Source: Candidatus Calidihabitans tengchongensis (GTDB lineage Bacteria > Sysuimicrobiota > Sysuimicrobiia > Sysuimicrobiales > Kaftiobacteriaceae). From it: a DNA stretch of 64,000 bases. How positions within the stretch are numbered: position 1 is the first letter of the stretch; each line of letters starts with the position of its first letter. This document shows positions 1 to 64,000 of the stretch, one piece after another. Both the position numbers and the translations under genes were made by a program. The stretch lies in contig JAVKIE010000004.1 in the NCBI GenBank assembly GCA_031459615.1, positions 76,955 through 140,954 of the forward strand, read 5' to 3'. The notes beneath the pieces are model-generated. The model searched no databases. It was given only the letters and a program-made list of their open reading frames with translations, and was not told the origin of the DNA.

Positions 1-274
1 GCCAGGGTTGTCCCCACCAGGACCCGGCGCAGGCTCTGGGCGATGTGGTCGGCCAGGTCGCCGGTGCGCACCTGCTGCACCAGCGCCGCGGCCACGTCGG
101 CGGGGGCGGGGAACACCCGCAGGGGAATCCCGGCCAGGCGCACCGTCAGATGCCACGCCAGGACCAGCGCGGCGAAGGGGGCGGCGAACCACAGCGCCGC
201 CCCCAGCCATCGCCGCGCCGGCGACCCCACGCGCGCCCGGCCCGCATCCGGGCCGGCTCCGGCCTGCCGGGTCA
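1..274 (-). CDS. ABC transporter permease (NitT/TauT-type), 5'-partial in window: N-terminus present, gene continues past window start
   Basis: Reverse-strand translation from ATG at 272-274 gives MTRQAGAGPDAGRARVGSPARRWLGAALWFAAPFAALVLAWHLTVRLAGIPLRVFPAPADVAAALVQQVRTGDLADHIAQSLRRVLVG, a typical TM1 plus 'LPSP...HxxxSL.R' start of SsuC/TauC-like permeases. Begins 2 nt after the stop of the upstream SBP gene. Confidence 0.6.
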
Positions 275-276
275 TC

Positions 277-1356
277 CTACGGGCACGTTCCCCGGAACAC
301 GAACCCCGGCCCCACCTGCGCGTTCCGCGGAATGGGCGGCAGGTCGTCGAACAGCTGCGGGTGGTTGCGCATCACGTTCAGGATGGGCCCGGGCATGAAC
401 ACCCGGTTCACATCGAATGTCCCCGGGATGAACCCCAGCCGGTGCAGGGTCTGCACGCCATTGTGCAGCGCCAGGTAGTTGTAGCAGGAGATGCGGATGT
501 CGATGGTGGGCAGGTTGTTGCGCACCCCCTGCAGGGCCACCTCGGGCCGCAGCCCCGGCAGCCAGCGCACGGCGATGATGGCGGTCTGCACCGGGTTGGC
601 CCGCATGAACTTGTCCGCCTCCGCCCGGGCGGCCAGGAAGCGCTCGATGGTCTCCTGGTTGCGCTCGGCCCACCCGCGCAGGGCCACGTTGAACCCCATG
701 AAGCCGATGAAGCCTCCGCCCCGCACCACCTCATAGGTGTCGGGAATCTCCCGCAGGGCGATCACCGGCCAGGGATCCCAGGTGGCGAAGGCGTCCACCG
801 CCCCGCCCCGCAGGGCCACCGGCATCTCCTGGGGCGGGGTGTTGACCAGGGTCAGGTCGCGGACGGTGAGCCCGGCCTTCTCCAGGATGCCCAGAATGTA
901 CAGGTGGCTGATGGTCCCGAAGGAGACCGCCACCCGCCTGCCGCGCAGATCCTGGATGGTCCGGATGCCGCTGCCCTTGCGGGTGACCAGGGCCATGGTG
1001 TTGTCCCCGCCCAGCCGGACCGCCGAACCGGAGTAATTGCCCACGATCACCAGGTCCATACCCCGCAGGACGGCCCCGATCATGGGGACGCCCACCTGCC
1101 CCATCTGGATCTCCCCCGCCTGGAGGGCGTTGAGCTGATCCACGCCGGTGGGGTAGGGGGTGGCAATGGTCACATCCAGCCCCCACTTTTCAAACAGGCC
1201 CCGGTCCAGGGCCACCGGGACGCCGAGCTGGTCGATGGCCGCCACGATCCCCACCTTCAGGGGAATCAGGGCCGGTCCGGCGCGGCTGGTGGTCACCCCC
1301 CATCCCGCCAGGACCAGCACCACGGCGGCCGCCAGGACTGCTGGCTTGCTGCGCAT
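277..1356 (-). CDS. ABC transporter substrate-binding protein, NMT1/THI5-like (SsuA/TauA/NitT family)
   Basis: 359-aa C-terminal part of the 277..2226 ORF, starting at MRSKPAVLAAAVVLVLAGW (signal peptide). NMT1-like fold motifs are present. The ATG overlaps the kinase stop by 1 nt. Confidence 0.75.
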   Translation of the reverse strand: MRSKPAVLAAAVVLVLAGWGVTTSRAGPALIPLKVGIVAAIDQLGVPVALDRGLFEKWGLDVTIATPYPTGVDQLNALQAGEIQMGQVGVPMIGAVLRGMDLVIVGNYSGSAVRLGGDNTMALVTRKGSGIRTIQDLRGRRVAVSFGTISHLYILGILEKAGLTVRDLTLVNTPPQEMPVALRGGAVDAFATWDPWPVIALREIPDTYEVVRGGGFIGFMGFNVALRGWAERNQETIERFLAARAEADKFMRANPVQTAIIAVRWLPGLRPEVALQGVRNNLPTIDIRISCYNYLALHNGVQTLHRLGFIPGTFDVNRVFMPGPILNVMRNHPQLFDDLPPIPRNAQVGPGFVFRGTCP

Positions 1357-2318
1357 CACCGTGTCCCTCCTTTCGTCCGGGAATCGCCATGCTGCACCAT
1401 GAACCGTTCCACCTCGGCGCGGGTGGGCAGGGGAGCGACGGCCCCCAGGCCCGCCGCCGTCAGGGCGCCCACCGCCGTGGCCAGGCGCGCGGCCTCCGGC
1501 GGCGGGACCCCCCGCAGCCACTCCACCAGGAAGCCGGCGTCGAAGGCGTCGCCTGCCCCCGTGGCGTCCACCACCTCCACCGGCCAGCTGGGCACCGCCC
1601 AGCGCTCGCCGCCGGCGGTGATCACCAGGCACCCGGCCGCGCCCCTCTTCAGGATCACCAGGCGCGGTCCGCGGCCGCACAGGTCCTCGGCCACCGCCTC
1701 CGCCGGTCGGGTGTCGTCCAGATGGCCGGCGTCCTCCTCGCTGAGAAACACGATGTCTGCCCGGGGAAGGGCTTCCGCCACCAGGGTCCGCAGGTGAGGC
1801 ACCGGAGCCAGCCGCGGCCGCAGGTTCAGGTCGTAGCTGACCCGGACGCCGGCGCCGCGCGCGATCTCCATGGCGGCGGCCGCCGTGTCCCGGGCGGAGG
1901 GCGAGATGGCCTGGGTGATGCCGCTGGTGTGCACGACCCGCGCCCGCCTCAGGTAGTCGCGATCGAGGTCGCCCGGCGTCAGCCGGCTGGCCGCCGACCC
2001 CGCGCGGTAGTAGGTGAAGCTGTGGCCGCCCGCGTAGCGGGCGATGAAGTACACGCCGGTGGACGCCTCCCGGTCCACCACCACCCGGGAGGCGTCCACC
2101 CCCTCCTGGGCCCACAGGCGCAGGAATGACCGGCCGAAGGCGTCGTCTCCCACCCGCGTGATGTACCCCGCCGACGCGCCGAGTCGGGCGGCCGCGACGA
2201 CCACATTCGAGGTGTCGCCTCCCCACCCGCGCCGGAAGGTGTACACCTCGTCCAGGGCGCCGAAGTCGACGGCGGCGAACTCGGCCATGGGCTCTCCCAG
2301 GGCGACGATGTCCGGCAT
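1356..2318 (-). CDS. PfkB-family carbohydrate kinase (2-dehydro-3-deoxygluconokinase-like)
   Basis: ORF 1356..2342. Start taken at MPDIVALGEPMAEF. A PfkB signature GAGD.F is present near the C-terminus (DATGAGDAFDAGFL). Confidence 0.75.
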   Translation of the reverse strand: MPDIVALGEPMAEFAAVDFGALDEVYTFRRGWGGDTSNVVVAAARLGASAGYITRVGDDAFGRSFLRLWAQEGVDASRVVVDREASTGVYFIARYAGGHSFTYYRAGSAASRLTPGDLDRDYLRRARVVHTSGITQAISPSARDTAAAAMEIARGAGVRVSYDLNLRPRLAPVPHLRTLVAEALPRADIVFLSEEDAGHLDDTRPAEAVAEDLCGRGPRLVILKRGAAGCLVITAGGERWAVPSWPVEVVDATGAGDAFDAGFLVEWLRGVPPPEAARLATAVGALTAAGLGAVAPLPTRAEVERFMVQHGDSRTKGGTR

Positions 2319-2391
2319 GGTGCCTCTCCCGCTCGGCCCCAAACCCCCGGAGGCGATCCCGACCGGCCCCGCCCCGGACGGGAGCGACGTC

Positions 2392-3084
2392 CTAGATCCG
2401 GGCGAACTCCTCCACCGCCCGCCGGATGCTGCCCACCTCGCGGATGCGCTGGGCCACGGCCCGCTCGGCCTGCTCGATCTGCTCGGCGGCGGCCAGCACC
2501 TCCGCGGCCGCCTCCCGGGGCACGACCACGACGCCGTCGCCGTCCCCCACGACGATGTCCCCGGGGTGGACCGGGACGCCCCCGCACACCACCGGGATGT
2601 CGCGGGCGACGGTGGCGTAGCGGCCCACGGTGGTGGAGGGCACCACCGAGCGGGCGAAGACCGCCAGCCCCTCGCGCCGGATCTCCTCGGCGTCGCGCAC
2701 TCCGCCGTCCAGGACCACTCCGCCCAGTCCCCGGGTGACCGCGGCCACGGTCATCAGCCCGCCCCACAGGGCCACGTCCCGGGCGGCCTCCGGATCGTCG
2801 GTGGCGATGACGATGATGGAGCCCGGGGGGGCCTCGTCGATGGCGTCCAGGGCGTGACGGGGAGGGTGGGCCTCCAGGCTGCGGCGCTCCAGCACCGTCA
2901 CGGCCGGCCCCACGATCCGGACCGGCGCCAGGGGCTTGATCTCCGCGGCCATGAAGCCGCGGCGCCGGATGACCCGGTCCACGGCGTCCGCCACCGAGGC
3001 CGTGGTCACGGCCAGCCACCGATCCCTCACAGCCCGATCCAGGGGGTCAATCACGGCAGGCCTCCTTTCTGCGCGCCGGACCAT
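2392..3084 (-). CDS. RraA-family protein (4-hydroxy-4-methyl-2-oxoglutarate aldolase / oxaloacetate decarboxylase-like)
   Basis: C-terminal 230 aa of the 2392..4356 ORF: ...TASVADAVDRV...GFMAAEIKPL...GPAVTV...DGGVRD... matches RraA/MenG-like family motifs. The start is uncertain: MVRRAERR overlaps the IclR gene by 34 nt, so a downstream GTG is possible. Confidence 0.65.
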   Translation of the reverse strand: MVRRAERRPAVIDPLDRAVRDRWLAVTTASVADAVDRVIRRRGFMAAEIKPLAPVRIVGPAVTVLERRSLEAHPPRHALDAIDEAPPGSIIVIATDDPEAARDVALWGGLMTVAAVTRGLGGVVLDGGVRDAEEIRREGLAVFARSVVPSTTVGRYATVARDIPVVCGGVPVHPGDIVVGDGDGVVVVPREAAAEVLAAAEQIEQAERAVAQRIREVGSIRRAVEEFARI

Positions 3085-3881
3085 CCCAGGACCCGGGAGA
3101 TGCGGGCCGCCGTCTCGCGGACCCGGGGCCCCAGCTCCTCGCGGGCCCGGCGCAGGCTGATGGTGCTGACCGAACCGGAAATGCTCACCGCCCCGGCGAC
3201 CCGACCCCGGTGGTCGAAGATGGGCGCGCCCACGCACCGGATGCCGTCTTCGTTCTCCACGTTGTCCACGGCGAATCCCCGGGCGCGCACCGCCGCCAGT
3301 TCCCGCTGCAGGCGCGCCAGGGTGGTGATGGTGCGGGGGGTCCGGCGGGGCAGTCCGCGCTGGGCGACGATCTCCCGGACCGCGCGGGGGTCCGACCAGG
3401 CCAGCATGGCCTTGCCCAGGGCAGTGCTGTGGGCGGGCATGATGGCGCCGATGGTGGACGCCATGCGCAGGGGGCGGGGCGGTTCCACCTTGTCGATGTA
3501 CACCACGTGGCCCTGCTCCAGGACGCCCAGGTGGACGGTCTCGCCCACCTGCCGGCACAGGTCCATCAGGTAGGGGCGGCCCGCCGCCCGCAGTTCCAGC
3601 TGGGCCAGGCGCTGGCCGGCCAGCCACAGCACCCGGTGCCCCACGGCCACGGTTCCGTCCTGGATCACCACCGCGCCGTGGCGGGCGAGGGCGTCTACCA
3701 GGCGGTAGACGGTCGGTCGGGGCAGGCCCGTCCGGCGGGCCAGGTCCCGGACCGTGAGGGGCTGCCCGGCCTCGCCGAGGGACGCGAGAAGGGCCCACGC
3801 CCGATCGATGCTCTTGACGCCGGTCCCCGTCGGTGTGTCCACGATGCGGACTTTCTGTCCCCAACGTAAGACAGGCAGCAA
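3051..3881 (-). CDS. IclR-family transcriptional regulator
   Basis: 276-aa ORF with an N-terminal wHTH (IDRAWALLASLGEAGQPLTVRDLARRTGLPRPTVYRLVDAL) and a C-terminal IclR effector domain. It is the first gene of the minus-strand operon and the likely regulator of the kinase/aldolase/ABC genes. Confidence 0.8.
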   Translation of the reverse strand: MLPVLRWGQKVRIVDTPTGTGVKSIDRAWALLASLGEAGQPLTVRDLARRTGLPRPTVYRLVDALARHGAVVIQDGTVAVGHRVLWLAGQRLAQLELRAAGRPYLMDLCRQVGETVHLGVLEQGHVVYIDKVEPPRPLRMASTIGAIMPAHSTALGKAMLAWSDPRAVREIVAQRGLPRRTPRTITTLARLQRELAAVRARGFAVDNVENEDGIRCVGAPIFDHRGRVAGAVSISGSVSTISLRRAREELGPRVRETAARISRVLGWSGAQKGGLP

Positions 3882-3988
3882 CCCCCAGTATAGCGGAAGG
3901 CCCCCGCCGCCGCCAGAGGCGTCCCCGCGGGCGCCGGCCGGGTCTAGCGGGCCGTCCCGCGGGCAGGGGAGCCTCAGGTGGATTGAGC

Positions 3989-4859
3989 GTGGCTGTGCTC
4001 TCCTCGCGTCCGCCCGATCGGAGCTCCGGGCCCGGCATCCTCGCCCGGTTGAGGAGCGGGCTCGGGCACACTCCGGCCGATCTCTGGGTGGGGGCGGCGG
4101 AAGACCCCCCGCTGGCCCAGCGGGCTGTGGCGCGCCTGACGCCCGGCGTGACCGCGGGGGTGGTGCTGACTGTCCTGGTGGCCCGCGCCCTGGGCATGCC
4201 GGCGCCTGCGTCGCTGGTGGTAGGGCTGGGGGCCGCTCTGGTGGCGGCGGCCTGGGTCGAGCGGGCCGCCCTGGACCACGGGATCCTGCCCCGGTGGCTC
4301 CCCGTGGCCCACGTGGTCACCGCCGTCGTCCTCGTCACCATCGGCGTCCAGGCCACCGGCGGCGTGCGGGGGCCCTTCGTGTGGGCCTACAGCGTGGCGG
4401 CGGTCGTGGAGGCCATGCTGCGGGGATTGAGGTGGGGGATGGCGGTGGCCACCCTGTGCAGCGCGTTCCTGGTCGCGGGCGCCGCCCTCGGGCAGCCCGG
4501 GTGGTTCGCGTCGGTGCGGGTGACGGCCGACGCGCCCGTGGGGGCCTACCTGGTCAGCTACATCGGGCTGTTCTACACGATCGTGCTGGTGGCCGCCGCC
4601 CTGCGGGTGCAGGTCCTGGAGATCGCCCGCCTGGCGCGGACCGACAGCCTCACCGGCCTGGGGAACCTCCGGGCCCTGCGCCAGGTCCTGGAACGGGAAC
4701 AGGCGGCCGCGCCTGAGGCGCCCCTCAGCCTGCTGATGGTGGAACTGGACGGGTTCAAGGCCGTCAACGACCGCTGCGGGCCTGCTGGGTGCCGCCGATC
4801 GCGCCATGTATCAGGCCAAGGCCGCTGGCGGCGACCGCGTGGTCCCGACACCGGTGTGA
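3989..4859 (+). pseudogene. Membrane-anchored GGDEF diguanylate cyclase remnant, disrupted by an internal out-of-frame deletion that removes the catalytic core
   Basis: Frame A carries about 5 TM helices and the start of a GGDEF domain (RTDSLTGLGNLRAL...LLMVELDGFKAVNDRCG). It then runs into nonsense. From 4782 onward, frame +1 encodes only the extreme C-terminus of a GGDEF domain (LLGAADRAMYQAKAAGGDRVV*, stop at 4857-4859). The roughly 100 aa between, including the GG(D/E)EF motif, are absent. Compare the intact paralog at 29691..31244. Confidence 0.6.
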
Positions 4860-4881
4860 CGCCTGCGCCGGGCCGGCGCGC

Positions 4882-4910
4882 TTGACGGGGACCCGCCCGC
4901 GTGGTACTGT
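4882..4910 (+). promoter_or_regulatory. Putative sigma-A promoter of the zur-znu operon
   Basis: TTGACG at 4882-4887, a 17-nt spacer, then TACTGT at 4905-4910. Immediately followed by an inverted repeat GTTGCG-N17-CGCAAC (4926-4954) containing GAATCATTC, a candidate Fur/Zur-type operator. Confidence 0.4.
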
Positions 4911-4975
4911 GCCCCCTGCCGGCGTGTTGCGAATCATTCTCATGTAGCCGCAACGGAGGGCCCGGATCCAGACCC

Positions 4976-5416
4976 ATGGCTGCGGCGCGGATACCGGTCG
5001 AGTGCGCGGCATCGTTGGCCCGGCTGCGGGCGATGGGACGGCGGCTGACCCGCCAGCGGGAGGCGGTGGTGCGGGCCCTGGCTGGCCTGGGATGCGCCGC
5101 CGATGCCGCCGCCGTCCACCGGCGCGCCCGCCGGTATCATCCCCGGCTGGCCCTGGCCACGGTGTACCGGACGCTGCAGGCGTTGGCGGGGGCGGGCGTG
5201 GCGCGGGTGGTGCACATCGGGGACGGGCGGACCCGCTACGAGCTGGCCGGTCACCACCACCACCTCATATGCATCCTCTGCGGCAGGGTCGAGCGGCTGG
5301 ACGCCTGCCCGGTGCGGCGGGCGCACCGCCTGGCCGCCGGGCGGGGGTTTGTGGTGCAGGAGCACCGCCTGGACCTGTTCGGCCGGTGCGCCCGCTGCCT
5401 GCGCCCGGCGCGGTGA
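4976..5416 (+). CDS. zur: Fur-family metalloregulator, probably zinc uptake regulator Zur
   Basis: 146 aa from MAAARIPVE... Contains an HHHxxxC and a second Cys pair. It is directly followed by znuACB. The alternative GTG at 4901 would add 25 non-conserved residues. Confidence 0.7.
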   Translation: MAAARIPVECAASLARLRAMGRRLTRQREAVVRALAGLGCAADAAAVHRRARRYHPRLALATVYRTLQALAGAGVARVVHIGDGRTRYELAGHHHHLICILCGRVERLDACPVRRAHRLAAGRGFVVQEHRLDLFGRCARCLRPAR

Positions 5417-6291
5417 GGCGGGTGGCCGCCGGGGTTCTGCTGGCGGGGGCGCTGGCGGGGTGCGCGCGGCCCCAGGCGGCGCCGGGCCGGGTGGTCGTGG
5501 TCGCGTCCTCGTACCCCCTGTACGAGTTCGCCCGGCAGATCGCCGCGGACCGGGCGGAGGTCCTGGTGCTGGTGCCCCCCGGGGTCGCGCCGCACGACTA
5601 CGAGCCCACGCCCCGGGACGTGGTCCGCCTGCGCAGCGCGAAGGTGGTCATCGTCAACGGGCGCGGCCTGGAGCCCTGGGCCGACAGGCTGCTGGCGGAC
5701 CTGCCGGCGGTGCGGGTGGTGGCCGCGGAAGCGGCGGCTCCGGTGCTGACAGGCGCGGGGCTGGAGGCAGACCCGCACCTGTGGCTGGATCCGGTGGCCG
5801 CCGAGGCCGTGGCGGCGGCCGTGGCGGCGGCCCTGGCGCGCGCCGACCCGGCGGGAGAACCGGTCTACCGCCAGGCCGAGGCCCGGCTGCGGCAGGAGCT
5901 GCGGTCCCTCCACCGGGCCTATCGGGACGGGCTGGCGTCCTGCCGGCACAGGGAATTCCTTGCCGCCCACGCAGCGTTCGGATATCTGGCCGCCCGCTAC
6001 GGGCTGGTGCAGATCGCCATCAGCGGGCCGACGGCGGAGGCCGAGCCCAGCCCCGCCCGAATGGCCTCCCTGGCGGCTCTGGCCCGCGCCCGGGGCCTCC
6101 GGGTGATCTTCGCCGACCCGCGGCGCAGCCGGAAGGCCGCGGACGTCCTGGCCCGGGAGGTGGGGGCCCGGGTGCTGCCGCTGTCGGATCTGGAGACGGT
6201 GAGCGAGGCAGACCTGCGGCGGGGACGGTCGTACGTCGCCGCGATGTACGAGAACCTGCGATCTCTTCGGGAGGGGTTGGGGTGCCGCTAG
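5413..6291 (+). CDS. znuA: Metal (zinc) ABC transporter substrate-binding lipoprotein, ZnuA/TroA family
   Basis: A GTG at 5413 overlaps the zur stop (GTGA). There is a lipoprotein signal VAAGVLLAGALAGC. TroA-fold motifs are present (YPLYEFARQIA, PHDYEPTPRD, DPHLWLDP). The start could instead be the GTG at 5422. Confidence 0.8.
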   Translation: MRRVAAGVLLAGALAGCARPQAAPGRVVVVASSYPLYEFARQIAADRAEVLVLVPPGVAPHDYEPTPRDVVRLRSAKVVIVNGRGLEPWADRLLADLPAVRVVAAEAAAPVLTGAGLEADPHLWLDPVAAEAVAAAVAAALARADPAGEPVYRQAEARLRQELRSLHRAYRDGLASCRHREFLAAHAAFGYLAARYGLVQIAISGPTAEAEPSPARMASLAALARARGLRVIFADPRRSRKAADVLAREVGARVLPLSDLETVSEADLRRGRSYVAAMYENLRSLREGLGCR

Positions 6292-6314
6292 GGCGCCCCG
6301 CGGAGCGCGCGGCC

Positions 6315-7100
6315 ATGGAGCATCCCGTCGGTCCACCTTCCAGACGGCCCGCCGGGTCCCCCGTGGCCGAACTGGAGCACGTCTGCGTGGATGCCGGCGG
6401 GGAGCGGATCCTGGACGAAGTCTCCCTGCGTATCGAGCGGGGAGATTTCGTGGGCATCATCGGACCCAACGGGGCGGGCAAGACGACGCTGTTGCGGGTC
6501 CTGGTGGGGCTGGTGCGCCCGACCTGCGGGCACGTGAGGTTGTTCGGCACCGACCTGGCGGCATTCCGTCAGTGGCATCGGGTCGGGTACGTGCCCCAGC
6601 AGCCCGCGGCCGTGGACACCCGGTTTCCGGCCACCGTGCTGGAGGTGGTGCTGAGCGGGCGCACGGGGGTGCGGGGCCTGGGCCGCCCCTGGACGCCCGC
6701 CGACAGGGCGGCGGCCCTCCACGCCCTGGAGGTGGTGGGCGTCGACGACCTGCGGGACCGGCCCATCGGGCGGCTGTCGGCCGGACAGCTGCAGAGGGTC
6801 CTGATCGCCCGCGCTCTGGCCAGCCGGCCCGAGCTGCTCCTGCTGGATGAGCCCACGGTGGGGGTGGACCTGGACGCCCAGGACCAGTTCTACGCCCTGC
6901 TGCGACGGTTGAACCGGGAGATGGGCACCACCCTGGTCCTGGTCTCCCACGACGTGAGCGTGGTGGCCGCGGAGGTCACCCACCTGGCCTGTCTCAACCG
7001 CCGCCTGGTGTTCCACGGATCACCCCGCGACGCCATGGCATCGGGGGCCCTGGCCGCCCTGTATCGCGCCGACAGCCTGGTAGTGGCCCACCGGCACTGA
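6315..7100 (+). CDS. znuC: Zinc ABC transporter ATP-binding protein
   Basis: Walker A GPNGAGKTT, signature LSAGQLQRV and Walker B LLLLDEP are present. 261 aa. Confidence 0.85.
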   Translation: MEHPVGPPSRRPAGSPVAELEHVCVDAGGERILDEVSLRIERGDFVGIIGPNGAGKTTLLRVLVGLVRPTCGHVRLFGTDLAAFRQWHRVGYVPQQPAAVDTRFPATVLEVVLSGRTGVRGLGRPWTPADRAAALHALEVVGVDDLRDRPIGRLSAGQLQRVLIARALASRPELLLLDEPTVGVDLDAQDQFYALLRRLNREMGTTLVLVSHDVSVVAAEVTHLACLNRRLVFHGSPRDAMASGALAALYRADSLVVAHRH

Positions 7101-7117
7101 GTCAGGAGAAGACGTCC

Positions 7118-7915
7118 GTGGTGCCCGAGATCCTCCAGTACGACTTCATGCGGCGGGCGCTGCTGGCCGGCCTGATGATCGGGACCGTCGGGCCGATCAT
7201 CGGCGTGTTCCTGGTCCTGCGCCGCCTCAGCCTGATTGCCGACACCCTGGCCCACGTGGCGCTGGCCGGGGTGGCCCTGGGGCTGGTGACCGGGGCGCCC
7301 CCCGGCGCGGCGGCCCTGGCCGTCTCGGTGGTGGGGGCGGTGGGGGTGGAACGCCTCCGGGCATCGGGTCGGCTGTACGGGGAAGCGGCCCTGGCCCTGT
7401 ACCTGTCCGGAGGCCTGGCGGTGGCGGTCGTCCTGCTGGGGCTGGGCCGGGGTCTGACGGTGGACCTCTTCGCCTACCTGTTCGGGTCCATCACCGCCGT
7501 GCAGCCGGCCGACCTGTGGGCCATTCTGGTCCTGGGGATTCTGGTCCTGGGGGCGGTGGCCGGGCTGTACAAGGATCTGTTCGCCGTGACGTTCGACGAG
7601 GAGAGCGCCCGGGTGCAGGGCGTGCCGGTGGACGCCCTGAACCTGCTGCTGACAGTGCTGGTGGCCGTGACGGTCGTGGTGGCGATGCGCGTGGTGGGGG
7701 TCCTGCTGACCAGCGCGCTGGTGGTCATCCCCGCCGTGACCGCCCTGCGTCTGGCCCGGGCCTTCCGGGCTGCGCTGCTGCTGGCGGTCGCCGTGGCGCT
7801 GGCGGCCGTGGTGGGCGGGATGGCCGCCGCGTTTTACCTGGATCTGCCCGCCGGGGGAGCCATCGTCCTGGCGGCGCTGGCGTTGTTCGCCGTCACTTCG
7901 GCGTGGAAGCGTTGA
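7118..7915 (+). CDS. znuB: Zinc ABC transporter permease (ABC-3 family)
   Basis: 265-aa polytopic membrane protein, MVPEILQYDFMRRALLAGLMIG... typical of ZnuB/MntB. The stop lies inside the first GCGTTGAAGG repeat. Confidence 0.85.
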   Translation: MVPEILQYDFMRRALLAGLMIGTVGPIIGVFLVLRRLSLIADTLAHVALAGVALGLVTGAPPGAAALAVSVVGAVGVERLRASGRLYGEAALALYLSGGLAVAVVLLGLGRGLTVDLFAYLFGSITAVQPADLWAILVLGILVLGAVAGLYKDLFAVTFDEESARVQGVPVDALNLLLTVLVAVTVVVAMRVVGVLLTSALVVIPAVTALRLARAFRAALLLAVAVALAAVVGGMAAAFYLDLPAGGAIVLAALALFAVTSAWKR

Positions 7916-7975
7916 AGGGTCAGGGCGTTGGCACGTCGGAGCGTTGGAACCGCTGGAACGTCGGACGGTGAGCCC
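7905..7975. repeat. Intergenic GCGTTGAAGG-family repeat, copy 1 (with internal GCGTTGG direct repeats)
   Basis: gcgtggaaGCGTTGAAGGgtcagggcgttggcacgtcggagcgttggaaccgctggaacgtcgg. Shares the GCGTTGAAGG core with copies at 15122 and 18796. Overlaps the znuB stop. Confidence 0.5.
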
Positions 7976-7980
7976 GCCCC

Positions 7981-8025
7981 CGATCCCGGATTCTGATCCC
8001 TGATCTCTGATCCCGGATCCCGTCA
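7981..8025. repeat. GATC-rich low-GC palindromic repeat, copy A
   Basis: cGATCCCGGATtCTGATCCCTGATCtCTGATCCCGGATCCcg shares CTGATCCCTGATC and GATCCCGGATC with 45535-45640. Confidence 0.5.
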
Positions 8026-8982
8026 GTTCCCCTTCAGGTACCGCTCGAACCAGGCCACGGTGCGCTGCCAGGCGTCGCGCGCCGAGGGTTCGTGATAGCG
8101 GGCGCCCGTGTCGTTGAAGAAGGCGTGGTCGGCGCCCGGGTAGATGACGATCTCGTGGATCACCCCGGCCCGCTGGAGGGCCTCCCGGATGGCCGGGATG
8201 CCGGCGTTGATGCGGGTGTCCCGCTCGCCGTAGATGGCCAGGATCGCGGCGCGGATGCGGGGGACATCTTCCAGGGGCGGGTTCGGTCCGTAGAAGGGGA
8301 CCGCGGCCCGGATGGCCGGGTTGCGGGTGGCCAGGCGCCAGGTCATGCCACCCCCGAAGCAGAACCCCACGGCCCCGATGCGATCCCGCCGCACGAAGGG
8401 CTGGCCCTGCAGGTAGGCCACGCCTGCGTTCAGCATGGCCACCAGCTGCTCGGGGGGCGTCCGGCCCAGGAGGGCCGTGACTTCCGCCAGGTCCGAAAAT
8501 CGCGCGGTGCCTCCGGCGGGGGACGCCAGGTCCACCGCCAGGGCGGCATAGCCCAGCGTCGCACAGCGCCGGCAGACGTCTTTGAAGTGCTCCAGCAACC
8601 CCCGGTTCTCGTGGATGACGATGACCCCCGGGACCGGCTCGCCCAGCCGCGGGCGTGCCAGGTAGCCGTGGACGGTGAGCGAGTCCGACGGAAACGTGAC
8701 CATGCCGGCGTGGAGGGCGGGATCGTCGGGCGGCACGGTCACCCCCGACGCCTGGGCGGCCGGCGCGGGTGCGCCAGCCGCCGCAGCCGCCACCTCCTCG
8801 GCGGACGCCGCGATGCCCAGTTCCCGCAGAACCGGCAGGGCCACGGCGGCCCCGCCGGCCATGAGGGCGATGCGCCTCAGGAACTCGCGGCGGGGGAGCC
8901 GCCCGTGCCGGTAGTCCTCGGCCCACTCCTCGACGATGTAGCGCTCCAGGTCTCCCACCACGCCACCCCCTCGCGCGGGCAT
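8023..8982 (-). CDS. Dienelactone hydrolase family protein (Tat-secreted alpha/beta hydrolase)
   Basis: ORF 8023..9009. Twin-arginine motif RREFLRRIALMAGGAAVALP. DLH-family motifs GFCFGG and C-terminal HAFFND are present. The start is uncertain: M1, or M10 at 8982. Confidence 0.7.
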   Translation of the reverse strand: MPARGGGVVGDLERYIVEEWAEDYRHGRLPRREFLRRIALMAGGAAVALPVLRELGIAASAEEVAAAAAGAPAPAAQASGVTVPPDDPALHAGMVTFPSDSLTVHGYLARPRLGEPVPGVIVIHENRGLLEHFKDVCRRCATLGYAALAVDLASPAGGTARFSDLAEVTALLGRTPPEQLVAMLNAGVAYLQGQPFVRRDRIGAVGFCFGGGMTWRLATRNPAIRAAVPFYGPNPPLEDVPRIRAAILAIYGERDTRINAGIPAIREALQRAGVIHEIVIYPGADHAFFNDTGARYHEPSARDAWQRTVAWFERYLKGN

Positions 8983-9158
8983 CCCGCAGGGACCGCCCGG
9001 GCCACGCATCAGGGGAACTCCTATCGGGGGCGTGTCACGCCCATGTGAATGGCGCGGCCCCTTCCCACCTGGGGGCCCGGGGCCTGCCTGACCGAGGGGT
9101 GGCAGATCCCGCCGATCCCGCGGATCGGGTAGAGTAGATAGCAGGAGGAGGACACGCC

Positions 9159-9971
9159 ATGTCGGTGGTGGCGCGTCTCACCGATGCGGACCTGCGCTTT
9201 GTGGCGGCGACGCTGCTGCCCGACCGGGATCCCCGCCGGGCCGTCGAGCGCCTGCGGGAGAACCCGGAGGCCCTGGAGGAGCTGCTGGAGGACGACCGGC
9301 TGCTGGAGAGGCTGCGGTCCGGCGACGCCCTGGTCCGGGTGACGCCCTGGCTGCTGTTCAGCGTCCTCCTGCGGCGCGTGCGGCGGGAGCTGCGGACGGC
9401 GCCGTACACCGTGGAGAGACTGGGCACCGAGCGGGTGCCGGTCTTTGATGCCCGGCGCGCCGGCGATCTCCTGGCGGACCCGCAGATCCTGGACTACCTG
9501 GTGGAGATGCTGGTCTCGTTCACCCGCACCGACAGTTTTCTGCTGGAGGTGGAGGAAGGGGGGCGGGTGCGGCGCCGCCGCTTCAGTGACTTCGACAGTG
9601 AGGACATGATCGCCCTGGCCGCCCTGATGCCCGACGAACTGCGCTTTCCCATCCTGCGGCGCGTCGCCGACATCGCCCTGTTCATTACGGGCATCTTCCC
9701 CGAGCACGTGGATCCCCTGGCCCGGCCTCCCGGCGCAGCCGCGCCGCCCGCCAGCCGCTGGCGGTTCCGGCGGACCCTCGAGGAGTACGAGGAGGAGGGG
9801 CGCCGCTTCTACCGCCTGGCCGCCAGCCACCGGATGGCCCGACGCCTGGGAATGGAGCGCCCGCTGGAGGCGCTGGCCGAGATGTTCCCCCTGGCCCGCA
9901 AACCGCTGAACGTGCTGGCCTCCCAGTACATCGGCACCAGCCGGTTTGTGCTGTTCGGCGGCGCAGGGTAG
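9159..9971 (+). CDS. Hypothetical protein, Arg/Glu/Asp-rich with no recognisable family
   Basis: 270-aa ORF preceded by a strong RBS AGGAGGAGGA. Its composition is balanced and protein-like. The antisense ORF 9021..10031 is Q/H/G-rich junk. Confidence 0.55.
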   Translation: MSVVARLTDADLRFVAATLLPDRDPRRAVERLRENPEALEELLEDDRLLERLRSGDALVRVTPWLLFSVLLRRVRRELRTAPYTVERLGTERVPVFDARRAGDLLADPQILDYLVEMLVSFTRTDSFLLEVEEGGRVRRRRFSDFDSEDMIALAALMPDELRFPILRRVADIALFITGIFPEHVDPLARPPGAAAPPASRWRFRRTLEEYEEEGRRFYRLAASHRMARRLGMERPLEALAEMFPLARKPLNVLASQYIGTSRFVLFGGAG

Positions 9972-10040
9972 GGGACGGGTGCCGACCGCGGACGCGGCGA
10001 GGTCGGGCAGGCGACGGCTGCCCGCCGGCATGACGGCTTG

Positions 10041-11054
10041 TCAGGCGCGGCAGCGGTCCAGGAGCGCGCTCCAGACGTCCTCCCGGCCGGGCAGGGGCGG
10101 GCCGTCCAGGACTACCCGGTCCGCCAGTCCCCGGTAGCGCTCCCGCAGGCGGTCGCCCACGTCCTCGGGCCCGCCGACGACCGCCACCTCGTGGAGGATC
10201 TCGTCGGGGATGAGGGTTCCCATCTCCGCCCACGCGCCCCGGGCGGCGAGCGTCCGCAGCCGCACGCCCAGCTCTCCCCACCCGTGGTGGTCCAGCACGC
10301 GCCGGTACGAGGGCGTGCTGGCATAGAACGCGATGCGCTCCCGCACCCGCGCCGCCGCATCGCGGACCGCCGTCGCGGACTCGCCCACCCCCACCAGCAC
10401 GCTGGCCACCACCGGGCACGGATCCGGGCGACCGCCGCGGGCGCGGCCGCGGGCAAGGGCAGGGCGGATGACGTCGGTCAGGTAGCCGCGGGTGTGCAGC
10501 GGTTGGACGAGAAACCCGTCGGCCACCTCTCCGGCCACCTGGCACATCCGGGGGTTGACCCCCGCCGTCATGATGGGGATCGGGTAGGGGTGGGGGGCGG
10601 GGGAGAAGGCGGGCGTCATCAGGGTGAGGGTGTAGTACCGGCCGCGGTAGGCCAGCGGCGCGCCGGTGCGCCAGGCTTCCCAGACCGCCCGCACCGCCCC
10701 CACCACATCGCGCAGCCGGGCCGCCGGGGCATCCCAGGTCAGGCCGTACCGGCGTACGATGTGGGCTCGCACCTGGGTGCCCAGCCCCAGCACGAAACGC
10801 CCCCGGGAGGCCTCCGCCAGGTCGTAGGCCAGATGCGCCAGGACGGTGGGGCTGCGGGTGAAGGCGATGGCCACGCCCGTCCCGACCAGCAGTCGCGCGG
10901 AGTGCTCGGCCGCCAGGGCCGCGCCCAGGAATGGATCGTGGGCGGTCTCGCTGACCCAGACGCCATCAACCCCCAGCCGCTCGGCCGTCCGCACAACATC
11001 TGGGACCTCCGCCAGTGTCCGGTACATCATGTGGATGTCGATGCGCACGGTCAT
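10041..11054 (-). CDS. LLM-class (luciferase-like) flavin/F420-dependent oxidoreductase
   Basis: 337 aa from MTVRIDIHMMYRTLAEVPDVVRTAERLGVDGVWVSETAHDPF, a typical LLM TIM-barrel N-terminus. The start ATG is at 11052-11054. Confidence 0.75.
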   Translation of the reverse strand: MTVRIDIHMMYRTLAEVPDVVRTAERLGVDGVWVSETAHDPFLGAALAAEHSARLLVGTGVAIAFTRSPTVLAHLAYDLAEASRGRFVLGLGTQVRAHIVRRYGLTWDAPAARLRDVVGAVRAVWEAWRTGAPLAYRGRYYTLTLMTPAFSPAPHPYPIPIMTAGVNPRMCQVAGEVADGFLVQPLHTRGYLTDVIRPALARGRARGGRPDPCPVVASVLVGVGESATAVRDAAARVRERIAFYASTPSYRRVLDHHGWGELGVRLRTLAARGAWAEMGTLIPDEILHEVAVVGGPEDVGDRLRERYRGLADRVVLDGPPLPGREDVWSALLDRCRA

Positions 11055-11226
11055 CCTCTCCTCTGAAGGTGGACGGAGCGCCGGTCCGGAAGTTCCACGC
11101 GTCCGGGCGTCCTCCCGCCGCAGGAGAAGTCTCCCGGCGGGAGAAACAGAGGGGGACCGGGAGAGGCGGTATAGGAAGGGCACTCCAGGGGAACGGCAGG
11201 TGGTGAGCGCACGCTGAGGGAGGGGC

Positions 11227-12879
11227 ATGAAGGGCGTCGCAGCCGCACTCCTGGCGGTCGTGGCGATGGGTGTGCCGCCGGCATCCGCGTCCGGCCACGC
11301 CGCCGGCGTGCGGGTGGTGGTCAACGGCGTTGAGGTGCCCCTCCCCGCGCCTGCCCTGATCCGCGACGGCCAGGTCCTGGCTCCCTCCACGGGACTGTGG
11401 GACCCGCTGGGAGCGGTGGCCGCCTACTACGAGGCCGACCGCACCGTCGTGGTCACCAACCGCCTGCAGACCACCATCCGGCTGCGGATGGGCGAGGCCC
11501 AGGCCACGGTCAACGGGGAGGCCCGCCCGCTGCCCACCGCGCCGGTGCTGGTGGACGGCGTTCCGTACATCCCCGTGCAGGCGGTGGCGCAGCTGCTGGG
11601 GGCCTGGGTGGCGTTTGACGACGCCGCGCGGATCCTGCACGTCAGTTCCCAGATCACCGCCCTCACCCCCCAGGTCAAGGACGGCATCGTGGAGGTGGTG
11701 GTGGATGCCACCGGGCCTGTGCAGGTGGACTCGACCGTCCTGACCAACCCCGACCGCCTGGTGGTCGACCTCCAGAACGCCGCCCTGCGGGTGGCCCAGC
11801 GGGAGTACCCCGCGGGAGCGGCGGGCGTGATCCGCATCCGCGTCGGCCAGTTTCAGATCAAGCCCTACATCACCCGGGTGGTATTCGACCTGACCGATCC
11901 GGTGGATCTTCAGGTGACGGCGTCGCCCACCACCTACGCGGTGACGCTGCGGGTGACCCCCAAGACCTCCACCCGGGCCGACGCCCCGCCACAGCAGGGC
12001 CCGGCCCGGATCCTGGGCGTGGCTTTCGAACCCTCCGGACAGGCCGGGCGGGTCGTGGTGCAGACCACCGGGCCGGTGCAGTACCGGGTTCGGGAGTTCG
12101 TCTACCCGGACCGCCTGGCGGTGGACATCGCCGACACTGTCTTCGTCCCCGTGCGGCAGGAGATCGCGGTCCACGGGCCGGCGGTGGCGGTGGTGCGGGC
12201 GGCGCAGTTCACCGCGCGCCCCCCGGTTACCCGGGTGGTGGTCACCCTCAAGCGCAAGCTCAACTACCTCATCGCCCAGTCCGGCGGCAGCCTGGTCATC
12301 GACCTGGACGCATCCGTCGCCCGGGCCCACGTGGTGGCCCTCGACGCCGGCCACGGGGGCAAGGATCCGGGTGCGCTGGGTCCTACGGGCCTGCGGGAGG
12401 CGGACGTGGTCCTGGACATTGCCCGCCGCGTCCGGGACCTCCTGGTGGCCGACGGAATCCGCGTGCTGATGATCCGCGACGCGGACGTGTTCGTGGACCT
12501 GTCCGAGCGCACTCGCCTGGCCCGGGAGGGCGGGGCGACGGTGTTCATCAGCATCCACGCCAACGCCAGCCCGCGGGCGGCGGTCGACGGCACCGAGACC
12601 TACTACCTCACTCCCCAGAGCCTGGCCCTGGCGCAGATGATCCAGGAGGAACTGGCGGCGGCCCTGGACCTGCCCAGCCGGGGCGTGAAGACGGCGGGCT
12701 TTGTGGTGCTGCGGGACAGCGGGGTGCCCTCGGTGCTGGTGGAGACGGCGTTCATCTCCCACCCCGACGGCGAGGCGCGCCTGCGGGATGACGGCTTCCG
12801 CCAGCGCATCGCCGCCGCTGTCCACCGCGGCATCGTGCGGTTCCTGGCCATCTACCCTGTGCCCCAGGCGGCGCCCTGA
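11227..12879 (+). CDS. N-acetylmuramoyl-L-alanine amidase with an N-terminal copper-amine-oxidase-like domain and two AMIN domains
   Basis: Signal peptide, CuAO_N-like stretch (VNGVEVPLPAPALIRDGQVLAP ... VDGVPYIPVQAVAQLL), two AMIN repeats, then Amidase_3 motifs (ALDAGHGGKDPGA ... FISIHANAS). Confidence 0.8.
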   Translation: MKGVAAALLAVVAMGVPPASASGHAAGVRVVVNGVEVPLPAPALIRDGQVLAPSTGLWDPLGAVAAYYEADRTVVVTNRLQTTIRLRMGEAQATVNGEARPLPTAPVLVDGVPYIPVQAVAQLLGAWVAFDDAARILHVSSQITALTPQVKDGIVEVVVDATGPVQVDSTVLTNPDRLVVDLQNAALRVAQREYPAGAAGVIRIRVGQFQIKPYITRVVFDLTDPVDLQVTASPTTYAVTLRVTPKTSTRADAPPQQGPARILGVAFEPSGQAGRVVVQTTGPVQYRVREFVYPDRLAVDIADTVFVPVRQEIAVHGPAVAVVRAAQFTARPPVTRVVVTLKRKLNYLIAQSGGSLVIDLDASVARAHVVALDAGHGGKDPGALGPTGLREADVVLDIARRVRDLLVADGIRVLMIRDADVFVDLSERTRLAREGGATVFISIHANASPRAAVDGTETYYLTPQSLALAQMIQEELAAALDLPSRGVKTAGFVVLRDSGVPSVLVETAFISHPDGEARLRDDGFRQRIAAAVHRGIVRFLAIYPVPQAAP

Positions 12880-12890
12880 GGCCGCCGGCC

Positions 12891-13649
12891 GTGCGGCTGA
12901 CGGTGCTGGGCAAGTGGTCGCCCTACCCGCCGGCCGGCGGGTCGTGTCCCGGATACCTGGTGGAGGCCGGCGGGGTGCGCATTCTCCTGGATTGCGGATC
13001 GGGCGTGGTGGCGGCCCTGCACCGGGTATGCACGGCGTTCGACCTCCACGCCGTCGTCCTCACCCATCTGCACCCCGACCACGTCACCGACATCTACGTG
13101 CTGCGCAACGAGCTGGCCTACGGACGGCTGCCCGGTCCCCCGGCGCCGCCCCTGCCCCTGTTCGCGCCCGCGGACGCCGCCCGGGCGCTGGTGGCGTGGC
13201 TGCCGCGACCCGAGTCCCGGCGCGAGTTCGCCGCAGGGTTCCACTTCCGTCCCCTGGAGGAAGGCGCCGGAGAGGTGGGCGGGGTGCGGCTGCGCTTTGC
13301 GCCCACCCTCCACCCCGTGCCCTGCCATGCGGTGGAAGTCCGGGCCGGCGGCCGCCGCCTGGTGTATACCGCCGACACCGGCCCGTCGGCGCAGGTGGAG
13401 GAGATGGCCCGGGGGTGCGACCTGCTGCTGTGCGAGGCGACCCTGCGGGAGGCCGACGCGGACCTCGCCGTCTCCCTGGGACACCTCACGGGGTCCCTGG
13501 CCGGATCCCTGGCCGCCCGGGCCGGGGCCCGCCGCCTGCTGCTCACCCACCTGCACCCGCGCGGCGACGTCCAGGAGACCCAGGCGGCCGCAGCGAAGGA
13601 GTTTGCCGAAGCCGAGGTAGCCCAGGAAGGCGCCACCTACGAGGTGTGA
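12891..13649 (+). CDS. MBL-fold metallo-hydrolase (RNase Z / beta-lactamase superfamily)
   Basis: HLHPDH motif present. 252 aa. GTG start. Confidence 0.7.
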   Translation: MRLTVLGKWSPYPPAGGSCPGYLVEAGGVRILLDCGSGVVAALHRVCTAFDLHAVVLTHLHPDHVTDIYVLRNELAYGRLPGPPAPPLPLFAPADAARALVAWLPRPESRREFAAGFHFRPLEEGAGEVGGVRLRFAPTLHPVPCHAVEVRAGGRRLVYTADTGPSAQVEEMARGCDLLLCEATLREADADLAVSLGHLTGSLAGSLAARAGARRLLLTHLHPRGDVQETQAAAAKEFAEAEVAQEGATYEV

Positions 13650-13655
13650 GGCAGG

Positions 13656-14390
13656 ATGCCCCGTCCCGACGGCCGGGGGCCGGAGGAGCTGCGTCCGGTC
13701 CGCATCACCCGGCGCTACCTGAAGTATGCCGAGGGGTCCGTCCTCATCGAGGTGGGGGACACCCGGGTCGTGTGCTCCGCGAGCGTGGAGGAGCGCGTTC
13801 CCCAGTGGCTGCGGGGATCGGGGCAGGGGTGGATCACCGCCGAGTACGGGATGCTCCCCCGGTCGACCCAGGAGCGCAGCCCCCGGGACGTACTGCGGCC
13901 CGGGGGGCGGGTGGTGGAGATCCAGAGGCTGGTGGGCCGCTCGCTGCGGGCGGCGGTGGACCTGGAGCGGCTGGGGGAGCGGACCATCTGGATCGACTGC
14001 GATGTCATCCAGGCGGACGGCGGGACCCGGACGGCGGCCATCACCGGGGCCTTCGTGGCCCTGGTGGACGCCCTCCACCTGCTGCGCCAGACGGGGATCC
14101 TGACGGTCTGGCCCGTGCGGGAGGTCCTGGCGGCCACCAGCGTCGGCATCGTGGACGGGCAGCCTGTGCTGGATCTGACCTTCGCCGAGGACTCGCGGGC
14201 CCGGGTGGACATGAACGTGGTGATGACGGAATCAGGGCGCTTCGTGGAGGTCCAGGGAACCGCCGAGGGCTTCCCCTTCACCCGGGACGAACTGCTGCAG
14301 CTGCTGGGGCTGGCCGAGCGGGGCATCCGCCAGCTGATCGCCCTCCAGAAAGAGGTCCTGGCCGACGTCCTGGGCGCCCCGCGCCGCTAG
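13656..14390 (+). CDS. rph: Ribonuclease PH
   Basis: [46 protein letters not shown]... is an RNase PH hallmark. 244 aa. Confidence 0.9.
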
Positions 14391-14403
14391 AGCCGGTATC
14401 CTC

Positions 14404-15108
14404 GTGGGGACCCGCTCGCGTCCCTCGCGCACGCGCCGCAGGCCCGCCCGGACCTCCTCCCCGGCATCGCCCGCCCCCGCCGGGGGTCTGCTGGATGTGG
14501 TCCTGGCCACCCGCAACCCCGGCAAGGTCCGCGAGATGCTGGCCCTGCTGCGGGACCTCCCCCTGCGGGTGTACGACCTGACCGCCTTCCCCCGGGTGCC
14601 CGATCTGCCGGAAGAGGGGCAGACGTACACCGAAAACGCCATCAGCAAGGCCCTGACCGTGGCGCGGCTGACCGGGCGGGTGGCGCTGGCGGATGACTCC
14701 GGGATCGAGATCGCGGGTCTGGGCGGCGGCCCCGGTCCCCACTCCCGCCGCTTTCTGGGGCCTCAGGCCTCGGACGCCGCCCGCAACGCCCGCATCCTGA
14801 AGATGCTCCAGAATGCGCCGCCGGAGGCCCGCCGGGCGCGCTACCGGGCGGTGGTGGCGGTAGCCACGCCCGAGGGAGTCGTGCGGACCTTTGAAGGGGT
14901 GTGCGAGGGCGAGATCGCCCCGGCCCCCCGGGGATCCCACGGGTTCGGTTATGACCCCATCTTCCTCGTGCCGGAGTTCGGCAAGACCATGGCCCAGCTG
15001 CCGCCGGCGGTGAAGAACCGCATCAGCCACCGGGCGCGGGCGATCGCCGCGGCGCGGCCGTTCCTGCGGATGTTGGCCACCGGCCGCCCCACGCCGTCCG
15101 AACCGTGA
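14404..15108 (+). CDS. rdgB: Non-canonical purine NTP pyrophosphatase (RdgB/HAM1)
   Basis: VVLATRNPGKVREM ... SHGFGYDPIF motifs present. The true start is probably downstream of 14404, where the listed ORF begins right after rph, near 14490. Confidence 0.8.
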   Translation: MGTRSRPSRTRRRPARTSSPASPAPAGGLLDVVLATRNPGKVREMLALLRDLPLRVYDLTAFPRVPDLPEEGQTYTENAISKALTVARLTGRVALADDSGIEIAGLGGGPGPHSRRFLGPQASDAARNARILKMLQNAPPEARRARYRAVVAVATPEGVVRTFEGVCEGEIAPAPRGSHGFGYDPIFLVPEFGKTMAQLPPAVKNRISHRARAIAAARPFLRMLATGRPTPSEP

Positions 15109-15121
15109 GCCCTCATGAAAG

Positions 15122-15145
15122 GCGTTGAAGGTTGGAGGTTGAAGG
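15122..15145. repeat. GCGTTGAAGG-family repeat, copy 2
   Basis: GCGTTGAAGGttgGAGGTTGAAGG immediately after the rdgB stop. Confidence 0.5.
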
Positions 15146-15160
15146 TCACTGATGGCCAAT

Positions 15161-15256
15161 CTTCCCGATCCTTGGAATCTGCTCGATCTTCCCAATCAGA
15201 TTGCGCAGATCGAGAAGATTGCGTAGATTGAGGAGATCGCGCAGGTCGAGGGAGGA
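15161..15256. repeat. Degenerate 18-nt tandem repeat array (about 5 units), low GC
   Basis: cttcccgatccttggaat / ctgctcgatcttcccaat / cagattgcgcagatcgagaa / gattgcgtagattgagga / gatcgcgcaggtcgaggga. Ends at the ligD stop codon. Confidence 0.45.
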
Positions 15257-17986
15257 TCAAAGTCTCCGTTCCAGCAGCTGGCGGTGCCTGCGCATTCCGG
15301 CCCACGGATCCCGCCGCCGGCGCATCCTCTGCGGGACGGTGGCGAGGGTGTACTCCAGGGGATCCACGCCGCGCTCCAGTTCCCGCCAGGTCAGGGGAAA
15401 CGACACCGTCGCCTGAGGGGTGGGACGCAGGCTGTAGGCGCTGGCCAGGGTGGCGCCCAGGCGGTTCTGGTTGTAGTCCACAAACACCTTGCCCACCCGC
15501 CGCTCGACGGGCCAGGCGGTGGTCAGCCGGTCGGGGTACCGCGCCGCCAGGTACTCGGCCACCGTGCGGGCGAAGGCGTGGGTCTGCTCGTAGGTGTAGC
15601 GCCGGGCCACCGGCACGAAAATGTGCAGGCCGGTCTTGCCGGAGGTCTTGACGAAGGCCACCAGGCCCAGGGTCGCCAGCACGTCCCGCAGGAGCAGTGC
15701 CGCCTCCCGGGCGGCCTCGAACCCGCGGCGGGTGTAGGCCGGATCCCGCTCGCCTCCGGTCGGCGGGGGAAGCCCGCCGTCGGGCGTCAGGTAGGGGTCG
15801 AGATCGAACACCACGTAGTCGGGACGACCCAGGACGCTGGCCCGCAGGGCGTCCTCCCCGGAGGCGAAGTCCTCCCCCGCCGGCGGTCCGTCACCGCGGC
15901 CCAGGGGGGTGATCCGGCTGAACCACGGGTGCAGCTCGATGTTGGCCAGTTGCGCCAGCCACAGCAGCGTCCGCACGGTGTTGCACACCGGGGCCAGCAG
16001 GACCCGCCGCTCGCTGTCGGTCCAGATGGCCGCCCGGCGGACGAACGCGGGCGCGTCGGGCACGTCCTTCTGGTAGAAGCTGTCACCGGCGATCCCGTCG
16101 GGAAAGCGCCGCAGGGTCAGCGGCCGATCCCGCAGATGCGGGAGGATCCAGGGCGCCATCTCGCGGTAGTACCGGATGAGATCGCCCTTGGTGTATCCCG
16201 CGTCCGGCCAGAACGCCTTGTCCAGGTTGGTGAAGGCGACACCGGGCACCCCGCGGATGGCCGGCGCGGCGCCGGGGGACGTCGGCCGGGCGCGGGGGCG
16301 GCCACCGCGTCGCGCCTGCGGGCGGGAAGGGGCGGCCGCCGGGCGCTCCAGGGACACCTCCGACGCCGGCTTGTCGGTGCGCAGGCCGACGAACACCGGC
16401 ATCCGCAGCAGGCCGTCCCGCGTCCACCCGGCGTGTTCCACCTCCACCACCAGCTCGGGTCGCACCCACGTGACGGAGGGGGGAGCCGGAGGCGGGGGAT
16501 CGAACGGACACGCGGGCGCCACCCGGTCGCGCAGGAGGGCGGCCAGGTGGCGGAGCTGGCTGTCGGTGAACCCGCTTCCGCAACGCCCCACGTACTGCAG
16601 GCGGCCGTTCTCATAGGCCCCCAGCAGAAGCGCACCGAACGCGCCCTGGCGCGCGCCGCGGCCGCGGGTGAACCCTCCCACCACGGCCTCCAGGCGCTGG
16701 ACGACCTTGATCTTCACCCATGCCGCCGAGCGCTCTCCGGGACGGTAGGGGGCGTCGGCCCGCTTGGCCATGATGCCCTCCACCCCCAGCTTCTGGGCGG
16801 CCCGGTAGAAGGCCACGCCGGTGGCCGCCACCGCCTCCGACAGGCGCAGGACGGGCCCGGAGCGTACCAGCGCTTCCAGGACCTGCCGGCGCTCGGACAG
16901 GGGCCTGTGGGTGAGCCGGTGGCCGTTGATGTACAGGACGTCGAACACGCAGTAGGCTATCGGGGCATCGGACGCCGAGGGACCGCCGTGAAGGCGCGGC
17001 TGCAGGAGGGCAAACCGGGGACGACCGCGGGCGTCCAGCGCCACCACCTCGCCGTCCAGCACCACATCCGGCCAGGGCTGGGCGTGCAGGGCCTCCACCA
17101 CCTCCGGGAACTGCGGGTTGAGGACCAGGCCGCCGCGGCTGCGCAGCGTCACCTCCCGTCGCGGACCGCGGGTGCGGACGGTGGCCAGAACGCGGACGCC
17201 GTCCCACTTGATCTCGAACAGCCACCGCGGATCGTCAAACGGGTTCCGCGCGGCCGTGGCCAGCATCGGCCGGATGGACTCCGGCGGGGAGTCGGGTCCG
17301 GGTCGGTCCAGGCCCAGGCGCCGGAGGACGGCATGCAGCCGGCGCGGGATCGCCGCCCGGCGGGGCTCCCGGTCCGCCGATGGGGCCCCGGTCCGGGATC
17401 GGCGCGCAGCCGACCACCGCACGCCGGAGTCGGCCCGGATCTGGTCAATGGTGCGCCCGCTGGTGACCGAGGTCGCCGGGTCGGGCAGCCTCCATCCGGC
17501 AACGGCGTGGGCGTCGGCGGCCTTCATCAGCAGCCACTGGGTCTGGCCCCCCAGGCGAGTCCGGACCAGGTGAAACTCGCCCCGCAGCCTCCGCCCGTGC
17601 AGCAGAAGGGTCAGCTTGCCGGCCTGGTAGGCCCCCTCGGGGTCGCCCTCGCGGACCTCGTAGGTGCCCAGGTCCCACACCAGGACCGGGCCGGCGCCGT
17701 AGTGCCCGTCGGGGATCACGCCTTCAAATTCCAGATACTCCACCGGATGATCTTCCACCGGGACGGCGAGGCGGCGGTGCGAGGGATCCAGGGACGGTCC
17801 TTTGGGCAGGGCCCACGACTTCAAGACCCCACCCATCTCCAGACGGAAGTCCCAGTGGCGGCGGGTGGCATGGTGCTCCTGCACCACGAACCGCAGGGGT
17901 CCCGGCCTGCGCCGGGGGACGGGCACCCCCGGGGGTTCGGGGGTGTGGGGGAAGCGGCGCTTGCGGACGTACTCGTCCAGGCTCAC
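15257..17986 (-). CDS. ligD: ATP-dependent DNA ligase D, multidomain, N-to-C order 3'-phosphoesterase, ligase, polymerase/primase
   Basis: N-terminus HWDFRLEMGGVLKSWALPKGPS...VEDHPVEYLEFEGVIP is a LigD phosphoesterase domain. Middle PMLATAAR...WLFEIKWDGVRV is ligase motif I KxDG. C-terminus FTNLDKAFWPDAGYTKGDLIRYYREMAPWILPHLRDRPLTLRRFPDG is the LigD Pol domain. 909 aa. Confidence 0.85.
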   Translation of the reverse strand: MSLDEYVRKRRFPHTPEPPGVPVPRRRPGPLRFVVQEHHATRRHWDFRLEMGGVLKSWALPKGPSLDPSHRRLAVPVEDHPVEYLEFEGVIPDGHYGAGPVLVWDLGTYEVREGDPEGAYQAGKLTLLLHGRRLRGEFHLVRTRLGGQTQWLLMKAADAHAVAGWRLPDPATSVTSGRTIDQIRADSGVRWSAARRSRTGAPSADREPRRAAIPRRLHAVLRRLGLDRPGPDSPPESIRPMLATAARNPFDDPRWLFEIKWDGVRVLATVRTRGPRREVTLRSRGGLVLNPQFPEVVEALHAQPWPDVVLDGEVVALDARGRPRFALLQPRLHGGPSASDAPIAYCVFDVLYINGHRLTHRPLSERRQVLEALVRSGPVLRLSEAVAATGVAFYRAAQKLGVEGIMAKRADAPYRPGERSAAWVKIKVVQRLEAVVGGFTRGRGARQGAFGALLLGAYENGRLQYVGRCGSGFTDSQLRHLAALLRDRVAPACPFDPPPPAPPSVTWVRPELVVEVEHAGWTRDGLLRMPVFVGLRTDKPASEVSLERPAAAPSRPQARRGGRPRARPTSPGAAPAIRGVPGVAFTNLDKAFWPDAGYTKGDLIRYYREMAPWILPHLRDRPLTLRRFPDGIAGDSFYQKDVPDAPAFVRRAAIWTDSERRVLLAPVCNTVRTLLWLAQLANIELHPWFSRITPLGRGDGPPAGEDFASGEDALRASVLGRPDYVVFDLDPYLTPDGGLPPPTGGERDPAYTRRGFEAAREAALLLRDVLATLGLVAFVKTSGKTGLHIFVPVARRYTYEQTHAFARTVAEYLAARYPDRLTTAWPVERRVGKVFVDYNQNRLGATLASAYSLRPTPQATVSFPLTWRELERGVDPLEYTLATVPQRMRRRRDPWAGMRRHRQLLERRL

Positions 17987-18070
17987 GGTCCAGGGTCGCG
18001 CGCTCCTGATCGGTGGAGACGGCGCCAGTCCTACTGTACCATCCCCGGGTCCTCGGGGGTTCGGGACCGA

Positions 18071-18790
18071 TCAGGGCGCGGGCGAGGCGCCGATCAGCCG
18101 GGCCAGGGTGCGGGCGTACTGCGGCGCCGGGGCGCCCTCTTCGTGGGTGAAGTAGGCGTAGACGTCGCGCCCCTCGGCCAGCCGCTGGCGGATCCAGTCC
18201 GCCCACCGGCGCAGGTCGTCCCCGGCGTACCGCGAGCGGTGCAGCCGGAGATAGCTCACCGGGCCCACCACCTCCCGATGCGCGGGCTGCTCATCGGTCT
18301 CCGCCACGCACAGCGACACCCCTGCGGCATCCAGCAGGCGGTAGACGGCCGGATCCTGCCAGCTGGGGTGGCGGACCTCCAGGACCGCCGGCGCGCCGGG
18401 CCGCAGCGCGCCCAGGAAGGCGGTGAGCAGGCCCCGATCGTACCGCAGCGACGGCGGCAGCTGGAACAGGACGGGGCCACGCCGGTCCCCCAGCGCCCGC
18501 AATCGCTCGGACAAAAACGCCAGGTCGCCGTCCACGTCGGCCAGGCGTTTGAGGTGGGTGATGCGCCGGTGGGCCTTGACCGCGAAGCGGAACTCGGGCG
18601 GCACCGCCTCCGCCCACCGGGCGAGGGTGGCCGCGGTCGGGTAGCGGTAGAAGGTGTTGTTGATCTCCACCGTGGAAAAGGTCCGGGCGTAGTGGGCCAG
18701 CATCTCCCCGACCGGCAGGCCGGCGGGGTAGAACGACCCCCGCCACTCGGGATAGCTGAAGCCGGAGGTCCCCACGAACGCGCGCGGCAT
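18071..18790 (-). CDS. DUF72 (YecE-like) domain protein
   Basis: Start at MPRAFVGTSGFSYPEWRGSFYP, the canonical DUF72 N-terminus. 239 aa. Sits between ku and ligD. Confidence 0.75.
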   Translation of the reverse strand: MPRAFVGTSGFSYPEWRGSFYPAGLPVGEMLAHYARTFSTVEINNTFYRYPTAATLARWAEAVPPEFRFAVKAHRRITHLKRLADVDGDLAFLSERLRALGDRRGPVLFQLPPSLRYDRGLLTAFLGALRPGAPAVLEVRHPSWQDPAVYRLLDAAGVSLCVAETDEQPAHREVVGPVSYLRLHRSRYAGDDLRRWADWIRQRLAEGRDVYAYFTHEEGAPAPQYARTLARLIGASPAP

Positions 18791-18795
18791 AGGGA

Positions 18796-18858
18796 AAGCG
18801 TTGAAGGCTGAAGGCCGTGACAGGCCGTCTCCTGTGACCTTCAACCTTCAACTTTCAC
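18796..18858. repeat. GCGTTGAAGG-family repeat, copy 3, forming a long imperfect hairpin
   Basis: aaaGCGTTGAAGGCTGAAGGccgtgacaggccgtctcctgtgacCTTCAACCTTCAAC. The arms GTTGAAGGCTGAAGG and CCTTCAACCTTCAAC are inverted repeats. Lies between the ku stop and the DUF72 start. Confidence 0.55.
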
Positions 18859-18881
18859 CGCCGCTCAACCTCAGGGCGCGG

Positions 18882-19721
18882 TCATCGGTGCCGTTCCCGC
18901 AGGGCCGCGGCGCGGGCGGCCGTCGAGCGGGGGCGGCGGGCCGCCGGTTTCTCCCGCCGGGTCAGCTGCAGGCTGCGGCGCAGGGCCTCCATCAGGTCCA
19001 CCACCTTCTCCGGGCCCCGGGCGGCCGGGGCGGCCACCGGCTGCCCTTCCACCTTGGCCGCGATCAGCTTCTGCAGCGCCTCCCGGTACTCGTCGCGGTA
19101 CTCGGCGGACGAGAACGGCGCCGCCAGGCCCTCGATGAGCTGAAGGGCCATCTTCTTCTCGTTGGGGTGGATCTTGACCTGGACCGGCAGGTCGGGGATG
19201 TCCGCCACCCTGCGCACCTCGTCGGCGTAGTACAGGGTGGTCATCACCAGGGCTCCGTCGTAGGGGCGCACGGCCACCAGGTGCTCCTTGTCCTTGATGA
19301 CGACCTTGCCCACGGCCACCCGCCCGGCGTCCACGAGGGCGTCGTGGAGCAGGCGGAATGCCTTCTGGCCGCCCTCATCGGGGGCCAGGTAGTAGGACTT
19401 CTCATAGTACAGAGGGTCGATCTCCGACGGATCGGCGAAGGAGGTGACGGCCACCGTCCGGGCGGTCTCCAGGGGGATGCTCTCCAGATCCTCGTCGGTC
19501 ACCGGCACGAACCGGCCCTTGGCGTACTCGTAGCCGCGGACGACGTCGTTCCACTCCACCAGCTGGTCGTGGTGTGGACAGTACCGGCGGTTCTGAATGG
19601 GGGTCAGGCAGCTGCGGTGCAGGAGCCGGAAGCGGACGTCCTTGGGCTCGGTGGCGGTATAGAGCCGGACGGGGATGGTCACCAGCCCGAAGGTCAGGTG
19701 GCCCTTCCAGATGGGGCGCAT
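18882..19721 (-). CDS. ku: Ku protein (NHEJ DNA end-binding)
   Basis: MRPIWKGHLTFGLVTIPVRLYTATE... is the bacterial Ku signature. 279 aa with a basic C-terminal tail. Confidence 0.9.
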   Translation of the reverse strand: MRPIWKGHLTFGLVTIPVRLYTATEPKDVRFRLLHRSCLTPIQNRRYCPHHDQLVEWNDVVRGYEYAKGRFVPVTDEDLESIPLETARTVAVTSFADPSEIDPLYYEKSYYLAPDEGGQKAFRLLHDALVDAGRVAVGKVVIKDKEHLVAVRPYDGALVMTTLYYADEVRRVADIPDLPVQVKIHPNEKKMALQLIEGLAAPFSSAEYRDEYREALQKLIAAKVEGQPVAAPAARGPEKVVDLMEALRRSLQLTRREKPAARRPRSTAARAAALRERHR

Positions 19722-19964
19722 CGGCGGTCCCTCCGGTCACCGCGTTCTGCTGTCAGACGGCGGATGGCGTAGGGGTATTATACCCTTCCCGGCGGGGGTT
19801 TCCCAGACGAGGGCGCGGTCGGGCGGGCCGCTCCGCGCGGGAGCCGGGGCGTCCCGATCGGGGCCCGCGGGGCGGCTGGCCGCGGCGCAGGGGAGGAGCC
19901 CGCCGGCCAACCGCCAATTTCACCCCCCGGGATAACCATACCGAACCGCCCGGGAGCTACCTGG

Positions 19965-20546
19965 ATGCCGCCGGCCCTGAAGGAGTTCTTTCGCTACTGG
20001 TCCCTGACGTTCGCCGTCCTGTTGTTCTACCTGTTCGCGGCGGTGGTGGCGGGGATGGACCTGTGGGAGTCGCTGATGGAGACGGTTCGCAAGCGGCGCA
20101 GCCAGCTGGCCGCCCGTCCGCCGCTGCTGGATCCCAATCCCCTCAAGGGCAAGACGGTGGCGGAGACGCTGGGGATGGGGCCGGGTCAGCTGCCCGACGA
20201 GAGGCGCGGGTGGGTGCTGGAGCGCGCCCGCGCCGCGGCCGCCCGCCTGGGCCTGCGGGTACACATCGTGGTCCTGGAAGACTCCATGAGGCACTTTTTG
20301 GTCCACTTCGCCCACGGCGGCCAGCTCCGCACGTACCGGGTGGACAAGACGTGGGTGGCCGATGCCCGGGCCGGCAACGCCCAGCGCGAGGCCCAGATCG
20401 TCGACCTGCTGGAACGCTACCTGGCCAGCGACTTCCTGGGACAGCACCACCGGCGCCCGCCGCGCACCACCGAGCTGGCCCGGGAGGCCGCCGGCAAGGC
20501 AGCCCCCCGTCCGGCGTCCGCCGGTCAGCCCGCGCCCGAATCCTGA
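19965..20546 (+). CDS. Hypothetical membrane-anchored protein
   Basis: 193-aa ORF with one N-terminal TM helix (YWSLTFAVLLFYLFAAVVAG). Its local GC and codon usage are lower than surrounding intergenic sequence. Ends 10 nt before tRNA-Pro. Confidence 0.5.
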   Translation: MPPALKEFFRYWSLTFAVLLFYLFAAVVAGMDLWESLMETVRKRRSQLAARPPLLDPNPLKGKTVAETLGMGPGQLPDERRGWVLERARAAAARLGLRVHIVVLEDSMRHFLVHFAHGGQLRTYRVDKTWVADARAGNAQREAQIVDLLERYLASDFLGQHHRRPPRTTELAREAAGKAAPRPASAGQPAPES

Positions 20547-20555
20547 CGAAGGAGG

Positions 20556-20631
20556 TGGTCGGGGCGGCCGGATTTGAACCGGCGACCTCGTGGTCCCAAA
20601 CCACGCGCGCTGACCGCTGCGCCACGCCCCG
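20556..20631 (-). tRNA. tRNA-Pro (anticodon TGG), CCA encoded
   Basis: Reverse complement folds as a cloverleaf: acceptor CGGGGCG/CGCCCCG, D-arm GCGC-AGCGGTCA-GCGC, anticodon stem CGTGG/CCACG with loop TTTGGGA, T-arm GCCGG-TTCAAAT-CCGGC, then 3' ACCA. Confidence 0.85.
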
Positions 20632-20712
20632 GTTCACCGCGATGGTAGCACGGCCGTTCGGGGGGGTCAAACCGGGCGCGGCTTCTCCGCGCCACCCGGC
20701 GGGATCCGGCGG

Positions 20713-22203
20713 ATGTCCATGAGAGAGACCGCCGCCATGGATCCGGTGGCGTTCGTAATCATCGGCGCCACCGGGGACCTCTCCCAGCGCCTGCTGCTGC
20801 CGGCGCTGTACCGGCTGTTCACCGAAGGTGCCCTCTCCCGCTCGCTGGCCGTGGTGGGGATGTCGCGGCGGGCGATGACCGACGATCAGTTCCGCGCTTT
20901 CGCCCGGGACGGGGTGGCGGCGACCGGGGCACCTCCCGACGCCGAGCGGTGGCAGGAGTTCGCCGAGCGGCTGGTGTTCGTGTCCGCCGACTCCACCCGG
21001 GAGGCCGACTACGCCCGATTGGCCCGCACGCTGGCCGCGGTCGAGGAGCGTTTCCAGACCGGAGGCAACCGGCTGTTCTACATCGCGGCCCCTCCGTCCA
21101 CCTACGAGGCCATCCTCGCCCACCTGGGCCACAGCGAGCTGGTGCGGTACGGCAGCCGCCGGCCCTGGACCCGGGTCGTGATCGAGAAACCCTTCGGCGC
21201 GGACGAGGCATCGGCCCGTCGCCTCAACGCCCTGGTGGACCGCTTCATCGGCGAAGAGGCGGTCTTCCGCATCGACCACTACCTGGGCAAGGAGACCGTG
21301 CAGAACATGCTGGTCTTCCGATTCGCCAACACCATCTTCGAGCCCGTGTGGAACCGGCGGTACGTGGACCACGTGCAGATCTCCTTCGTCGAAGAGATCG
21401 GGGTGGGCGGCCGCGGGCGATTTTACGAGGAGGTCGGGGTCGTCCGGGACGTGGTGCAGAACCACGTGCTGCAACTGCTGGCCATCATCGCCATGGAGCC
21501 GCCGGTGGCCTTCGACGCCGACGGGTTCCGCAACGAGAAGGCCAAGGTATTCCGGGCCATCCCGCCGGTCCGGCCCGAGCACGCGGTGCGGGGCCAGTAC
21601 GGCCGCGGGATGATCCGGGGCCGGCCGGTCCCGGCCTACCGGGAGGAGGAGGGGGTGGACCCGGCCTCGACGACACCTACCTATGCCGCCATGCGCCTGC
21701 AGATCGACAACTGGCGGTGGGCGGACGTGCCCTTCTACCTGCGGGCCGGCAAGCGCCTCAACCGCAAGGACACCGAGGTCGTGGTGGTCTTCCGCCAGCC
21801 GCCTCTGCGCCTGTTCCGGGACTACGACATGGCGGAGATGGACAACAACGTGCTGGTCCTCCACACCGCCGAGGACGAGCGCATCACCCTGCGCTTCGCC
21901 GCCCGGGTCCCCGGCCACCGCCAGCAGATCCGCTCGGTCCAGCTCAGGTTCTCCTACCGGGAGTTCGGCGAGGCCGAGCACCCGGCCTACGAGCACCTGA
22001 TTCTGGACGCCCTGCGGGGGGTGCAGACGTTGTTCCCGCGCCGGGACGAGGTGGAACTGCAGTGGGCCATCGTGGACCCCCTGCTCCGCCACTGGGCGGA
22101 GCACCCGCCCCAGGACTTCCCCAACTACCCCGCCGGCTCGACGGGGCCGGCGGAGGCGGACGCCCTCCTGGCCCGGGAAGGCCGCGTCTGGCGCACGGGG
22201 TAA
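20713..22203 (+). CDS. zwf: Glucose-6-phosphate 1-dehydrogenase
   Basis: VIIGATGDLSQRLLLPALYRL (NADP site) and RIDHYLGKE (active-site motif) are present. 496 aa. The start may be the M9 at 20737. Confidence 0.9.
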   Translation: MSMRETAAMDPVAFVIIGATGDLSQRLLLPALYRLFTEGALSRSLAVVGMSRRAMTDDQFRAFARDGVAATGAPPDAERWQEFAERLVFVSADSTREADYARLARTLAAVEERFQTGGNRLFYIAAPPSTYEAILAHLGHSELVRYGSRRPWTRVVIEKPFGADEASARRLNALVDRFIGEEAVFRIDHYLGKETVQNMLVFRFANTIFEPVWNRRYVDHVQISFVEEIGVGGRGRFYEEVGVVRDVVQNHVLQLLAIIAMEPPVAFDADGFRNEKAKVFRAIPPVRPEHAVRGQYGRGMIRGRPVPAYREEEGVDPASTTPTYAAMRLQIDNWRWADVPFYLRAGKRLNRKDTEVVVVFRQPPLRLFRDYDMAEMDNNVLVLHTAEDERITLRFAARVPGHRQQIRSVQLRFSYREFGEAEHPAYEHLILDALRGVQTLFPRRDEVELQWAIVDPLLRHWAEHPPQDFPNYPAGSTGPAEADALLAREGRVWRTG

Positions 22204-22224
22204 CGCCGCCGGATGCGGGCTCGG

Positions 22225-22716
22225 TCACACGTAGGCCATCAGCCGGCCACACGCGATGGCCGTCCCCCACAGAAGCAGGGAGAGCACCGCCGCCACCCGG
22301 GCGGCCCGGGGTGGTCGGGTGGCCGCATCCCACCGGATGGCCGTGCGGAACGCCCGGCGGTGGAAGACCAGCGCGTTGAGCCCCGCCGCGGTCACCGCGG
22401 CCATCTTCAGGCGGAAGGCCGGGCTGGCGGCCCACTCGGGGGCGTGGGAGACGAACAGGGCCGCGCCCGACAGCGCCACCAGGGCCAGTCCCCGGCGAGA
22501 CCACGGAAGCAGGTGGCGCGCCAGCGCCGTCGCCGGCAGGTGCGCGGACAGGCCCAGCAGACGCAGGTCAAACATGACCGCCGGACCCACCAGCAGCACG
22601 ACGCCCACCAGGTGCACGATCTCCGCCGCGGGGTAAGCCCACAGCGCCCGGCGCATGAACACCGCTGCGGCCGAGTGCTCCAGCCACACCAGCCACTCCG
22701 GGCCCGGAGGGGTCAT
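22225..22716 (-). CDS. Hypothetical integral membrane protein (4 predicted TM helices)
   Basis: 163 aa from MTPPGPEW... The upstream part of the listed ORF (GTG start) is Pro/Gly/Arg-rich and likely non-coding. A 4-nt overlap with the upstream gene suggests coupling. Confidence 0.5.
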   Translation of the reverse strand: MTPPGPEWLVWLEHSAAAVFMRRALWAYPAAEIVHLVGVVLLVGPAVMFDLRLLGLSAHLPATALARHLLPWSRRGLALVALSGAALFVSHAPEWAASPAFRLKMAAVTAAGLNALVFHRRAFRTAIRWDAATRPPRAARVAAVLSLLLWGTAIACGRLMAYV

Positions 22717-23069
22717 CGCAGCGAGATGGTGGTCTCCCCCACAGTGAGGCGCAGAGCCCGGACCTCGTCGGGTGTGACGCGGTGGGGGTGCGCCACCACC
22801 GTCACGGTCTGGCCGGCCCGCAGCGTCCGGGCGGTCAGCCCCAGCCGGGCGGCCCGGGGGGGAGGAGGCAGAATGACCGTCCACACCCGGGCTGCGGCCT
22901 CGAGCCGGAGGACGGCATGGGGGTGTTCGAAGGTCGCCTCCCGCACGACGCCCACGAGGGTCAGGGTCTGCGAGTCGTCATACTGGCTCCACCCGTGGTG
23001 GCCCGGCGCCGGGGTGGCAGCCACCAGGACCAGCATCATCGTCCCGGCCGCGCGCATGTATCTGGACAT
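22713..23069 (-). CDS. Small secreted hypothetical protein
   Basis: Start MSRYMRAAGTMMLVLVAATPAPG (signal peptide). About 118 aa. A 4-nt overlap with the M28 gene stop region (23102-23105) is plausible with M1. Confidence 0.5.
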   Translation of the reverse strand: MSRYMRAAGTMMLVLVAATPAPGHHGWSQYDDSQTLTLVGVVREATFEHPHAVLRLEAAARVWTVILPPPPRAARLGLTARTLRAGQTVTVVAHPHRVTPDEVRALRLTVGETTISLR

Positions 23070-23101
23070 CTCCACCTCCCGGCTCCCGCCGCCCGGCCCG
23101 C

Positions 23102-24373
23102 TCAACGGACCGCGGCCGCCAGTTCGGCCGACGGCTGCGGCACCGTCGGCAGCGGTCCGCCCACGGCCCGGGAGTGGGCCACGGCCACCGCGATGCGGAT
23201 CACGGCGTCCAGACGGTCGGGCTGAATGTGTTCCGGCGTGTCCTGGGGCGAGTGATACCGGGGGTCATCGGTCCAGTGCAGGAACACCGCCGGCACTCCG
23301 GCGGCCTCGAAGGCCGTGTGGTCGCTGGCCCCCAGCCGGGTCCGGGTGACCGGGATGCCCAGCCGGCGGGCCGCGTCCACCGCGGCGTCCACCAGGCGCG
23401 TGTCGCCGGTGGTGTTGCCGACCAGCAGCCGCTCCCCCACGCCGACCATGTCCAGGTTGACCATGCCCGCCACCGACGCCAGCCGCGGACTGCGGGCGTA
23501 GTGGCGCGAGCCGTACAGGCCCAGTTCCTCCGCCCCGAACGCCACGATCTCGACCGGGAGCGGAGGAGGATCGTCCCGCAGCAGCCGGGCCACCTCCAGG
23601 GCCGCCGCCACCCCGGAAGCGTTGTCGTTGGCTCCGGGGCTGCCCTCCACCGAGTCGTAATGTCCCCCCACCACCAGGCGGCGGCCTGACGCCCCCGGCA
23701 GGCTGCCGACCACGTTGGCGGACTGGCGCTGTTCGTTGACCGTGTCCACCAGCAGGGCGACGACGACGGGCCCGGACCGCAGCCACTCCAGCACCCGCCG
23801 GCCGTCGGCCTGGGAGATGATCACCGCCGGGATGGCCGAGGGTTCCAGCAACGTTCCCACCACCACACCGGGTTCGTTGTTGTACACCACCACGGCCAGG
23901 GCACCGGCCCGGGCGGCGTTGGCGACCTTGTCGGCGAAGCGCAGCCCCCCGCGTTCCACCAGCGCGATCTTCCCCCTGATGATGTCGCCCACGTCCTGGG
24001 GCGTCCCGCGGCCGGCCGCCACCACCTCCGCGGTCAGGACGCCGGAGGTCGGGGACGAGTACAGCAGGGCCCGCGCCTCCACCGGGACCCTCTGGGGGCT
24101 TACCACCTCCAGGCTGACGCGGCGGGTCTCGAAGTAGGGGAAGGCAAACGCCTGCAGGGTCACCTCGTATCCGAGGTCGCGCAGCCGGGCGCCGATGTAG
24201 TCGGCGGCCTGCCGGTCGGCGAGGCTGCCGGCCACCCGCGGGCCGAGGGCCGCCAGAGCCCGCACGTGGGCCAGGGCGCGCACGCCGGCATCGGGCGCCT
24301 GGGCGCTGGCGGCGGCCGCCAGGACGGCGGACAGCAGGAGGACCCACAGGCCGGTCCGGAGGAAAGCGCGCAT
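23102..24373 (-). CDS. M28-family zinc peptidase (aminopeptidase with PA domain), secreted
   Basis: Signal peptide, PA-domain stretch, and M28 motifs (GGHYDSV ... GANDNASGVAA ... GAEELGLYGS ... DHTAF). Confidence 0.8.
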   Translation of the reverse strand: MRAFLRTGLWVLLLSAVLAAAASAQAPDAGVRALAHVRALAALGPRVAGSLADRQAADYIGARLRDLGYEVTLQAFAFPYFETRRVSLEVVSPQRVPVEARALLYSSPTSGVLTAEVVAAGRGTPQDVGDIIRGKIALVERGGLRFADKVANAARAGALAVVVYNNEPGVVVGTLLEPSAIPAVIISQADGRRVLEWLRSGPVVVALLVDTVNEQRQSANVVGSLPGASGRRLVVGGHYDSVEGSPGANDNASGVAAALEVARLLRDDPPPLPVEIVAFGAEELGLYGSRHYARSPRLASVAGMVNLDMVGVGERLLVGNTTGDTRLVDAAVDAARRLGIPVTRTRLGASDHTAFEAAGVPAVFLHWTDDPRYHSPQDTPEHIQPDRLDAVIRIAVAVAHSRAVGGPLPTVPQPSAELAAAVR

Positions 24374-24629
24374 GTGTGGTTTTATTATGCCCAGCAGGAG
24401 CCGGCGCGGTCACCAGGATCACCACCGGGCCAGCGGTGGGGGGACCACGGCCGGGGCAGGCGCCGCGCCGGCTGCCGGTGTGTCCGGCGGGATGACCGTA
24501 CCGGCGCCCTGTAAAGCCGACATGAAGGTGGTCTTCACAGGCCCTTCACATCCAGGTTCCACGATGACCGCGGGTTCCGCACGCCCCCGGCCTGCCGGCG
24601 GTGCGCCGCGGGTACGGAACAGACCAGCG

Positions 24630-25616
24630 ATGTCCACGCGCGTGCCCGCCGCTCTGGTGGTCGCCGGCCTCCTGGCGCTGGCGGTGCCCTCCGGTGCCCA
24701 GGACGTTCTCACGCCCGGGGTGGAGGCCGTCGATCGGGCGGTGGTCCTGATCGGCGCTGAGTACCGCAGCGGCGCCCGCACGGTCCACGGCTCGGGATCC
24801 GGCATCGTGGTGGATCCCGCCGGGCTCATCCTCACAGCCCACCACGTGGTGGACGGAGCGGCGGCTCTGGAGGTGCGGTGGCCCGACGGGAGGGCGCTGC
24901 CGGCGACGGTGGTGGGGGTGGACCGGGTGTACGATGCGGCCCTGGTGCGTGTGCAGCCTGTGGACCGGGTGGCGGCGGCCGCCCTGGGGTCGTCGGCGTC
25001 CCTGGCTCCGGGCGACACCGTCGTTGCCCTGGGGCGCTCTCCGCGGCGGCGGGAGGGAGCCACCGCGGGCGTGTTCCTCCACGTGGACCGGGAGATCCGG
25101 CCGGGCGCGCCTTACCTGGTCTCCACCGCCATCGTCTACCCCGGCGACTCCGGGGGTGCCCTGGTGACGACCCGGGGAGAGGTGGTGGGGGTGATCGTCG
25201 CCCTCACCCGCAACGGCCAGCTCAGCCTGTCGCTGGCGGCGGACGCCGTGCGCTCCGTGTGGGACGGGCTGCTGGCGGGAGAGGTGCGCCACCCCTGGCT
25301 GGGGATCGTCGGCCGGACCCTGACACCCGAGCTGGCGGCGCAGCTGGGCCTGCCGGTCACCTCGGGGGTGCTGGTCCTGGAGGTGGTTGCCGGCGGCCCG
25401 GCCTCTGTCGCCGGGCTGCGGGGGGCGTCCGGCCGGGACGTTCCCCGGGACGGCGACGTGATCGTCGCCATCGACGGCCAGCCGGTGGCCTCGTTCGGGT
25501 CCCTGGCCGCCTACGTGCTGGGCCGCCGCGTGGGCGACGCGGTCACCCTGGAGATCGTCCGCGACGGCCAGCGGGTGACCACCACGGTGATCCTGGCCGA
25601 GCGGCCGGCCCTGTAG
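24630..25616 (+). CDS. Trypsin-like serine protease with C-terminal PDZ domain (HtrA/DegP, S1C)
   Basis: Start at MSTRVPAALVVAGLLALAVPSGAQ. Catalytic TAHHVV, D, and GDSGGAL are present, then a PDZ (GVLVLEVVAGGPASVAGLR...GDVIVAIDGQPV). The upstream 258 nt of the listed ORF is low-complexity and probably untranslated. Confidence 0.8.
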   Translation: MSTRVPAALVVAGLLALAVPSGAQDVLTPGVEAVDRAVVLIGAEYRSGARTVHGSGSGIVVDPAGLILTAHHVVDGAAALEVRWPDGRALPATVVGVDRVYDAALVRVQPVDRVAAAALGSSASLAPGDTVVALGRSPRRREGATAGVFLHVDREIRPGAPYLVSTAIVYPGDSGGALVTTRGEVVGVIVALTRNGQLSLSLAADAVRSVWDGLLAGEVRHPWLGIVGRTLTPELAAQLGLPVTSGVLVLEVVAGGPASVAGLRGASGRDVPRDGDVIVAIDGQPVASFGSLAAYVLGRRVGDAVTLEIVRDGQRVTTTVILAERPAL

Positions 25617-25652
25617 ACCGTGGCTTGACCGCCGCGCAAAGCGGGGTGTAGG

Positions 25653-26708
25653 ATGCAGCCAACACGCGACCGGGAGGGACCCCCCGTGACGCTGTCCGTC
25701 GAGGCGGTCCAACAGGCGTCGGCCACCATGCGCCGGGTCCTGATGGAGATCAAGAAGGTGATCGTGGGGCAGGACCTGATGCTGGAGCGCATCCTGGTGG
25801 CGCTGCTGGCCCGCGGCCACATCCTCATCGAGGGCGTGCCGGGCCTGGCCAAGACGCTGGCCGTCAAGACCACCGCCCGGGTCATCGACTGCCAGTTCAA
25901 GCGCATCCAGTTCACCCCCGACCTGGTGCCCGCCGACCTGATCGGCACCCGCATCTACAACCAGCACACGGGCACCTTCGAGACGGAACTGGGGCCGGTC
26001 TTCGCCAACCTGGTCCTGGCCGACGAGATCAACCGGGCGCCGGCCAAGGTCCAGTCGGCGCTGCTGGAGGCCATGCAGGAGCGGCAGGTCACCATCGGGA
26101 GGCAGACGTTTCCCCTGCCGGATCCCTTCCTGGTCCTGGCCACCCAGAACCCCATCGAGAGCGAGGGCACCTATCCGCTGCCCGAGGCCCAGGTGGACCG
26201 GTTCATGTTCAAGGTGGTGATCGGCTACCCCGACACCCTGGAAGAGGTCACCATCGTGGACCGGATGGCGGTGCGCCCGCCCGAGGTGGAGACGGTGATC
26301 CACGCCCAGGACCTGCTGGAGCTGCAGCGCCTGGCGGATGCCGTCTACGTTCACCCGCGTCTGATGGAGTACGCGGTGACCCTCAGCACCGCCACCCGCC
26401 GGCCCCGGGACTACGGGCTGGCGGACCTGGCGCCCTACATCTCCTACGGCAGCAGCCCGCGGGCGTCGCTGAACATGATCGTGGGCGCCAAGGCCCTGGC
26501 GCTGATCCGGGGGCGGGAGTACGTGCTGCCCGAGGATGTCCGGGACATCGCGCCCGAGGTGATGCGGCACCGGCTGGTTCTCTCCTACGAGGCTCTGGCC
26601 CAGGGCATCACCGGCGACCACATCGTGACCCGGGTTCTCGACCACATCCCGCCGCCGCGGGTGCACATCGGCGACCCCTACGAGACCGCCCGCGCCGGGC
26701 CGTCCTGA
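25653..26708 (+). CDS. MoxR-family AAA+ ATPase
   Basis: GVPGLAKT Walker A, ADEINRAP Walker B/sensor, and the MoxR C-terminal region are present. 351 aa. Confidence 0.9.
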   Translation: MQPTRDREGPPVTLSVEAVQQASATMRRVLMEIKKVIVGQDLMLERILVALLARGHILIEGVPGLAKTLAVKTTARVIDCQFKRIQFTPDLVPADLIGTRIYNQHTGTFETELGPVFANLVLADEINRAPAKVQSALLEAMQERQVTIGRQTFPLPDPFLVLATQNPIESEGTYPLPEAQVDRFMFKVVIGYPDTLEEVTIVDRMAVRPPEVETVIHAQDLLELQRLADAVYVHPRLMEYAVTLSTATRRPRDYGLADLAPYISYGSSPRASLNMIVGAKALALIRGREYVLPEDVRDIAPEVMRHRLVLSYEALAQGITGDHIVTRVLDHIPPPRVHIGDPYETARAGPS

Positions 26709-26755
26709 TCCGGGGAGGCGCCCGCGGGAGTCGCCGGGCGGGACGCATCTGAGCC

Positions 26756-27643
26756 ATGATGGAGACCCCCGAGCGGATCCTGCGGCGGCTGGAGTTCACC
26801 GTCGTCCGGCGGCTGGACGGCTTCCTGTTCGGCGACTACACGGGCGTGTTCTACGGCCCCAGCCTCGACCTGGCCGAGGTGCGCGAGTACCAGCCGGGGG
26901 ATGAGGTGCGCCGGATCGACTGGAACGTCACCGCCCGGATGCACCGGCTGTTCGTCCGCCAGTACCGGGAGGAGCGGGAACTGACCAGCTGGCTGCTGGT
27001 GGACCTCTCCCCCTCGATGGCCTTCGGCACCCGGCGCCAGCTCAAGCGGCAGACGGCCGCCGAGTTCGCCGGGGTGGCCGCCTACATCGTCACCCGCCAC
27101 GGGGACAAGGTCGGCCTGATGGGTTTCCCCGGCCGCGACGTCTACGTGCCGCCGCGGGGCGGACGGGCGCACGCCCTGCGCATCCTGCACACCCTCGGCC
27201 GCGCCGCGCCGCGCCCCGGGCAGCTGGCGGACGGTCTCGCCCAGGCGGCCCGGGCGCTGCGCCGGCGCAGCCTGGTGTTCATCATCTCCGACTTCCAGGG
27301 CGATGACGGGTGGGATCGCCCCCTGGGGCAGCTGGCGGCCCGCCACGACGTCGTCGCCGTGTGGGTGACCGATCCGGCCGAGCAGGACCTGCCGGACGTG
27401 GGCGGGGTGTACGTGCGGGATCCCGAGACAGGCGAGCAGGTGTGGGTGAACACTTCGGATCCCCGGGTGCGGCAGGCGTACCGGGACCTGGCGGCCCGGG
27501 AACGGGAACGGATCCGCCAGGCCCTGGCGCGCTCGGCGGTGGACGTCCTGAGCCTGTCCACGGCGGAGCCGCTGCTGGGGCCGCTGTTGCGGTTTGTGAC
27601 CCTGCGCAAGCGGAGGCGGCGGTGGAGTTTGGCTGGCCGGTGA
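26756..27643 (+). CDS. DUF58 domain protein (MoxR-associated)
   Basis: LEFTVVRRLDGFLFGDYTGVFYGPSLDLAEVREYQPGDEVRRIDWNVTAR is the canonical DUF58 core. 295 aa. Confidence 0.85.
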   Translation: MMETPERILRRLEFTVVRRLDGFLFGDYTGVFYGPSLDLAEVREYQPGDEVRRIDWNVTARMHRLFVRQYREERELTSWLLVDLSPSMAFGTRRQLKRQTAAEFAGVAAYIVTRHGDKVGLMGFPGRDVYVPPRGGRAHALRILHTLGRAAPRPGQLADGLAQAARALRRRSLVFIISDFQGDDGWDRPLGQLAARHDVVAVWVTDPAEQDLPDVGGVYVRDPETGEQVWVNTSDPRVRQAYRDLAARERERIRQALARSAVDVLSLSTAEPLLGPLLRFVTLRKRRRRWSLAGR

Positions 27644-28644
27644 TGCTGTGGGGACTGCTGGCGGCGCCGGCGCTGCTGGCCGCGTACCTGCGCGCCCAGC
27701 GCCTGCGCGGGCGCGCCGAAGCCGCCCTGGCCGATCCGCACCTGCTCGGGGCCCTGTGGCAGCGGCCGCCGGCGGTGCGGCGGCACCTCCCGGCGGGATG
27801 CTACCTGGCCGCCGTGGCCCTGCTGACCTTCGCCATGGCCCGGCCGTCTGCGACCGTGCCGCTGCCCACCAACCGCGCGGCGCTGGTCCTGGCCGTCGAC
27901 GTCAGCAAGAGCATGATCGGGGAGGACGTGCGCCCCAACCGCCTGCAGGCCGCGCAGCGGGCGGCGCTGGAGGTCCTGCAGGCGGTGCCGGGGTCCGCCC
28001 GCGTGGGGCTGATCGCCTTCAGCGACTACGCCCAGGTCCTGGTGCCTCCCACCACCGATCGCCAGGCCGTGCAGGAGGCGCTGGCGGGGCTGAAGGTCCT
28101 GCAGGCCACCGGCGTGGGCGGCGCCATCGTGGAGGCCCTGCGGATCCTGCCGGGCCGCGCTGAGGCGCTGGGCGACCGCCTGGCGGCCCTGGCGCAGCCG
28201 TTCGGCCCGCGCCCCCAGCCGCCGCCCGCCGCCGCACCCGCCCCATCTGACCTGCCGCCCGCAGCGGTGGTGATCCTGTCTGACGGCGTCAGCAACCTGG
28301 GCGTGGACCCCGCCGTGGCAGCGCGTCTGGCGCTGGACGCACACGTGAAAATCTATGCGGTGGGGGTGGGGACGCCGGGGGGCAGCGTGATGGAGGTGGA
28401 CGGCCAGCTGGTCCTGGTGCCCTTTGACCCGACGCTGCTGCAGCAGATCGCCCAGCTGACGGGAGGCCGCTACCTGGAGGTCACCCAGCAGGACGAGCTG
28501 CGCCAGGCCGCGCGCCAGCTGGGCCGCGCCATCGGATGGGAGCGCCGGCGGACCGAGATCACCTCACCCCTGGCCGGGCTGGCGGGCCTGCTGATCCTGA
28601 CCGGCGCGTCGCTGTCGCTGCTGTGGTTCAGGAGGGTGCCGTGA
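27622..28644 (+). CDS. VWA domain-containing protein (BatA-like), N-terminal TM, C-terminal TM
   Basis: N-terminus WPVMLWGLLAAPALLAAY parallels the next paralog's MTWQWPVMLVGLLALPALAAAY. MIDAS DVSKSM is present. The start is either the GTG at 27622 or the ATG at 27643, overlapping the DUF58 stop. Confidence 0.75.
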   Translation: MEFGWPVMLWGLLAAPALLAAYLRAQRLRGRAEAALADPHLLGALWQRPPAVRRHLPAGCYLAAVALLTFAMARPSATVPLPTNRAALVLAVDVSKSMIGEDVRPNRLQAAQRAALEVLQAVPGSARVGLIAFSDYAQVLVPPTTDRQAVQEALAGLKVLQATGVGGAIVEALRILPGRAEALGDRLAALAQPFGPRPQPPPAAAPAPSDLPPAAVVILSDGVSNLGVDPAVAARLALDAHVKIYAVGVGTPGGSVMEVDGQLVLVPFDPTLLQQIAQLTGGRYLEVTQQDELRQAARQLGRAIGWERRRTEITSPLAGLAGLLILTGASLSLLWFRRVP

Positions 28645-28669
28645 GCGCCGCCCTGCCGCGGAGGATCCG

Positions 28670-29641
28670 ATGACCTGGCAGTGGCCGGTCATGCTGGTGG
28701 GCCTGCTGGCTCTGCCGGCGCTGGCCGCCGCATATGCGGCCGCGCTGCGCCGGCCGCCCCGGAACCCCGTGGCGTACACCCGGGTCTCCCTGGTGGCCCG
28801 CGCGGCAGCGGCCGGGCGGTGGCGGCGCCACCTGCCGGCCGCCCTGGTGGGGGCCAGCCTGGCGGCGGTGATCCTGGCCCTGGCGCGCCCCGTGGCGCCC
28901 CTGCCGGTGCCGGCGGTGCAGACCACCGTGGTGCTCTCCATCGACGTCAGCCGCAGCATGCTGGCCGACGACCTGCCGCCCACCCGGATGGAGGCGGCCA
29001 AGGCGGCCGCCCGGGAGTTCGTGCTGGGCCTGCCGCGGGGGCTGAAGGTGGGGGTGGTGACCTTCAGCAGCTACGCCACCCTGCTGGTGCCTCCCACCGC
29101 CGACCGCGGCCGGGTGGTGCAGGCCATCGAGATGCTGTCCACCGAGTTCGCCACCGCCATCGGCGACGGGCTGGTGGAGGCGGTGTACGCCCTGCCGGGC
29201 CGCCAGCGCCCCGCGTCGCCGTTCCAGCCGCCTCCTCCGCCGGCGGAGGGGGCGCCGCCGGGGACCGTGGTCCTGCTCTCCGACGGCCAGAGCAACCGCG
29301 GGGTCCCGCCCCAGGACGCTGCCCGCATCGCCCGGGAACAGGGCGTGACCGTGTACACCGTGGGGATCGGCACGCCCGAGGGAACGTTTCTGAACCTGGG
29401 CGGGCGGGCCATCTGGGTGCGGCTGGACGAAGACACCCTGCGGGAGATGGCGGAGATCACCGGGGGCGCCTACTACCACGCCCGGTCGGCGGCCGAACTG
29501 CGCCGCGTGTACCGGCGCCTGAGCCGCGCGATCGGATGGGAAGCGCGCCCCACAGAAGTGACCGCCCTGGCCGCCGGGGCGGCCGCCCTGCTGCTGGTGG
29601 CCGCCGTCGGGCTGTCCCTCGCCACCGTGCATCGCGTCTGA
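28670..29641 (+). CDS. VWA domain-containing protein (BatB-like)
   Basis: MTWQWPVMLVGLL... then DVSRSM MIDAS. 323 aa with a C-terminal TM. Confidence 0.8.
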   Translation: MTWQWPVMLVGLLALPALAAAYAAALRRPPRNPVAYTRVSLVARAAAAGRWRRHLPAALVGASLAAVILALARPVAPLPVPAVQTTVVLSIDVSRSMLADDLPPTRMEAAKAAAREFVLGLPRGLKVGVVTFSSYATLLVPPTADRGRVVQAIEMLSTEFATAIGDGLVEAVYALPGRQRPASPFQPPPPPAEGAPPGTVVLLSDGQSNRGVPPQDAARIAREQGVTVYTVGIGTPEGTFLNLGGRAIWVRLDEDTLREMAEITGGAYYHARSAAELRRVYRRLSRAIGWEARPTEVTALAAGAAALLLVAAVGLSLATVHRV

Positions 29642-29690
29642 GACGCCCCTTCGCCCGGCCGTCGGCAGCACGAATCCGCCGGGTGACCTG

Positions 29691-31244
29691 CTACGGGGCG
29701 CGTCCGGACGTCCCCTCAAAGACCCGGACCTGGTCGCGACCGGCCTGCTTGGCCTGGTAGAGGGCCAGGTCGGCGCGCTGCAGCAGCGCTTCGAGGGACG
29801 GGCACCCGTCGGCGGAGGCGACCCCGGCGCTGATGCTGGTTCGCAGCAGGTGCTCGCCGAACGAGAGGCGCATCTCGGCCACCGCATGCCGCAGCCGGCT
29901 GACGACCCGCAGGGCGTCGTCGATGCCGGTCTCGGGCAGCAGCAGGACCAGCTCGTCGCCCCCGAACCGGGCGGCTACGTCCACCCGCCGCAGCTCCTGC
30001 CGGATCTGGCGGGCGACGTGCTGGAGGATCTCGTCCCCGGCCAGGTGCCCGTAGCGGTCGTTGAGGTCTTTGAAGTTGTCCACATCCACCATCACCGCAC
30101 ACAGCGGGTGGCGGTAGCGCTGGTAGCGGGCGAACTCCCTCTCCGCCAGGTCGAAGAACGCCCGCCGGTTCAGCAGCCCCGTGAGGCTATCGGTGGTGGC
30201 CAGCTCCCGCAGGCTGCCCAGGAGCCGCAGGTTCTCACCCATCACCGTCAGCTGGCGGATCAGTACCACCCCGGTCAGGGCAATGGCGGCGTACAGCAAC
30301 CCCCCCAGGGGGTAGGGGGTCGCGTACCGCCCGGCGACAAACAGCAGGATGTAGCCCAGCACGGCGGCCAGGTAGGGGAGAGGACTGATGCCGACGGCTT
30401 GGGCGATGCCGGTCCGTTCCACCGGCGGGCGCACCCGCGCCGTCCACGCCTGATGCCCGGCGGCGGCGGCCGCCAGCCACCAAGCCAGCATCCACAAGGC
30501 GTCCGGCCAGTCCCCGGGCCGGTAGCGGTCCTGCAGGGTGAGGTAGCCAAAACCGATGTCCGCCGCCAGGAACGCCCCGACGGCGGCTCCCAGCAGGCCC
30601 AGAGCGGTGCGGTCGCCGGCCTGTGGCTGGCGCAGCAGCAACGCCGCCACCCCGAAGATCACCACCAGGTCGCCGATCGGGTACGCGGTGGAGAGGACGG
30701 TCTCCACGGTGGACGCCTGCGCGGACAGCGCGATGGGGCCCAGGACGAAGTACCAGATCACCATCCACCCGCCGAGCAGCACCGTCGCCGCGTCCAGCCA
30801 GAACGTGGCCCGCTCGGCCGCTGTGGCGGGCGCGTGGGGGAACAGCAGCAGGCCCGCCATCATCAGCGGGTAGAACAGCAGGTAGCCGATGTCGGCCACG
30901 GAGGGAAACGGGGAAACGCCGCGGACCACTTCGAGATACGCCCACGCGACGTCGCCAGCAGTCCAGGACAGCAGGGCCAGCGCGATCACTCGCCAGGCCG
31001 CGCGCGCCCGGCCCGGCAGCGCCCGGTTCTGGCCGGCCTGCCACGCCAGAGCCCAGGCGGCCAGGCCCATGGGCGGAAAGGCCAGGTCGCCGATGGCCTC
31101 ACGGTAGGGGAGCCTGTCGGCGCCCCACGCGACCCAGGCGACGAACGCCAGGACGTACAGCCCCAGGATGAGGACGACACGGCCGCTGCGGTCGGCCAGC
31201 CAGGTCCGCAGCCCTCCGAATGCCGGCCTGCCCCAGATCCCCAC
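29691..31244 (-). CDS. Diguanylate cyclase with an N-terminal polytopic membrane sensor domain (intact GGDEF)
   Basis: About 9 TM helices, then RTDSLTGLLNRRAF ... DVDNFKDLNDRYGHLAGDEIL ... ARFGGDELVLLL ... QRADLALYQAK, a complete GGDEF domain. Confidence 0.85.
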   Translation of the reverse strand: MGIWGRPAFGGLRTWLADRSGRVVLILGLYVLAFVAWVAWGADRLPYREAIGDLAFPPMGLAAWALAWQAGQNRALPGRARAAWRVIALALLSWTAGDVAWAYLEVVRGVSPFPSVADIGYLLFYPLMMAGLLLFPHAPATAAERATFWLDAATVLLGGWMVIWYFVLGPIALSAQASTVETVLSTAYPIGDLVVIFGVAALLLRQPQAGDRTALGLLGAAVGAFLAADIGFGYLTLQDRYRPGDWPDALWMLAWWLAAAAAGHQAWTARVRPPVERTGIAQAVGISPLPYLAAVLGYILLFVAGRYATPYPLGGLLYAAIALTGVVLIRQLTVMGENLRLLGSLRELATTDSLTGLLNRRAFFDLAEREFARYQRYRHPLCAVMVDVDNFKDLNDRYGHLAGDEILQHVARQIRQELRRVDVAARFGGDELVLLLPETGIDDALRVVSRLRHAVAEMRLSFGEHLLRTSISAGVASADGCPSLEALLQRADLALYQAKQAGRDQVRVFEGTSGRAP

Positions 31245-31363
31245 CCGGGTTTCCCTCCCGTCCGGCCGGTACTTCCGTCCCTCCTGTCCCGTACCCTGCC
31301 CGGCCGCCCTTTTCCCCGGGCCGGAGGACGGAGCCCGCGCCGTGCTAGAATACCCCCGGGCGC

Positions 31364-31439
31364 GCGCCTGTAGCTCAGGGGACAGAGCGGCTGCCTTCTA
31401 AGCAGCGGGTCGCAGGTTCGAATCCTGCCAGGCGCGCCA
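31364..31439 (+). tRNA. tRNA-Arg (anticodon TCT), CCA encoded
   Basis: GCGCCTG-TA-GCTC-AGGGGACA-GAGC-G-GCTGC-CTTCTAA-GCAGC-GGGTC-GCAGG-TTCGAAT-CCTGC-CAGGCGC-G-CCA, a perfect cloverleaf. Confidence 0.85.
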
Positions 31440-31584
31440 GCCCGGCGGAGCGCCCCCGCCAGGGGCGCAATCCCTATCTCCCTCGTGGGAGAGGGCAGGG
31501 TGAGGGCGTACTCTGCCGGACGCCCGGGCATACACACAGCGTGGCGGCACGATAGTCCGCACGCCGCGAGGAGGACGCTGTCGG

Positions 31585-32307
31585 ATGAAGATCATGCGTG
31601 TCGTCTGCCTTGTCGCAGCTGTCGTCGTGGCGGCCGGACCTGCGGTCCCTCCCGCCCACGCGGCCACCCAGGTCTCCGTCTGGCCGGCCACCCTGAGCTT
31701 TGGCACCCCTGGCGGGGAGTTCGCGTGGACATCCACGGTCCTGGGGCTGCGCTTTGACCAGGGGCTGGCGCCGATGGTGGGCCTGCGGACCACGCTGCAG
31801 TACGGCCCGGTCAGCGGGTTGACCTTCGGCGGGGCGTCGCTGTCCGGGTACTCCGGCCAGACCCTGGCCGGTGAAGCGCTGCTGCGGGTGGGGCTCGGGG
31901 CAGGCCGGGTGGGCGTAGGCGGGTTTGCGGGCTACGGCGGATACGTGCTCCACGCCTCCGGGCCGTCGGCGTCCGACCGTATCCTCCTGCAGGACCTGGG
32001 GGTGCGGGTGGGCGTGGACCTGGCCCTGGCCGTCGCCCCCGCCCTCAGCCTGCGGGCGACGTACGCGCTCAGCCCGTCGGTGAACGTACAGGCCGACTAC
32101 GCCCTCAGCAGTCCCCCTGCCAGCGGGCAGTTCACAGGAACCGGCAGCGGCAGCGACCTGGAGGCGGTTCTGGTCTTCAGCCCGGTACCCCGGACCGCGG
32201 TGTTCGCCGGCTACCGCAGCGTCACGCGCCAGGTCAGCTGGACCGGAGGTCCGGACACCACCAGCTCGTTCACGGGCTGGGTGGTGGGACTGACGCTGTC
32301 TTTCTAG
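31585..32307 (+). CDS. Secreted Gly/Ser/Thr/Ala-rich hypothetical protein with a C-terminal Phe; composition suggests a possible beta-barrel
   Basis: RBS GAGGAGGA. Signal peptide MKIMRVVCLVAAVVVAAGPAVPPAHAA. The secreted part is rich in Gly/Ser/Thr/Ala with Val/Leu/Tyr scattered through it, which is compatible with beta-strands but was not tested. The protein ends ...VVGLTLSF, a terminal Phe as in OMP beta-barrels. 240 aa. Confidence 0.55.
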   Translation: MKIMRVVCLVAAVVVAAGPAVPPAHAATQVSVWPATLSFGTPGGEFAWTSTVLGLRFDQGLAPMVGLRTTLQYGPVSGLTFGGASLSGYSGQTLAGEALLRVGLGAGRVGVGGFAGYGGYVLHASGPSASDRILLQDLGVRVGVDLALAVAPALSLRATYALSPSVNVQADYALSSPPASGQFTGTGSGSDLEAVLVFSPVPRTAVFAGYRSVTRQVSWTGGPDTTSSFTGWVVGLTLSF

Positions 32308-32377
32308 CGGCCGCTCCGCGATCGCGCTGTGCGGCAGGAGAGGGTCCGGGTCGGTGTGGAACACACCGCCCGGACCC

Positions 32378-32944
32378 ATGGCGACGGATCCTCGGAGCGG
32401 GCTGCCAGCCGATCTGCCGGTTCCCGTCAACGACGGGGCGTGCGCGCACCTGCCGGGTCTGCGCCTGCCGTCGGTGCCGCTTCTGTCCACGGCCGGGGGC
32501 ACGGTGGACCTCGCCGCGCTGCCCGGGCGTACGGTCGTCTATTGCTATCCCCGCACCGGGCGGCCCGGGGAGCCCCTGCCGACGGGGTGGGAGTTGATCC
32601 CCGGGGCCCGCGGCTGCACGCCCCAGGCGTGCGCGTTCCGCGACCGCCACGGGGACTTCGCCCGGCGGGACGTGCGCGTTCTCGGCGTGAGCGCCCAGAC
32701 TCCCGACGAGCAGGCCGAAGCCGCCCGGCGCCTGGGGCTGCCGTTTGACCTGCTCAGCGACGCGCGGCTGGACTTCGCCCGGGCCCTGCGGCTGCCCACC
32801 TTTGAGGTGGACGGGCGCGCGTACCTCCGCCGGCTCACCCTGATTGTCCGGGACGGGCGCGTCGAGCACGTCTTCTACCCCGTGTTCCCCCCCGACCGCA
32901 ATCCCGACGAGGTCCTGGCCTGGCTGGACGCCCAACCGATGTAG
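32378..32944 (+). CDS. Peroxiredoxin, Bcp/PrxQ-type (AhpC/TSA family)
   Basis: VVYCYPRTGRPG ... GCTPQACAFRD resembles the Bcp TPGCT.QAC motif. Start taken at MATDPRSG (M9 of the listed ORF). Confidence 0.7.
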   Translation: MATDPRSGLPADLPVPVNDGACAHLPGLRLPSVPLLSTAGGTVDLAALPGRTVVYCYPRTGRPGEPLPTGWELIPGARGCTPQACAFRDRHGDFARRDVRVLGVSAQTPDEQAEAARRLGLPFDLLSDARLDFARALRLPTFEVDGRAYLRRLTLIVRDGRVEHVFYPVFPPDRNPDEVLAWLDAQPM

Positions 32945-32978
32945 GCAGCCGACTCCCGGCGGTGGGGAGGGGGTCCGG

Positions 32979-33662
32979 ATGACGCCGTGGCCGGCCAGCG
33001 CCGAGGACCTGATCCGCGAGCAGGAGCGCCTGGCGGCCCTGCGGCCCCCGCCCTGGCGGATGGGTGCGGAGGAGGTGGCCGTGGGCGGCTGCTTCGTGTG
33101 CTTTCCCCGCGGGTACGAGGGCGAGGGTGCCGCGGGAGACCCCGCGTGGGCGGCGGCCGTGGTGGTGCGCCACGGACGCCTGCTCGCCGAGGTGGTGGTC
33201 CGCGCCCGCGCCGCCGCGCCCTACCGCCCGGGGCTGCTGGCCCTGCGGGAGGGGCCGGCCCTGGAGGACGCCGTGCGGGCATTGCCGATCCGCCCGGACG
33301 TGCTGCTGGTGAACGCCACCGGACGCGACCACCCTCGCCGCGCCGGGCTCGCGCTGCACCTGGGCGCACGTCTGGACCTGCCCACCGTCGGAGTCACCGA
33401 CCGGCCGCTGATGGCGGCCGGCCCGCCGCCGGGCCCCCACAGGGGGTCCGCCAGTCCCCTGACCATCGGGGAGGAGGTGGTGGCCACCTGGGTACGCACC
33501 CGGACCGCCAGCCGCCCGGTGGTCGCCCATGCCGCGTGGCGCACCGACCCGGAGACCGCCGCCGCGGTGATCCTGCGCACCGCCACCGCCGCCCGGACCC
33601 CCGAGCCTCTGCGATTGGCCCGCCGGGCCGCCCGCGCGGCCCGCGCCGCGGATGCGGGGTGA
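32979..33662 (+). CDS. nfi: Endonuclease V (deoxyinosine 3' endonuclease)
   Basis: Start MTPWPASAEDLIREQERLAA... Family motifs ...VAVGGCFVCF..., ...PYRPGLLALREGP... and ...VLLVNATGRDHPRRAGLALHLG... are present. 227 aa. Confidence 0.8.
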   Translation: MTPWPASAEDLIREQERLAALRPPPWRMGAEEVAVGGCFVCFPRGYEGEGAAGDPAWAAAVVVRHGRLLAEVVVRARAAAPYRPGLLALREGPALEDAVRALPIRPDVLLVNATGRDHPRRAGLALHLGARLDLPTVGVTDRPLMAAGPPPGPHRGSASPLTIGEEVVATWVRTRTASRPVVAHAAWRTDPETAAAVILRTATAARTPEPLRLARRAARAARAADAG

Positions 33663-33665
33663 GCC

Positions 33666-34217
33666 GTGTCGGCCAAGAACATCCTGCTGACCGGACGTCC
33701 CGGGGTGGGCAAGACCACGGTCGTGCGGGCGGTGGTGGAGCGCCTGTCGGCGCGGGTCGGAGGATTCTACACCGAGGAGATCCGCGAGGGGGGCCGCCGC
33801 CAGGGGTTTGCCATCGTGACCACCGACGGTCGCCGGGCCGTGATGGCCCACGTGCGCCTGCGCTCGCCGCATACCGTGGGACGCTACGGCGTCAGCGTGG
33901 AGGCCATCGACGCCGTGGCCGTGCCCGCCCTGCGGGATGCCCTGCAGACGGCCGACGTGGTGGTCGTGGACGAGATCGCGCGCATGGAGCTGTGCTCCCC
34001 GCGCTTCGCCGCGGCGGTGCGCGCCGTCCTGGACAGCCCCCGCCCGGTGCTGGGCGTCGTCCAGGCTGCCCGCCTGCCGTTTCTGGACGAGGTCCGCCGC
34101 CGGCCCGACGTGCGGCTGGTGGAGGTGACCCCGGCCACGCGGGACGCTGCGGTGGAGGTCGTCGCCCGGGAGGTGGAGGCCCTGGTGCGCCGCCGGCGGG
34201 ATGAGGGGTCAGCCTGA
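33666..34217 (+). CDS. Nucleoside-triphosphatase THEP1-like (AAA NTPase)
   Basis: ILLTGRPGVGKTT Walker A and VVVVDEIARMEL Walker B are present. 183 aa. GTG start 4 nt after the nfi stop. Confidence 0.75.
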   Translation: MSAKNILLTGRPGVGKTTVVRAVVERLSARVGGFYTEEIREGGRRQGFAIVTTDGRRAVMAHVRLRSPHTVGRYGVSVEAIDAVAVPALRDALQTADVVVVDEIARMELCSPRFAAAVRAVLDSPRPVLGVVQAARLPFLDEVRRRPDVRLVEVTPATRDAAVEVVAREVEALVRRRRDEGSA

Positions 34218-35348
34218 CGGCGGCGGGGGAGGAACGGGCAGGGGCCGCAGCTCCGGCCAGGGGTTGTAGGGACCTCCCGACGTGAGATCCACCTCCGCGT
34301 CCAGCTGTCTGTCGGCGAACAGCAGCACCAGGCGCAGGGCCCGCGGCCGGGCCGACGATCGCTTCTCAAAGACCAGCCGGCCGGAGACGAGGCGTCCGGG
34401 GCCGATCTCCCCCGGCAGCGTGGAGCGCAGGAAGCGCATCGACAGTTCCCCGTCCTCGGACAGCAGCGCCACCCGTCCGGCCATCACGGTGGCCAGGGCA
34501 TCGGTGAGATTCTCCACGGCCAAGTCCAGTGTCCACGCCTCGCCCAGCTCGGCCAGGCGGCGAGGTCGGACCACGATGCCCTCCATCTCGACGGGCCTGT
34601 CGTAGTGCCACACCCGCAGCGGCAGGCCCCGGGAGGGGAAGGCGCCGTAGGCGGCGCGGAGGGCCTCCACGCGGTCCAGAAATCCCGGGTGGGTTCCGGC
34701 CCAGTGGGTCCGCTCCTGTCGGCGCCCGGTGACCTGGTTGAACCAGGCCAGCGTGCGGGGGGCCGCCTCGGGCGGGAACCCGGCTTCGACCAGCATCCGC
34801 AGCGCCTCCAGGTCGGCTTCGGTCTCCATCTCCCGGGAAAACCCCAGCATGGCCAGGTCCAGCAGCAGGCGGGCGACGTCGGCGGCCGACTGGCTGCCGG
34901 TCAGGATGGCCACCAGGAGGGAGAACAGCGCGCCGGCATACGCGCGCTCGACGACGGCCGCCACATGCCGCCGCGCGGTGTGGGCGATTTCGTGGGCGAG
35001 GACAAACGTCCACGCCTCGGCATCCAGGCCGAGGGTGAGCATGCCCCGGGTCACGAAAAGGTACCCCGGGGTGCTGGCCGCATTGGGCTCGGGGATGTTC
35101 AGGATGACGATCTGGTGGGGGACGTCCGGCCGGCCGGAAAACGGCACCAGCCGGTCGCGTAGGTCCGTGAAAAACGCTGTCCAGCCGGCGTCGGCGACCA
35201 CCCCGTGGCGTGCAATGAGGGTAGCCGCCACCTCCCGCCCGACGGCCAGCTCGTACTCCCGGGAGATCGTGGCCTGGGCGCCGGCGGGAGCCGCCAGCAG
35301 GACGGCAGCCAGGCCGGCGGCCAGCAGGCGGATGGAGCGGACGCCCAT
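34209..35348 (-). CDS. M48-family zinc metallopeptidase, secreted
   Basis: Start MGVRSIRLLAAGLAAVLLAAPAGAQA. HEIAH (HExxH) is followed by a downstream EADLEAL region (Glu as third ligand). The N-terminal 65 codons of the listed ORF are Pro/Arg-rich and unlikely to be translated. Confidence 0.75.
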   Translation of the reverse strand: MGVRSIRLLAAGLAAVLLAAPAGAQATISREYELAVGREVAATLIARHGVVADAGWTAFFTDLRDRLVPFSGRPDVPHQIVILNIPEPNAASTPGYLFVTRGMLTLGLDAEAWTFVLAHEIAHTARRHVAAVVERAYAGALFSLLVAILTGSQSAADVARLLLDLAMLGFSREMETEADLEALRMLVEAGFPPEAAPRTLAWFNQVTGRRQERTHWAGTHPGFLDRVEALRAAYGAFPSRGLPLRVWHYDRPVEMEGIVVRPRRLAELGEAWTLDLAVENLTDALATVMAGRVALLSEDGELSMRFLRSTLPGEIGPGRLVSGRLVFEKRSSARPRALRLVLLFADRQLDAEVDLTSGGPYNPWPELRPLPVPPPPPSG

Positions 35349-35439
35349 CGGTCGCCTCCGCGGCGGGCTGAACCCAGTATCGGCCTGCGGGGGACGTGTG
35401 TCTACGGGGACCGGGAGCCGGGCAGACGCCGTGGGAAGG

Positions 35440-36456
35440 TCAGGAGGATCTGCCTCCGTCCAGGACAGTCTCGATGTGGCCGTTGACGGCGGACAGGACC
35501 GTCTTGGCCGCCGCCACCGGTTCGTCGCCCGCGATGCGGGCAATGCCCAGCAGGGTCTCCTCCCCGGCCGGGGTCAGAAACAGCACCTTCACCCCGGCCG
35601 CCCGGATGGTCGCGTCCGCGTCAGAGGCCACCGGGATGATCTTCTCCAGCTCGACGCCGTACCCCTCCGGCAACAGCGCCGTCACGGCCCGGGCGGTGGC
35701 CTGGGCGGCGATGTACAGGCGCTGCTCCGGCTCGTTGCGTCCCACGGCCTTGCCGGTCACCGCGTGGCCGTTGAGGGCCAGGGTAACCGCCGCCGTGGCC
35801 GCGCGCCCGACGGCCTCCAGGCGCACCTCCCGCAGGATGATGCGCCGGCCGGTGGCCCGGCGGGCAGGAGCGGGCACCTGGGGCACCGGGACCGGTGCCT
35901 GCGGCGCGGGCGGGGGGGCGGACGGCTGCAGCTGCGGGGAGGATGGACCGGAAGCCGGACGGGGAGGCGTGGGCGCCGGCCTGCTCTCCTCCGCAGAAGG
36001 CGTGGGCGGCTCGGGTTCGGGCAGGGTGGCCGGGAGGCGGCGGCCGTTGGGCGACGCGCCGGTGTGCCGATGGGCCAGCGCGCGCAGTTCGGCCCGCAGG
36101 CGCGCGACGTCCGAAGGGGTCCGGGTGACGAAGGCCACCAGGGAGTTGTCGCCGACGGGGTCCACGATGATGGTGCCGCCGTCGTCGAACTCGGCCATCA
36201 CCCCGTCCACGCGGCCGCGGGAGGCCGGTCCGGTGTGGGAGAGCTGCAGGGCCGCCGCGGCGTGGGCCGCCAGGGATTCCAGCTCCATGGGCTCGTCTCC
36301 GCAGACCACGGAGTCGATCAGCAGGCCGTCCCAGGTGGCCACCAGCGCCGTGCGGACGCCCAGACGGCACAGCCGGTCCTGGCCGCGGGGGTCCCGAAAC
36401 AGCGCCTGCAGCTGCTCCAGGTTCTCGAACTCCTTCAGTTCTTCCAGGATCGTCAT
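35440..36456 (-). CDS. Roadblock/LC7 (MglB-like) domain protein with a long Pro-rich linker and a C-terminal domain of unknown function
   Basis: Start MTILEELKEFENLEQLQALFRDPRGQDRLCRLGVRTALVATWDGLLIDSVV (roadblock fold motif). Then a proline-rich linker of roughly 80 aa (PEPEPPTPSAEESRPAPTPPRPASGPSSPQLQPSAPPPAPQAPVPVPQVPAP). Then a 120-aa Ala/Val/Gly-rich domain. Confidence 0.6.
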   Translation of the reverse strand: MTILEELKEFENLEQLQALFRDPRGQDRLCRLGVRTALVATWDGLLIDSVVCGDEPMELESLAAHAAAALQLSHTGPASRGRVDGVMAEFDDGGTIIVDPVGDNSLVAFVTRTPSDVARLRAELRALAHRHTGASPNGRRLPATLPEPEPPTPSAEESRPAPTPPRPASGPSSPQLQPSAPPPAPQAPVPVPQVPAPARRATGRRIILREVRLEAVGRAATAAVTLALNGHAVTGKAVGRNEPEQRLYIAAQATARAVTALLPEGYGVELEKIIPVASDADATIRAAGVKVLFLTPAGEETLLGIARIAGDEPVAAAKTVLSAVNGHIETVLDGGRSS

Positions 36457-36550
36457 GGCGCTGTCCCGCCCCACCCTGGAGCAACTTTCGTGCCGTGGCA
36501 AGGTCCAGCGCCGCCAAACCGGAATGGACGGCGGGTAGGGCAGGGAAGGA

Positions 36551-37525
36551 TCAGGGGGGTCCGTCGACCACCCGGACCGGGTGGTCGGGGGGCAGGACGG
36601 CCACCCACACCGGTCCCTCCGGCAGGCGCAGGGGTCGTCCCGCCGCATCGGAGAGAATCATCCGGTCCTCCCGGCGCCAGGCGCCGTCCAGGGCGTGCCC
36701 GCCGGCAAAGACCTGCAGGCGCCCGCCGGTGCCCAGGTCCACGCGGCCTACCAGCACCGGTCCTTCGTAGACCTGCCACCACCGGGCGTAGAGGACCAGG
36801 ACCGCCCCCACCTCCACGGGTTCCCCGGTCAGGGCGTCCAGATCGGGCCCGGACCCCACGAAGCGTCGGTAGCGGCCGGTCTCCGGACGGTAGACGAACG
36901 TGGCCGTGTATCCGGGTCCGTAGGGCAGGATCACGGTCTGGGAGCGCGGCGATGGCAGAACGGGGATGGTCTCCCAGGGCAGGCCCGCCGCCGGGGCCTG
37001 CGGCGCCACCCGGCGCAGTCGCGGCACCGAGACGTAGAGGTTGTGGGGCATCGGCCGGCTGCGGACCCGCATGAACGGCTGGCGGACCCAGAACTGGTTG
37101 ACCGTGGGCCCCGCTCCCCTCGCCACCGCCGCCAGCGCGCTCAGACTGGCTCCGGCGTGGGCGACGGGGGCGCCGTAGTCGCGGGCGATGTCCAGGAACT
37201 GCAGGCGGAGGCTGCGGACCGGGCCGACCGTCTCAGGACTGTTGCGGCAGTACAGGGCGAGGTACCGGGTGATCATGGCCTCGGTGGGAACTTCGTACAC
37301 CACCTCCGCCCGGCTCAGCCCCGCCTGAGGGCGGGCGGGGATGGCGTTGTCCACCACCACCGCCACCCACGCGCATGGCCTCCTCTCGGTGGCGGCCGCG
37401 GGCTCGGCCACCCAGCGCGCCGGCAGAGGGGCCGGCCGGGACCCGGACGGCCGGCCCGGGCCTCCGGCGCAGGCGGCGACGAAGACGGCGGCCAGGGCAA
37501 GCGGGCTCAGGGTACGGTGTCTCAT
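36551..37525 (-). CDS. DUF3048 domain lipoprotein
   Basis: Start MRHRTLSPLALAAVFVAACAG (lipobox). Core AVVVDNAIPARPQAGLSRAEVVYEVPTEAMITRYLALY matches the DUF3048 N-domain. Confidence 0.65.
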   Translation of the reverse strand: MRHRTLSPLALAAVFVAACAGGPGRPSGSRPAPLPARWVAEPAAATERRPCAWVAVVVDNAIPARPQAGLSRAEVVYEVPTEAMITRYLALYCRNSPETVGPVRSLRLQFLDIARDYGAPVAHAGASLSALAAVARGAGPTVNQFWVRQPFMRVRSRPMPHNLYVSVPRLRRVAPQAPAAGLPWETIPVLPSPRSQTVILPYGPGYTATFVYRPETGRYRRFVGSGPDLDALTGEPVEVGAVLVLYARWWQVYEGPVLVGRVDLGTGGRLQVFAGGHALDGAWRREDRMILSDAAGRPLRLPEGPVWVAVLPPDHPVRVVDGPP

Positions 37526-37709
37526 CGCATCCCGCGGTTGGGGCGTCGTCGCTCCATCACTGTGCCCGGCCTGCCGGCGGCTAGACCTGTCCGAACGCAC
37601 CTGTTCCCCGCCGCCGGGAGTGGTTCCTGGAGGCGGGGGGAGGCTGCGCGGACGGTGTCGAAGGTCCCCACCGCCCCCCGGGGTGAGTGCGGGTCCGCAG
37701 CGGACCGTC

Positions 37710-38555
37710 ATGAGCGACGCGCGCCAGTACGCTCTCGACCACGTGGTGGTCTTCGTCGCCGACCTGGACGCGGCGGCGCGGGACTACGCGGCGCTGGGAT
37801 TTGTGGTCGTGCCGGGAGGCGTGCACGCCGGCGGTGTGACGCACAATGCGCTGGTGCCGTTCGCCGACGGGACCTACCTGGAGTTGCTGTCCCCCGCGCG
37901 TCCGCGGACGGCGCGCCTGCTGCGGCTGCTGGGCGGGACGCCGCTGGCACCGAGGGTGGTGGGGGGCTCGGCCCTGCTGCGGCGGCGGGTGCGGCGGATC
38001 CGGGGCGGCGAGGGGCTGGTGGACTTCGCCCTCTCCTGCACGTCGCTGGAGGGGGTCGTCTCCTCGCAGACGGGATCCGTCCGGTGGCAGAGAGAGGAAG
38101 GAGGGCGGATGCGGCCGGACGGGATCCGCCTGGCCTGGTCGGTGGCGTATCCCTCCGAACCCGCGCTGCCGTTTGTGATCGCGGACCGCACGCCCCGGTC
38201 GCTGCGGGTCCCCCCGGCGCCGGCGCACCCGAACGGGGCCACGGGTATTCAGACCGTGACCGTAGCCGCCGCCGCCTTCGGCCGCGCGGTGGACGCCTAC
38301 GGGCAGCTGCTGGGCCGCGAGCCGTTTGACGCGGTGGCGCCGATCCCGGATACCCTGGCCGCCGAGTTCCGGCTGGGGTCGGCCCGCATCCGCGTGGTGG
38401 CCGCGCGGGGGCGGACCCACCCGCTGCGGGAGGAGCTGGCCCGGCGTGGCGAGGGCGTGATCGGGGTCGTCCTGCAGGCCGCCCAGTCCCACGCGATGAA
38501 CCTGGATGTCCGACGGGCCCACGGCGCCTCGGTGACCCTGGCCCCGGGAGGCTGA
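37710..38555 (+). CDS. VOC/glyoxalase-like domain protein
   Basis: Start MSDARQYALDHVVVFVADLDAAARDYAALGFVV (glyoxalase fold βαβββ start). 281 aa. The upstream portion of the listed ORF is non-coding. Confidence 0.65.
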   Translation: MSDARQYALDHVVVFVADLDAAARDYAALGFVVVPGGVHAGGVTHNALVPFADGTYLELLSPARPRTARLLRLLGGTPLAPRVVGGSALLRRRVRRIRGGEGLVDFALSCTSLEGVVSSQTGSVRWQREEGGRMRPDGIRLAWSVAYPSEPALPFVIADRTPRSLRVPPAPAHPNGATGIQTVTVAAAAFGRAVDAYGQLLGREPFDAVAPIPDTLAAEFRLGSARIRVVAARGRTHPLREELARRGEGVIGVVLQAAQSHAMNLDVRRAHGASVTLAPGG

Positions 38556-38557
38556 CG

Positions 38558-39523
38558 ATGGACATCGCCATCATGATCGAAGGCCAGAACGGCCTGACCT
38601 GGGACCGCTGGCGGGCCGTGGCCCGCGCGGTGGAGGACCTCGGCTTTGCAGGGCTGTACCGCTCGGACCACTTCACCAACCCGGCGCCTCCGGATCGGGA
38701 GTCCCTGGAGCTGTGGGTGTCGCTGGCCTGGCTGGCCACCCACACCGCCCGCATCGCCTTCGGCCCGCTGGTGACGCCCTGCTCGTTCCGCCACCCTGTC
38801 CACACGGCGCGTATGGCCGCAGCGGTGGACGACCTGTCCGGCGGGCGCCTGACCCTGGGCATGGGGGCCGGATGGCAGGAGCGCGAGCACGCCCTGTTCG
38901 GCTTCGACCTGCTGGACCTGCGGGAGCGATTCGTCCGGTTTGAGGAGTCTCTGGAGGTGGCGACCCGCCTGCTGCGGTCGGACGGGCCCGTGACGTTCTC
39001 CGGACGGTACTACCGCCTCAACGGCGCCGTGCTCCTGCCGCGGCCCCGCAGGCCCGGTGGCCCGCCGATCCTGGTGGGCGGCAACGGGATCCACAGGACC
39101 CTGCCGCTGGCCGCCCGTTATGCCGCCGAGTGGAACGCCACCTTCCAGACACCGCAGGCATTCGCCGGCCTGTCCCGCCGCCTGGATGCCCTGCTGCAGG
39201 CCCGGGGACAGGACCCGCAGACGGTCCGCCGGTCGCTGATGACCGGGGTGGTGTTCGGCTCCACCGAGCAGGAGGTGCGGCGCCGCCTGGAGCGGCGGGG
39301 CCGCCCTGTCGAACAGCTGCGGGCGCGGGGCGTGGTGGTGGGCACTCCTCAGGAGGTGGTGGACCAGCTGGCGGCTTTCGAGAAAGCCGGCGTCCAGCGC
39401 GTCATGCTGCAGTGGCTGGACCTGGACGACCTGGACGGGCTGGAGGCGCTGGCGCGCGCCGTCCTGCCGCACTTTCCCCCGTCCTCCGGAGGGCGGGGAG
39501 GGAGTCACCGTGACCGGCGGTAG
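38558..39523 (+). CDS. LLM-class flavin/F420-dependent oxidoreductase
   Basis: MDIAIMIEGQNGLTWDRWRAVARAVEDLGFAGLYRSDHF... luciferase-like TIM barrel. 321 aa. Confidence 0.8.
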   Translation: MDIAIMIEGQNGLTWDRWRAVARAVEDLGFAGLYRSDHFTNPAPPDRESLELWVSLAWLATHTARIAFGPLVTPCSFRHPVHTARMAAAVDDLSGGRLTLGMGAGWQEREHALFGFDLLDLRERFVRFEESLEVATRLLRSDGPVTFSGRYYRLNGAVLLPRPRRPGGPPILVGGNGIHRTLPLAARYAAEWNATFQTPQAFAGLSRRLDALLQARGQDPQTVRRSLMTGVVFGSTEQEVRRRLERRGRPVEQLRARGVVVGTPQEVVDQLAAFEKAGVQRVMLQWLDLDDLDGLEALARAVLPHFPPSSGGRGGSHRDRR

Positions 39524-39570
39524 GTGGGGCGGGGCGGTCTGCGGCCTCGCGTCTTCGGTCCCTGGCACCC

Positions 39571-40221
39571 ATGCCTGACCTCCTGCCCGTCGCGCTGACC
39601 TGGTGGCTGGTGAGCCTGTCCGGAATCCTGATGCCCGGTCCCGTGACGGCCATGGCCGTGGCCCAGGGCGCGCGCCTGGGCGGGGTGGCCGGTCCGCTGG
39701 TGACGGCGGGTCACGCGGCTGCCGAAGCGCTCCTGGTCACCGTGCTGGCCGTGGGGATGGGGCCGGCCCTGCGCCAGCCCCGCGTCGTCGGCGTCATCGG
39801 CCTGCTGGGCGGAGCAGTCCTGCTGGGCATGGGCGCCCAGATGATCGTGGCCGCCTGGAACACTCCCTCCCTGCCGGGCAGCCGGCCCGCCGGCCCGAGC
39901 CTGCGCCCCGCCAGCCTCGTACGCGCCGGGCTGATCGCCACGGCGGCCAACCCGTACTGGCTGCTGTGGTGGGTGACGGTGGGAGCGGGCTACTACGCCC
40001 TGTTCAGCGCCCGTGGCGTGGCTGCTGTGGTGGGGCTGTTCTTTCTGGGCCACGTTGCCCTGGACCTGGGGTGGAACAGCATCCTGGCCGGCGTGGTGGG
40101 CGCCGGCAGAGGCCGGATCCCCGCCGGGGTCTACCGGACGGTCCTGGTCGGCTGCGGCGGTCTGGTCGCCGCGATGAGCGTCGTCTTCGCGGTGGCGGGC
40201 CTGCGGGCGCTGGTCCCGTGA
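39571..40221 (+). CDS. LysE/RhtB-family amino-acid exporter
   Basis: 216 aa with 6 TM helices. N-terminal motif LSGILMPGPVTAMAV is typical of LysE translocators. Confidence 0.75.
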   Translation: MPDLLPVALTWWLVSLSGILMPGPVTAMAVAQGARLGGVAGPLVTAGHAAAEALLVTVLAVGMGPALRQPRVVGVIGLLGGAVLLGMGAQMIVAAWNTPSLPGSRPAGPSLRPASLVRAGLIATAANPYWLLWWVTVGAGYYALFSARGVAAVVGLFFLGHVALDLGWNSILAGVVGAGRGRIPAGVYRTVLVGCGGLVAAMSVVFAVAGLRALVP

Positions 40222-40246
40222 CCCCCGCACATTCCGGCAGGCGGTC

Positions 40247-41209
40247 TCAGGTCGCCAGGGGAAACGCCCGGAACCACGCCACGGCCAGGGCGGCGGCCAG
40301 CAGGGCGGCGGCGAAAGCGGCGAAGACCGCCGCCACCTCCGTGGGGCGGCGCTCCCACCCCAGGCTGCGGGCAAGATGGCGGTACACGTCCCGCAGCCCG
40401 TGGGCCGAAGACGCGTGGTAGTAGGAGCCCCCGGTGCGGGCCGCCATCGCCTGCAGGGTTTCCTCGTCGATGCCGCCGCCGATGGCCCACGTCCCGGGGT
40501 CGGGAAACCGCTGGCCCACGCCGACGGTGTATACCACCACCTGCTGCCGTGCGGCCGCGTCCGCCGCCTCCAGGGGGTCGGTGCCCGCGTTGTTGCGGCC
40601 GTCGGTGAGCAGGATCACCGCACCCGGAGGAAACGGTCCGGGCGGCGGGGCCCACGGCTGTCCGGGCAGGGGGCGGGAACGTCCGGGCAGGGCGGCCACC
40701 GCCTCCAGCAGGCCTTCGCCGATCGCCGTGCGCCGGGCCGTGCCCATCCCGTCGATGAGGGTCATCAGCCGCTCGCGGTCGGTGCCGGGGGCGGCCAGCA
40801 GCGTGGCGTAGCCCGCGAACGCCACCAGTCCCACCGGGACGCGGCGAGGCAGCGCCCGCAGGAAGTCCTTGGCGGCGGCCTTGGCCGCCTCCAGCCGCGA
40901 GGGAGCGATGTCCGTAGACCGCATACTCCCGCTGACGTCCAGGGCCAGCACGATGACCGCGCGCTCGGCCGGCATGGGCAGAGGAGCGACGGGGCGCGCG
41001 GCGGCCAGCAGCGTGGCCGCTACCGCGCCGGTGACCAACGCGGCAGGGAGATGCGACCTACCGGCGGTCTTCATCGCCCGCCGGGCGTGCGGGGCGGTGG
41101 AGAGCAGGACCGGATGGCGGGGCGGACCGCGCAGCAGGCGCAGGTAGGCGGAGACCCCCACGACCAGCAGGGGGACAGCCCACAGGACGTCCGGCCAGCG
41201 AAAGGCCAT
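40247..41209 (-). CDS. VWA domain-containing protein (third BatA/BatB-like paralog)
   Basis: Start MAFRWPDVLWAVPLLVVGVSAYLRLLR. MIDAS DVSGSM is present. Same architecture as 27622..28644 and 28670..29641. Confidence 0.75.
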   Translation of the reverse strand: MAFRWPDVLWAVPLLVVGVSAYLRLLRGPPRHPVLLSTAPHARRAMKTAGRSHLPAALVTGAVAATLLAAARPVAPLPMPAERAVIVLALDVSGSMRSTDIAPSRLEAAKAAAKDFLRALPRRVPVGLVAFAGYATLLAAPGTDRERLMTLIDGMGTARRTAIGEGLLEAVAALPGRSRPLPGQPWAPPPGPFPPGAVILLTDGRNNAGTDPLEAADAAARQQVVVYTVGVGQRFPDPGTWAIGGGIDEETLQAMAARTGGSYYHASSAHGLRDVYRHLARSLGWERRPTEVAAVFAAFAAALLAAALAVAWFRAFPLAT

Positions 41210-41343
41210 GGCGGCCTCCTGCACCGAGGTTCGGGGCCCGCGTCAGCGCTCCTCCTGTGCGGTGCCCGGCGGCCCGATGTGTGGGGGAATGCGCCCCCGC
41301 CGAGGGCGGAGGCGGGCCGGGGGACGGAGAACTATTCCTTCCG

Positions 41344-41859
41344 ATGAGGCCGACAGCCATTCGCGACCGCGCGCAGACCGGAATCGGGTTTCTTCTGACC
41401 CGCCGCACGGCCGTGCGGGTGGGCGTGCCGCTGCTGGCGGCGGCGGCCACCAGCCTGATCCTGGCCCTGTCGGCGCGTCCCACGCACCCGCGCCCCGGAG
41501 ACCACTGGCGGGCCCGCTACCTGATCGTGATCTGCGGCCGGCCGGTAGCGGACCTGCCGCGCACCTCGGGGCCGGTCTACACCGACGGCGACGGGGTGAT
41601 CCACGTGGCGCCCCGCACTGCCGCAGAGGGAGGGTCCCGCGCGACCCTGGGCCGCTTTTTCGCCTCGGCCGGCATGCGGTTCTCCCGGGACGAGATCGTC
41701 TTTCCTGACGGGACAGCCTACCGGTCCGGAGACCGCTGCCCCGATGGTGCGGTGGGGCAGGTCCGCCTGCTGGTCAACGGCCGGCCGTCGCGCGAGTTCG
41801 ACAGATACGTGCCTCACGACGGAGATGCGATCGTCATCCAGTTCGGTGCCAGCCGGTAG
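41344..41859 (+). CDS. Secreted hypothetical protein, paralog 1 (unrecognised family, His/Cys motifs)
   Basis: Start MRPTAIRDRAQTGIGFLLTRRTAVRVGVPLLAAAATSLILALSA (signal/TM). Conserved core shared with paralog 2: GDHW.ARY..V.CGR, GDG.IH..P, ATLGRFFASAG.RFSRD, FPDGT.YR.GDRCPDG, RLLVNGR. Confidence 0.55.
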   Translation: MRPTAIRDRAQTGIGFLLTRRTAVRVGVPLLAAAATSLILALSARPTHPRPGDHWRARYLIVICGRPVADLPRTSGPVYTDGDGVIHVAPRTAAEGGSRATLGRFFASAGMRFSRDEIVFPDGTAYRSGDRCPDGAVGQVRLLVNGRPSREFDRYVPHDGDAIVIQFGASR

Positions 41860-41863
41860 GAAG

Positions 41864-42358
41864 GTGCGCCCGCGGAGTCCGAGGCAGCGCGGAAGGCGCG
41901 GCCGGTGGCCGGTGCTCCTGGCCGTGGCCGGCGGCCTGTTGACCTTCACCGGCCTGCTGGTGCTGGCGGCCCGTCAGCCGGCACTGCCGCGGGTCGGAGA
42001 CCACTGGCACGCCCGCTATGCGGTAGTGGTCTGCGGGCGGGAGCGACCTCCGTTTCCGCCCACCCCTGGAAACGTCCACACCCACGGAGACGGCCTCATC
42101 CACATCCACCCCGTGCTGCCGGTCGAGGCGGGCCGCAACGCCACCCTGGGCCGATTCTTCGCCAGCGCCGGCGTCCGATTCTCCCGGGACGCCCTGGAGT
42201 TTCCCGACGGCACGGTCTACCGAACCGGCGACCGCTGCCCCGACGGCCGCCCGGGACGGCTGCGCCTGCTGGTGAACGGACGGTCCCGCGACGCGTTTGA
42301 CACATACGTGCCCCAGGATGGGGACACCATCGAGGTGCGGTTCGGTCCGGACGGGTAG
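41864..42358 (+). CDS. Secreted hypothetical protein, paralog 2 (about 60 % identical to paralog 1)
   Basis: GTG start 5 nt after the paralog-1 stop, preceded by GGAAGG. Signal/TM WPVLLAVAGGLLTFTGLLVLAA. Ends 13 nt before copC. Confidence 0.55.
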   Translation: MRPRSPRQRGRRGRWPVLLAVAGGLLTFTGLLVLAARQPALPRVGDHWHARYAVVVCGRERPPFPPTPGNVHTHGDGLIHIHPVLPVEAGRNATLGRFFASAGVRFSRDALEFPDGTVYRTGDRCPDGRPGRLRLLVNGRSRDAFDTYVPQDGDTIEVRFGPDG

Positions 42359-42370
42359 AGGAGGGGGACG

Positions 42371-42742
42371 GTGCTGAAGGTGCGGGTCAGCGCAGCCGCC
42401 GCGGTCGTGCTCGCCCTGGCCGCCTCCGCCGCCGCCCACGCCCGGCTGGTGCGGTCTGAGCCGGCGGCCGGCGCGGTGCTGCGGTCCGCTCCCCGGGAGG
42501 TGCGGGCGTGGTTCAGCGAAGAGCTCGACCCCGGCCGCAGCCGCCTGAGCGTGTGGGACGCCCGCGGGCGGCAGGTGGACGACGGACGGGGCGGCGTGGA
42601 CCTGGACGACCTGGACCGCAGATCCATGGTGGCCCGCCTGCGCCCCGTCGGCCCCGGAACGTACACGGTGCGATGGCGGGCGGTCTCGGCCGACGACGGG
42701 TTTGTGGCCGAAGGGCAGTTCCGGTTCACGGTCAGGCCCTGA
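42371..42742 (+). CDS. copC: Copper resistance protein CopC (periplasmic copper chaperone)
   Basis: Signal peptide, then HARLVRSEPAAGAVL ... YTVRWRAVSADDG, the CopC beta-sandwich signature. 123 aa. Confidence 0.8.
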   Translation: MLKVRVSAAAAVVLALAASAAAHARLVRSEPAAGAVLRSAPREVRAWFSEELDPGRSRLSVWDARGRQVDDGRGGVDLDDLDRRSMVARLRPVGPGTYTVRWRAVSADDGFVAEGQFRFTVRP

Positions 42743-42743
42743 G

Positions 42744-45107
42744 ATGACCCGCGGTCGCCTTCCGCTGGCAGTGACGGGCGCGGCCGCGGCCGTGCTGCTG
42801 GCGGCCGCCGGGGCGTCGGCCCACGCTGTCCTGGTCCGCTCGGCCCCGCCCTCGGGTGCGTCCCTGTCGGCGGCCCCCGCAGCCGTGGTGCTGGAATTCT
42901 CCGAGCCGGTGGCCCCGGGGCTCAGCGCCGCCACGGTGACCGACGGCTCCGGGACAGTGGTTTCCACCGTCGCCAGCCTGTCGGCCGACCGCCGCAGCCT
43001 CACCGTGTCCCTGCGGCCGCTGGGCACAGGTGTGTACACGGTGCGGTGGAGGGTCCTGTCCACCGCCGACGGCCACGCCACGACGGGGTTCTTCCTGTTC
43101 GCCGTGGGCCAGCCTGTGGGCGGGCAGGTGCGAGGCACCGCTGCGGCCGCCCCGCCTGTCTCCCAGGTGGCCGTCCGGTGGTTGAACTTCGCCGCCGCCC
43201 TCTTCCTGGCCGGCGCGGCTGCATTTTACGCGGCCGTCCTGCGGCCGTCCCTGGCGAGCCTGGATCCCGCCTCGGCCGCCCTGGCATGCGATGCCGTCCG
43301 CCCGCTGCGCCGCGCGGAAGCGGCCGCCGCGGGGATGCTGGTGGTCGGCGTGGTGGGAGAGTTCATCCTGCAGGCTTCCGCCCTCCTCGACGCGCCGCCG
43401 GCGGCGGCGTGGCGTGCCGGCCTGCTGGGGGCGATGCTGGGCGGTACCAAGACCGGCTGGAGCGTGCTGGTGCGATTGGCCGGCGCGGCGGTGCTCCTGG
43501 TGCCCCCCACGCCGTCCGGGCGGATCCTCCGAGCGGTCCTGCTGCTGTGGTGCGCCATCGTGGGAGCCATCACCGCACTGTTCGGCGGCCCCGCGTCTCT
43601 GGGCGGCTCGCCTCACCTCCCACTGGTGATCCTGGTGGCGGTCGTCTACGGGCTCCTCGGCGCGACGGCGGCGGTGGTCATTCCGCTGGTGCCTGGAGTG
43701 CGGGTGCCGCCGCTGTGGCCCACCTCGCTCCTGGCTGCCGGGACGATCCTGGCGGGGGTGACCGTCAACTCCCACGCCGCCGCCCTGGGCCTCGCGGCCT
43801 CCGCGGTGGACTGGGCGCACCTGGCGGCTGCCGGCGTGTGGGTGGGAGGACTGCCGTCCCTGTGGCTGGTCCTGCGGCGGGCGCCGCCGTCCGCCCGCAC
43901 CGCGCTGGCCGCCGTCCTGGTGCCGCGCTTTTCCCGGGCGGCGGGAGTCAGCCTGCTCGTGCTGGCGGTCACGGGGATGTACGGCGCCCTGGTCCACGTG
44001 CCGTCGGTCCGCGCGTTGGCGGTCACGCCCTACGGAAGGTTGCTGTCGGTCAAGCTGGTCCTCGTGGCGGCGGCGGCCGGGCTGGGGGCGTACAACCGGT
44101 TCGTCCTGCGTCCCCGCCTGGCCGCGCGGAAGGAGGAGCGCGTCGTCGCCCGCTTCCTGCGCGCCCTCGCCGCCGAAGTCTCCGTGGGCGCGGCCGTCGT
44201 GCTGGTGGTCGCGGCCCTGACCATCACCCCGCCGGCGTCAGTGACCCTGCCGGCGGCCACGCCCCCCCAGCCGCCGCTGGTCCTGGCCGGGATGGCGGGT
44301 CCGTTCCGGGTGGAGCTCACCGTCACGCCCGCGCAGCCGGGCTGGAACCGACTGGAGGTCACAGTGCGTGGCCCCGCCGGGCCTCTGGATCCTGCGTCCT
44401 CCCGGGTTTTGCTGCGGGCGTTGAAGCTGGATGAGGACCTCAGTCCGGTCACCCTCACCCTGCAGCCGCGGGGAGACCGGTTCGCGGCCGAGGGAAGCGA
44501 GGTGGGTCTGGCGGGCCTGTGGGAGCTGCACGTGGTGGTCCGCCGCCGTGGAGCCCCCGACGAGACCGTGGTCTTTCCGCTGCTGCTGGGGTCGGTCACC
44601 CGGAAGTCCTCAGACCCGCAGGCGTTACGGCTGCTGGAGCGGGCGCGCCGGGCGGCCGTCCGGGTGCGCACCTGGCGGGAGCGGGAGCAGATTGCCGACG
44701 GGGCCGGGGGGGTGGCGGTCACGGACCTGGAACTGGTCCGACCCGACCGCCTGCGCTACAGGACCGCCGGCGGCAACGAAGCCGTCATCATCGGCTCGAC
44801 CCGGTACTTCCGGACGGCCGGCGGCCCGTGGGAGAAAGACACCCTCCCCAACCCGCTCAGCCTGGAGGGGCCGTTTGCCGCCTACCTCCAGGAGCCCCAG
44901 GGGGCCGTCCTGGGGCGCCGGGGAACGTGCGCGGACGAGCCGTGCCAGGCAGTGGTCTGGAGGTCACCGGGCGGCACGGCCGTCTTCGGGGCGTGGGTGG
45001 GAGAGAGGACGGCGCGGGTCTACAGGCTGCTGATGCTGGCCCCGGCCCACCACATGACCGCCGAGGCCTCCGACCACGACCTCCCGCTGCGGATCGCGCC
45101 GCCCTAG
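42744..45107 (+). CDS. CopC-CopD fusion copper resistance membrane protein with a large C-terminal extracytoplasmic extension (YcnJ-like)
   Basis: Start MTRGRLPLAVTGAAAAVLL. N-terminal CopC domain (HAVLVRSAPPSGASL ... YTVRWRVLSTADGH). Then about 8 TM helices of CopD. Then about 270 soluble residues. Confidence 0.8.
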   Translation: MTRGRLPLAVTGAAAAVLLAAAGASAHAVLVRSAPPSGASLSAAPAAVVLEFSEPVAPGLSAATVTDGSGTVVSTVASLSADRRSLTVSLRPLGTGVYTVRWRVLSTADGHATTGFFLFAVGQPVGGQVRGTAAAAPPVSQVAVRWLNFAAALFLAGAAAFYAAVLRPSLASLDPASAALACDAVRPLRRAEAAAAGMLVVGVVGEFILQASALLDAPPAAAWRAGLLGAMLGGTKTGWSVLVRLAGAAVLLVPPTPSGRILRAVLLLWCAIVGAITALFGGPASLGGSPHLPLVILVAVVYGLLGATAAVVIPLVPGVRVPPLWPTSLLAAGTILAGVTVNSHAAALGLAASAVDWAHLAAAGVWVGGLPSLWLVLRRAPPSARTALAAVLVPRFSRAAGVSLLVLAVTGMYGALVHVPSVRALAVTPYGRLLSVKLVLVAAAAGLGAYNRFVLRPRLAARKEERVVARFLRALAAEVSVGAAVVLVVAALTITPPASVTLPAATPPQPPLVLAGMAGPFRVELTVTPAQPGWNRLEVTVRGPAGPLDPASSRVLLRALKLDEDLSPVTLTLQPRGDRFAAEGSEVGLAGLWELHVVVRRRGAPDETVVFPLLLGSVTRKSSDPQALRLLERARRAAVRVRTWREREQIADGAGGVAVTDLELVRPDRLRYRTAGGNEAVIIGSTRYFRTAGGPWEKDTLPNPLSLEGPFAAYLQEPQGAVLGRRGTCADEPCQAVVWRSPGGTAVFGAWVGERTARVYRLLMLAPAHHMTAEASDHDLPLRIAPP

Positions 45108-45178
45108 CAGGCCAGGGGAGCCGTCTACGGCCGCGGGGTAGGGGGTACAACACCGGCGGGAGACGGGGGGTGCGGGGG

Positions 45179-45526
45179 ATGCTCTGTCGGGCCTGCGGGA
45201 GGATGAACCGGGACGAGGACCTGTTCTGCAGTTCCTGCGGGGCCAAGCTGCTGCGGTCGAAGGTCTGCCGGGCCTGCGGCGCCAAAAACCGCCACGACAG
45301 CACGTACTGCGGGACCTGCGGGGCCAAGCTGCCCGACGACGGGATGCACTGCCCGTCCTGCGGCCACCCGGTGCGCCCCCGCGACCAGTTCTGCAGCAAC
45401 TGCGGGACCCAGGTGGCGGAGGGCATCGTCTGCAGGCTCTGCCACGCCAGCAACCGCGACGACGCCCGCTTCTGCGCCACCTGCGGGTCGGAGCTGAAGG
45501 TGAGAGCTCCGATGGCGGCGGGCTAG
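45179..45526 (+). CDS. Tandem zinc-ribbon protein (four CxxC...CxxC ribbons)
   Basis: MLCRACGRMNRDEDLFCSSCG / CRACGAKNRHDSTYCGTCG / CPSCGHPVRPRDQFCSNCG / CRLCHASNRDDARFCATCG: four regularly spaced double-CxxC units, non-random. 115 aa. Confidence 0.6.
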   Translation: MLCRACGRMNRDEDLFCSSCGAKLLRSKVCRACGAKNRHDSTYCGTCGAKLPDDGMHCPSCGHPVRPRDQFCSNCGTQVAEGIVCRLCHASNRDDARFCATCGSELKVRAPMAAG

Positions 45527-45534
45527 TGGATAAC

Positions 45535-45640
45535 TTCCGGGATCAGGGATCCGGGATCAGTACCTGACATCTGATCCCTGATCACGATCCCGGATCTCGG
45601 CACCACTACCTGATCCCCGGACCTCGGATCCCGGATCCGA
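45535..45640. repeat. GATC-rich low-GC palindromic repeat, copy B (compound hairpins)
   Basis: ccGGGATCAGGGATCCGGGATCAG...CTGATCCCTGATCacGATCCCGGATCtcg...cctCGGATCCCGGATCCGAGg. Multiple inverted repeats. Lies between the zinc-ribbon gene and the convergent small ORF. Confidence 0.5.
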
Positions 45641-45652
45641 GGTCGTCCTCGT

Positions 45653-45856
45653 TCAGTGTCCCTGGTCTTCGGGCGAAGGGCGGTGGAGGGTTTCCCAGCG
45701 GTCCCGGTCCAAGACGATCAGCCGGCCCTCGTCGTCAAAGAGGATGTACAGCCACCCCTCCTGCAGGTCTTCTTCGTAGTACAGGGGCTTTGCGATCTCC
45801 AGGCCCGTCATGGTCCGCGCCTCGTCGGTGGCCATCCACCCCGGGTATTCCACCAT
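45653..45856 (-). CDS. Small hypothetical protein (67 aa)
   Basis: MVEYPGWMATDEARTMTGLEIAKPLYYEEDLQEGWLYILFDDEGRLIVLDRDRWETLHRPSPEDQGH has protein-like composition and lower GC than flanks. The stop abuts the GATC-rich repeat. Confidence 0.45.
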   Translation of the reverse strand: MVEYPGWMATDEARTMTGLEIAKPLYYEEDLQEGWLYILFDDEGRLIVLDRDRWETLHRPSPEDQGH

Positions 45857-45951
45857 GATTAGTGTCCGCTAATTCGCGCTCGGAATGCAACCCCCTGCCG
45901 CCAGCTACGCCGGTGTTTGCGGGGTGGAGGACCGCTGCAGTGGTCCGACTC

Positions 45952-46030
45952 TGGGGTGACCGAGGGGACTTGAACCCCCGACCTCCTGGGCCACAGCCAG
46001 GCGCTCTGACCGGGCTGAGCTACGGTCACC
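45952..46030 (-). tRNA. tRNA-His (anticodon GTG) with encoded G-1 and CCA
   Basis: Reverse complement: G-GTGACCG-TA-GCTC-AGCCCGGTCA-GAGC-G-CCTGG-CTGTGGC-CCAGG-AGGTC-GGGGG-TTCAAGT-CCCCT-CGGTCAC-C-CCA. The extra 5' G is typical of tRNA-His. Confidence 0.8.
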
Positions 46031-46148
46031 GCACACCTGCATTCTAGCACAGCCGCCCCCCGCGGAGCCGTGCGGGACTCCGGCGGCCCCGTGACGCGCC
46101 CGTTACCTCTCCGGCGCACCGTCGGGAGGGGAGAATTCCTCCCGGGAG

Positions 46149-46640
46149 GTGAGTCAGGTGTTCAACAGATGGTCCATGCTCGCGCTGCTGGCCTCTGCCG
46201 CCCTGGTGATCTGGGCCGGGACGGCAGCCGTCGCCCAGTACGGCGGAGGCGGCTATGGCTACGAGCAGGCGCCCGCGGGCCTGACCAGCCAGGTGAAGAC
46301 GGCCCAGGCCCACGCCACCAACTCGGCGCGCTCGGAGGCGCTGCGGGACGCCCGGTGGCACCTCAGCCACGTGGTCAACTGCCTGGAGGGGCCCCGCGGC
46401 AAGAACTACGATGCCCAGGCCGGCAACCCGTGCCAGGGCCAGGGCAACGGGATCCTCCCGGACCTGGATGCGGCTGTCCGCGCCTACCAGATGGGCGCCA
46501 GTACCGCCCTGGATGCGGCCCGCCGGGCCGACGAACTGGCGGTGGAGACCCTGAAGTCCAACGACCTGGGTCAGGTCAAGACCGGCGCCGGCCGCGTGGC
46601 GGACCTGCTGGGCCAGGCTCTCAAGGCGCTGGGCCAGTAG
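46149..46640 (+). CDS. Secreted hypothetical protein
   Basis: RBS GGAGGTGA. Signal peptide MLALLASAALVIWAGTAAVAQ. 163 aa. Followed by a GC-rich hairpin at 46668-46710. Confidence 0.55.
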   Translation: MSQVFNRWSMLALLASAALVIWAGTAAVAQYGGGGYGYEQAPAGLTSQVKTAQAHATNSARSEALRDARWHLSHVVNCLEGPRGKNYDAQAGNPCQGQGNGILPDLDAAVRAYQMGASTALDAARRADELAVETLKSNDLGQVKTGAGRVADLLGQALKALGQ

Positions 46641-46667
46641 CTGGCAGGACTGAACACCGGGTGCTGA

Positions 46668-46710
46668 CGGCGGCGGGCGGGGAGAGCTCCGACTCCGGCG
46701 CCCGCCGCCA
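46668..46710 (+). terminator. GC-rich hairpin, probable intrinsic terminator after the 46149..46640 gene
   Basis: GGCGGCGGGCG-gggagagctccgactccgg-CGCCCGCCGCC, an 11-bp perfect stem. No U-tract, which is common at this GC content. Confidence 0.4.
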
Positions 46711-46722
46711 CCACCGCGGGGG

Positions 46723-46751
46723 TTGACACGCCTGCGCGGTCCTGCTACATT
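46723..46751 (+). promoter_or_regulatory. Sigma-A-type promoter of the ilv-leu operon
   Basis: TTGACA at 46723-46728, a 17-nt spacer, then TACATT at 46746-46751. About 450 nt upstream of ilvB, as expected for a T-box leader. Confidence 0.55.
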
Positions 46752-46759
46752 TGCGGGCA

Positions 46760-47200
46760 AAAGCCCGATCTGCATGAGGAAGTGCGCCTAGGGTTCCACG
46801 GTCCCACAAGGGCCGGTCGGTCCAAGCGGCGCAGGCAGCCGGTCAGGCTGTTACACCGTCAGGACAAAAGCCTGAGGGGTAGGTTCCTCACAGGATCTAT
46901 CGCCCAGGCTTTTGTCTATCGTCTGATCGTCGCGGGCGAGGAGGAGAAGCAGTAGGCGGATCGAGGACGCGCCCAGAGAGCCGGACCAGGTGAAAGCCGG
47001 CCGCGTCGCGCCGCCGAACTCGTCTCCGAGCCGCAGCGCCCACGCCCCGGGGGCCGCAGGCGCTGCCGGGTTCCCACCGATACCGGGTTGAGAGCCCCGA
47101 CGGGCGGCCCGCTCATGCGGGCAGGACCGCGCGGCGGGGAACTAAGGTGGTACCGCGGGATCACCCGCCCTTAGGGTGGTCCCGCGGCGTGTTTTCTGAC
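46760..47200 (+). ncRNA. T-box riboswitch leader of the ilvB operon
   Basis: Conserved T-box sequence AACTAAGGTGGTACCGCGGG at 47140-47159 (consensus AAUUAGGGUGGUACCGCGG). Followed by terminator hairpin CCGCGGGATCACCC / GGGTGGTCCCGCGG and GTTTTCT at 47190-47196. An AGAGA motif lies upstream. Exact 5' end not determined. Confidence 0.7.
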
Positions 47201-47207
47201 GACCGAG

Positions 47208-48930
<1,723 letters not shown>

Positions 48931-48938
<8 letters not shown>

Positions 48939-49431
48939 GGGAACCCACGCGGCCACCATCTCGGTCCTGGTCCAGAACGCCCCGGGGGTGCTGGTCCGGG
49001 TGGCCGGGCTGATCCGCCGGCGGGGGGTGAACATCCACAGCCTGTCGGTGGGGCCCACCGAGGACCCGTCCGTGTCCCGGATGACCATCGTGGTGGACAC
49101 GGCCCCCGACCGCACCGAGCAGTTCGCCAAGCAGCTGCGCAAGCTGGTGGAGGTGCTGCGGGCCACCGCCATCGACGGGCTGCCGACGGTGGACCGGGAG
49201 CTGGCGCTGGTCAAGGTCAACGTGACCCCTGGCACGCGGCTGGAGATCATGGAGATCGCCAACGTGTTCCGGGCCAGCGTGGTGGACCTGACCGACCGCA
49301 CCATGACCCTGGAGGTCACCGGCCGGGGCGAGAAGGTGGACGCCTTCATCGAGCTGCTGAAAAAGTACGGGATCCGCGAGATGGCCCGCACCGGCCAGGT
49401 CACCCTGGTGCGGGGAGCGCAGGCAACCTGA
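48931..49431 (+). CDS. ilvN: Acetolactate synthase small (regulatory) subunit
   Basis: ACT domain start [36 protein letters not shown]. 166 aa. 8-nt overlap with ilvB. Confidence 0.9.
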
Positions 49432-49493
49432 CGCGCCGGGGAGGAGGTCCGAGGCCCCCGATCCCGGGCGGGACGCGCAAGGAGGCATGGACG

Positions 49494-50519
49494 ATGGCGA
49501 CCATCTACTACGACCAGGACGCGCCCCTGGACCCGCTGGCGGGCAGGACCGTGGCCGTCGTCGGCTACGGCAGCCAGGGCCACGCCCACGCCCAGAACCT
49601 GCGGGACAGCGGCATCCAGGTGGTGGTGGGGCTGTATCCGGGCGCGCCGTCCTGGGCCCGGGCCACCGCCGACGGTTTCGAGGTGGCGCCCACGGCCGAG
49701 GCGGTGCGCCGGGCGGATGTGGTGGCCATGCTGCTGCCCGACCACGTGCAGCGGCCGACCTACGAGGCGGAGGTGGCCCCGCACCTGGATCCGGGGGACA
49801 CGCTGCTGTTCGCCCACGGCTTCAACATCCACTTTCGACAGATCGTTCCCGCCCCCACCGTGGACGTGGTGATGGTGGCCCCGAAGGCTCCGGGCCACCG
49901 GATGCGGGAGCTGTTCACCGAGGGAGTGGGGGTGCCGGCGCTGCTGGCGGTGCATCAGGACGTGACCGGCCGGGCCCGGGCGACGGCGCTGGCCTACGCC
50001 CGGGCGGTGGGGTGCACCCGCGCCGGGGTCATCGAAACCACCTTCAAGGAGGAGACCGAGACCGACCTGTTCGGGGAGCAGGCGGTGCTGTGCGGGGGGA
50101 TTGCCAGCCTCATCAAGGCCGGGTTCGAGACCCTGGTGGAGGCCGGCTACCAGCCCGAGGTGGCCTACTTCGAGTGCCTCCACGAGATGAAGCTCATCGT
50201 GGACCTCATCTACGAGGGCGGGCTGTCCTACATGCGGTACTCGGTGTCCGACACCGCCGAGTACGGCGACTACAGCCGGGGACACCGGATCATCGACGAG
50301 AAGGTCCGGGCGGAGATGAAGCGGATCCTGCGGGAGGTCCAGGACGGCACGTTCGCCCGGGAGTGGGTCAGCGAAAACAGCGCCGGGCGCCCCAACTTCC
50401 TGGAGCAGCGCCGCCAGGAGGAACGCCATCCCATCGAGGAGGTCGGGCGGCGGCTGCGCGCCATGATGCCCTGGCTGAGCCGCCGCAAGAAGGCAGGCGC
50501 CCCCGCGCCGGCCTCGTGA
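49494..50519 (+). CDS. ilvC: Ketol-acid reductoisomerase (NADP+)
   Basis: [40 protein letters not shown] is a class I KARI. 341 aa. Confidence 0.92.
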
Positions 50520-50533
50520 GGGAGGGACCCGCC

Positions 50534-52081
<1,548 letters not shown>

Positions 52082-52085
52082 GCCG

Positions 52086-53366
52086 ATGGGCATGACCATC
52101 ACCGAGAAGATCCTGGCCGCCCACGTGGGCGCTCCCTCGGTGCGCCCCGGGGACCTCATCGACTGCCCGGTGGACTTCGCGTTTGCCAACGACATCACCG
52201 CGCCCCTGGCCATCCAGGAATTCCAGAAGATGGGCGTGGATCGGGTCTTCGATCCCGACCGGGTGGCCTTCGTCCTCGACCACTACGTGCCCAACAAGGA
52301 CATCGCCTCGGCCCAGCAGTGCAAGGTGACCCGGGAGTTCGTGGCATCCCACGGCCTGCCGCACTTCTTCGACGTGGGCCGCGCGGGGATCGCCCACGTG
52401 CTGCTGGCCGAGCTGGGTTACGTGGTGCCCGGGGATGTGTTCATCGGGGCCGACTCCCACACGTGCAACCACGGGGCGCTGGGAGCCTTCGCCACCGGCG
52501 TGGGGTCGTCGGACCTGGCAGCCGCCCTGGCCCTGGGCCGCCTGTGGCTGCGGGTGCCGGAAACGATCCGCATTGTGTTCCGGGGGCGGCCGCGGCGGTG
52601 GGTGACCGGCAAGGACCTTGTCCTGACCGTCATCGGCGACATCGGGGTGGACGGCGCCCGGTACGCCGCCCTCGAGTTTGCCGGGGACACCCTGGCGCAC
52701 CTGACCATGGACGAGCGGTTCTCCGTGACCAACATGGCGGTCGAGGCCGGCGCCAAAAACGGCATCATGGAGCCCGACGAGACGACCCTGGCGTGGGTGC
52801 GCCCCCGCGCCCGCCGGCCGTTCACCGTCTATCGCAGCGACCCGGACGCCGCCTACGCCGACGTGCGGGAGTACGACGCCGCCGCCCTGGACCCGGTGGT
52901 GGCGGCTCCCTCCTCGCCGGGCAACGTGGTCTCGGTGCGGGAGGCGGCCGGGGTGCGGGTGGACCAGTGCTTCATCGGAACCTGCACCAACGGCCGCCTC
53001 GAGGACCTGCGGGTCGCCGCCCGCATCCTGGCCGGCCGCCGGGTACACCCCTCCACCCGCCTGCTGGTCATCCCCGCCACTCCGGCCATCTACCGGCAGG
53101 CCCTGGAGGAGGGGCTGCTGCAGATCTTCCTGGACGCGGGGGCGGCGGTCAGCACCTCCACCTGCGGGCCCTGCATCGGCGGCCACATGGGCGTGCTGGC
53201 CGACGGCGAGGTGTGCGTCTCGACCAGCAGCCGCAACTTTGTCGGTCGCATGGGCCACCGGGGCAGCCGCGTGTACCTCAGCAATGCGGCGGTGGCCGCG
53301 GCGGCCGCCGTGGCCGGGCGGCTGGTGCACCCCGATGAGGTGGTCGGGGAGACGGCGGCGGTGTAG
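52086..53366 (+). CDS. leuC: 3-isopropylmalate dehydratase large subunit
   Basis: MTITEKILAAH ... aconitase-family Cys ligands (CNHG ... CGPCIG). 426 aa. Confidence 0.9.
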   Translation: MGMTITEKILAAHVGAPSVRPGDLIDCPVDFAFANDITAPLAIQEFQKMGVDRVFDPDRVAFVLDHYVPNKDIASAQQCKVTREFVASHGLPHFFDVGRAGIAHVLLAELGYVVPGDVFIGADSHTCNHGALGAFATGVGSSDLAAALALGRLWLRVPETIRIVFRGRPRRWVTGKDLVLTVIGDIGVDGARYAALEFAGDTLAHLTMDERFSVTNMAVEAGAKNGIMEPDETTLAWVRPRARRPFTVYRSDPDAAYADVREYDAAALDPVVAAPSSPGNVVSVREAAGVRVDQCFIGTCTNGRLEDLRVAARILAGRRVHPSTRLLVIPATPAIYRQALEEGLLQIFLDAGAAVSTSTCGPCIGGHMGVLADGEVCVSTSSRNFVGRMGHRGSRVYLSNAAVAAAAAVAGRLVHPDEVVGETAAV

Positions 53367-53378
53367 GGGGGAGACGCC

Positions 53379-53882
53379 ATGGCGCTGCGCGGACGGGCCC
53401 ACGTCGTGGGCGACCACGTGGACACCGACATCATCATCCCGGCCCGCTACCTGGTCACCACCGATCCGGCCGAGCTGGCCCGGTACGTCTTTGAAGACCT
53501 GGATCCCGCCCTGCGGTCCCGCATCGCTCCGGGCGACGTGCTGGTGGCCGGCGAGAACTTCGGCCAGGGGAGTTCCCGGGAGCATGCCCCCCTGGCCATC
53601 AAGGGGGCGGGCATCAGCTGCATCGTGGCGGCGTCGTTCGCCCGGATCTTCTACCGGAACGCCTTCAACGTCGGGCTGCCGGTGGTGGAGTGCCGCGAAG
53701 CCCGCGGCCGCGTGGCTGACGGCGACGAGCTGGAGGTGGACCTGTCTGCGGGCACGATTCGCAACCTCACCCGGCAGGAGACCTACACCGGCACGCCCGT
53801 GCCGGAGTTCATGCAGCGCCTGCTGGCCGCCGGGGGCCTGGTCGGGTACGTCCGGGCCGAGCTGGCGCGACGCAGGGCGTAG
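53379..53882 (+). CDS. leuD: 3-isopropylmalate dehydratase small subunit
   Basis: VVGDHVDTDIIIPARYL ... GENFGQGSSREHAP. 167 aa. Confidence 0.9.
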   Translation: MALRGRAHVVGDHVDTDIIIPARYLVTTDPAELARYVFEDLDPALRSRIAPGDVLVAGENFGQGSSREHAPLAIKGAGISCIVAASFARIFYRNAFNVGLPVVECREARGRVADGDELEVDLSAGTIRNLTRQETYTGTPVPEFMQRLLAAGGLVGYVRAELARRRA

Positions 53883-53894
53883 GGGAGGACGCCG

Positions 53895-54052
53895 ATGGGA
53901 GACCTGTCCGCGGGCGCCGAGCGCCTGGAATCGTTGCTGCGGACGCTGGCCGAGACGCTGGCGCGCGACCTGGGGCGCGAGCCCACAGATCCGGCGGAGC
54001 TGCGCTGGGTGATCGAGCGCATCCAGGACACCTTCGACACCCGTGCCGGCTG
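53895..54052 (+). CDS. Small hypothetical ORF (52 aa) between leuD and leuB, not in the supplied ORF track
   Basis: AGGGGAGGA RBS sits 5 nt upstream of the ATG at 53895. Product MGDLSAGAERLESLLRTLAETLARDLGREPTDPAELRWVIERIQDTFDTRAG is predicted helical. Its TGA (54050-54052) overlaps the leuB GTG start (54043). Confidence 0.4.
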
Positions 54053-55119
54053 AGCTCCGGGTGGCCCTCCTGCCCGGGGACGGCATCGGGCCGGAGGTGA
54101 TCCGGCACGCGGTCGCCGTCCTGGAAGCCGCCGGGCGGCGGTTCGGCATCCGGATGGTGTTCAGCGAAGCCGCCGTAGGAGGAGCCGCCCTCGACACGGC
54201 CGGCGTGCCCCTGCCCGAGCGGACCCTGGAGATCTGCCGGGCCAGCGACGCGGTCCTGCTGGGAGCCGTCGGCGGCCCCCGGTGGGATCACCTCCCCGGG
54301 CCGGCGCGGCCGGAGGCCGGGCTGTTGCAGCTCCGCCGCGCCCTGGGGGTCTACGCCAACCTGCGCCCCGTGCGGGTGACGCCCGCCCTGGTGGAGGCCT
54401 CCCCCCTGCGCCCCGAGGTGGTGGCCGGGACGGACCTGGTGATCGTGCGGGAGCTGACCGGGGGGCTGTACTTCGGCCAGCCCCGCGGCCGGACCGCCGA
54501 CGGAGCCGTGGACACGATGCGGTACTCCGCCCCCGAGGTGGCCCGGGTGGCACGGGTGGCGATGGCCCTGGCCCGCGCCCGGCGCCGGAAGGTCACCTCG
54601 GTGGACAAGGCCAACGTCCTGGAGACCTCCCGTCTGTGGCGGGAGGTGGTCTCCGCCGAGGCGGCGAAGGCGCCCGACGTGCGGGTGGAACACATGCTGG
54701 TGGACACCTGCGCCCTGCAGCTGGTGCGGGCGCCGGCCCAGTTCGACGTCGTCGTCACCGAGAACATGTTCGGCGACATCCTCAGCGACGCCGCGGGCGC
54801 CGTGGCCGGATCGCTGGGGTTGCTGCCCTCGGCGAGCCTGGGGGATCATCCCCCCTCGCTGTACGAACCCGTCCACGGATCCGCCCCCGATCTGGCCGGC
54901 AGAGGGGTGGCCAACCCGGTGGGGGCCATCCTCAGCGCCGCGCTGCTGCTGCGCCACGCCGCCGGGCACGCGGGGGCCGCCCGGGCCGTGGAGGAGGCGG
55001 TGGACCGGGTGCTGGCCGCGGGCGTGCGGACGCCCGACCTGGGCGGGACGGCCTCCACCGCGGAGGTGGGCGCGGCCGTGGTCGAGGCAGTGGGAGCGGA
55101 CGAGGAGGTGAGGCGATGA
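54043..55119 (+). CDS. leuB: 3-isopropylmalate dehydrogenase
   Basis: VALLPGDGIGPEV ... NLFGDILSD isocitrate/IPM dehydrogenase signature. 358 aa. GTG start. Confidence 0.9.
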   Translation: MPAELRVALLPGDGIGPEVIRHAVAVLEAAGRRFGIRMVFSEAAVGGAALDTAGVPLPERTLEICRASDAVLLGAVGGPRWDHLPGPARPEAGLLQLRRALGVYANLRPVRVTPALVEASPLRPEVVAGTDLVIVRELTGGLYFGQPRGRTADGAVDTMRYSAPEVARVARVAMALARARRRKVTSVDKANVLETSRLWREVVSAEAAKAPDVRVEHMLVDTCALQLVRAPAQFDVVVTENMFGDILSDAAGAVAGSLGLLPSASLGDHPPSLYEPVHGSAPDLAGRGVANPVGAILSAALLLRHAAGHAGAARAVEEAVDRVLAAGVRTPDLGGTASTAEVGAAVVEAVGADEEVRR

Positions 55120-56789
55120 GCGCGCCGCTGCGCGCCCGCAGCGCGCCGATGCTGGATGGCCCGGACCGGGCGCCGGCCCGGGCCTACATGTACGCCCTGG
55201 GGTGGACCGAGGAGGACCTGCGCAAGCCCCTGGTGGGCATCGCCAATACCTGGATCGAGATGATGCCCTGCAACGTCCACCTGCGCCGGCTCGCGGACGC
55301 GGTCCGCGCCGGGGTGCGGGCCGCGGGGGGGACTCCGGTAGAGTTCAACACCATCGCCATCTCCGACGGCATCTCCATGGGGACGGAGGGCATGCGCACC
55401 TCCCTGGTCAGCCGCGAGGTGATCGCCGACTCCATCGAGCTGGTGGCCCGGGGCTACTCGCTGGACGCCCTGGTGGCGATTTCCGGATGCGACAAGACCA
55501 TCCCCGGCACCGTGATGGCCCTGGCCCGGCTGGATCTTCCCGCGGTCATGATTTACGGCGGCTCGATCCTGCCGGGCGAGGTGGACGGGCGGGCGGTGAC
55601 CATCCAGGACGTCTTCGAGGCGGTCGGCGCCTACCACGCCGGCCGGATCACCCTGGAGGAGCTGCGGCGGCTGGAGGCCGCGGCCTGCCCGGGGCCGGGA
55701 GCGTGCGGGGGGCAGTTCACCGCCAACACCATGGCGATGGCGTGCGAGTTCCTGGGGATCTCCCCCCTGGGGGCGAACGAGATTCCCGCGGTCGACGGAG
55801 CCAAGGACGGCGCCGCCGAAGCCGTCGGGCGGCTGGCGATGGACGTCCTCCGGGCGGACCGTCGGCCGCGCCGGATCATCACCCGCCAGGCGCTGGAAAA
55901 CGCCATCACCGCCGTGGCCAGCAGCGGCGGGTCCACCAACGCCGTGCTCCACCTGCTGGCCATCGCCCGCGAGGCGGGGGTGGACCTGAGCCTGGACGAC
56001 TTCGACCGCCTCAGCGCCCGGACGCCTCTGCTGGCCGACCTGCGGCCCGGGGGCCGGTTCAGCGCGCCCGACCTGTACCGCGCGGGCGGGACCCGCCTGC
56101 TGGCCCGGCGGTTGCTGGAGGCCGGGCTGCTGCACGGGGAGGCGCTGACGATCACCGGGAAGACCCTGGGCGAGGAGGCGGCCGCCGCCCGCGAGACCCC
56201 CGGCCAGGAGGTGATCCGCCCGCTGGACCGCCCCCTCAAACCGTGGGGCGGGCTGGCGATCCTGCGGGGCAACCTCGCCCCGGAGGGGTGCGTGGTCAAG
56301 CTGGCGGGAGGGGAACGCCAGCAGCACCGGGGACCGGCCCGGGTGTTCGACGGGGAGGAGGCCGCATTCGCGGCGGTGCGGAGCGGCGAGGTCCGCCCCG
56401 GAGACGTGGTGGTGATCCGCTACGAAGGGCCCGGCGGAGGTCCCGGCATGCGGGAGATGCTACTGGTGACCGCCGCCCTCGTGGGCGCCGGCCTGGGGGA
56501 GTCGGTGGCGCTGGTGACCGACGGCAGGTTCTCAGGAGCCACCCGGGGGCTCATGGTCGGCCACGTGGCCCCCGAGGCCGCCCGGGGAGGGCCCCTGGCC
56601 GCCCTCCGGGACGGCGACGTGATCACCATCGACGTGCCGTCCCGCCGCCTGGACGTGGACCTGTCGGCGGACGAGATCCGCGCGCGCCTGAGCCGCTGGT
56701 CCCCGCCGCCCCCGCGGTACGCCACCGGCGCCCTGGCCAAGTACGCCCGCCTGGTTTCCTCGGCGGCCGAGGGAGCGGTGACGGGCTGA
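55116..56789 (+). CDS. ilvD: Dihydroxy-acid dehydratase
   Basis: ATG overlaps the leuB stop (ATGA). Motifs CDKTIPG and GPGACGG...TANTM are present (IlvD/EDD family signatures). 557 aa. Confidence 0.9.
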   Translation: MSAPLRARSAPMLDGPDRAPARAYMYALGWTEEDLRKPLVGIANTWIEMMPCNVHLRRLADAVRAGVRAAGGTPVEFNTIAISDGISMGTEGMRTSLVSREVIADSIELVARGYSLDALVAISGCDKTIPGTVMALARLDLPAVMIYGGSILPGEVDGRAVTIQDVFEAVGAYHAGRITLEELRRLEAAACPGPGACGGQFTANTMAMACEFLGISPLGANEIPAVDGAKDGAAEAVGRLAMDVLRADRRPRRIITRQALENAITAVASSGGSTNAVLHLLAIAREAGVDLSLDDFDRLSARTPLLADLRPGGRFSAPDLYRAGGTRLLARRLLEAGLLHGEALTITGKTLGEEAAAARETPGQEVIRPLDRPLKPWGGLAILRGNLAPEGCVVKLAGGERQQHRGPARVFDGEEAAFAAVRSGEVRPGDVVVIRYEGPGGGPGMREMLLVTAALVGAGLGESVALVTDGRFSGATRGLMVGHVAPEAARGGPLAALRDGDVITIDVPSRRLDVDLSADEIRARLSRWSPPPPRYATGALAKYARLVSSAAEGAVTG

Positions 56790-56880
56790 CGACGGCACAG
56801 CCGGCGGGCGAGGCCCCCACAACGACCGGGGGCCGCCCGGGCAGCGGCCCCCGGTCGCGTCCGGGTCGCGTTCCCGCGGC

Positions 56881-58558
<1,678 letters not shown>

Positions 58559-58650
58559 CCAACCTTAATATTGGTGGGGGGCGGGCCCGTAAATCAAGGG
58601 GGCACCCGCGCTGGCCGGCGGGCCCGCCCGGCGCCTATACTGGGGGCAGC

Positions 58651-59373
58651 ATGAGGCTTCGGTGGCCGGTCCGGCGCTGGCAGTGGTTTCTCGCGGGATT
58701 CCTGGGGGCGGTGGGCTTTGGCGCCGTCCTGCAACTGCGGGCCGGGCTGGAGATGCGCCGGGCGGTGGAACTGCCCACGGTCCGGGTCCAGGAGCTGGCG
58801 GTCCTGGTCCGCCAGCAGGAAGAGGCGCTGGCGGCCCTGCAGGCCGAAGTGGATACCCTGCGGCGCACGCTGGCCGAGTACGAGGCGGCGGCGGTCGAGG
58901 GGCGCCTGTCGGCGGACACCCTCGCCCGGGAGATCCGGGCCTATGAGATGGTCCTGGGCCTGGTGGCGGTGGAGGGCCCGGGCGTGCGCGTGCGGGTGGA
59001 CGACTCCCGCGCCCGGGGCGGCGTGATTCCCGTCGCGGTGGAGGCGGCCGACCTCAGCGGCCTGGTGAATGAACTGTGGGCGGCCGGCGCCGAGGCCGTG
59101 GCGATCAACGGCCGCCGGATCCTGGCCACCACCGGGTTCCGCCAGGATGCCGGGGGGCTCAGCGCCGGGGTGTTGCGCCTGCGTCCGCCCTACGACATTC
59201 TCGCCATCGGCGACCCGGAAGCGATGCTGGCGGCCCTGAACCTCCGGGGCGGGTTCGTGGACGGCCTGCGGGCGGTGGGGCTGACCGTGGAGGTGGAGAC
59301 CCGGCCCACCATCGTCCTGCCTCCCTACCGGGGTCCCCTGGGATTCCGCTACGCCGTTCCGGCGGCTCCCTGA
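58651..59373 (+). CDS. DUF881 domain protein
   Basis: N-terminal TM, coiled-coil (VRQQEEALAALQAEVDTLRRTLAEYEAAAVEGRL), then the DUF881 core (GPGVRVRVDD...AINGRRI). 240 aa. Confidence 0.65.
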   Translation: MRLRWPVRRWQWFLAGFLGAVGFGAVLQLRAGLEMRRAVELPTVRVQELAVLVRQQEEALAALQAEVDTLRRTLAEYEAAAVEGRLSADTLAREIRAYEMVLGLVAVEGPGVRVRVDDSRARGGVIPVAVEAADLSGLVNELWAAGAEAVAINGRRILATTGFRQDAGGLSAGVLRLRPPYDILAIGDPEAMLAALNLRGGFVDGLRAVGLTVEVETRPTIVLPPYRGPLGFRYAVPAAP

Positions 59374-59383
59374 CCCCGCGCGG

Positions 59384-60064
59384 CTAGCGGCCCGCCAGCA
59401 GGGCGGCGTGAATCTGCTGCGCGGGGACCACCGCGGCGATGTCCTGCCGGTCCGCCAGAAACCCGACCACCATGCCGATCAGCAGCCCGTCGGCCGCGTC
59501 CACCACCGGCGACCCGCTGGTGCCCGGGGCGCTGAACAGGGGGAGGGCGACGGCCGAGGGGTGGTTGTGGAAGCGGATCTCCCACAGCACCCGCGGGATG
59601 CCGGCGTCCGCGACCCGCACGTCCGCGTCGCGGTCGCGCAGCAGGTACAGGACCCTGAACGCCCCGGAGGGCAGCGGTTTCCACGCCCGCAGGGCGGGGA
59701 GCTGGCCCCGGGGAACCCACAGTGCCATCACGTCCAGGTCCTCCCAGCGGGCCATGGCCGTGGCGTAGACGGCCTGGCCCGTGGAGACGTGCAGGCGGTA
59801 GCGGGCGTCGGGGCGGAAGCAGTGGGCGGCGGTGTAGACCGCGCTGCGGGACGGTTCGCTCCACCCCACCCACCCGGTGCACACCCCGCGCATCTCGGCG
59901 AGTTCCACATCCACCCGCACGGCAACCCGCGCGAGGAGCGCGCGCCAGCGGTCCTCCTGCGCGGGCGCGGCGCGTCCCACCGAGAGGATCCCCAGCCAGG
60001 CCAGCGCCGCGGCCAGGGCACCCGCGCCCGGTCTCCGGGGCATCGGCAGCACATCGCATCCCAT
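59384..60064 (-). CDS. Secreted trypsin-like (S1) serine protease
   Basis: Start near MGCDVLPMPRRPGAGALAAALAWLGILSVGRAAPA. TAAHCF (His) and GTSGSPVV (Ser) are present. The listed ORF's first about 94 codons are Pro/Ala/Arg-rich, likely non-coding. Confidence 0.6.
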   Translation of the reverse strand: MGCDVLPMPRRPGAGALAAALAWLGILSVGRAAPAQEDRWRALLARVAVRVDVELAEMRGVCTGWVGWSEPSRSAVYTAAHCFRPDARYRLHVSTGQAVYATAMARWEDLDVMALWVPRGQLPALRAWKPLPSGAFRVLYLLRDRDADVRVADAGIPRVLWEIRFHNHPSAVALPLFSAPGTSGSPVVDAADGLLIGMVVGFLADRQDIAAVVPAQQIHAALLAGR

Positions 60065-60505
60065 GCCCGCGGCCTCCGGGAAGGTAGACGGCTTTTCGGG
60101 TGGCGCGTGCCTCAAAGACGGGTCCCGGGCACGTGGGGGAGGGGACGGTGCGGTGCTCCCCGCCCACGGCGCCCCTGACCGCCCGGAAGAGGGAAGCCGG
60201 CGGGGAATCCGTTCCGGCGGCCCCGGACCTTCCCCGCCCTCGACCTTGACAGCCCCGGCGGGGCGTGCTAGGGTGAATTCCCGTCTCGACGGAAGGCCGG
60301 CACACCGGGCCGCCTGCGAAGCCATCGAACCCGCGGCCCGGTGCAAGGCGCCGGACCCCGAGACGGGATCGGGCGGCTGCGTCGGCCGAGAGACCTGGCG
60401 TCAGGTCACTCGGCGGCAGCCGCCCGGCGTTAGGCCTCCCCGCGTCCGGTCCGGGAACTTTTTGCCCCTCCGATCCGTCGGTGTCATCGGACTGGAGGTG
60501 GCCTC

Positions 60506-61126
60506 ATGCGGATGCATCGGGTGGCTGCGGTTCTGGCGGCGGTGGTCCTGGTCCCTCTGACCGGCGCGTGGGCGGACCACCGCGACGGTGTCGGGCTGTA
60601 CGGACGCATGGCCGTGGACGGCGTGGTGGTGTCCGTCCGCCCCCTGACGTCCACGTTTGCCCTGCGGGTGGTGCGGCCGTCCCACATCCGGGAGCGGGGG
60701 GACCCGATCCTGACCGTATGGGTGCAGCGGGGAACCCGGGTGGACGAGGGGGGGCATCCCCTGGCGGTGCTGGATGCCCTGCGCCCCGGAGACCGGGTGC
60801 GCGTGGACGGCTTCCGCCTGGACGACGGTCGCCTGCTCGCCCTGGAGATGGAGGTGCGGGAGCGCGCCGGCGTGACCCCCGGGTCGGGCGTGGTGGTCGT
60901 GCGGGGCGTGGTGGTGGCCCGGGGGCCTGCCCTCATCGTGATCGTCGATAGCCAGGGAACCACGCGCGTCATCCTGGTGGTGGCCACCACCCGCCTAGTG
61001 GGCCCGCGGCAGGCGTTCCACCTGCTGCAGCCCCGGGACGAGGTGGTCGTTCTGGGACTGGCCAACGCCGACGGGACGATCGCCGCCCGGCAGATCCAGG
61101 TGGTGGCCGTCTCTCCCGGGCCCTGA
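60506..61126 (+). CDS. Secreted hypothetical protein (DUF5666-like beta-rich)
   Basis: RBS GGAGGTGG. Signal peptide MRMHRVAAVLAAVVLVPLTGAWA. Valine-rich repeats. 206 aa. Adjacent to csoR-copA. Confidence 0.5.
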   Translation: MRMHRVAAVLAAVVLVPLTGAWADHRDGVGLYGRMAVDGVVVSVRPLTSTFALRVVRPSHIRERGDPILTVWVQRGTRVDEGGHPLAVLDALRPGDRVRVDGFRLDDGRLLALEMEVRERAGVTPGSGVVVVRGVVVARGPALIVIVDSQGTTRVILVVATTRLVGPRQAFHLLQPRDEVVVLGLANADGTIAARQIQVVAVSPGP

Positions 61127-61232
61127 ATCCCCGCGCCCGGGCCGCCTCCCCTCCCGGAGCATTTGCGTCCGCCCGCCCCCCGGGGTACACTGGGAGGAGA
61201 ACCCCCCCCAGGGGGGAGGGGAGGTCGGCGAG

Positions 61233-61541
61233 ATGGCACTGTCGGGCCAGCACCTCCGCCACGGCAGCGAGGACGTCCGTACCCGGGTGGCCGCGCGGCT
61301 GCGCAGCATCGAGGGCCACGTGCGGGGCGTGACCCGCATGGTGGAGGAAGGCGCCTACTGCATCGACATCATCAAGCAGACGCTGGCCATCCAGCGGGCG
61401 CTGGAGAAGGTCAACGCGCTGCTGCTGGAAGACCACCTGAAGACGTGCGCCAGCACGGCCATCCGGTCGGCCGACCGGGCGGAGCGGGAGCGGACCATCC
61501 GCGAACTGCTGGAGGTCTTTGAGACCTCCGGGCGGCTGTAG
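61233..61541 (+). CDS. csoR: CsoR-family metal-sensing transcriptional repressor (copper)
   Basis: [51 protein letters not shown] carries the C-H-C ligand pattern of CsoR/RcnR (DUF156). 102 aa. Confidence 0.85.
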
Positions 61542-61564
61542 CAGCGCCGGGAGGAGCGGATCCC

Positions 61565-64000
61565 ATGGTGACGGCGACGGACATCAGGGAGATCGACCTT
61601 CCCGTGGAGGGGATGAGCTGCGCCAGCTGCGTCCTGAAGGTGGAGGACGCGCTGCGCGCCGCCGGCGGCGCGGTGGAGGTGGCCGTCAACCTGGCCACCG
61701 CCCGGGCCCGGGTGGCCTACGACCCGCACCGCACGGATCTCACCCGCCTGGTGCGCGCCGTGCGCTCCGCCGGATACGACGTTCCCCTGCGCCGGGTGCA
61801 GATTCCGGTGCGGGGCATGTCCTGCGCCTCCTGCGTGGAGAAGGTGGAGCGGGCGCTGCGATCGGTGGACGGGGTCGTGGCGGCGTCGGTGAACCTCGCC
61901 CTGGAGCGGGCCACCGTGGAGATGGTGGCCACCACCCCCGTGGCGGACCTGCGCCGGGCCATCCGGGAGGCGGGCTACGAGCCCCTGGAGGCGGAGGGGG
62001 AGGAGGCCTGGGACTACGAGCGGCAGGCGCGGGCCCGGGAGCTGGCGGCCCTGCGCCGGCGGCTGGTGGGAGCGGCTCTGCTCAGCCTGCCCCTGCTGTG
62101 GGGCAGCCTGGCCCACATGGGGCTGCCCGTGCCGGCCCCGGAGGTCCTGATGTCCCCGTGGGTCCAGCTGGTCCTGGCCACGCCGGTGCAGTTCTGGGCC
62201 GGCTGGCAGTTCTACCGCGGCGCCTGGATCCTGGCCCGCCGGGGGACGTCGGACATGAACACCCTGATCGCGGTGGGGACCAGCGCGGCCTACCTGTACA
62301 GCCTGGTGGCCACGGTGGCGCCCCAGGTCTTCACCGCCCGCGGGCTCGTCCCCCAGGTCTTCTACGAAACCGCCGCCATCATCATCGTCCTGATCCTCCT
62401 GGGACGGTATCTGGAGGCGCGCGCCCGCGGCCAGACCTCGGAGGCCATCCGGCGGTTGATGGACCTGCGGCCCACCACGGCCCGCGTCCTGCGCGACGGC
62501 CGCGAGGTCGAGGTCCCCGTGGAGGACGTGCAGGTGGGCGACGTGCTCGTGGTGCGGCCCGGGGAGAAGGTGCCGGTGGACGGGGTGATCCTGGAAGGTC
62601 GCTCGGCGCTGGACGAGTCCATGATCACGGGAGAGTCGCTGCCCGTGGAGCGGGGGCCGGGAGACCGGGTCATCGGCGCCACCATCAACACCACCGGCGC
62701 GTTCACCTTCCGGGCCACCCAGGTGGGCAAGGACACGGTGCTGGCCCAGATCATCCGGCTGGTCCAGGACGCGCAGGCGAGCAAGGCGCCCATCCAGCGG
62801 CTGGCGGACCGGGTCAGCGCCCGCTTCGTCCCCGCCGTCATCGCGGTGGCCGTGGGGACTTTCGGGATCTGGCTGGCGTTCGGCCCGCCGCCGGCTCTCA
62901 CCCACGCCCTGGTGGCGTTTGTGTCGGTCCTCATCATCGCCTGCCCGTGCGCCCTGGGTCTGGCCACCCCCACGGCCATCATGGTGGGGACCGGCCGGGC
63001 GGCCGAGAGGGGAGTCCTGATCAAGAGCGGCGAGGCCCTGGAGATCGCTCACCGGGTGGACACCGTGGTCCTGGACAAGACGGGCACGCTCACCCGGGGA
63101 CGGCCCGCGGTCACCGACGTGGTGCCCCTCAACGGGTTCTCGGCCGCCGAGGTGCTGGGTCTGGCCGCGGCCGCCGAGTGGGGCTCGGAGCACCCCCTGG
63201 GGCAGGCCGTGGTCCGGCGCGCGGCCGACGAGGGGTTGCAGCCTCCCCGGCCGGAGCGGTTTTCCGCGCTGCCGGGCCTGGGGATCGAGGCCGTGGCAGA
63301 CGGGCGACAGGTCCTGGTGGGAACTCCCCGCCTGCTGGAGCAGCGCGGCGTGCCGTCGGACGGGGCGGCAGACGTCGGGCGGGCGCTGGCCGGAGAGGGC
63401 AAGACTCCCCTCTACGTGGCGGTGGACGGGACGGTGGCCGGGGTGGTGGCGGTGGCTGACACGCTCAAGCCCTACGCCCGGGAGGTGGTCCATGCGCTGC
63501 GGCAGATGGGCCTGGACGTCGTCATGCTGACCGGAGACAACCGGGTCACGGCCCAGGCCATCGGCGCCCAGGTGGGGATCTCCCGGGTCCTGGCCGAGGT
63601 CCTGCCCCAGCACAAGGTGGAGGAAATCCGGCGCCTGCAGGCCGCCGGGCGGGTGGTGGCCATGGTGGGCGACGGGATCAACGATGCTCCGGCCCTGGTG
63701 CAGGCGGATCTGGGCGTGGCCATCGACGCGGGGACCGACGTGGCCATGGAGTCGGCCGACATCGTCCTGGTGGGGGATGACCTGCGGGGAATTCTCACCG
63801 CCATCCGCATCAGCCGGCGGACGGTGCGCACGATCCGGCAGAACCTGTTCTGGGCCTTCGCGTACAACGTGATCCTGATCCCGGTGGCCGCGGGGGCGCT
63901 GTACCCGGCGTTCGGCATCCTGCTCAACCCCATGCTGGCCGCGCTGGCCATGGCCTTCAGTTCGGTGTCGGTGGTCACCAACAGCCTGCGACTGCGGGCG
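61565..64000 (+). CDS. copA: Copper-translocating P1B-type ATPase, 3'-truncated by window end
   Basis: Two N-terminal HMA domains (GMSCASCV x2), CPC ([13 protein letters not shown]), DKTGTLT phosphorylation site, GDGINDAP. The ORF is open to 64000. Confidence 0.9.

Follow-up and report, generated by a model that had tools for sequence, protein, structure and literature searches.

In the cyanobacteria Nostoc and Anabaena, STRR repeats of 7 bp form hairpins between hupS and hupL, for which a function in transcript stability or translational coupling has been proposed (PMC2670836). According to the account of Mrazek's work given in a later article, long simple sequence repeats have units of 5-11 nt and a sporadic phylogenetic distribution, with polymerase slippage as the proposed origin (Mrazek, via PMC4679880), and heptamers are the commonest among them (Mrazek 2007, cited in PMC4679880). 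In marine Beggiatoaceae, TAACTGA direct repeats are found mostly just upstream of start codons; a single heptamer dominates there, and it is also present in several phyla (PMC4679880).

The window considered here (the whole stretch of DNA that was analysed, 64,000 nt) belongs to a metagenome-assembled genome (MAG) of the Armatimonadota. A literature search returned nothing on such repeats in Armatimonadota or Chloroflexota. We describe in this window gene-end spacers of tandem 7-8-nt units, often arranged as long hairpins, which we regard as probably STRR-like.

Two families of tandem units at gene ends

The 10-mer GCGTTGAAGG has three exact matches in the window, at 7909, 15122 and 18798 and always on the + strand, against 0.08 expected by shuffling (three or more matches in 0 of 100 shuffles). 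GTTGAAGG has seven matches against 0.73 expected, two of them on the - strand (18838 and 18845) and corresponding to the hairpin partner at 18.8 kb, and TGAAGGYTGRAGG has five against 0.12. The initial annotation had proposed a shared core at three gene ends; this is true of the 10-mer, which is exact at all three, but not of the longer core GCGTTGAAGGNTGRAGG, which is confined to 15122 and 18798 and has no match at 7.9 kb even with one mismatch. The genes to which the copies had been assigned and their low GC content relative to the surroundings are both borne out: ABC-3/ZnuB ends at 7915, Ham1/RdgB ends at 15108, the third copy lies between the ku stop and the DUF72 start, and the window as a whole has a GC content of 0.73, whereas the spacers 15109-15256 and 7916-8022 have 0.53 and 0.66. 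The count in the window is not that of a motif occurring at random frequency, the gene-end position is common to all three sites, and the claim of a non-random, structured repeat family at several gene ends is upheld.

Period-7 arrays were detected by TRF at 7978-8021, 15124-15146, 18837-18857 and 45539-45638. The window holds two unit families, GTTGRAG with its octamer relative RCGTTGRA, and GGGATCA/CTGATCC, and within these 64 kb GTTGRAG and GGGATCA/CTGATCC are each found at two or three loci. The first family appears as GTTGAAG/GTTGGAG with period 7 at 15.1 and 18.8 kb and as degenerate RCGTTGRA with period 8/16 at 7.9 kb; the second is located at 7978-8021 and 45536-45640. The window has four repeat-rich spacers, each of which is intergenic and adjoins a gene end; three are convergent junctions. 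The arrays, which are lineage-specific additions, usually fill the spacer from the stop codon to the next gene. GCGTTGAAGG recurs because three sites use one unit family, not because one element was copied thrice, and the copies do not represent one fixed REP or MITE element.

That the three 10-mer matches arose by chance in low-complexity intergenic DNA is extremely improbable. Copy 1 admittedly has only the 10-mer in common with the others, runs across a stop codon and differs in period, and the looser octamer RCGYTGRA, with 20 matches in the window where 13.7 are expected, shows no significant enrichment; but the excess of exact GCGTTGAAGG and GTTGAAGG matches argues against coincidence, as does the fact that the RCGTTGRA octamers of copy 1 are the unit of the ku-DUF72 hairpin in related lineages.

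Organization of the four spacers

The znuB-like ABC-3 permease gene (7118-7915, + strand; Pfam PF00950, E = 3.8e-67) has its stop codon inside copy 1 (7909-7966, + strand), a degenerate 8/16-nt tandem array recognized by the exact 10-mer and by its lag identities (0.52 at lag 8, p = 2e-4; 0.60 at lag 16). Its units read GCGTTGAA GGGTCAGG GCGTTGGC ACGTCGGA GCGTTGGA and so on, the first of which holds the 10-mer together with the znuB stop TGA (7913-7915) that the 10-mer overlaps. Such RCGTTGRA octamers also build the ku-DUF72 hairpin in L040, L046, L047, L048, L052, L054 and L067; copy 1 itself has no significant hairpin or palindrome (folding z = +1.1 and +0.4). The remainder of the convergent spacer, between znuB and a gene for a DLH-family hydrolase, is occupied by a heptamer array of about six CCCTGAT/CTGATCC/CCGGATC units (7978-8021, + strand; TRF period 7, 6.4 copies; lag-7 identity 0.61). 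This spacer measures 107 nt in the window against 11 nt in L119, an 89% relative, and its end (CCCGGATCCCG) resembles the 11-nt spacer of that relative (CCCGGGCCCCG). The permease ends in ..SAWKR* in the window and in ..ALTPRPPR* in L119, both with Arg-stop (CGT TGA and CGC TGA, respectively).

On the + strand, the array at 7909-7966 is G-rich and that at 7978-8021 is C-rich, an order that is identical when read in reverse, and the two do not pair with each other in the fold. Where a convergent junction has no complementary arms, as at 7916-8022, this succession of a G-rich and a C-rich array could give each of the two opposing transcripts a distal C-rich, G-poor tract on which Rho would load (a rut site). 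The same layout is found at both convergent junctions of the Tepidiforma flava locus, where (GGAGGTT)22 is followed by (CTCCCCTT)n, and (GGTTGRA)5 by (CCTCCCG)9 and (TCCCCTTC)11. The proposal is drawn from base composition, the layout is seen in just three examples, and most other copies are hairpins, which would sequester the C-rich arm; we consider Rho-dependent termination at these arrays improbable.

Copy 2 (15122-15150, + strand) begins 14 nt past the stop codon of the Ham1/RdgB gene (14404-15108, + strand, start codon uncertain; assigned through Pfam Ham1p_like matches to genes called on sister contigs) and consists of GCG followed by GTTGAAG, GTTGGAG, GTTGAAG and GTCAC, that is 3.3 heptamer units. 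In the MFE structure of 15109-15256, this heptamer array (GAAGGTTGG) pairs with CCAATCTTC in a short stem (15127-15164, + strand), and the remainder of the convergent rdgB/ligD spacer is occupied by a long imperfect palindrome of 9/18-nt, AGATTGCGCAGATCGAGG-like units (15159-15237; inverted repeat with 39-nt arms, 74% complementary; TRF period 18, 3 copies). The + strand of the spacer is predicted to fold with -59.9 kcal/mol (z = -3.6). Its length is 148 nt in the window and 42, 23 and 11 nt in relatives, and the two genes overlap in another.

Copies 3 and 4, identified by motif counts and folding, form a hairpin with heptamer-pair arms (18792-18859, - strand) which, on the transcribed strand, has GTTGAAGGTTGAAGG as its 5' arm and CCTTCAGCCTTCAAC as its 3' arm, the latter being the + strand copy of the initial annotation. 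Pairing of this copy with an inverted partner, which had been noted from the sequence, is supported by a predicted fold of -47.5 kcal/mol (z = -4.4) on the transcribed - strand against -40.1 kcal/mol (z = -2.5) on the + strand; the ku-DUF72 spacer alone gives z = -4.8. The hairpin occupies the spacer from ku to DUF72 and ends 1 nt before the DUF72 ATG, for which no Shine-Dalgarno sequence is visible. The genes ku (18882-19721), DUF72 (18071-18790) and ligD (15257-17986) constitute a - strand string (15257-19721) that is flanked and interrupted by repeats and whose synteny is kept in relatives. At least ten lineages have a tandem-unit hairpin between ku and DUF72 (the window, L037, L039, L040, L041, L042, L045, L046, L052 and L054). 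Across lineages its units differ but are related (GTTGAAG, GGTCGTA, RCGTTGRA, CTACACAA or YTGGAT), and the folds have z = -3.5 to -9.5, except for the degenerate L039 (z = -1.2); L041 uses the same unit as the window (GTTGAAG).

The second unit family forms a single hairpin at 45.5 kb, in which GGGATCA x3 is paired with TGATCCC x3-4 and which is followed by a CCGGATC-type palindrome (45536-45644, together). Both are located between a zinc-ribbon gene (stop 45526; Pfam zinc-ribbon matches) and a convergent 67-aa ORF. TRF arrays are found at 45539-45560, 45571-45596 and 45616-45638, two inverted repeats were also detected, and the predicted fold is about -67 kcal/mol (z = -3.4 to -3.6) on both strands.

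Predicted RNA structures and signals

The hairpins of the window have z = -3.4 to -4.8. Structure prediction, which the initial annotation had recommended, gives a strong hairpin at 18.8 kb but no significant one at 7.9 kb. As regards the suggestion of a shared terminator, the copies are not canonical intrinsic ones: a scan of 7000-20000 returned one site, at 9423, and none at the repeats, and no U-tract follows any hairpin, the tails being GCUUUCCCUAUG and GGAUCAAAGUC. A consensus promoter scan found none at the repeats. Rfam returned only three tRNAs at gathering thresholds and only chance-level matches to miRNA models at E <= 1.

Sense and antisense folds of eleven spacers were compared as a test for RNA-level selection through G-U asymmetry, and no consistent strand preference was observed. 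The transcribed strand is the more stable one for the ku-DUF72 spacer of the window, the L025 hairpin and the G6PD spacer of L037; the antisense strand is the more stable one for the ku-DUF72 spacer of L037 and both LigD-internal copies. That fold energy does not consistently favour the transcribed strand is a counterpoint to an RNA role.

Distribution and turnover in relatives

In 642 kb from relatives, TRF detected 43 arrays of period 7 and 48 of period 8, while periods 5, 10 and 11 accounted for only 9, 4 and 1; 305 kb of more distant Ku-bearing contigs held 7 period-7 and 2 period-8 arrays. About half of the 83 distinct period-7/8 arrays have an inverted partner no more than 200 nt away. 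The 19-mer GTTGRAGGYTGAAGGTCAC, searched against 185,579 species genomes, matched once each in 25 genomes of many phyla, the window's own not being one of them, with about 18 matches expected by chance; eight represent one conserved Acidimicrobiia site, and about ten are genuine GTTGAAG-type arrays.

Relatives with 89-92% protein identity have the same genes without the repeats, at those sites where a check was possible. For instance, in L119 and L121, both 89% relatives, the spacers at all three sites are short and GC-rich, and no such arrays occur in 20 kb. The hairpins are thus not essential, since the closest relatives do without them. The same observation, together with the use of other units at ku-DUF72 in other lineages, makes the shared regulatory motif of the initial annotation unlikely for these particular genes. 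The tandem units could in principle be sites for a regulator or RNA-binding protein co-regulating znuB, rdgB and ku-DUF72-ligD: the exact 10-mer adjoins three operons, two of which concern DNA repair, GGA is present in many G-rich units, and for the heptamers that precede start codons in Beggiatoaceae, recognition by post-transcriptional regulators has been proposed (PMC4679880). Such protein binding is, however, very improbable, given that relatives keep the genes without the motif at checkable sites and that quite different units, such as CTACACAA and GGTCGTA, occur at ku-DUF72 elsewhere. Furthermore, the units are predicted to be base-paired in hairpins and not exposed, a spacing of 7-8 nt is out of register with the helical repeat of double-stranded DNA, and the motif is 3' of two of the three genes.

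Arrays change by gain and loss of units, and whole hairpins are lost or replaced between near-identical genomes. Unit numbers differ between relatives (CCTTATCC x7 in L037 and x4 in L041; GTGTAGAT x5 in L042 and L044 and x4 in L043). At ku-DUF72, L037 has a GGTCGTA hairpin, L041 a GTTGAAG hairpin and L082 no spacer, although the three are 95-98% identical, and at a second site an octamer hairpin is replaced by a heptamer hairpin between identical flanks. The replacing units are often related (GCGGTAAC and AGGTAAC; GGTTGAA, GGTCGTA and RCGTTGAA). The eight sister contigs, which are 99.96-100% identical to the window, show no indels and no copy-number variation in the arrays. In L037, L041 and L082, tandem-repeat hairpins are also found in frame inside ligD, in interdomain linkers, whereas the ligD of the window has none. 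A GGGAACG hairpin occurs twice in one such gene with unrelated loops, and loops are likewise unrelated between the window hairpin and those of L025 and L041 that have the same arms. The L025 hairpin (92% Ku identity) is at a non-orthologous site, between co-directional genes, with the preceding stop about 180 nt and the following start about 40 nt away; one of its arms is 96% identical to copy 2 over 28 nt, and the resemblance to the window family extends to 60 nt at 80%. An apparent start of this hairpin at a TAA stop codon was discarded, as the ORF is spurious by GC-frame analysis.

These data bear on the REP/MITE-like element proposed in the initial annotation. Its copies would be small non-autonomous mobile palindromes (REP/REPIN, MITE, Correia or RPE-like), with the GTTGAAG arms as terminal inverted repeats and a transposase encoded elsewhere in the genome, such as a RAYT/IS200-type enzyme that acts on hairpins of single-stranded DNA. 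The same unit family at non-orthologous sites (15122 and 18796 in the window; L025), the repeated GGGAACG hairpin in one ligD, the presence, absence or replacement of hairpins between 95-98% identical genomes with unchanged flanks, the sites that are empty in 89-92% relatives and the in-frame ligD copies, which recall Rickettsia palindromic elements, are all consistent with mobility. In contrast, no direct repeat or target-site duplication is found on comparing the empty L082 junction with the filled ones of L037 and L041, and L082 appears to be a deletion, the ku stop codon and the DUF72 ATG having gone along with the spacer. Nor do the window spacers align with those of the 89-92% relatives as simple insertions, and the alignments defined no insertion boundaries. 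Only a 7-8-nt unit is common to the copies; the loops and flanks are unrelated, no full-length consensus or defined ends are shared, and unit length and sequence differ by site. The frequent relatedness of units swapped at one site fits change in place, the 7.9-kb spacer, whose end (CCCGGATCCCG) is like the ancestral 11-nt spacer (CCCGGGCCCCG), seems to have grown from a local seed, and none of the 185,579 species genomes had more than one match to the 19-mer. Movement of a discrete element of this kind is unlikely, though some way from negligible.

Discussion

Based on the evidence presented here, the reading that we favour, with a fair measure of reserve, is that the sites are STRR-like gene-end spacers of tandem 7-8-nt units, often forming long hairpins, that originated by slippage and act as RNA hairpins. 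The arrays would arise by replication slippage. An array that has the complementary unit behind it as an inverted array turns the spacer into a long hairpin, which is the case at 45.5 kb and between ku and DUF72 and, in part, at 15.1 kb; template switching between the arms may maintain their complementarity. Once transcribed, such arrays are expected, from their position and predicted folds, to be stable RNA hairpins. At convergent gene ends they may protect or terminate the 3' end without a U-tract, and the ku-DUF72 hairpin may bring the ku stop and the DUF72 start together or be a processing or stability element.

Slippage alone hardly accounts for cases in which genomes that are 95% identical differ by the exchange of an entire hairpin together with its loop. 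The in-frame hairpins of ligD, for their part, cannot work as terminators, which points to a process at the DNA level that goes on wherever it can be tolerated. A mobile or undescribed process may be entertained, doubtful as we find it, by which whole palindromic cassettes are built, exchanged and lost at fixed positions at gene ends and also, in frame, within the linkers of ligD. Such cassettes would have arms of about four tandem 7-8-nt units and would go beyond ordinary microsatellite slippage; they might stem from a new kind of very small mobile or templated element, or from hairpin elongation and template-switch synthesis at breaks, in this Armatimonadota clade and possibly in Tepidiforma and others. 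If whole-cassette replacement does reflect a dedicated mechanism, it would represent a new class of very small genome-shaping element.

Whatever their origin, such spacers break metagenome assemblies, shift gene ends and can pass for regulatory motifs, and a vague REP/MITE-like motif can now be described specifically as hairpin spacers of tandem 7-8-nt units. The ku-DUF72 junction offers a natural comparison, with different units, different copy numbers or no hairpin at one orthologous site in more than ten lineages. This series could test both the role of the hairpin (termination, stability or translational coupling) and its origin, questions that for STRRs date from 1990.

Comparison with known systems

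A REP is one conserved imperfect palindrome, 20-40 nt long, that occurs in many near-identical copies, and RAYT is an IS200/IS605-like Y1 transposase. Like REP, REPIN and BIME sequences, the repeats described here are extragenic, dispersed, form hairpins and are clustered at gene ends and convergent junctions; however, only a 7-8-nt unit is common to them, arm length, loop and unit all vary, and the window repeats do not consist of near-identical 20-40-nt palindromes. RPEs are elements of 100-150 bp with a family consensus. Rickettsia palindromic elements resemble the ligD linker copies of L037, L041 and L082 in being in-frame palindromic hairpins within genes, but the ligD arms are tandem octamers with unrelated loops, and the window ligD has no copies. 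The target-site duplication, clean filled and empty sites and full-length consensus of MITE, Correia and RPE elements were not found in the copies and the filled and empty sites open to comparison. Intrinsic terminators share with the present hairpins a stable stem-loop directly past stop codons, often common to convergent genes; they differ in that no U-tract is present here, the stems are much longer (20-35 bp), and hairpins also lie inside an ORF in relatives.

The Beggiatoaceae TAACTGA repeats are likewise intergenic tandem heptamers near start codons, but they are direct only, whereas here inverted pairs and several unit families are found and positions 3' of genes are typical. With long simple sequence repeats, our arrays have in common a length greater than chance, a preference for heptamers, a sporadic distribution and slippage as the proposed origin; complementary inverted pairs, which typically fill the spacers here, are not defining for that class.

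The closest known counterpart is the cyanobacterial STRR heptamer hairpin, within the long simple sequence repeats. In both cases intergenic tandem heptamers of the same unit family occur at several loci and an inverted-array hairpin lies between co-transcribed genes, and the features by which STRRs and long simple sequence repeats are recognized (tandem 7-nt units, intergenic position at multiple loci, whole-unit slippage and inverted-array hairpins) are found here. The differences are the host, an Armatimonadota genome of 73% GC, the other units, the 8-nt and 9/18-nt periods besides that of 7 nt, and the 2-7 units per arm. To our knowledge, such turnover and in-frame copies of the ligD type do not figure in descriptions of STRRs. 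Our results extend STRR-type repeats from cyanobacteria to an uncultured, high-GC lineage of the Armatimonadota.

Arrays of short tandem units at gene ends

The repeats singled out in the initial annotation are real, and their gene context (the znuB 3' end, after rdgB, and between ku and DUF72) had been read correctly. Within the 64 kb, the 10-mer GCGTTGAAGG has exactly three matches, all of them + strand (7909, 15122 and 18798), where dinucleotide-preserving shuffles predict 0.08; the shorter motif GTTGAAGG has seven, against 0.73 expected. The claim of a shared core at three sites thus holds for the 10-mer, but not for the extended core GCGTTGAAGGNTGRAGG, which occurs only at 15122 and 18798 and is absent at 7909 even with one mismatch. 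The low GC reported for the copies is also borne out by their spacers (0.53 at 15.1 kb and 0.66 at 7.9 kb vs 0.73 for the window).

Rather than repeating a single element, each copy is its own array of short tandem units. At the end of the ABC-3/ZnuB permease gene (7118-7915, + strand), whose TGA stop lies inside GCGTTGAAGG, copy 1 (7909-7966) forms a degenerate array of period 8/16 (GCGTTGAA GGGTCAGG GCGTTGGC ACGTCGGA GCGTTGGA and onward; lag-8 identity 0.52, p = 2e-4). Heptamers of a second family (CTGATCC/CCGGATC) make up the next array, at 7978-8021, and the convergent gene of a dienelactone-hydrolase family protein (8023-9009) comes after it. The second family also forms two hairpins in the spacer (45536-45644) that separates a zinc-ribbon gene from a small convergent ORF. 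A small GATCCCGCC GATCCCGCG GATCGGG array with a palindrome, of the GGATC family, is also found at 9105-9126, in the divergent spacer upstream of a gene starting at 9159. Copy 2 begins at 15122, 14 nt past the Ham1/RdgB stop, and reads GCG GTTGAAG GTTGGAG GTTGAAG GTCAC on the + strand; the rest of this 148-nt spacer, common to the convergent Ham1/RdgB and ligD (15257-17986) genes, is an imperfect palindrome with 39-nt arms and 9/18-nt units. Copies 3 and 4 (18796-18858), GTTGAAG GYTGAAG on each arm of a hairpin, sit in the spacer that separates the ku stop (18882) from the DUF72 ATG (18790), both genes being on the - strand. Tandem-repeat search (TRF) assigns period 7 to copies 2-4. The inverted partner described in the initial annotation is present (GTTGAAGG, - strand, 18838 and 18845), and the hairpin (18792-18859) folds significantly on the transcribed strand (-47.5 kcal/mol; z = -4.4 relative to shuffled sequences), whereas copy 1 folds no better than shuffles. 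The 64 kb hold four tandem-unit spacers, three at convergent junctions and one between co-directional genes. The sole Rfam gathering-threshold matches in the window are three tRNA genes (20559-20631, -; 31364-31436, +; 45955-46029, -).

Distribution within and beyond the clade

Scanning metagenome contigs for Ku yielded 80 loci, among which the ku-DUF72 spacer is a hot spot for hairpins with arms of about 3-5 tandem units, the unit differing by lineage. Locus L041, at 78% Ku identity, shares both unit and site with the window (GTTGAAG x4 / CTTCAAC x4), while the unit is GGTCGTA in L037, CTACACAA in L042-L044 and YTGGAT in L045; seven loci (L040, L046, L047, L048, L052, L054, L067) carry RCGTTGRA octamers, the unit of copy 1. 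These hairpins have z = -3.5 to -9.5, except for the degenerate octamers of L039 (z = -1.2), and the non-repeat ku-DUF72 spacers of other lineages have no significant fold. In 642 kb from the clade, TRF found 43 period-7 and 48 period-8 arrays, with few of period 5 (9), 10 (4) or 11 (1); 305 kb of more distant Ku-bearing contigs gave 7 and 2 arrays of periods 7 and 8, respectively. Of the 83 distinct period-7/8 arrays, about half are accompanied by an inverted partner no more than 200 nt away.

A 19-mer scan of 185,579 species genomes also detected GTTGAAG-type arrays in Tepidiforma flava, Ignavibacteriales, Paracoccaceae, Cyanobacteria, Anaerolineae and Prevotella; in so large a collection, a unit this simple could have arisen more than once independently. 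In T. flava CP115149, two convergent-gene spacers are wholly filled by arrays: (GGAGGTT/GAAGGTT) x22 from the TAG stop codon, then (CTCCCCTT) x10, at 6297-6563, and (GGTTGRA) x5, (CCTCCCG) x9, (TCCCCTTC) x11 at 2634-2945, G-rich first and C-rich second, with no mutual pairing. In two related Chloroflexota/Anaerolineales genomes (L024:7236-7254; L026:5325-5343), an ATG start codon is preceded, at a distance of 3-4 nt, by GTGACCTTCAACCTTCAAC, from which heptamer-like units (GGTCGAA, AGTCAAT) run on away from the ATG. Eight Acidimicrobiia genomes (L009, L010, L020, L022, L027, L028, L031, L032) share one conserved intergenic block, GTTGAAGGTTGAAGGTCAC beside ..AACCCACAACTTCATCCACAACTTGGGGAAAACTTCAAC.., which is unrelated to the Armatimonadota repeats; its DnaA-box-like TCATCCACA motifs make it a candidate replication origin or dnaA promoter.

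Gain, replacement and loss of arrays

An identical Ku protein is present in Armatimonadota MAGs, including GCA_031459455.1, and sister contigs are 99.96-100% identical to the window, without indels in the arrays. At window 14385, between RNase PH and rdgB, the sister-MAG contigs all stop or diverge, and in contig L001 an rve-family integrase gene (15366-15942) takes over past the matching point, which points to an inserted IS, or to a repeat at which the sister assemblies broke.

Relatives keep the gene order GGDEF..G6PD-ku-DUF72-ligD-<Ham1, but not the repeats. In L119 and L121 (89% ZnuB identity), the spacers are GC-rich and measure 11 nt for znuB-DLH (107 nt in the window), 42 or 23 nt for Ham1-ligD (148 nt) and 40 nt for DUF72-ku (91 nt), and 20 kb contain no period-7/8 array. 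L034 (92% Ku) and L035 (78%) have merely small GC palindromes between ku and DUF72. The repeats of the window are therefore lineage-specific additions. A GTTGAAG/GTTGGAG x5 ... CTTCAAC x3 hairpin, 96% identical to copy 2 over 28 nt, does occur in the MAG of L034 at a non-orthologous intergenic site (L025); members of the GTTGRAG unit family are thus scattered across this group. ZnuB ends with ..AVTSAWKR* in the window (7890-7915) vs ..AVSALTPRPPR* in the 89% relatives, and the znuB 3' end has been remodelled where the repeat spacer begins. Both end in Arg-stop (CGT TGA in the window vs CGC TGA in L119), and the window spacer closes with 11 nt (CCCGGATCCCG) similar to the entire L119 spacer (CCCGGGCCCCG), a slender likeness that would fit array growth from local seeds.

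Slippage is directly visible as whole-unit differences: the G6PD-trypsin hairpin has CCTTATCC x7 in L037 vs x4 in L041, and the ku-DUF72 hairpin of L043 is one GTGTAGAT unit short of those of L042 and L044. Slippage alone does not account for all changes. Over about 20 kb, L037, L041 and L082 share 95-98% identity, yet their ku-DUF72 spacers hold, respectively, a GGTCGTA hairpin (10829-10915), a GTTGAAG hairpin with an unrelated loop (10832-10932) and 2 nt (1608-1611); the last state, in which the ku stop and the DUF72 ATG (now ATA) are lost, looks like a deletion. Between identical flanks, the MoxR-trypsin spacer carries an octamer hairpin (GCGGTAWC/GTTACCGC) in L037 (6290-6410) and a heptamer hairpin (AGGAAAC/TTTCCTG) in L041 (6240-6360). 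Mutually replacing units are often related (GCGGTAAC vs AGGTAAC; GGTTGAA vs GGTCGTA, RCGTTGAA, GTTGGAT), which may reflect fast, concerted change at the site itself, although the individual pair similarities are not statistically compelling. Inverted GGGAACG x4 ... CGTTCCC x4 octamer pairs even lie in frame within the ligD ORF, one per interdomain linker, their loops (about 29 and 71 nt) being unrelated (L037:12653-12740, 13758-13890; L041:12789-12876, 13895-14027; L082:3468-3555, 4573-4705); the window LigD is without them and shows BLASTP gaps at those places. Because whole cassettes are replaced or lost between near-identical genomes and copies occur in frame in ligD, we keep open a more novel, though improbable, reading: an undescribed DNA-level process that builds, replaces and removes whole palindromic cassettes.

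Possible roles of the hairpins

Judging from position and fold, the arrays could act as hairpins in the RNA, at the 3' ends of transcripts and, in the ku-DUF72 spacer, between cistrons. The ku-DUF72 hairpin takes up its whole spacer and ends 1 nt short of the DUF72 ATG, with no Shine-Dalgarno visible before this codon. For 7-bp STRR (short tandemly repeated repetitive sequences) hairpins between cyanobacterial hupS and hupL, these two roles, in transcript stability and in translational coupling, have likewise been proposed (PMC2670836). Several observations speak against simple terminators: the hairpins lack a following U-tract, the sense strand does not fold consistently better than the antisense strand, close relatives do without the hairpins, and the octamer hairpins of L037, L041 and L082 are in frame in both ligD interdomain linkers. 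A Rho-loading site is conceivable for the G-rich then C-rich, non-complementary layout seen at 7916-8022 and at both T. flava junctions.

Comparison with known repeat families

The proposal of a REP/MITE-like family or shared motif survives in part: the repeats are structured, form a family and recur at several gene ends, but the copies do not constitute one element. Unlike REP/REPIN and MITE, they share neither a full-length palindrome nor a consensus, and the filled and empty sites that were compared show no target-site duplication; no Rfam family matches them. The ligD octamer hairpins recall the Rickettsia palindromic elements, which also occur in frame. With STRR and long simple sequence repeats, the arrays share tandem 7-nt units, intergenic location, several loci per genome, whole-unit variation and hairpins between co-transcribed genes; STRR-like hairpin spacers of tandem units are thus the better description.

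Follow-up and report, generated by a model that had tools for sequence, protein, structure and literature searches.

Tandem membrane-anchored proteins with a predicted β-grasp fold and a conserved histidine signature, candidate copper-binding partners of CopC and CopD

The locus and its gene products

In a window of 64,000 nucleotides from Candidatus Calidihabitans tengchongensis, we found two tandem genes directly upstream of copC and copC-copD. ORF A (41344..41859, forward strand; ATG start, 171 aa) and ORF B (41864..42358, forward strand; GTG start, 164 aa) are each predicted to encode an N-terminal membrane anchor followed by a β-grasp domain, and ORF B is a canonical member of the family that contains both. 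We refer to this family, and to its domain or gene, as X. A stand-alone CopC gene (42371..42742, forward strand; 123 aa with a signal peptide; PF04234, 3.9e-21) and a YcnJ-like CopC-CopD fusion (42744..45107, forward strand; 787 aa; Pfam CopC and CopD) follow, with CopC profile matches of about 1e-20 in both. The initial annotation had reported the same two ORFs and the same downstream genes. The gaps that it gave as 5 and 13 nt measure 4 nt (GAAG, between ORF A and ORF B) and 12 nt (between ORF B and copC), and 1 nt separates copC from copC-copD. From these gaps of 1–12 nt, we infer that the four genes are co-transcribed.

The stand-alone CopC is a variant that has D-G-F where D-G-H is usual. 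The fusion keeps D-G-H in its CopC domain, and its C-terminus is extended by a conserved segment of about 280 aa; a homolog of the fusion at another family locus (L005) gave a weak match to YtkA. Upstream of ORF A is a VWA-domain gene on the opposite strand, and LysE and luciferase-like genes are located further up. The GC content around the gene pair is about 74 %, and GC3 values are 0.87 for ORF A, 0.86 for ORF B and 0.91 for the neighboring cop genes. Long antisense ORFs also cover ORF A and ORF B; no homologs support them, and such ORFs are common in high-GC sequence. Consensus promoter and terminator scans and an inverted-repeat search in the upstream intergenic region found nothing, and are uninformative at 74 % GC. 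ORF B is 99 % identical to a “hypothetical” protein, QN173_08390, of an Armatimonadota MAG. The annotated start of this protein is 16 codons later than that of ORF B, which cuts into the anchor.

Both proteins have an Arg-rich start and then a hydrophobic stretch, in agreement with the N-terminal signal or transmembrane (TM) segment originally noticed in each. The predicted TM or signal-anchor helix comprises residues 20–43 of ORF A (41401..41472, forward strand), with six Arg/Lys before it, and residues 15–36 of ORF B (41906..41971, forward strand), with seven. Kyte-Doolittle 19-mer maxima are 2.0 and 2.4, respectively, and AlphaFold2 places a helix at each of these stretches. According to these predictions, ORF A and ORF B are type-II membrane-anchored, extracytoplasmic proteins whose cytoplasmic part is only about 15–20 residues long and has no output domain.

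Predicted fold and family membership

AlphaFold2 modeled ORF B with very high confidence (mean pLDDT 95.1, pTM 0.81); for ORF A, the mean is 88.8 over the whole protein and 96 or more within the domain. In both models, the TM helix is followed by a β-grasp, for which Foldseek gave weak agreement with the transcobalamin-β/3u7z type (E ~0.02). The ORF B model has a helix at residues 95–101 and then strands at 110–112 and 118–120, and the equivalent strands in ORF A are at 117–119 and 125–127; a β-hairpin insert directly after the helix is thus present in both. A hairpin in this position is the defining feature of the transcobalamin-like clade of soluble-ligand-binding β-grasp (SLBB) domains. SLBB domains also have two signature glycines, of which one directly follows strand 2 and the other is in the turn that leads into strand 3 (PMC1796856). 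As modeled, the fold is a β-grasp of the transcobalamin-β/3u7z type.

Neither ORF A nor ORF B matched any Pfam family (E<=0.1), including DUF4430 and SLBB, or any NCBIfam family or PDB sequence. When we compared a 120-member family profile to PDB, only ThiS was found, at E=0.97. The initial annotation had assigned the proteins to no recognizable family, and this remains correct for sequence matches in Pfam, NCBIfam and PDB, but not for the fold, which is recognizable as a β-grasp. The same three databases gave no confident profile match to a characterized non-metal family. Our literature search also found no description of X. As far as Pfam, NCBIfam, PDB and the literature searched show, X is therefore an undescribed accessory family, although a CopC/CopD operon with an extracytoplasmic accessory protein is an already known kind of arrangement.

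The family is large. Of the 119 homologs obtained by a word-indexed search, one is labeled “ThiS” (a JGI auto-name) and one, a fusion protein, “CsgD regulator”; the others are unnamed or hypothetical. In an exhaustive profile search, we counted representatives of 50 %-identity clusters: 2,406 at E<=1e-3, 1,525 at E<=1e-10 and 540 at E<=1e-30. X may correspond to a group of actinobacterial and archaeal hypothetical proteins with the pattern “HxH ... HTHD.G.IH.E ... TLG.FF..WG”.

X is similar in fold to the transcobalamin-like SLBB domains (the β-domain of transcobalamin, haptocorrin and intrinsic factor, DUF4430-type domains and PDB 3u7z), and the hairpin after the helix occurs in both. However, sequence-level membership of ORF A and ORF B was not detected, and the His/Cys signature and an insert between β1 and β2 are peculiar to X. 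The β-grasp fold is also common to X and the sulfur carriers ThiS and MoaD, and the C-terminal “VNG...Y.P.DGD.I” segment of X is similar to that of ThiS. By contrast with ThiS, MoaD and Urm1, which are small, cytoplasmic and have a Gly-Gly end, ORF A and ORF B have an N-terminal TM anchor and end in ...FGASR and ...FGPDG, respectively, and these tails vary across the X family. Other small extracytoplasmic copper-binding proteins, CopC (PF04234) and PCuAC (DUF461), cluster with CopD or cytochrome oxidase assembly genes. Their folds and ligand sets differ from those of ORF A and ORF B, which have no Pfam match to either; CopC is an Ig-like β-sandwich, whereas a β-grasp is predicted for ORF B.

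Conserved histidines and cysteines, and the divergence of ORF A

We counted conservation in 337 unique sequences that were aligned to the family profile, and we use ORF B numbering. Six conserved histidines constitute three HxH pairs (DHWHA, HTH and IHIH). In the ORF B model, β1 begins with the first pair, the second is in the insert that links β1 to β2, and the third is part of β2. The first pair belongs to D46-H47-W48-H49-A50 (41999..42013, forward strand), where H47 occurs in 332 of the 337 sequences, W48 in 324 and H49 in 331. The other two are in H72-T-H74-G-D-G-L-I-H80-I-H82-P83 (42077..42112, forward strand), in which H72 (331), H74 (325), H80 (334) and P83 (332) are similarly constant; H82 is found in 302 sequences and replaced by Glu in 29. 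Two glycines, G90 (320/337) and G122 (329/337), are also near-invariant, and might correspond to the signature glycines of SLBB domains.

Cys57 (42032..42034, forward strand) is present in 330 of the 337 sequences, and 326 have a cysteine either in the column of Cys125 (42236..42238, forward strand) or in the next one, 126. The two cysteines covary. About a dozen sequences have Y, W or G instead of C57, and in these C125 is substituted as well; only two sequences are missing C125 alone. One lineage (loci L151, L157 and L164) has lost both and gained two new cysteines. Since the domain is presumably exported, this covariation suggests that Cys57 and Cys125 form a structural disulfide and are not metal ligands. 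The initial annotation had considered the cysteines and histidines as either a metal site or a disulfide, and of these the disulfide is favored for the cysteines; its observation that they are conserved extends to near-invariance across the homologs. The histidines, in turn, would form one or two metal sites in our preferred reading, but they may also form none. The evidence for a metal of any kind consists of the His signature and the ligand-binding type of the predicted β-grasp.

ORF A and ORF B are 52 % identical over 168 aa (BLASTP, E=3e-56) and 61 % identical in the core, from residue 44 onward, which accords with the earlier estimate of about 60 %. The motif blocks that had been listed are all present in the alignment of the two proteins. 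It had also been supposed that both proteins have the His clusters. This is true of ORF B, which has all six conserved histidines and the Cys pair, but ORF A has lost four of the six (H49R, H72Y, H74D and H82A). Its DHWHA motif is D53-H54-W55-R56-A57 (41500..41514, forward strand), with Arg as the second His, and its HTHGDGxIHxHP motif is Y79-T-D81-G-D-G-V-I-H87-V-A89-P90 (41578..41613, forward strand), in which Y, D and A replace three of the four His. Given these losses, metal binding in the same manner is probably gone in ORF A.

The resulting key-position pattern, H-R-C-Y-D-H-A, with two of the six family histidines kept, occurs elsewhere in only one of all the sequences that we examined (P0025, at locus L092). 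In a tree of the core domain, ORF A groups with the L092 protein (87 % identity) and with P0023 (69 %), whose H74Q and H82E make it an intermediate. ORF B is 69–70 % identical to proteins from other genomes (L013, P0003 and P0005), as compared to 61 % to ORF A. We considered a recent tandem duplication and rejected it, because ORF B is nearer to these homologs in other genomes and ORF A clusters with single copies in syntenic loci (L092 and L173).

The synteny of the window is common to L092 and the P0023 loci (L173–L175). Its order is glyoxalase-like, luciferase-like, (LysE or Vgb-lyase-like), VWA on the opposite strand, X, CopC and CopC-CopD. The only X gene in L092 and L173–L175 belongs to the A lineage, B being absent, which suggests that ORF A is the resident copy and is decaying. 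On these sequence comparisons, ORF A is the older, syntenic copy in the lineage and is degenerate, while ORF B, which is canonical, was added between ORF A and copC. ORF A may have an adaptor or partner role, or it may reflect functional decay. At L092, which is closely related to the window, CopC and CopC-CopD adjoin a His-poor A-type copy alone, so that this position does not need all six His.

Genomic contexts and proposed role

Our locus set consists of 80 loci from GTDB species representatives and 80 from metagenomes, to which ten exact-protein look-ups added 16; the query for the locus search was a 14-sequence alignment. Collapsing the X proteins at 90 % identity gave 131 groups, of which 116 have visible flanks. 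Single-linkage clustering of the neighborhood ORFs yielded two large junk clusters of spurious high-GC ORFs, which we set aside. Neighbors were called from the smaller ORF clusters, from seed-based phmmer searches and from Pfam checks of representatives.

A copper link, i.e., CopC/CopD, Caa3_CtaG or cupredoxin, is present in 21 of the 116 non-redundant loci with visible flanks. CopC/CopD genes are directly adjacent to X on the same strand in 11 distinct loci (nine non-redundant groups plus L173 and L176), with gaps of about −58 to +150 nt. Five gene orders occur: X-CopCD, X-CopC-CopCD, X-X-CopC-CopCD, X-CopC-CopD and CopC-CopCD-X. Separate CopC and CopD genes are found at L014 (Methylomirabilales), and the order with X in last place at L176 and L012. 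The MAG labels of the CopC/CopD-linked loci are Armatimonadota, Methylomirabilales, Nitrospira and unclassified. Wider synteny (luciferase-like, Vgb-lyase-like and VWA genes) is common to several of these loci, so not all are independent events. The initial annotation had proposed that the two proteins handle copper. Homologs do co-localize with cop genes, they conserve the His and Cys positions and they have no non-metal profile match, and so none of these observations contradicts that proposal.

Two other copper modules are linked to X. Caa3_CtaG (PF09678, ~1e-59) is encoded directly upstream of X in three Dehalococcoidia-type groups. Cupredoxin domains (PF13473/PF00127) are fused C-terminally or adjacent in nine groups, and occur in at least seven of the top 150 family representatives. 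In the fusions, X is followed by two or three cupredoxin-like domains, of which the terminal one often keeps the type-1 copper ligands (H...C-D-F-H-x3-M; H...C-x2-H-x3-M). A pair consisting of an X-cupredoxin fusion and then a stand-alone X recurs (L106, L107, L119, L151 and L157, also L118 and L164), which suggests that tandem X genes are a habit of the family. The evidence for copper specifically is the convergence of the three unrelated partners, CopC/CopD, Caa3_CtaG and cupredoxin.

X could instead be a generic extracytoplasmic ligand-binding β-grasp, for Zn, Ni, Fe or a small molecule, with its adjacency to CopC/CopD being a lineage-specific accident of synteny. HxH clusters bind Zn and Ni too, and about 80 % of the family loci have no copper gene adjoining. 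At the copper-linked locus L014, a ZnuB/MntB-type ABC-3 permease is encoded upstream of X, which makes a metal other than copper possible, and a DtxR-type regulator is found near L011. The fold also matches β-grasp domains that bind soluble ligands (PMC1796856). However, three unrelated copper modules adjoin X or are fused to it, in different phyla and with different gene orders. All CopC/CopD matches in the loci belong to a cop cluster that abuts X, with none elsewhere in the flanks, and in the loci we saw no Zn or Ni system that is linked to X in a similarly recurrent way. We regard the generic explanation as unlikely, if still worth serious thought.

A redox role is another alternative, in which X would be a redox-active copper or other metal centre, i.e., a cupric reductase or oxidase fed by cupredoxins, that prepares Cu(I)/Cu(II) for import by CopD or for oxidase assembly. 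The fused cupredoxins with type-1 ligands fit such a role, the three HxH pairs could hold a dinuclear site, and a molybdopterin oxidoreductase follows X in L036. On the other hand, several fused cupredoxins have lost the Cys ligand (e.g., L151 and P0139), the window has no cupredoxin gene beside ORF A and ORF B, and we found no catalytic precedent for the fold. A redox centre therefore seems quite improbable to us.

Our preferred reading, to which we assign a probability of roughly one half, is that ORF B binds copper outside the cytoplasm as a partner of CopC and CopD. ORF B would be an outward-facing, membrane-tethered, putative metal-binding module that works alongside the CopC proteins and the YcnJ-like CopC-CopD importer. 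It would exchange copper with the CopC proteins encoded directly downstream, and this exchange would feed or buffer the importer. Copper as the metal and the direction of transfer are both what we infer for ORF B.

The functional likeness is to YcnI (DUF1775) of the B. subtilis ycnKJI operon, which is also a single-pass anchored extracytoplasmic protein beside a CopC-CopD(-YtkA) importer. YcnI has a cupredoxin-like or Ig-like fold and an N-terminal His-brace, whereas the conserved His of ORF A and ORF B are internal HxH pairs in a predicted β-grasp. The anchor is C-terminal in YcnI and N-terminal in ORF A and ORF B. As the initial annotation had stated, YcnI is unrelated in sequence: ORF A and ORF B have no DUF1775 match in Pfam and no match in NCBIfam. 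Cu(II) is exchanged between YcnI, which is anchored and binds the ion, and the CopC domain of YcnJ, and YcnI helps the cells to grow when copper is limiting (PMC12362106, PMC13344008).

A broader reading of the whole family is plausible, and we hold it tentatively. X would be a membrane-anchored, six-His β-grasp domain that binds copper, possibly at a dinuclear site, and that acts as a widespread donor/acceptor or reductase for CopC-CopD, CtaG-type factors and cupredoxins, with ORF A and ORF B as a pair. The lineages concerned would be Chloroflexota, Acidimicrobiia, Armatimonadota/CSP1-3-like bacteria and Methylomirabilota, in which, to our knowledge, copper acquisition is essentially unstudied. 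More generally, little is known of how copper is captured outside the cytoplasm and handed over to importers of the CopD/YcnJ type, and the known copper accessory proteins, CopC, YcnI, PCuAC and YebY, come from a few model organisms. X comprises at least 2,400 sequence clusters that have no database annotation, and it combines a confidently predicted fold with an unusually rigid His/Cys signature and links to three copper modules. If X binds copper, it would represent a new fold and ligand arrangement in bacterial copper trafficking, and thousands of proteins now called “hypothetical” in poorly studied phyla would gain an annotation. A direct test is feasible, because the soluble domain has about 120 residues and candidate partner CopC proteins are encoded next door.

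Some contexts of X are unrelated to the cop genes. In about 25 Acidimicrobiia loci, X (250–280 aa in this class) overlaps an upstream GT2 glycosyltransferase gene by 10–16 nt, with an LCP (LytR_cpsA_psr) gene further upstream and CofD/CofE downstream on the other strand. Fusions with an N-terminal VanZ domain (VanZ-X) exist, and SLBB β-grasp domains are found in polysaccharide export proteins (PMC1796856). X might accordingly act in the assembly or binding of cell-envelope glycopolymers, with the link to copper genes being secondary. We give this idea little credence: the GT2/LCP synteny is limited to one class and may simply be inherited, the X subfamily of the window has no such neighbors, and sugar binding hardly explains six invariant His.

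Several proteins (P0120, P0178, P0237 and P0086) have a GerE/LuxR-type HTH, a TM segment and X, in one case with two X domains, which suggests that X is also used as an extracytoplasmic sensor. By extension, ORF A and ORF B could be a signaling or regulatory pair that senses periplasmic copper in order to control the cop genes, as opposed to taking part in metal traffic. This is very improbable, as their short cytoplasmic parts lack an output domain and no regulator gene is adjacent to them in the window. Other X copies occur beside DUF59/FeS_assembly_P, ksgA, purC/purS or priA/def genes, and some have a convergent neighbor that, by eye, we take to be nicotinate phosphoribosyltransferase-like.

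CopC proteins next to X genes

A stand-alone CopC adjoins genes of family X, the family of ORF A and ORF B, both in the window (42371-42742) and at three other loci with X homologs (L092, 6458-6826; L173, 5570-5989; L176, 1645-2406). The CopC domain of the neighboring CopC-CopD fusion keeps the usual D-G-H. At the corresponding place, the stand-alone CopC has D-G-F in the window, L092 and L173, and D-L-D in L176. The stand-alone proteins seem to form a CopC subclass in which the second His is missing from the canonical Cu(II) site. The 'DDGRGGVDLDDL' insert is also present in the stand-alone CopC proteins adjoining X genes. The clade with this CopC subclass also includes the His-depleted X copies.

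The C-terminal ~280 aa of the window's CopC-CopD fusion (residues about 510-787; 44270-45107) are strongly conserved among relatives, with E-values down to 1e-136. In the window copy the region has no Pfam match, and for a homolog from L005 the only match is a weak one to YtkA.

Start codon of ORF B

P0001 (QN173_08390, 148 aa), a protein near-identical to ORF B, is annotated as starting 16 codons 3′ of the GTG at 41864. Starting there leaves out the Arg-rich segment, along with the opening residues of the anchor helix, a stretch that corresponds to 41864-41911 in the window. Because of the homologs and a GGAAGG sequence just upstream, we favor the longer form of ORF B.

X domains in other proteins and neighborhoods

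A two-gene pair recurs among Chloroflexota-type metagenome contigs (L106, 1128-3248; L151, 5644-7819; L157, 3-1916; also L107, L119, L118 and L164). The first product has, from N to C terminus, an Arg/Glu-rich cytoplasmic N-terminus, a TM helix, an X domain and 2-3 cupredoxin-like domains. A stand-alone X gene follows within about 10-70 nt.

Four X homologs, P0120 (420 aa), P0178, P0237 and P0086, combine a GerE/LuxR HTH and a TM helix with one or two X domains, and are membrane-bound one-component-like regulators. The His patterns of both X domains in P0120 are partly degenerate.

The X proteins of Acidimicrobiia MAGs (L039-L091) have 250-280 aa, with a 'MGKASS.KKVAR' N-terminus and a Pro/Ser-rich tail. 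Their genes overlap an upstream GT2 glycosyltransferase gene by 10-16 nt, within a conserved LCP ... GT2-X ... CofE-CofD neighborhood (e.g., L047, 6993-8705). Several Armatimonadota/CSP1-3-like genomes have X between a DUF59/FeS_assembly_P gene (PF01883) and an unannotated gene (L001, 5578-7102; L025, 2642-3482; and the locus of the X homolog P0065). The ~135-138-aa product of the latter gene had no match in a Pfam search.

Downstream of the cop operon

The cop operon is followed by a plus-strand gene (45155-45526) for a 123-aa protein that consists of four tandem double-zinc-ribbon repeats (DZR, 9.4e-32). Farther 3′ lies a minus-strand tRNA-His (GTG) gene (45952-46029), in a stretch whose GC content is down to 0.68.

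Follow-up and report, generated by a model that had tools for sequence, protein, structure and literature searches.

A conserved small gene between leuD and leuB of uncultured bacteria encodes a candidate two-helix microprotein and appears to be translationally coupled to leuB

The DNA analysed here, referred to as the window, is a stretch of 64,000 nucleotides with a GC content of 73% from the Candidatus Calidihabitans tengchongensis contig JAVKIE010000004.1, and it carries on the forward strand an operon in the order ilvBNC-leuA-leuC-leuD-[sORF]-leuB-ilvD (Table 1). The two genes flanking the small open reading frame (sORF) are readily identified, leuD by Pfam Aconitase_C (1.5e-17) and NCBIfam LEUD_arch (195.6 bits, cut-off 109) and leuB by Pfam Iso_dh (7.9e-133) and TIGR00169 leuB (483 bits). 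Between them, the sORF is tightly interlocked with both neighbours. The leuD stop codon TAG (53880-53882) overlaps its Shine-Dalgarno (SD) sequence, which is followed by five nucleotides (CGCCG) and the ATG at 53895, and at its other end the TGA at 54051-54053, located in the ORF list and in the window itself, closes an 11-nt overlap with leuB in such a way that the leuB GTG at 54043 sits within sORF codons R50-A51 and the sORF TGA within leuB codons 3-4. The first-pass annotation of this locus had placed the start, the ribosome binding site with its 5-nt spacing and the leuB overlap correctly and had given the identical peptide, but its end at 54052 was one base short; its description of the ORF as unlisted holds for the ORF track supplied to it, but not for NCBI, where the product has already been called as a hypothetical protein of an Armatimonadota bacterium (QN173_10745, MDQ7821084.1). 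At the 5' end of the operon, T-box and ykkC-like RNA leaders were matched, both under the Rfam gathering scores.

Table 1. Features of the ilv-leu operon and of the sORF in the window (positions are those of the window).
Feature	Position	Strand	Remarks
ilvB	47208-48938	+	listed start GTG, taken from the ORF list only
ilvN	between ilvB and ilvC in operon order	+	
ilvC	49494-50519	+	
leuA	end at 52081	+	
leuC	52086-53366	+	
leuD	53379-53882	+	167 aa; small subunit of 3-isopropylmalate dehydratase, short archaeal-type (type II) form
SD of sORF, AGGGGAGGA	53881-53889	+	anti-SD duplex -10.5 kcal/mol
sORF	53895-54053	+	52 codons plus TGA, product MGDLSAGAERLESLLRTLAETLARDLGREPTDPAELRWVIERIQDTFDTRAG
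N-terminal amphipathic helix module of sORF	53919-53972	+	residues about 9-26, ERLESLLRTLAETLARDL
Variable linker of sORF	53973-54005	+	residues 27-37, indels (alignments A3, A4)
C-terminal motif of sORF, WVIERIQDTFDTRAG	54006-54050	+	near-invariant in alignment
Stop/start overlap, GTGCCGGCTGA	54043-54053	+	11 nt, sORF with leuB
leuB	54043-55119	+	3-isopropylmalate dehydrogenase, 358 aa
ilvD	55116-56789	+	

As a frame of 52 codons stays open by chance with P = 0.44 at the base composition of the window, in which 354 ORFs reach or exceed this length, the open frame on its own carries no evidential weight. Its composition is more informative. The GC content at the three codon positions (.74/.53/.89; GC2 0.528, GC3 0.887) resembles that of leuC (.72/.49/.94) and leuD (.73/.49/.92), and the sORF is the only one of the 83 window ORFs of 52-80 codons that combines a GC3 of at least 0.88 with a GC2 of at most 0.55. 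A search of 5.8 billion proteins recovered the identical protein and three relatives at 83-88% identity, all three encoded between leuD and leuB. Among these close relatives the spacer between leuD and the sORF measures 12, 85 or -4 nt with ORF, SD sequence and overlap retained, the 85-nt spacer (locus L003) being without counterpart in the other loci, and the sole difference in length is an in-frame deletion of one codon in one relative. Nei-Gojobori dN/dS ratios of the sORF amount to 0.18-0.27 in six pairs, the matching genome pairs giving 0.11-0.29 (leuD) and 0.14-0.28 (leuB). These observations strongly support a genuine small-protein gene, conserved and under purifying selection at the protein level as judged from its substitutions. 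The first-pass annotation had suggested a real small gene, possibly for a regulatory or assembly protein, and had proposed conservation between leuD and leuB in related genomes and third-position GC as checks, and both came out in favour of the gene: the sORF is kept at the equivalent position in relatives and its GC3 lies far above the GC of three intergenic stretches of the window (0.63-0.70), so that neither of the two outcomes named at the time as speaking against a gene was obtained.

A profile search of 1.84 billion representative sequences returned small proteins only among its matches. Upon iteration, 39 clusters of 40-57 aa were collected, which we designate subfamily A, and W38, V39, I40, E41, R42, I43, Q44, F47 and R50 are invariant in all 39 (alignment A3); a later search added two subfamily-A clusters with one motif change each (WVIECIQ and WVIQRIQ). 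The C-terminus of subfamily A, [DE]-W-V-I-E-R-I-Q-[DE]-[ST]-F-[DN]-S-R-A-[GRQ]-stop, is nearly invariant, and its N-terminal helix, LExLFkxLtet, is weakly to moderately conserved and followed by a variable linker with indels. The two closest outgroups, L024 and L065, with LeuC proteins 80% and 74% identical, carry homologues that had earlier been overlooked by sequence searches and that define subfamily B (from L024, MSLPQRPRRGEESKIRTDPAETDPEQENTEEGWVVTQIQESFESRA) and subfamily C (from L065, MEWRQVWHTLFCGWDGDVDLAVLAEELRANGKGKAGDDHDPAWVCRQIQEAY; further loci L104-L106). A final search seeded with L024 and L065 yielded about 57 clusters, all of 40-57 aa; the typical length is 46-57 aa, with one called product of 40 aa. 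No fusion of the family to a larger protein was found among the 57 clusters; the lone 417-aa 'member' of cluster P0070 is an unrelated protein and a clustering artefact. The N-termini of the three subfamilies can no longer be aligned, that of subfamily B being of low complexity, and the core common to A, B and C is W-V-x-x-x-I-Q-[DE]-x-[FY].

The genomic context of the family is equally uniform. The order leuA-leuC-leuD-sORF-leuB, usually followed by ilvD, was encountered in 21 of 21 subfamily-A loci, which include eight species-level metagenome-assembled genomes from a genome collection scanned with the pattern WVIERIQ[DE] only, and the subfamily-B locus L024 and the subfamily-C loci L065 and L104-L106 fill the same slot between leuD and leuB. 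All 26 distinct contexts examined over the three subfamilies are ilv-leu operons, and leuB is the next gene after the sORF with the exception of a single variant (L102/L103), in which the sORF adjoins neither leuD nor leuB. The carriers are throughout metagenome-assembled genomes of uncultured bacteria, labelled at NCBI as Armatimonadota, 'Bacillati bacterium ANGP1' ('ANGP1') or 'bacterium'. As outgroups, metagenome contigs were scanned with LeuB, which gave 80 loci; 14 of them combine an archaeal-type leuD directly upstream of leuB with the lack of an sORF homologue, and nine of these have gaps of 8-45 nt and five longer gaps that hold no related ORF.

With respect to known proteins, the sORF family gave no Pfam match at E <= 1, nothing but noise when the limit was raised to E <= 10, and no NCBIfam match; a sequence search of the PDB returned designed helical proteins only (E >= 0.05), and a Foldseek comparison with the PDB gave no significant fold match (best E 1.9). 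A literature search on the motif string and on a small ORF between leuD and leuB retrieved nothing relevant. Although the gene itself has already been predicted as a hypothetical protein, no earlier description appears to exist of the family, of its motif, of its constant place in the operon or of its connection with the initiation of leuB. The family is new within a known general kind, bacterial microproteins that are embedded in operons and coupled in translation to the adjacent genes.

Substitutions were distributed very unevenly along the sORF. Over 15 distinct subfamily-A loci, the motif, with the part overlapping leuB excluded, has a pN of 0.044 at a pS of 0.50 (pN/pS 0.09), and the N-terminal part a pN of 0.36 at a pS of 0.56 (pN/pS 0.65). 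In subfamily C, the C-terminal 10 residues are the most constrained (pS 0.55, pN 0.021, pN/pS 0.04), followed by the N-terminal 27 residues (pS 0.52, pN 0.13, pN/pS 0.25), and the linker is near-neutral (pS 0.56, pN 0.42, pN/pS 0.74). Thus two conserved modules, the N-terminal and the C-terminal amphipathic helix, are joined by a freely evolving linker. In the codon table, synonymous change is free at V39, E41, R42, I43, D45, S46, F47, D48 and S49; R50 is always encoded by CGT and A51 by GCC in 14 of 15 loci (GGG in L003), this CGT-GCC pair being fixed because it holds the GTG of leuB. Since synonymous sites change freely beneath an unchanged amino-acid sequence, the substitution pattern points to the peptide, rather than an RNA signal, as the target of selection. 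The same holds for the CAGGAG that I-Q-[DE] can provide as an SD sequence for leuB: L065 encodes I-Q-E by ATT CAA GAA, which argues that the conservation of these residues is not an SD requirement, and retention of the codons for leuB was rejected as its main cause. In agreement with selection on the peptide, the RNA of 53870-54075 is not predicted to fold more stably than shuffled sequences (z = 0.48), Rfam gave no relevant match on 49000-57000, and no promoter or terminator-like site was detected near the sORF junction; an RNA element instead of a gene was discarded on these grounds.

The product had been predicted from the sequence to be acidic and helical, and both properties were recovered: it contains 11 D+E against 7 K+R with a pI of 4.5, and AlphaFold2 models a helix-loop-helix with helices at residues 3-26 and 33-51 (pLDDT 83-85). 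By a helical-wheel estimate, V39, I40, I43 and F47 of the second helix share one face, and E41, Q44, D45 and D48 lie opposite. Its retention across such diverged subfamilies marks the 10-residue core as a probable functional contact surface.

The second conspicuous feature of the locus is the dependence of leuB on its small neighbour that the initiation signals suggest. In the window, leuB has an SD energy of -4.0 kcal/mol, compared with -7.1 to -15.6 kcal/mol for the five other operon genes that start with ATG, and it alone among the operon genes combines a GTG start with the lack of a well-placed SD sequence, ilvB with its unconfirmed listed GTG aside. The sORF starts with ATG in all loci. 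Its SD energy was scored in 13 loci and lies between -9.3 and -15.5 kcal/mol in 12, L102 being weaker at -7.0 kcal/mol. The leuB gene starts with GTG in all 18 sORF-bearing loci scored, with a weak and badly spaced SD sequence of -1.6 to -7.4 kcal/mol. In the 14 outgroup loci without the sORF, leuB possesses an SD sequence of its own (-6.8 to -11.5 kcal/mol), and the start with the best SD is ATG in 10. The stop/start geometry is an 11-nt overlap in subfamily A, an 8-nt overlap in B and, in C, a TAG directly followed by the GTG (0-nt gap), the exceptions being a 24-nt gap in L106 and an insertion in L010. Locus L102 provides a natural rearrangement: a second LeuA-like gene precedes the intact sORF, an aldehyde dehydrogenase gene holds the coupled GTG position behind it, and the displaced leuB has gained GGAGGGAGG.

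We infer from these features that the ribosomes translating leuB are for the most part those that have just terminated on the sORF, which would probably deliver them there; in subfamilies A and B some independent initiation is possible, as a weak AGGA/AGGAG precedes the leuB GTG by 13-14 nt. The earlier suggestion of a translational-coupling device for leuB is accordingly sustained in part: sequence features speak for the coupling, but a pure coupling spacer is excluded, as it is the peptide, rather than the nucleotide sequence, that is under selection. As in other translationally coupled pairs, the upstream ORF has a strong SD sequence and the downstream gene starts at its stop codon without a good one. 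In contrast to such pairs, the upstream partner is here not simply the preceding enzyme gene but a dedicated ORF of about 50 codons whose peptide is under strong selection, with the dependence of leuB on it deduced from the start signals.

Cumulatively, the reading that we consider moderately probable is that of a trans-acting, acidic two-helix microprotein of the leucine pathway, the translation of which also drives leuB by termination-reinitiation. Ribosomes would load at the SD sequence of the sORF, terminate at its stop codon and re-initiate at the GTG of leuB, whereby LeuB synthesis would be tied to translation of the sORF and both products would emerge from the same ribosomes at the same place. 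The released peptide would act in trans, its invariant C-terminal helix binding a leucine-branch enzyme. The most likely partner would be LeuB, ranked first because of the translational coupling, followed by the LeuC/LeuD dehydratase. The peptide might then serve as an accessory subunit or as a modulator of activity or stability, as AcnSP, CP12 and IF7 do for other metabolic enzymes. The leucine-pathway link is read from gene position, since the peptide resembles neither a neighbouring enzyme nor a known family. The varying distance from motif to stop codon (the W precedes the stop by 15 codons in subfamily A, 14 in B and 10 in C), the alternation of the stop codon between TGA and TAG among loci and the intact sORF of L102 argue for action in trans.

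A functional precedent is AcnSP of Synechocystis sp. PCC 6803, a 44-aa peptide which changes the Km and Vmax of the aconitase AcnB and which is a plasmid-encoded partial duplicate of the N-terminus of its target (PMC7336809). The likeness lies in a peptide of about 50 aa, too small for an enzyme, that goes with an enzyme of the aconitase superfamily or of central metabolism, with tuning by binding as the proposed mode of action. In contrast to AcnSP, the sORF is situated inside the operon and lacks similarity to LeuC, LeuD and LeuB, and its effect on an enzyme is a proposal of the present work. AcnSP is thus a precedent in function rather than by descent, given that the sORF shows no likeness to the enzymes encoded around it; an AcnSP-like duplicate of an enzyme fragment was also rejected by an hmmsearch with alignments A3 and A4 against the six-frame ORFs of the window, which recovered the sORF only, the next E-value being above 3. 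LysW and related amino-group carrier proteins (about 54 aa), found in Thermus and in archaeal lysine/arginine clusters next to homoaconitase genes, are likewise small, acidic and located beside archaeal-type aconitase-family subunits. LysW carries a zinc finger of the type CxxC...CxxC and the tail EDWGE at its C-terminus, but the sORF product of the window has no cysteine, ends in FDTRAG and has no NCBIfam or Pfam match.

A real small protein might alternatively have its target outside the leucine enzymes, for example as a regulator or as a stress or assembly factor that resides in the operon for co-expression only. Consistent with such a protein, the sORF is without similarity to any Leu or Ilv enzyme or known family and adjoins neither leuD nor leuB in L102/L103. 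We regard it as unlikely, though, as no genomic context other than ilv-leu operons was found among the 26 examined over three subfamilies; that one operon position has been kept over deep divergence argues for a function tied to the leucine genes.

The peak of constraint in the last 10-15 residues, at the stop codon and at the SD-poor start of leuB, also fits a cis-acting regulatory nascent peptide. The invariant residues of the C-terminus would in this case act in the ribosomal exit tunnel to slow elongation or termination at the sORF 3' end and gate re-initiation at leuB; the paused ribosome might cover the leuB GTG, and the trigger might be a metabolite, as for TnaC, SpeFL and the fungal arginine attenuator peptide, or a pulling force exerted on the N-terminal module, as for SecM and MifM. 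That these last residues are the most conserved (pN 0.02-0.04) with synonymous sites free, just before the stop codon and the poorly equipped GTG, that the N-terminal part and linker are far more variable and that the N-terminus is of low complexity in subfamily B would all be expected of an arrest peptide. Subfamily A, moreover, ends in R-A-G or R-A-R before UGA, which resembles SecM with its R-A-G-P and SpeFL with its A-R-stop. Nascent peptides that arrest the ribosome at UGA have been documented in TnaC and PepNL (PMC8450073; PMC11890864). On the other hand, the register between motif and stop is not kept among the subfamilies, the SRAG/SRAR (RAG/RAR) tail is missing in subfamily C, the stop codon can be TGA or TAG, and the geometry changes from an 11-nt or 8-nt overlap to a gap of 0 or 24 nt or even to another downstream gene. 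The N-terminal module is itself under purifying selection, most clearly in subfamily C, no RNA structure that could be remodelled was recognized by fold stability or Rfam, and the operon appears to be served by RNA leaders at its 5' end, with the reservation that both matches lie below the gathering scores. Register, tail, stop codon, geometry, N-terminal module and 5' leaders therefore favour a released two-helix microprotein over an arrest peptide, and a nascent peptide acting in cis seems quite improbable.

More doubtful still is its extension to a new intercistronic class of regulatory nascent peptides, in which the W-V-x-x-x-I-Q-E-x-F helix would pause the ribosome over the leuB start and gate LeuB synthesis by re-initiation, the pause being set by a metabolite of the leucine pathway or by a partner of the N-terminal module such as freshly synthesized LeuCD. 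As with TnaC, SpeFL and PepNL, a short ORF with conservation of its C-terminus at a UGA stop lies directly upstream of a gene of a metabolic operon. However, those are 5' leaders of 14-34 aa with key residues at a fixed distance from the stall codon, whereas the sORF is placed between two cistrons, encodes 46-57 aa, has a second conserved module at its N-terminus and varies in register.

A pure coupling spacer or a chance ORF in a GC-rich gap, the peptide sequence of which would be irrelevant, is highly improbable: the ease with which such a frame stays open and the fact that stop/start overlaps are common in operons would allow it, but it is contradicted by the strongly synonymous-biased substitutions, together with coding-type GC, in-frame indels, an ATG and SD sequence conserved in all loci and, in L003, a true spacer that is unmatched elsewhere.

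Further readings were rejected. An N-terminal extension of LeuB by frameshift or readthrough is at odds with the relative frames, as leuB occupies the +1 frame in subfamilies A and B but is in frame with the sORF in C, and in L102 a different gene stands in its place; there is no slippery site, and no sORF-LeuB fusion occurs in the 57 clusters or emerged from the search of the 1.84 billion representatives. A readthrough fusion with LeuD would be in frame in the window and in L001 and out of frame in L003 and L006 and is thus not conserved. The leucine content of the peptide is not conserved across the family either, which disposes of a leucine-codon attenuator. The leader peptides LeuL, IlvL and IvbL (PF08054, Leu_leader) are, like the sORF, small ORFs of a leucine or ilv operon, but the sORF is not located at the 5' end, has neither a Pfam match nor a terminator/antiterminator structure, and shows no string of Leu, Ile or Val codons (the subfamily-B peptide contains a single Leu); control at the 5' end of this operon would apparently be exerted by the sub-threshold T-box and ykkC-like elements instead.

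Small proteins under 60 aa are overlooked or left as 'hypothetical' in most annotations, and to our knowledge very few are known from amino-acid biosynthesis operons. The sORF has been kept at one place of the leucine operon while three subfamilies diverged down to a 10-residue core, and it appears to have assumed the initiation of leuB translation, so that the amount of the third leucine enzyme would follow the translation of a microprotein. Both of the following outcomes are testable with synthetic DNA in a heterologous host despite the uncultured state of the organisms. Should LeuB or the Fe-S dehydratase LeuCD prove to be bound by the peptide, a textbook pathway would possess an unrecognized accessory subunit or modulator; a peptide acting in the ribosome tunnel would represent a new type of intra-operon translational control.

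The small ORF (sORF) between leuD and leuB occurs in a variant gene order in two metagenome contigs, L102 and L103 (locus coordinates 3408-6609), where the operon reads ilvN-leuA-leuC-leuD, a second LeuA-like synthase (524 aa), sORF, an aldehyde dehydrogenase (480 aa) and leuB. The GTG of the aldehyde dehydrogenase gene lies 1 base past the sORF stop and leuB possesses its own Shine-Dalgarno sequence; among the contexts found, it is only here that the sORF directly neighbours neither leuD nor leuB. In the relatives' loci L010 and L011, an insertion of about 60 nt directly behind the sORF stop separates it from the conserved LeuB N-terminus. The leuB gene there starts with either a stop-overlapping GTG (GTGA) or an ATG located about 40 nt further on, yielding an N-terminally extended LeuB. 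Both loci retain the sORF tail SRAG-stop and the GTG, the latter now out of frame.

The content of the leuD-leuB gap differs in other lineages. In locus L064 (about 2170-2490) it is occupied by an ORF that is unrelated and encodes about 105 aa. Contigs L074, L075 and L101, of which two carry the label human gut metagenome, have a gap of about 190 nt that holds no ORF and is possibly a regulatory RNA. With respect to the protein family, the 417-aa protein P0070, listed in a 90%-identity cluster (that of P0026) of 50-aa sORF products, was rejected as an sORF fusion; as similarity to the sORF products is not visible in its sequence, its membership is a clustering artefact, and by its sequence P0070 looks radical-SAM-like.

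At the 5' end of the operon, two cis-regulatory RNA-like elements are arranged in tandem upstream of ilvB (see table). As both score below the respective Rfam gathering threshold, they are missed by a default scan. The T-box-like element includes AAGGTGGTACCGCGGG; a hairpin and a T-run lie downstream of it. Among ykkC RNAs, the ppGpp-binding subtype 2a is the one typically associated with branched-chain amino-acid operons.

At the other end of the operon, some relatives encode a second small ORF of 51 aa after ilvD and before the convergent groEL. In the window, ilvD (end 56789) and groEL (56881-58509, minus strand) are separated by only about 90 nt.

Coordinates of RNA-like elements and ORFs in the window and in relatives' loci
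Feature	Location	Coordinates	Strand	Assignment
Guanidine-I/ykkC-aptamer-like element, first of tandem	window	46777-46880	+	Rfam, 59.9 bits, gathering 63, E 3.7e-10
T-box-leader-like element, second of tandem	window	46930-47175	+	Rfam, 58.7 bits, gathering 93, E 3e-12
Long ORF, 726 aa	window	52017-54197	-	
Long ORF, 386 aa	window	53809-54969	-	
Long ORF, 257 aa	window	53239-54012	+	
DUF1059 small ORF	L010	8061-8216		Pfam DUF1059
DUF1059 small ORF	L012	8105-8260		Pfam DUF1059

Relative to leuC, leuD, the sORF and leuB, the three long ORFs are antisense or out of frame, and they are the usual artefacts of a genome with 73% GC. That artefact ORFs of the window can be very long shows why length alone is uninformative here.
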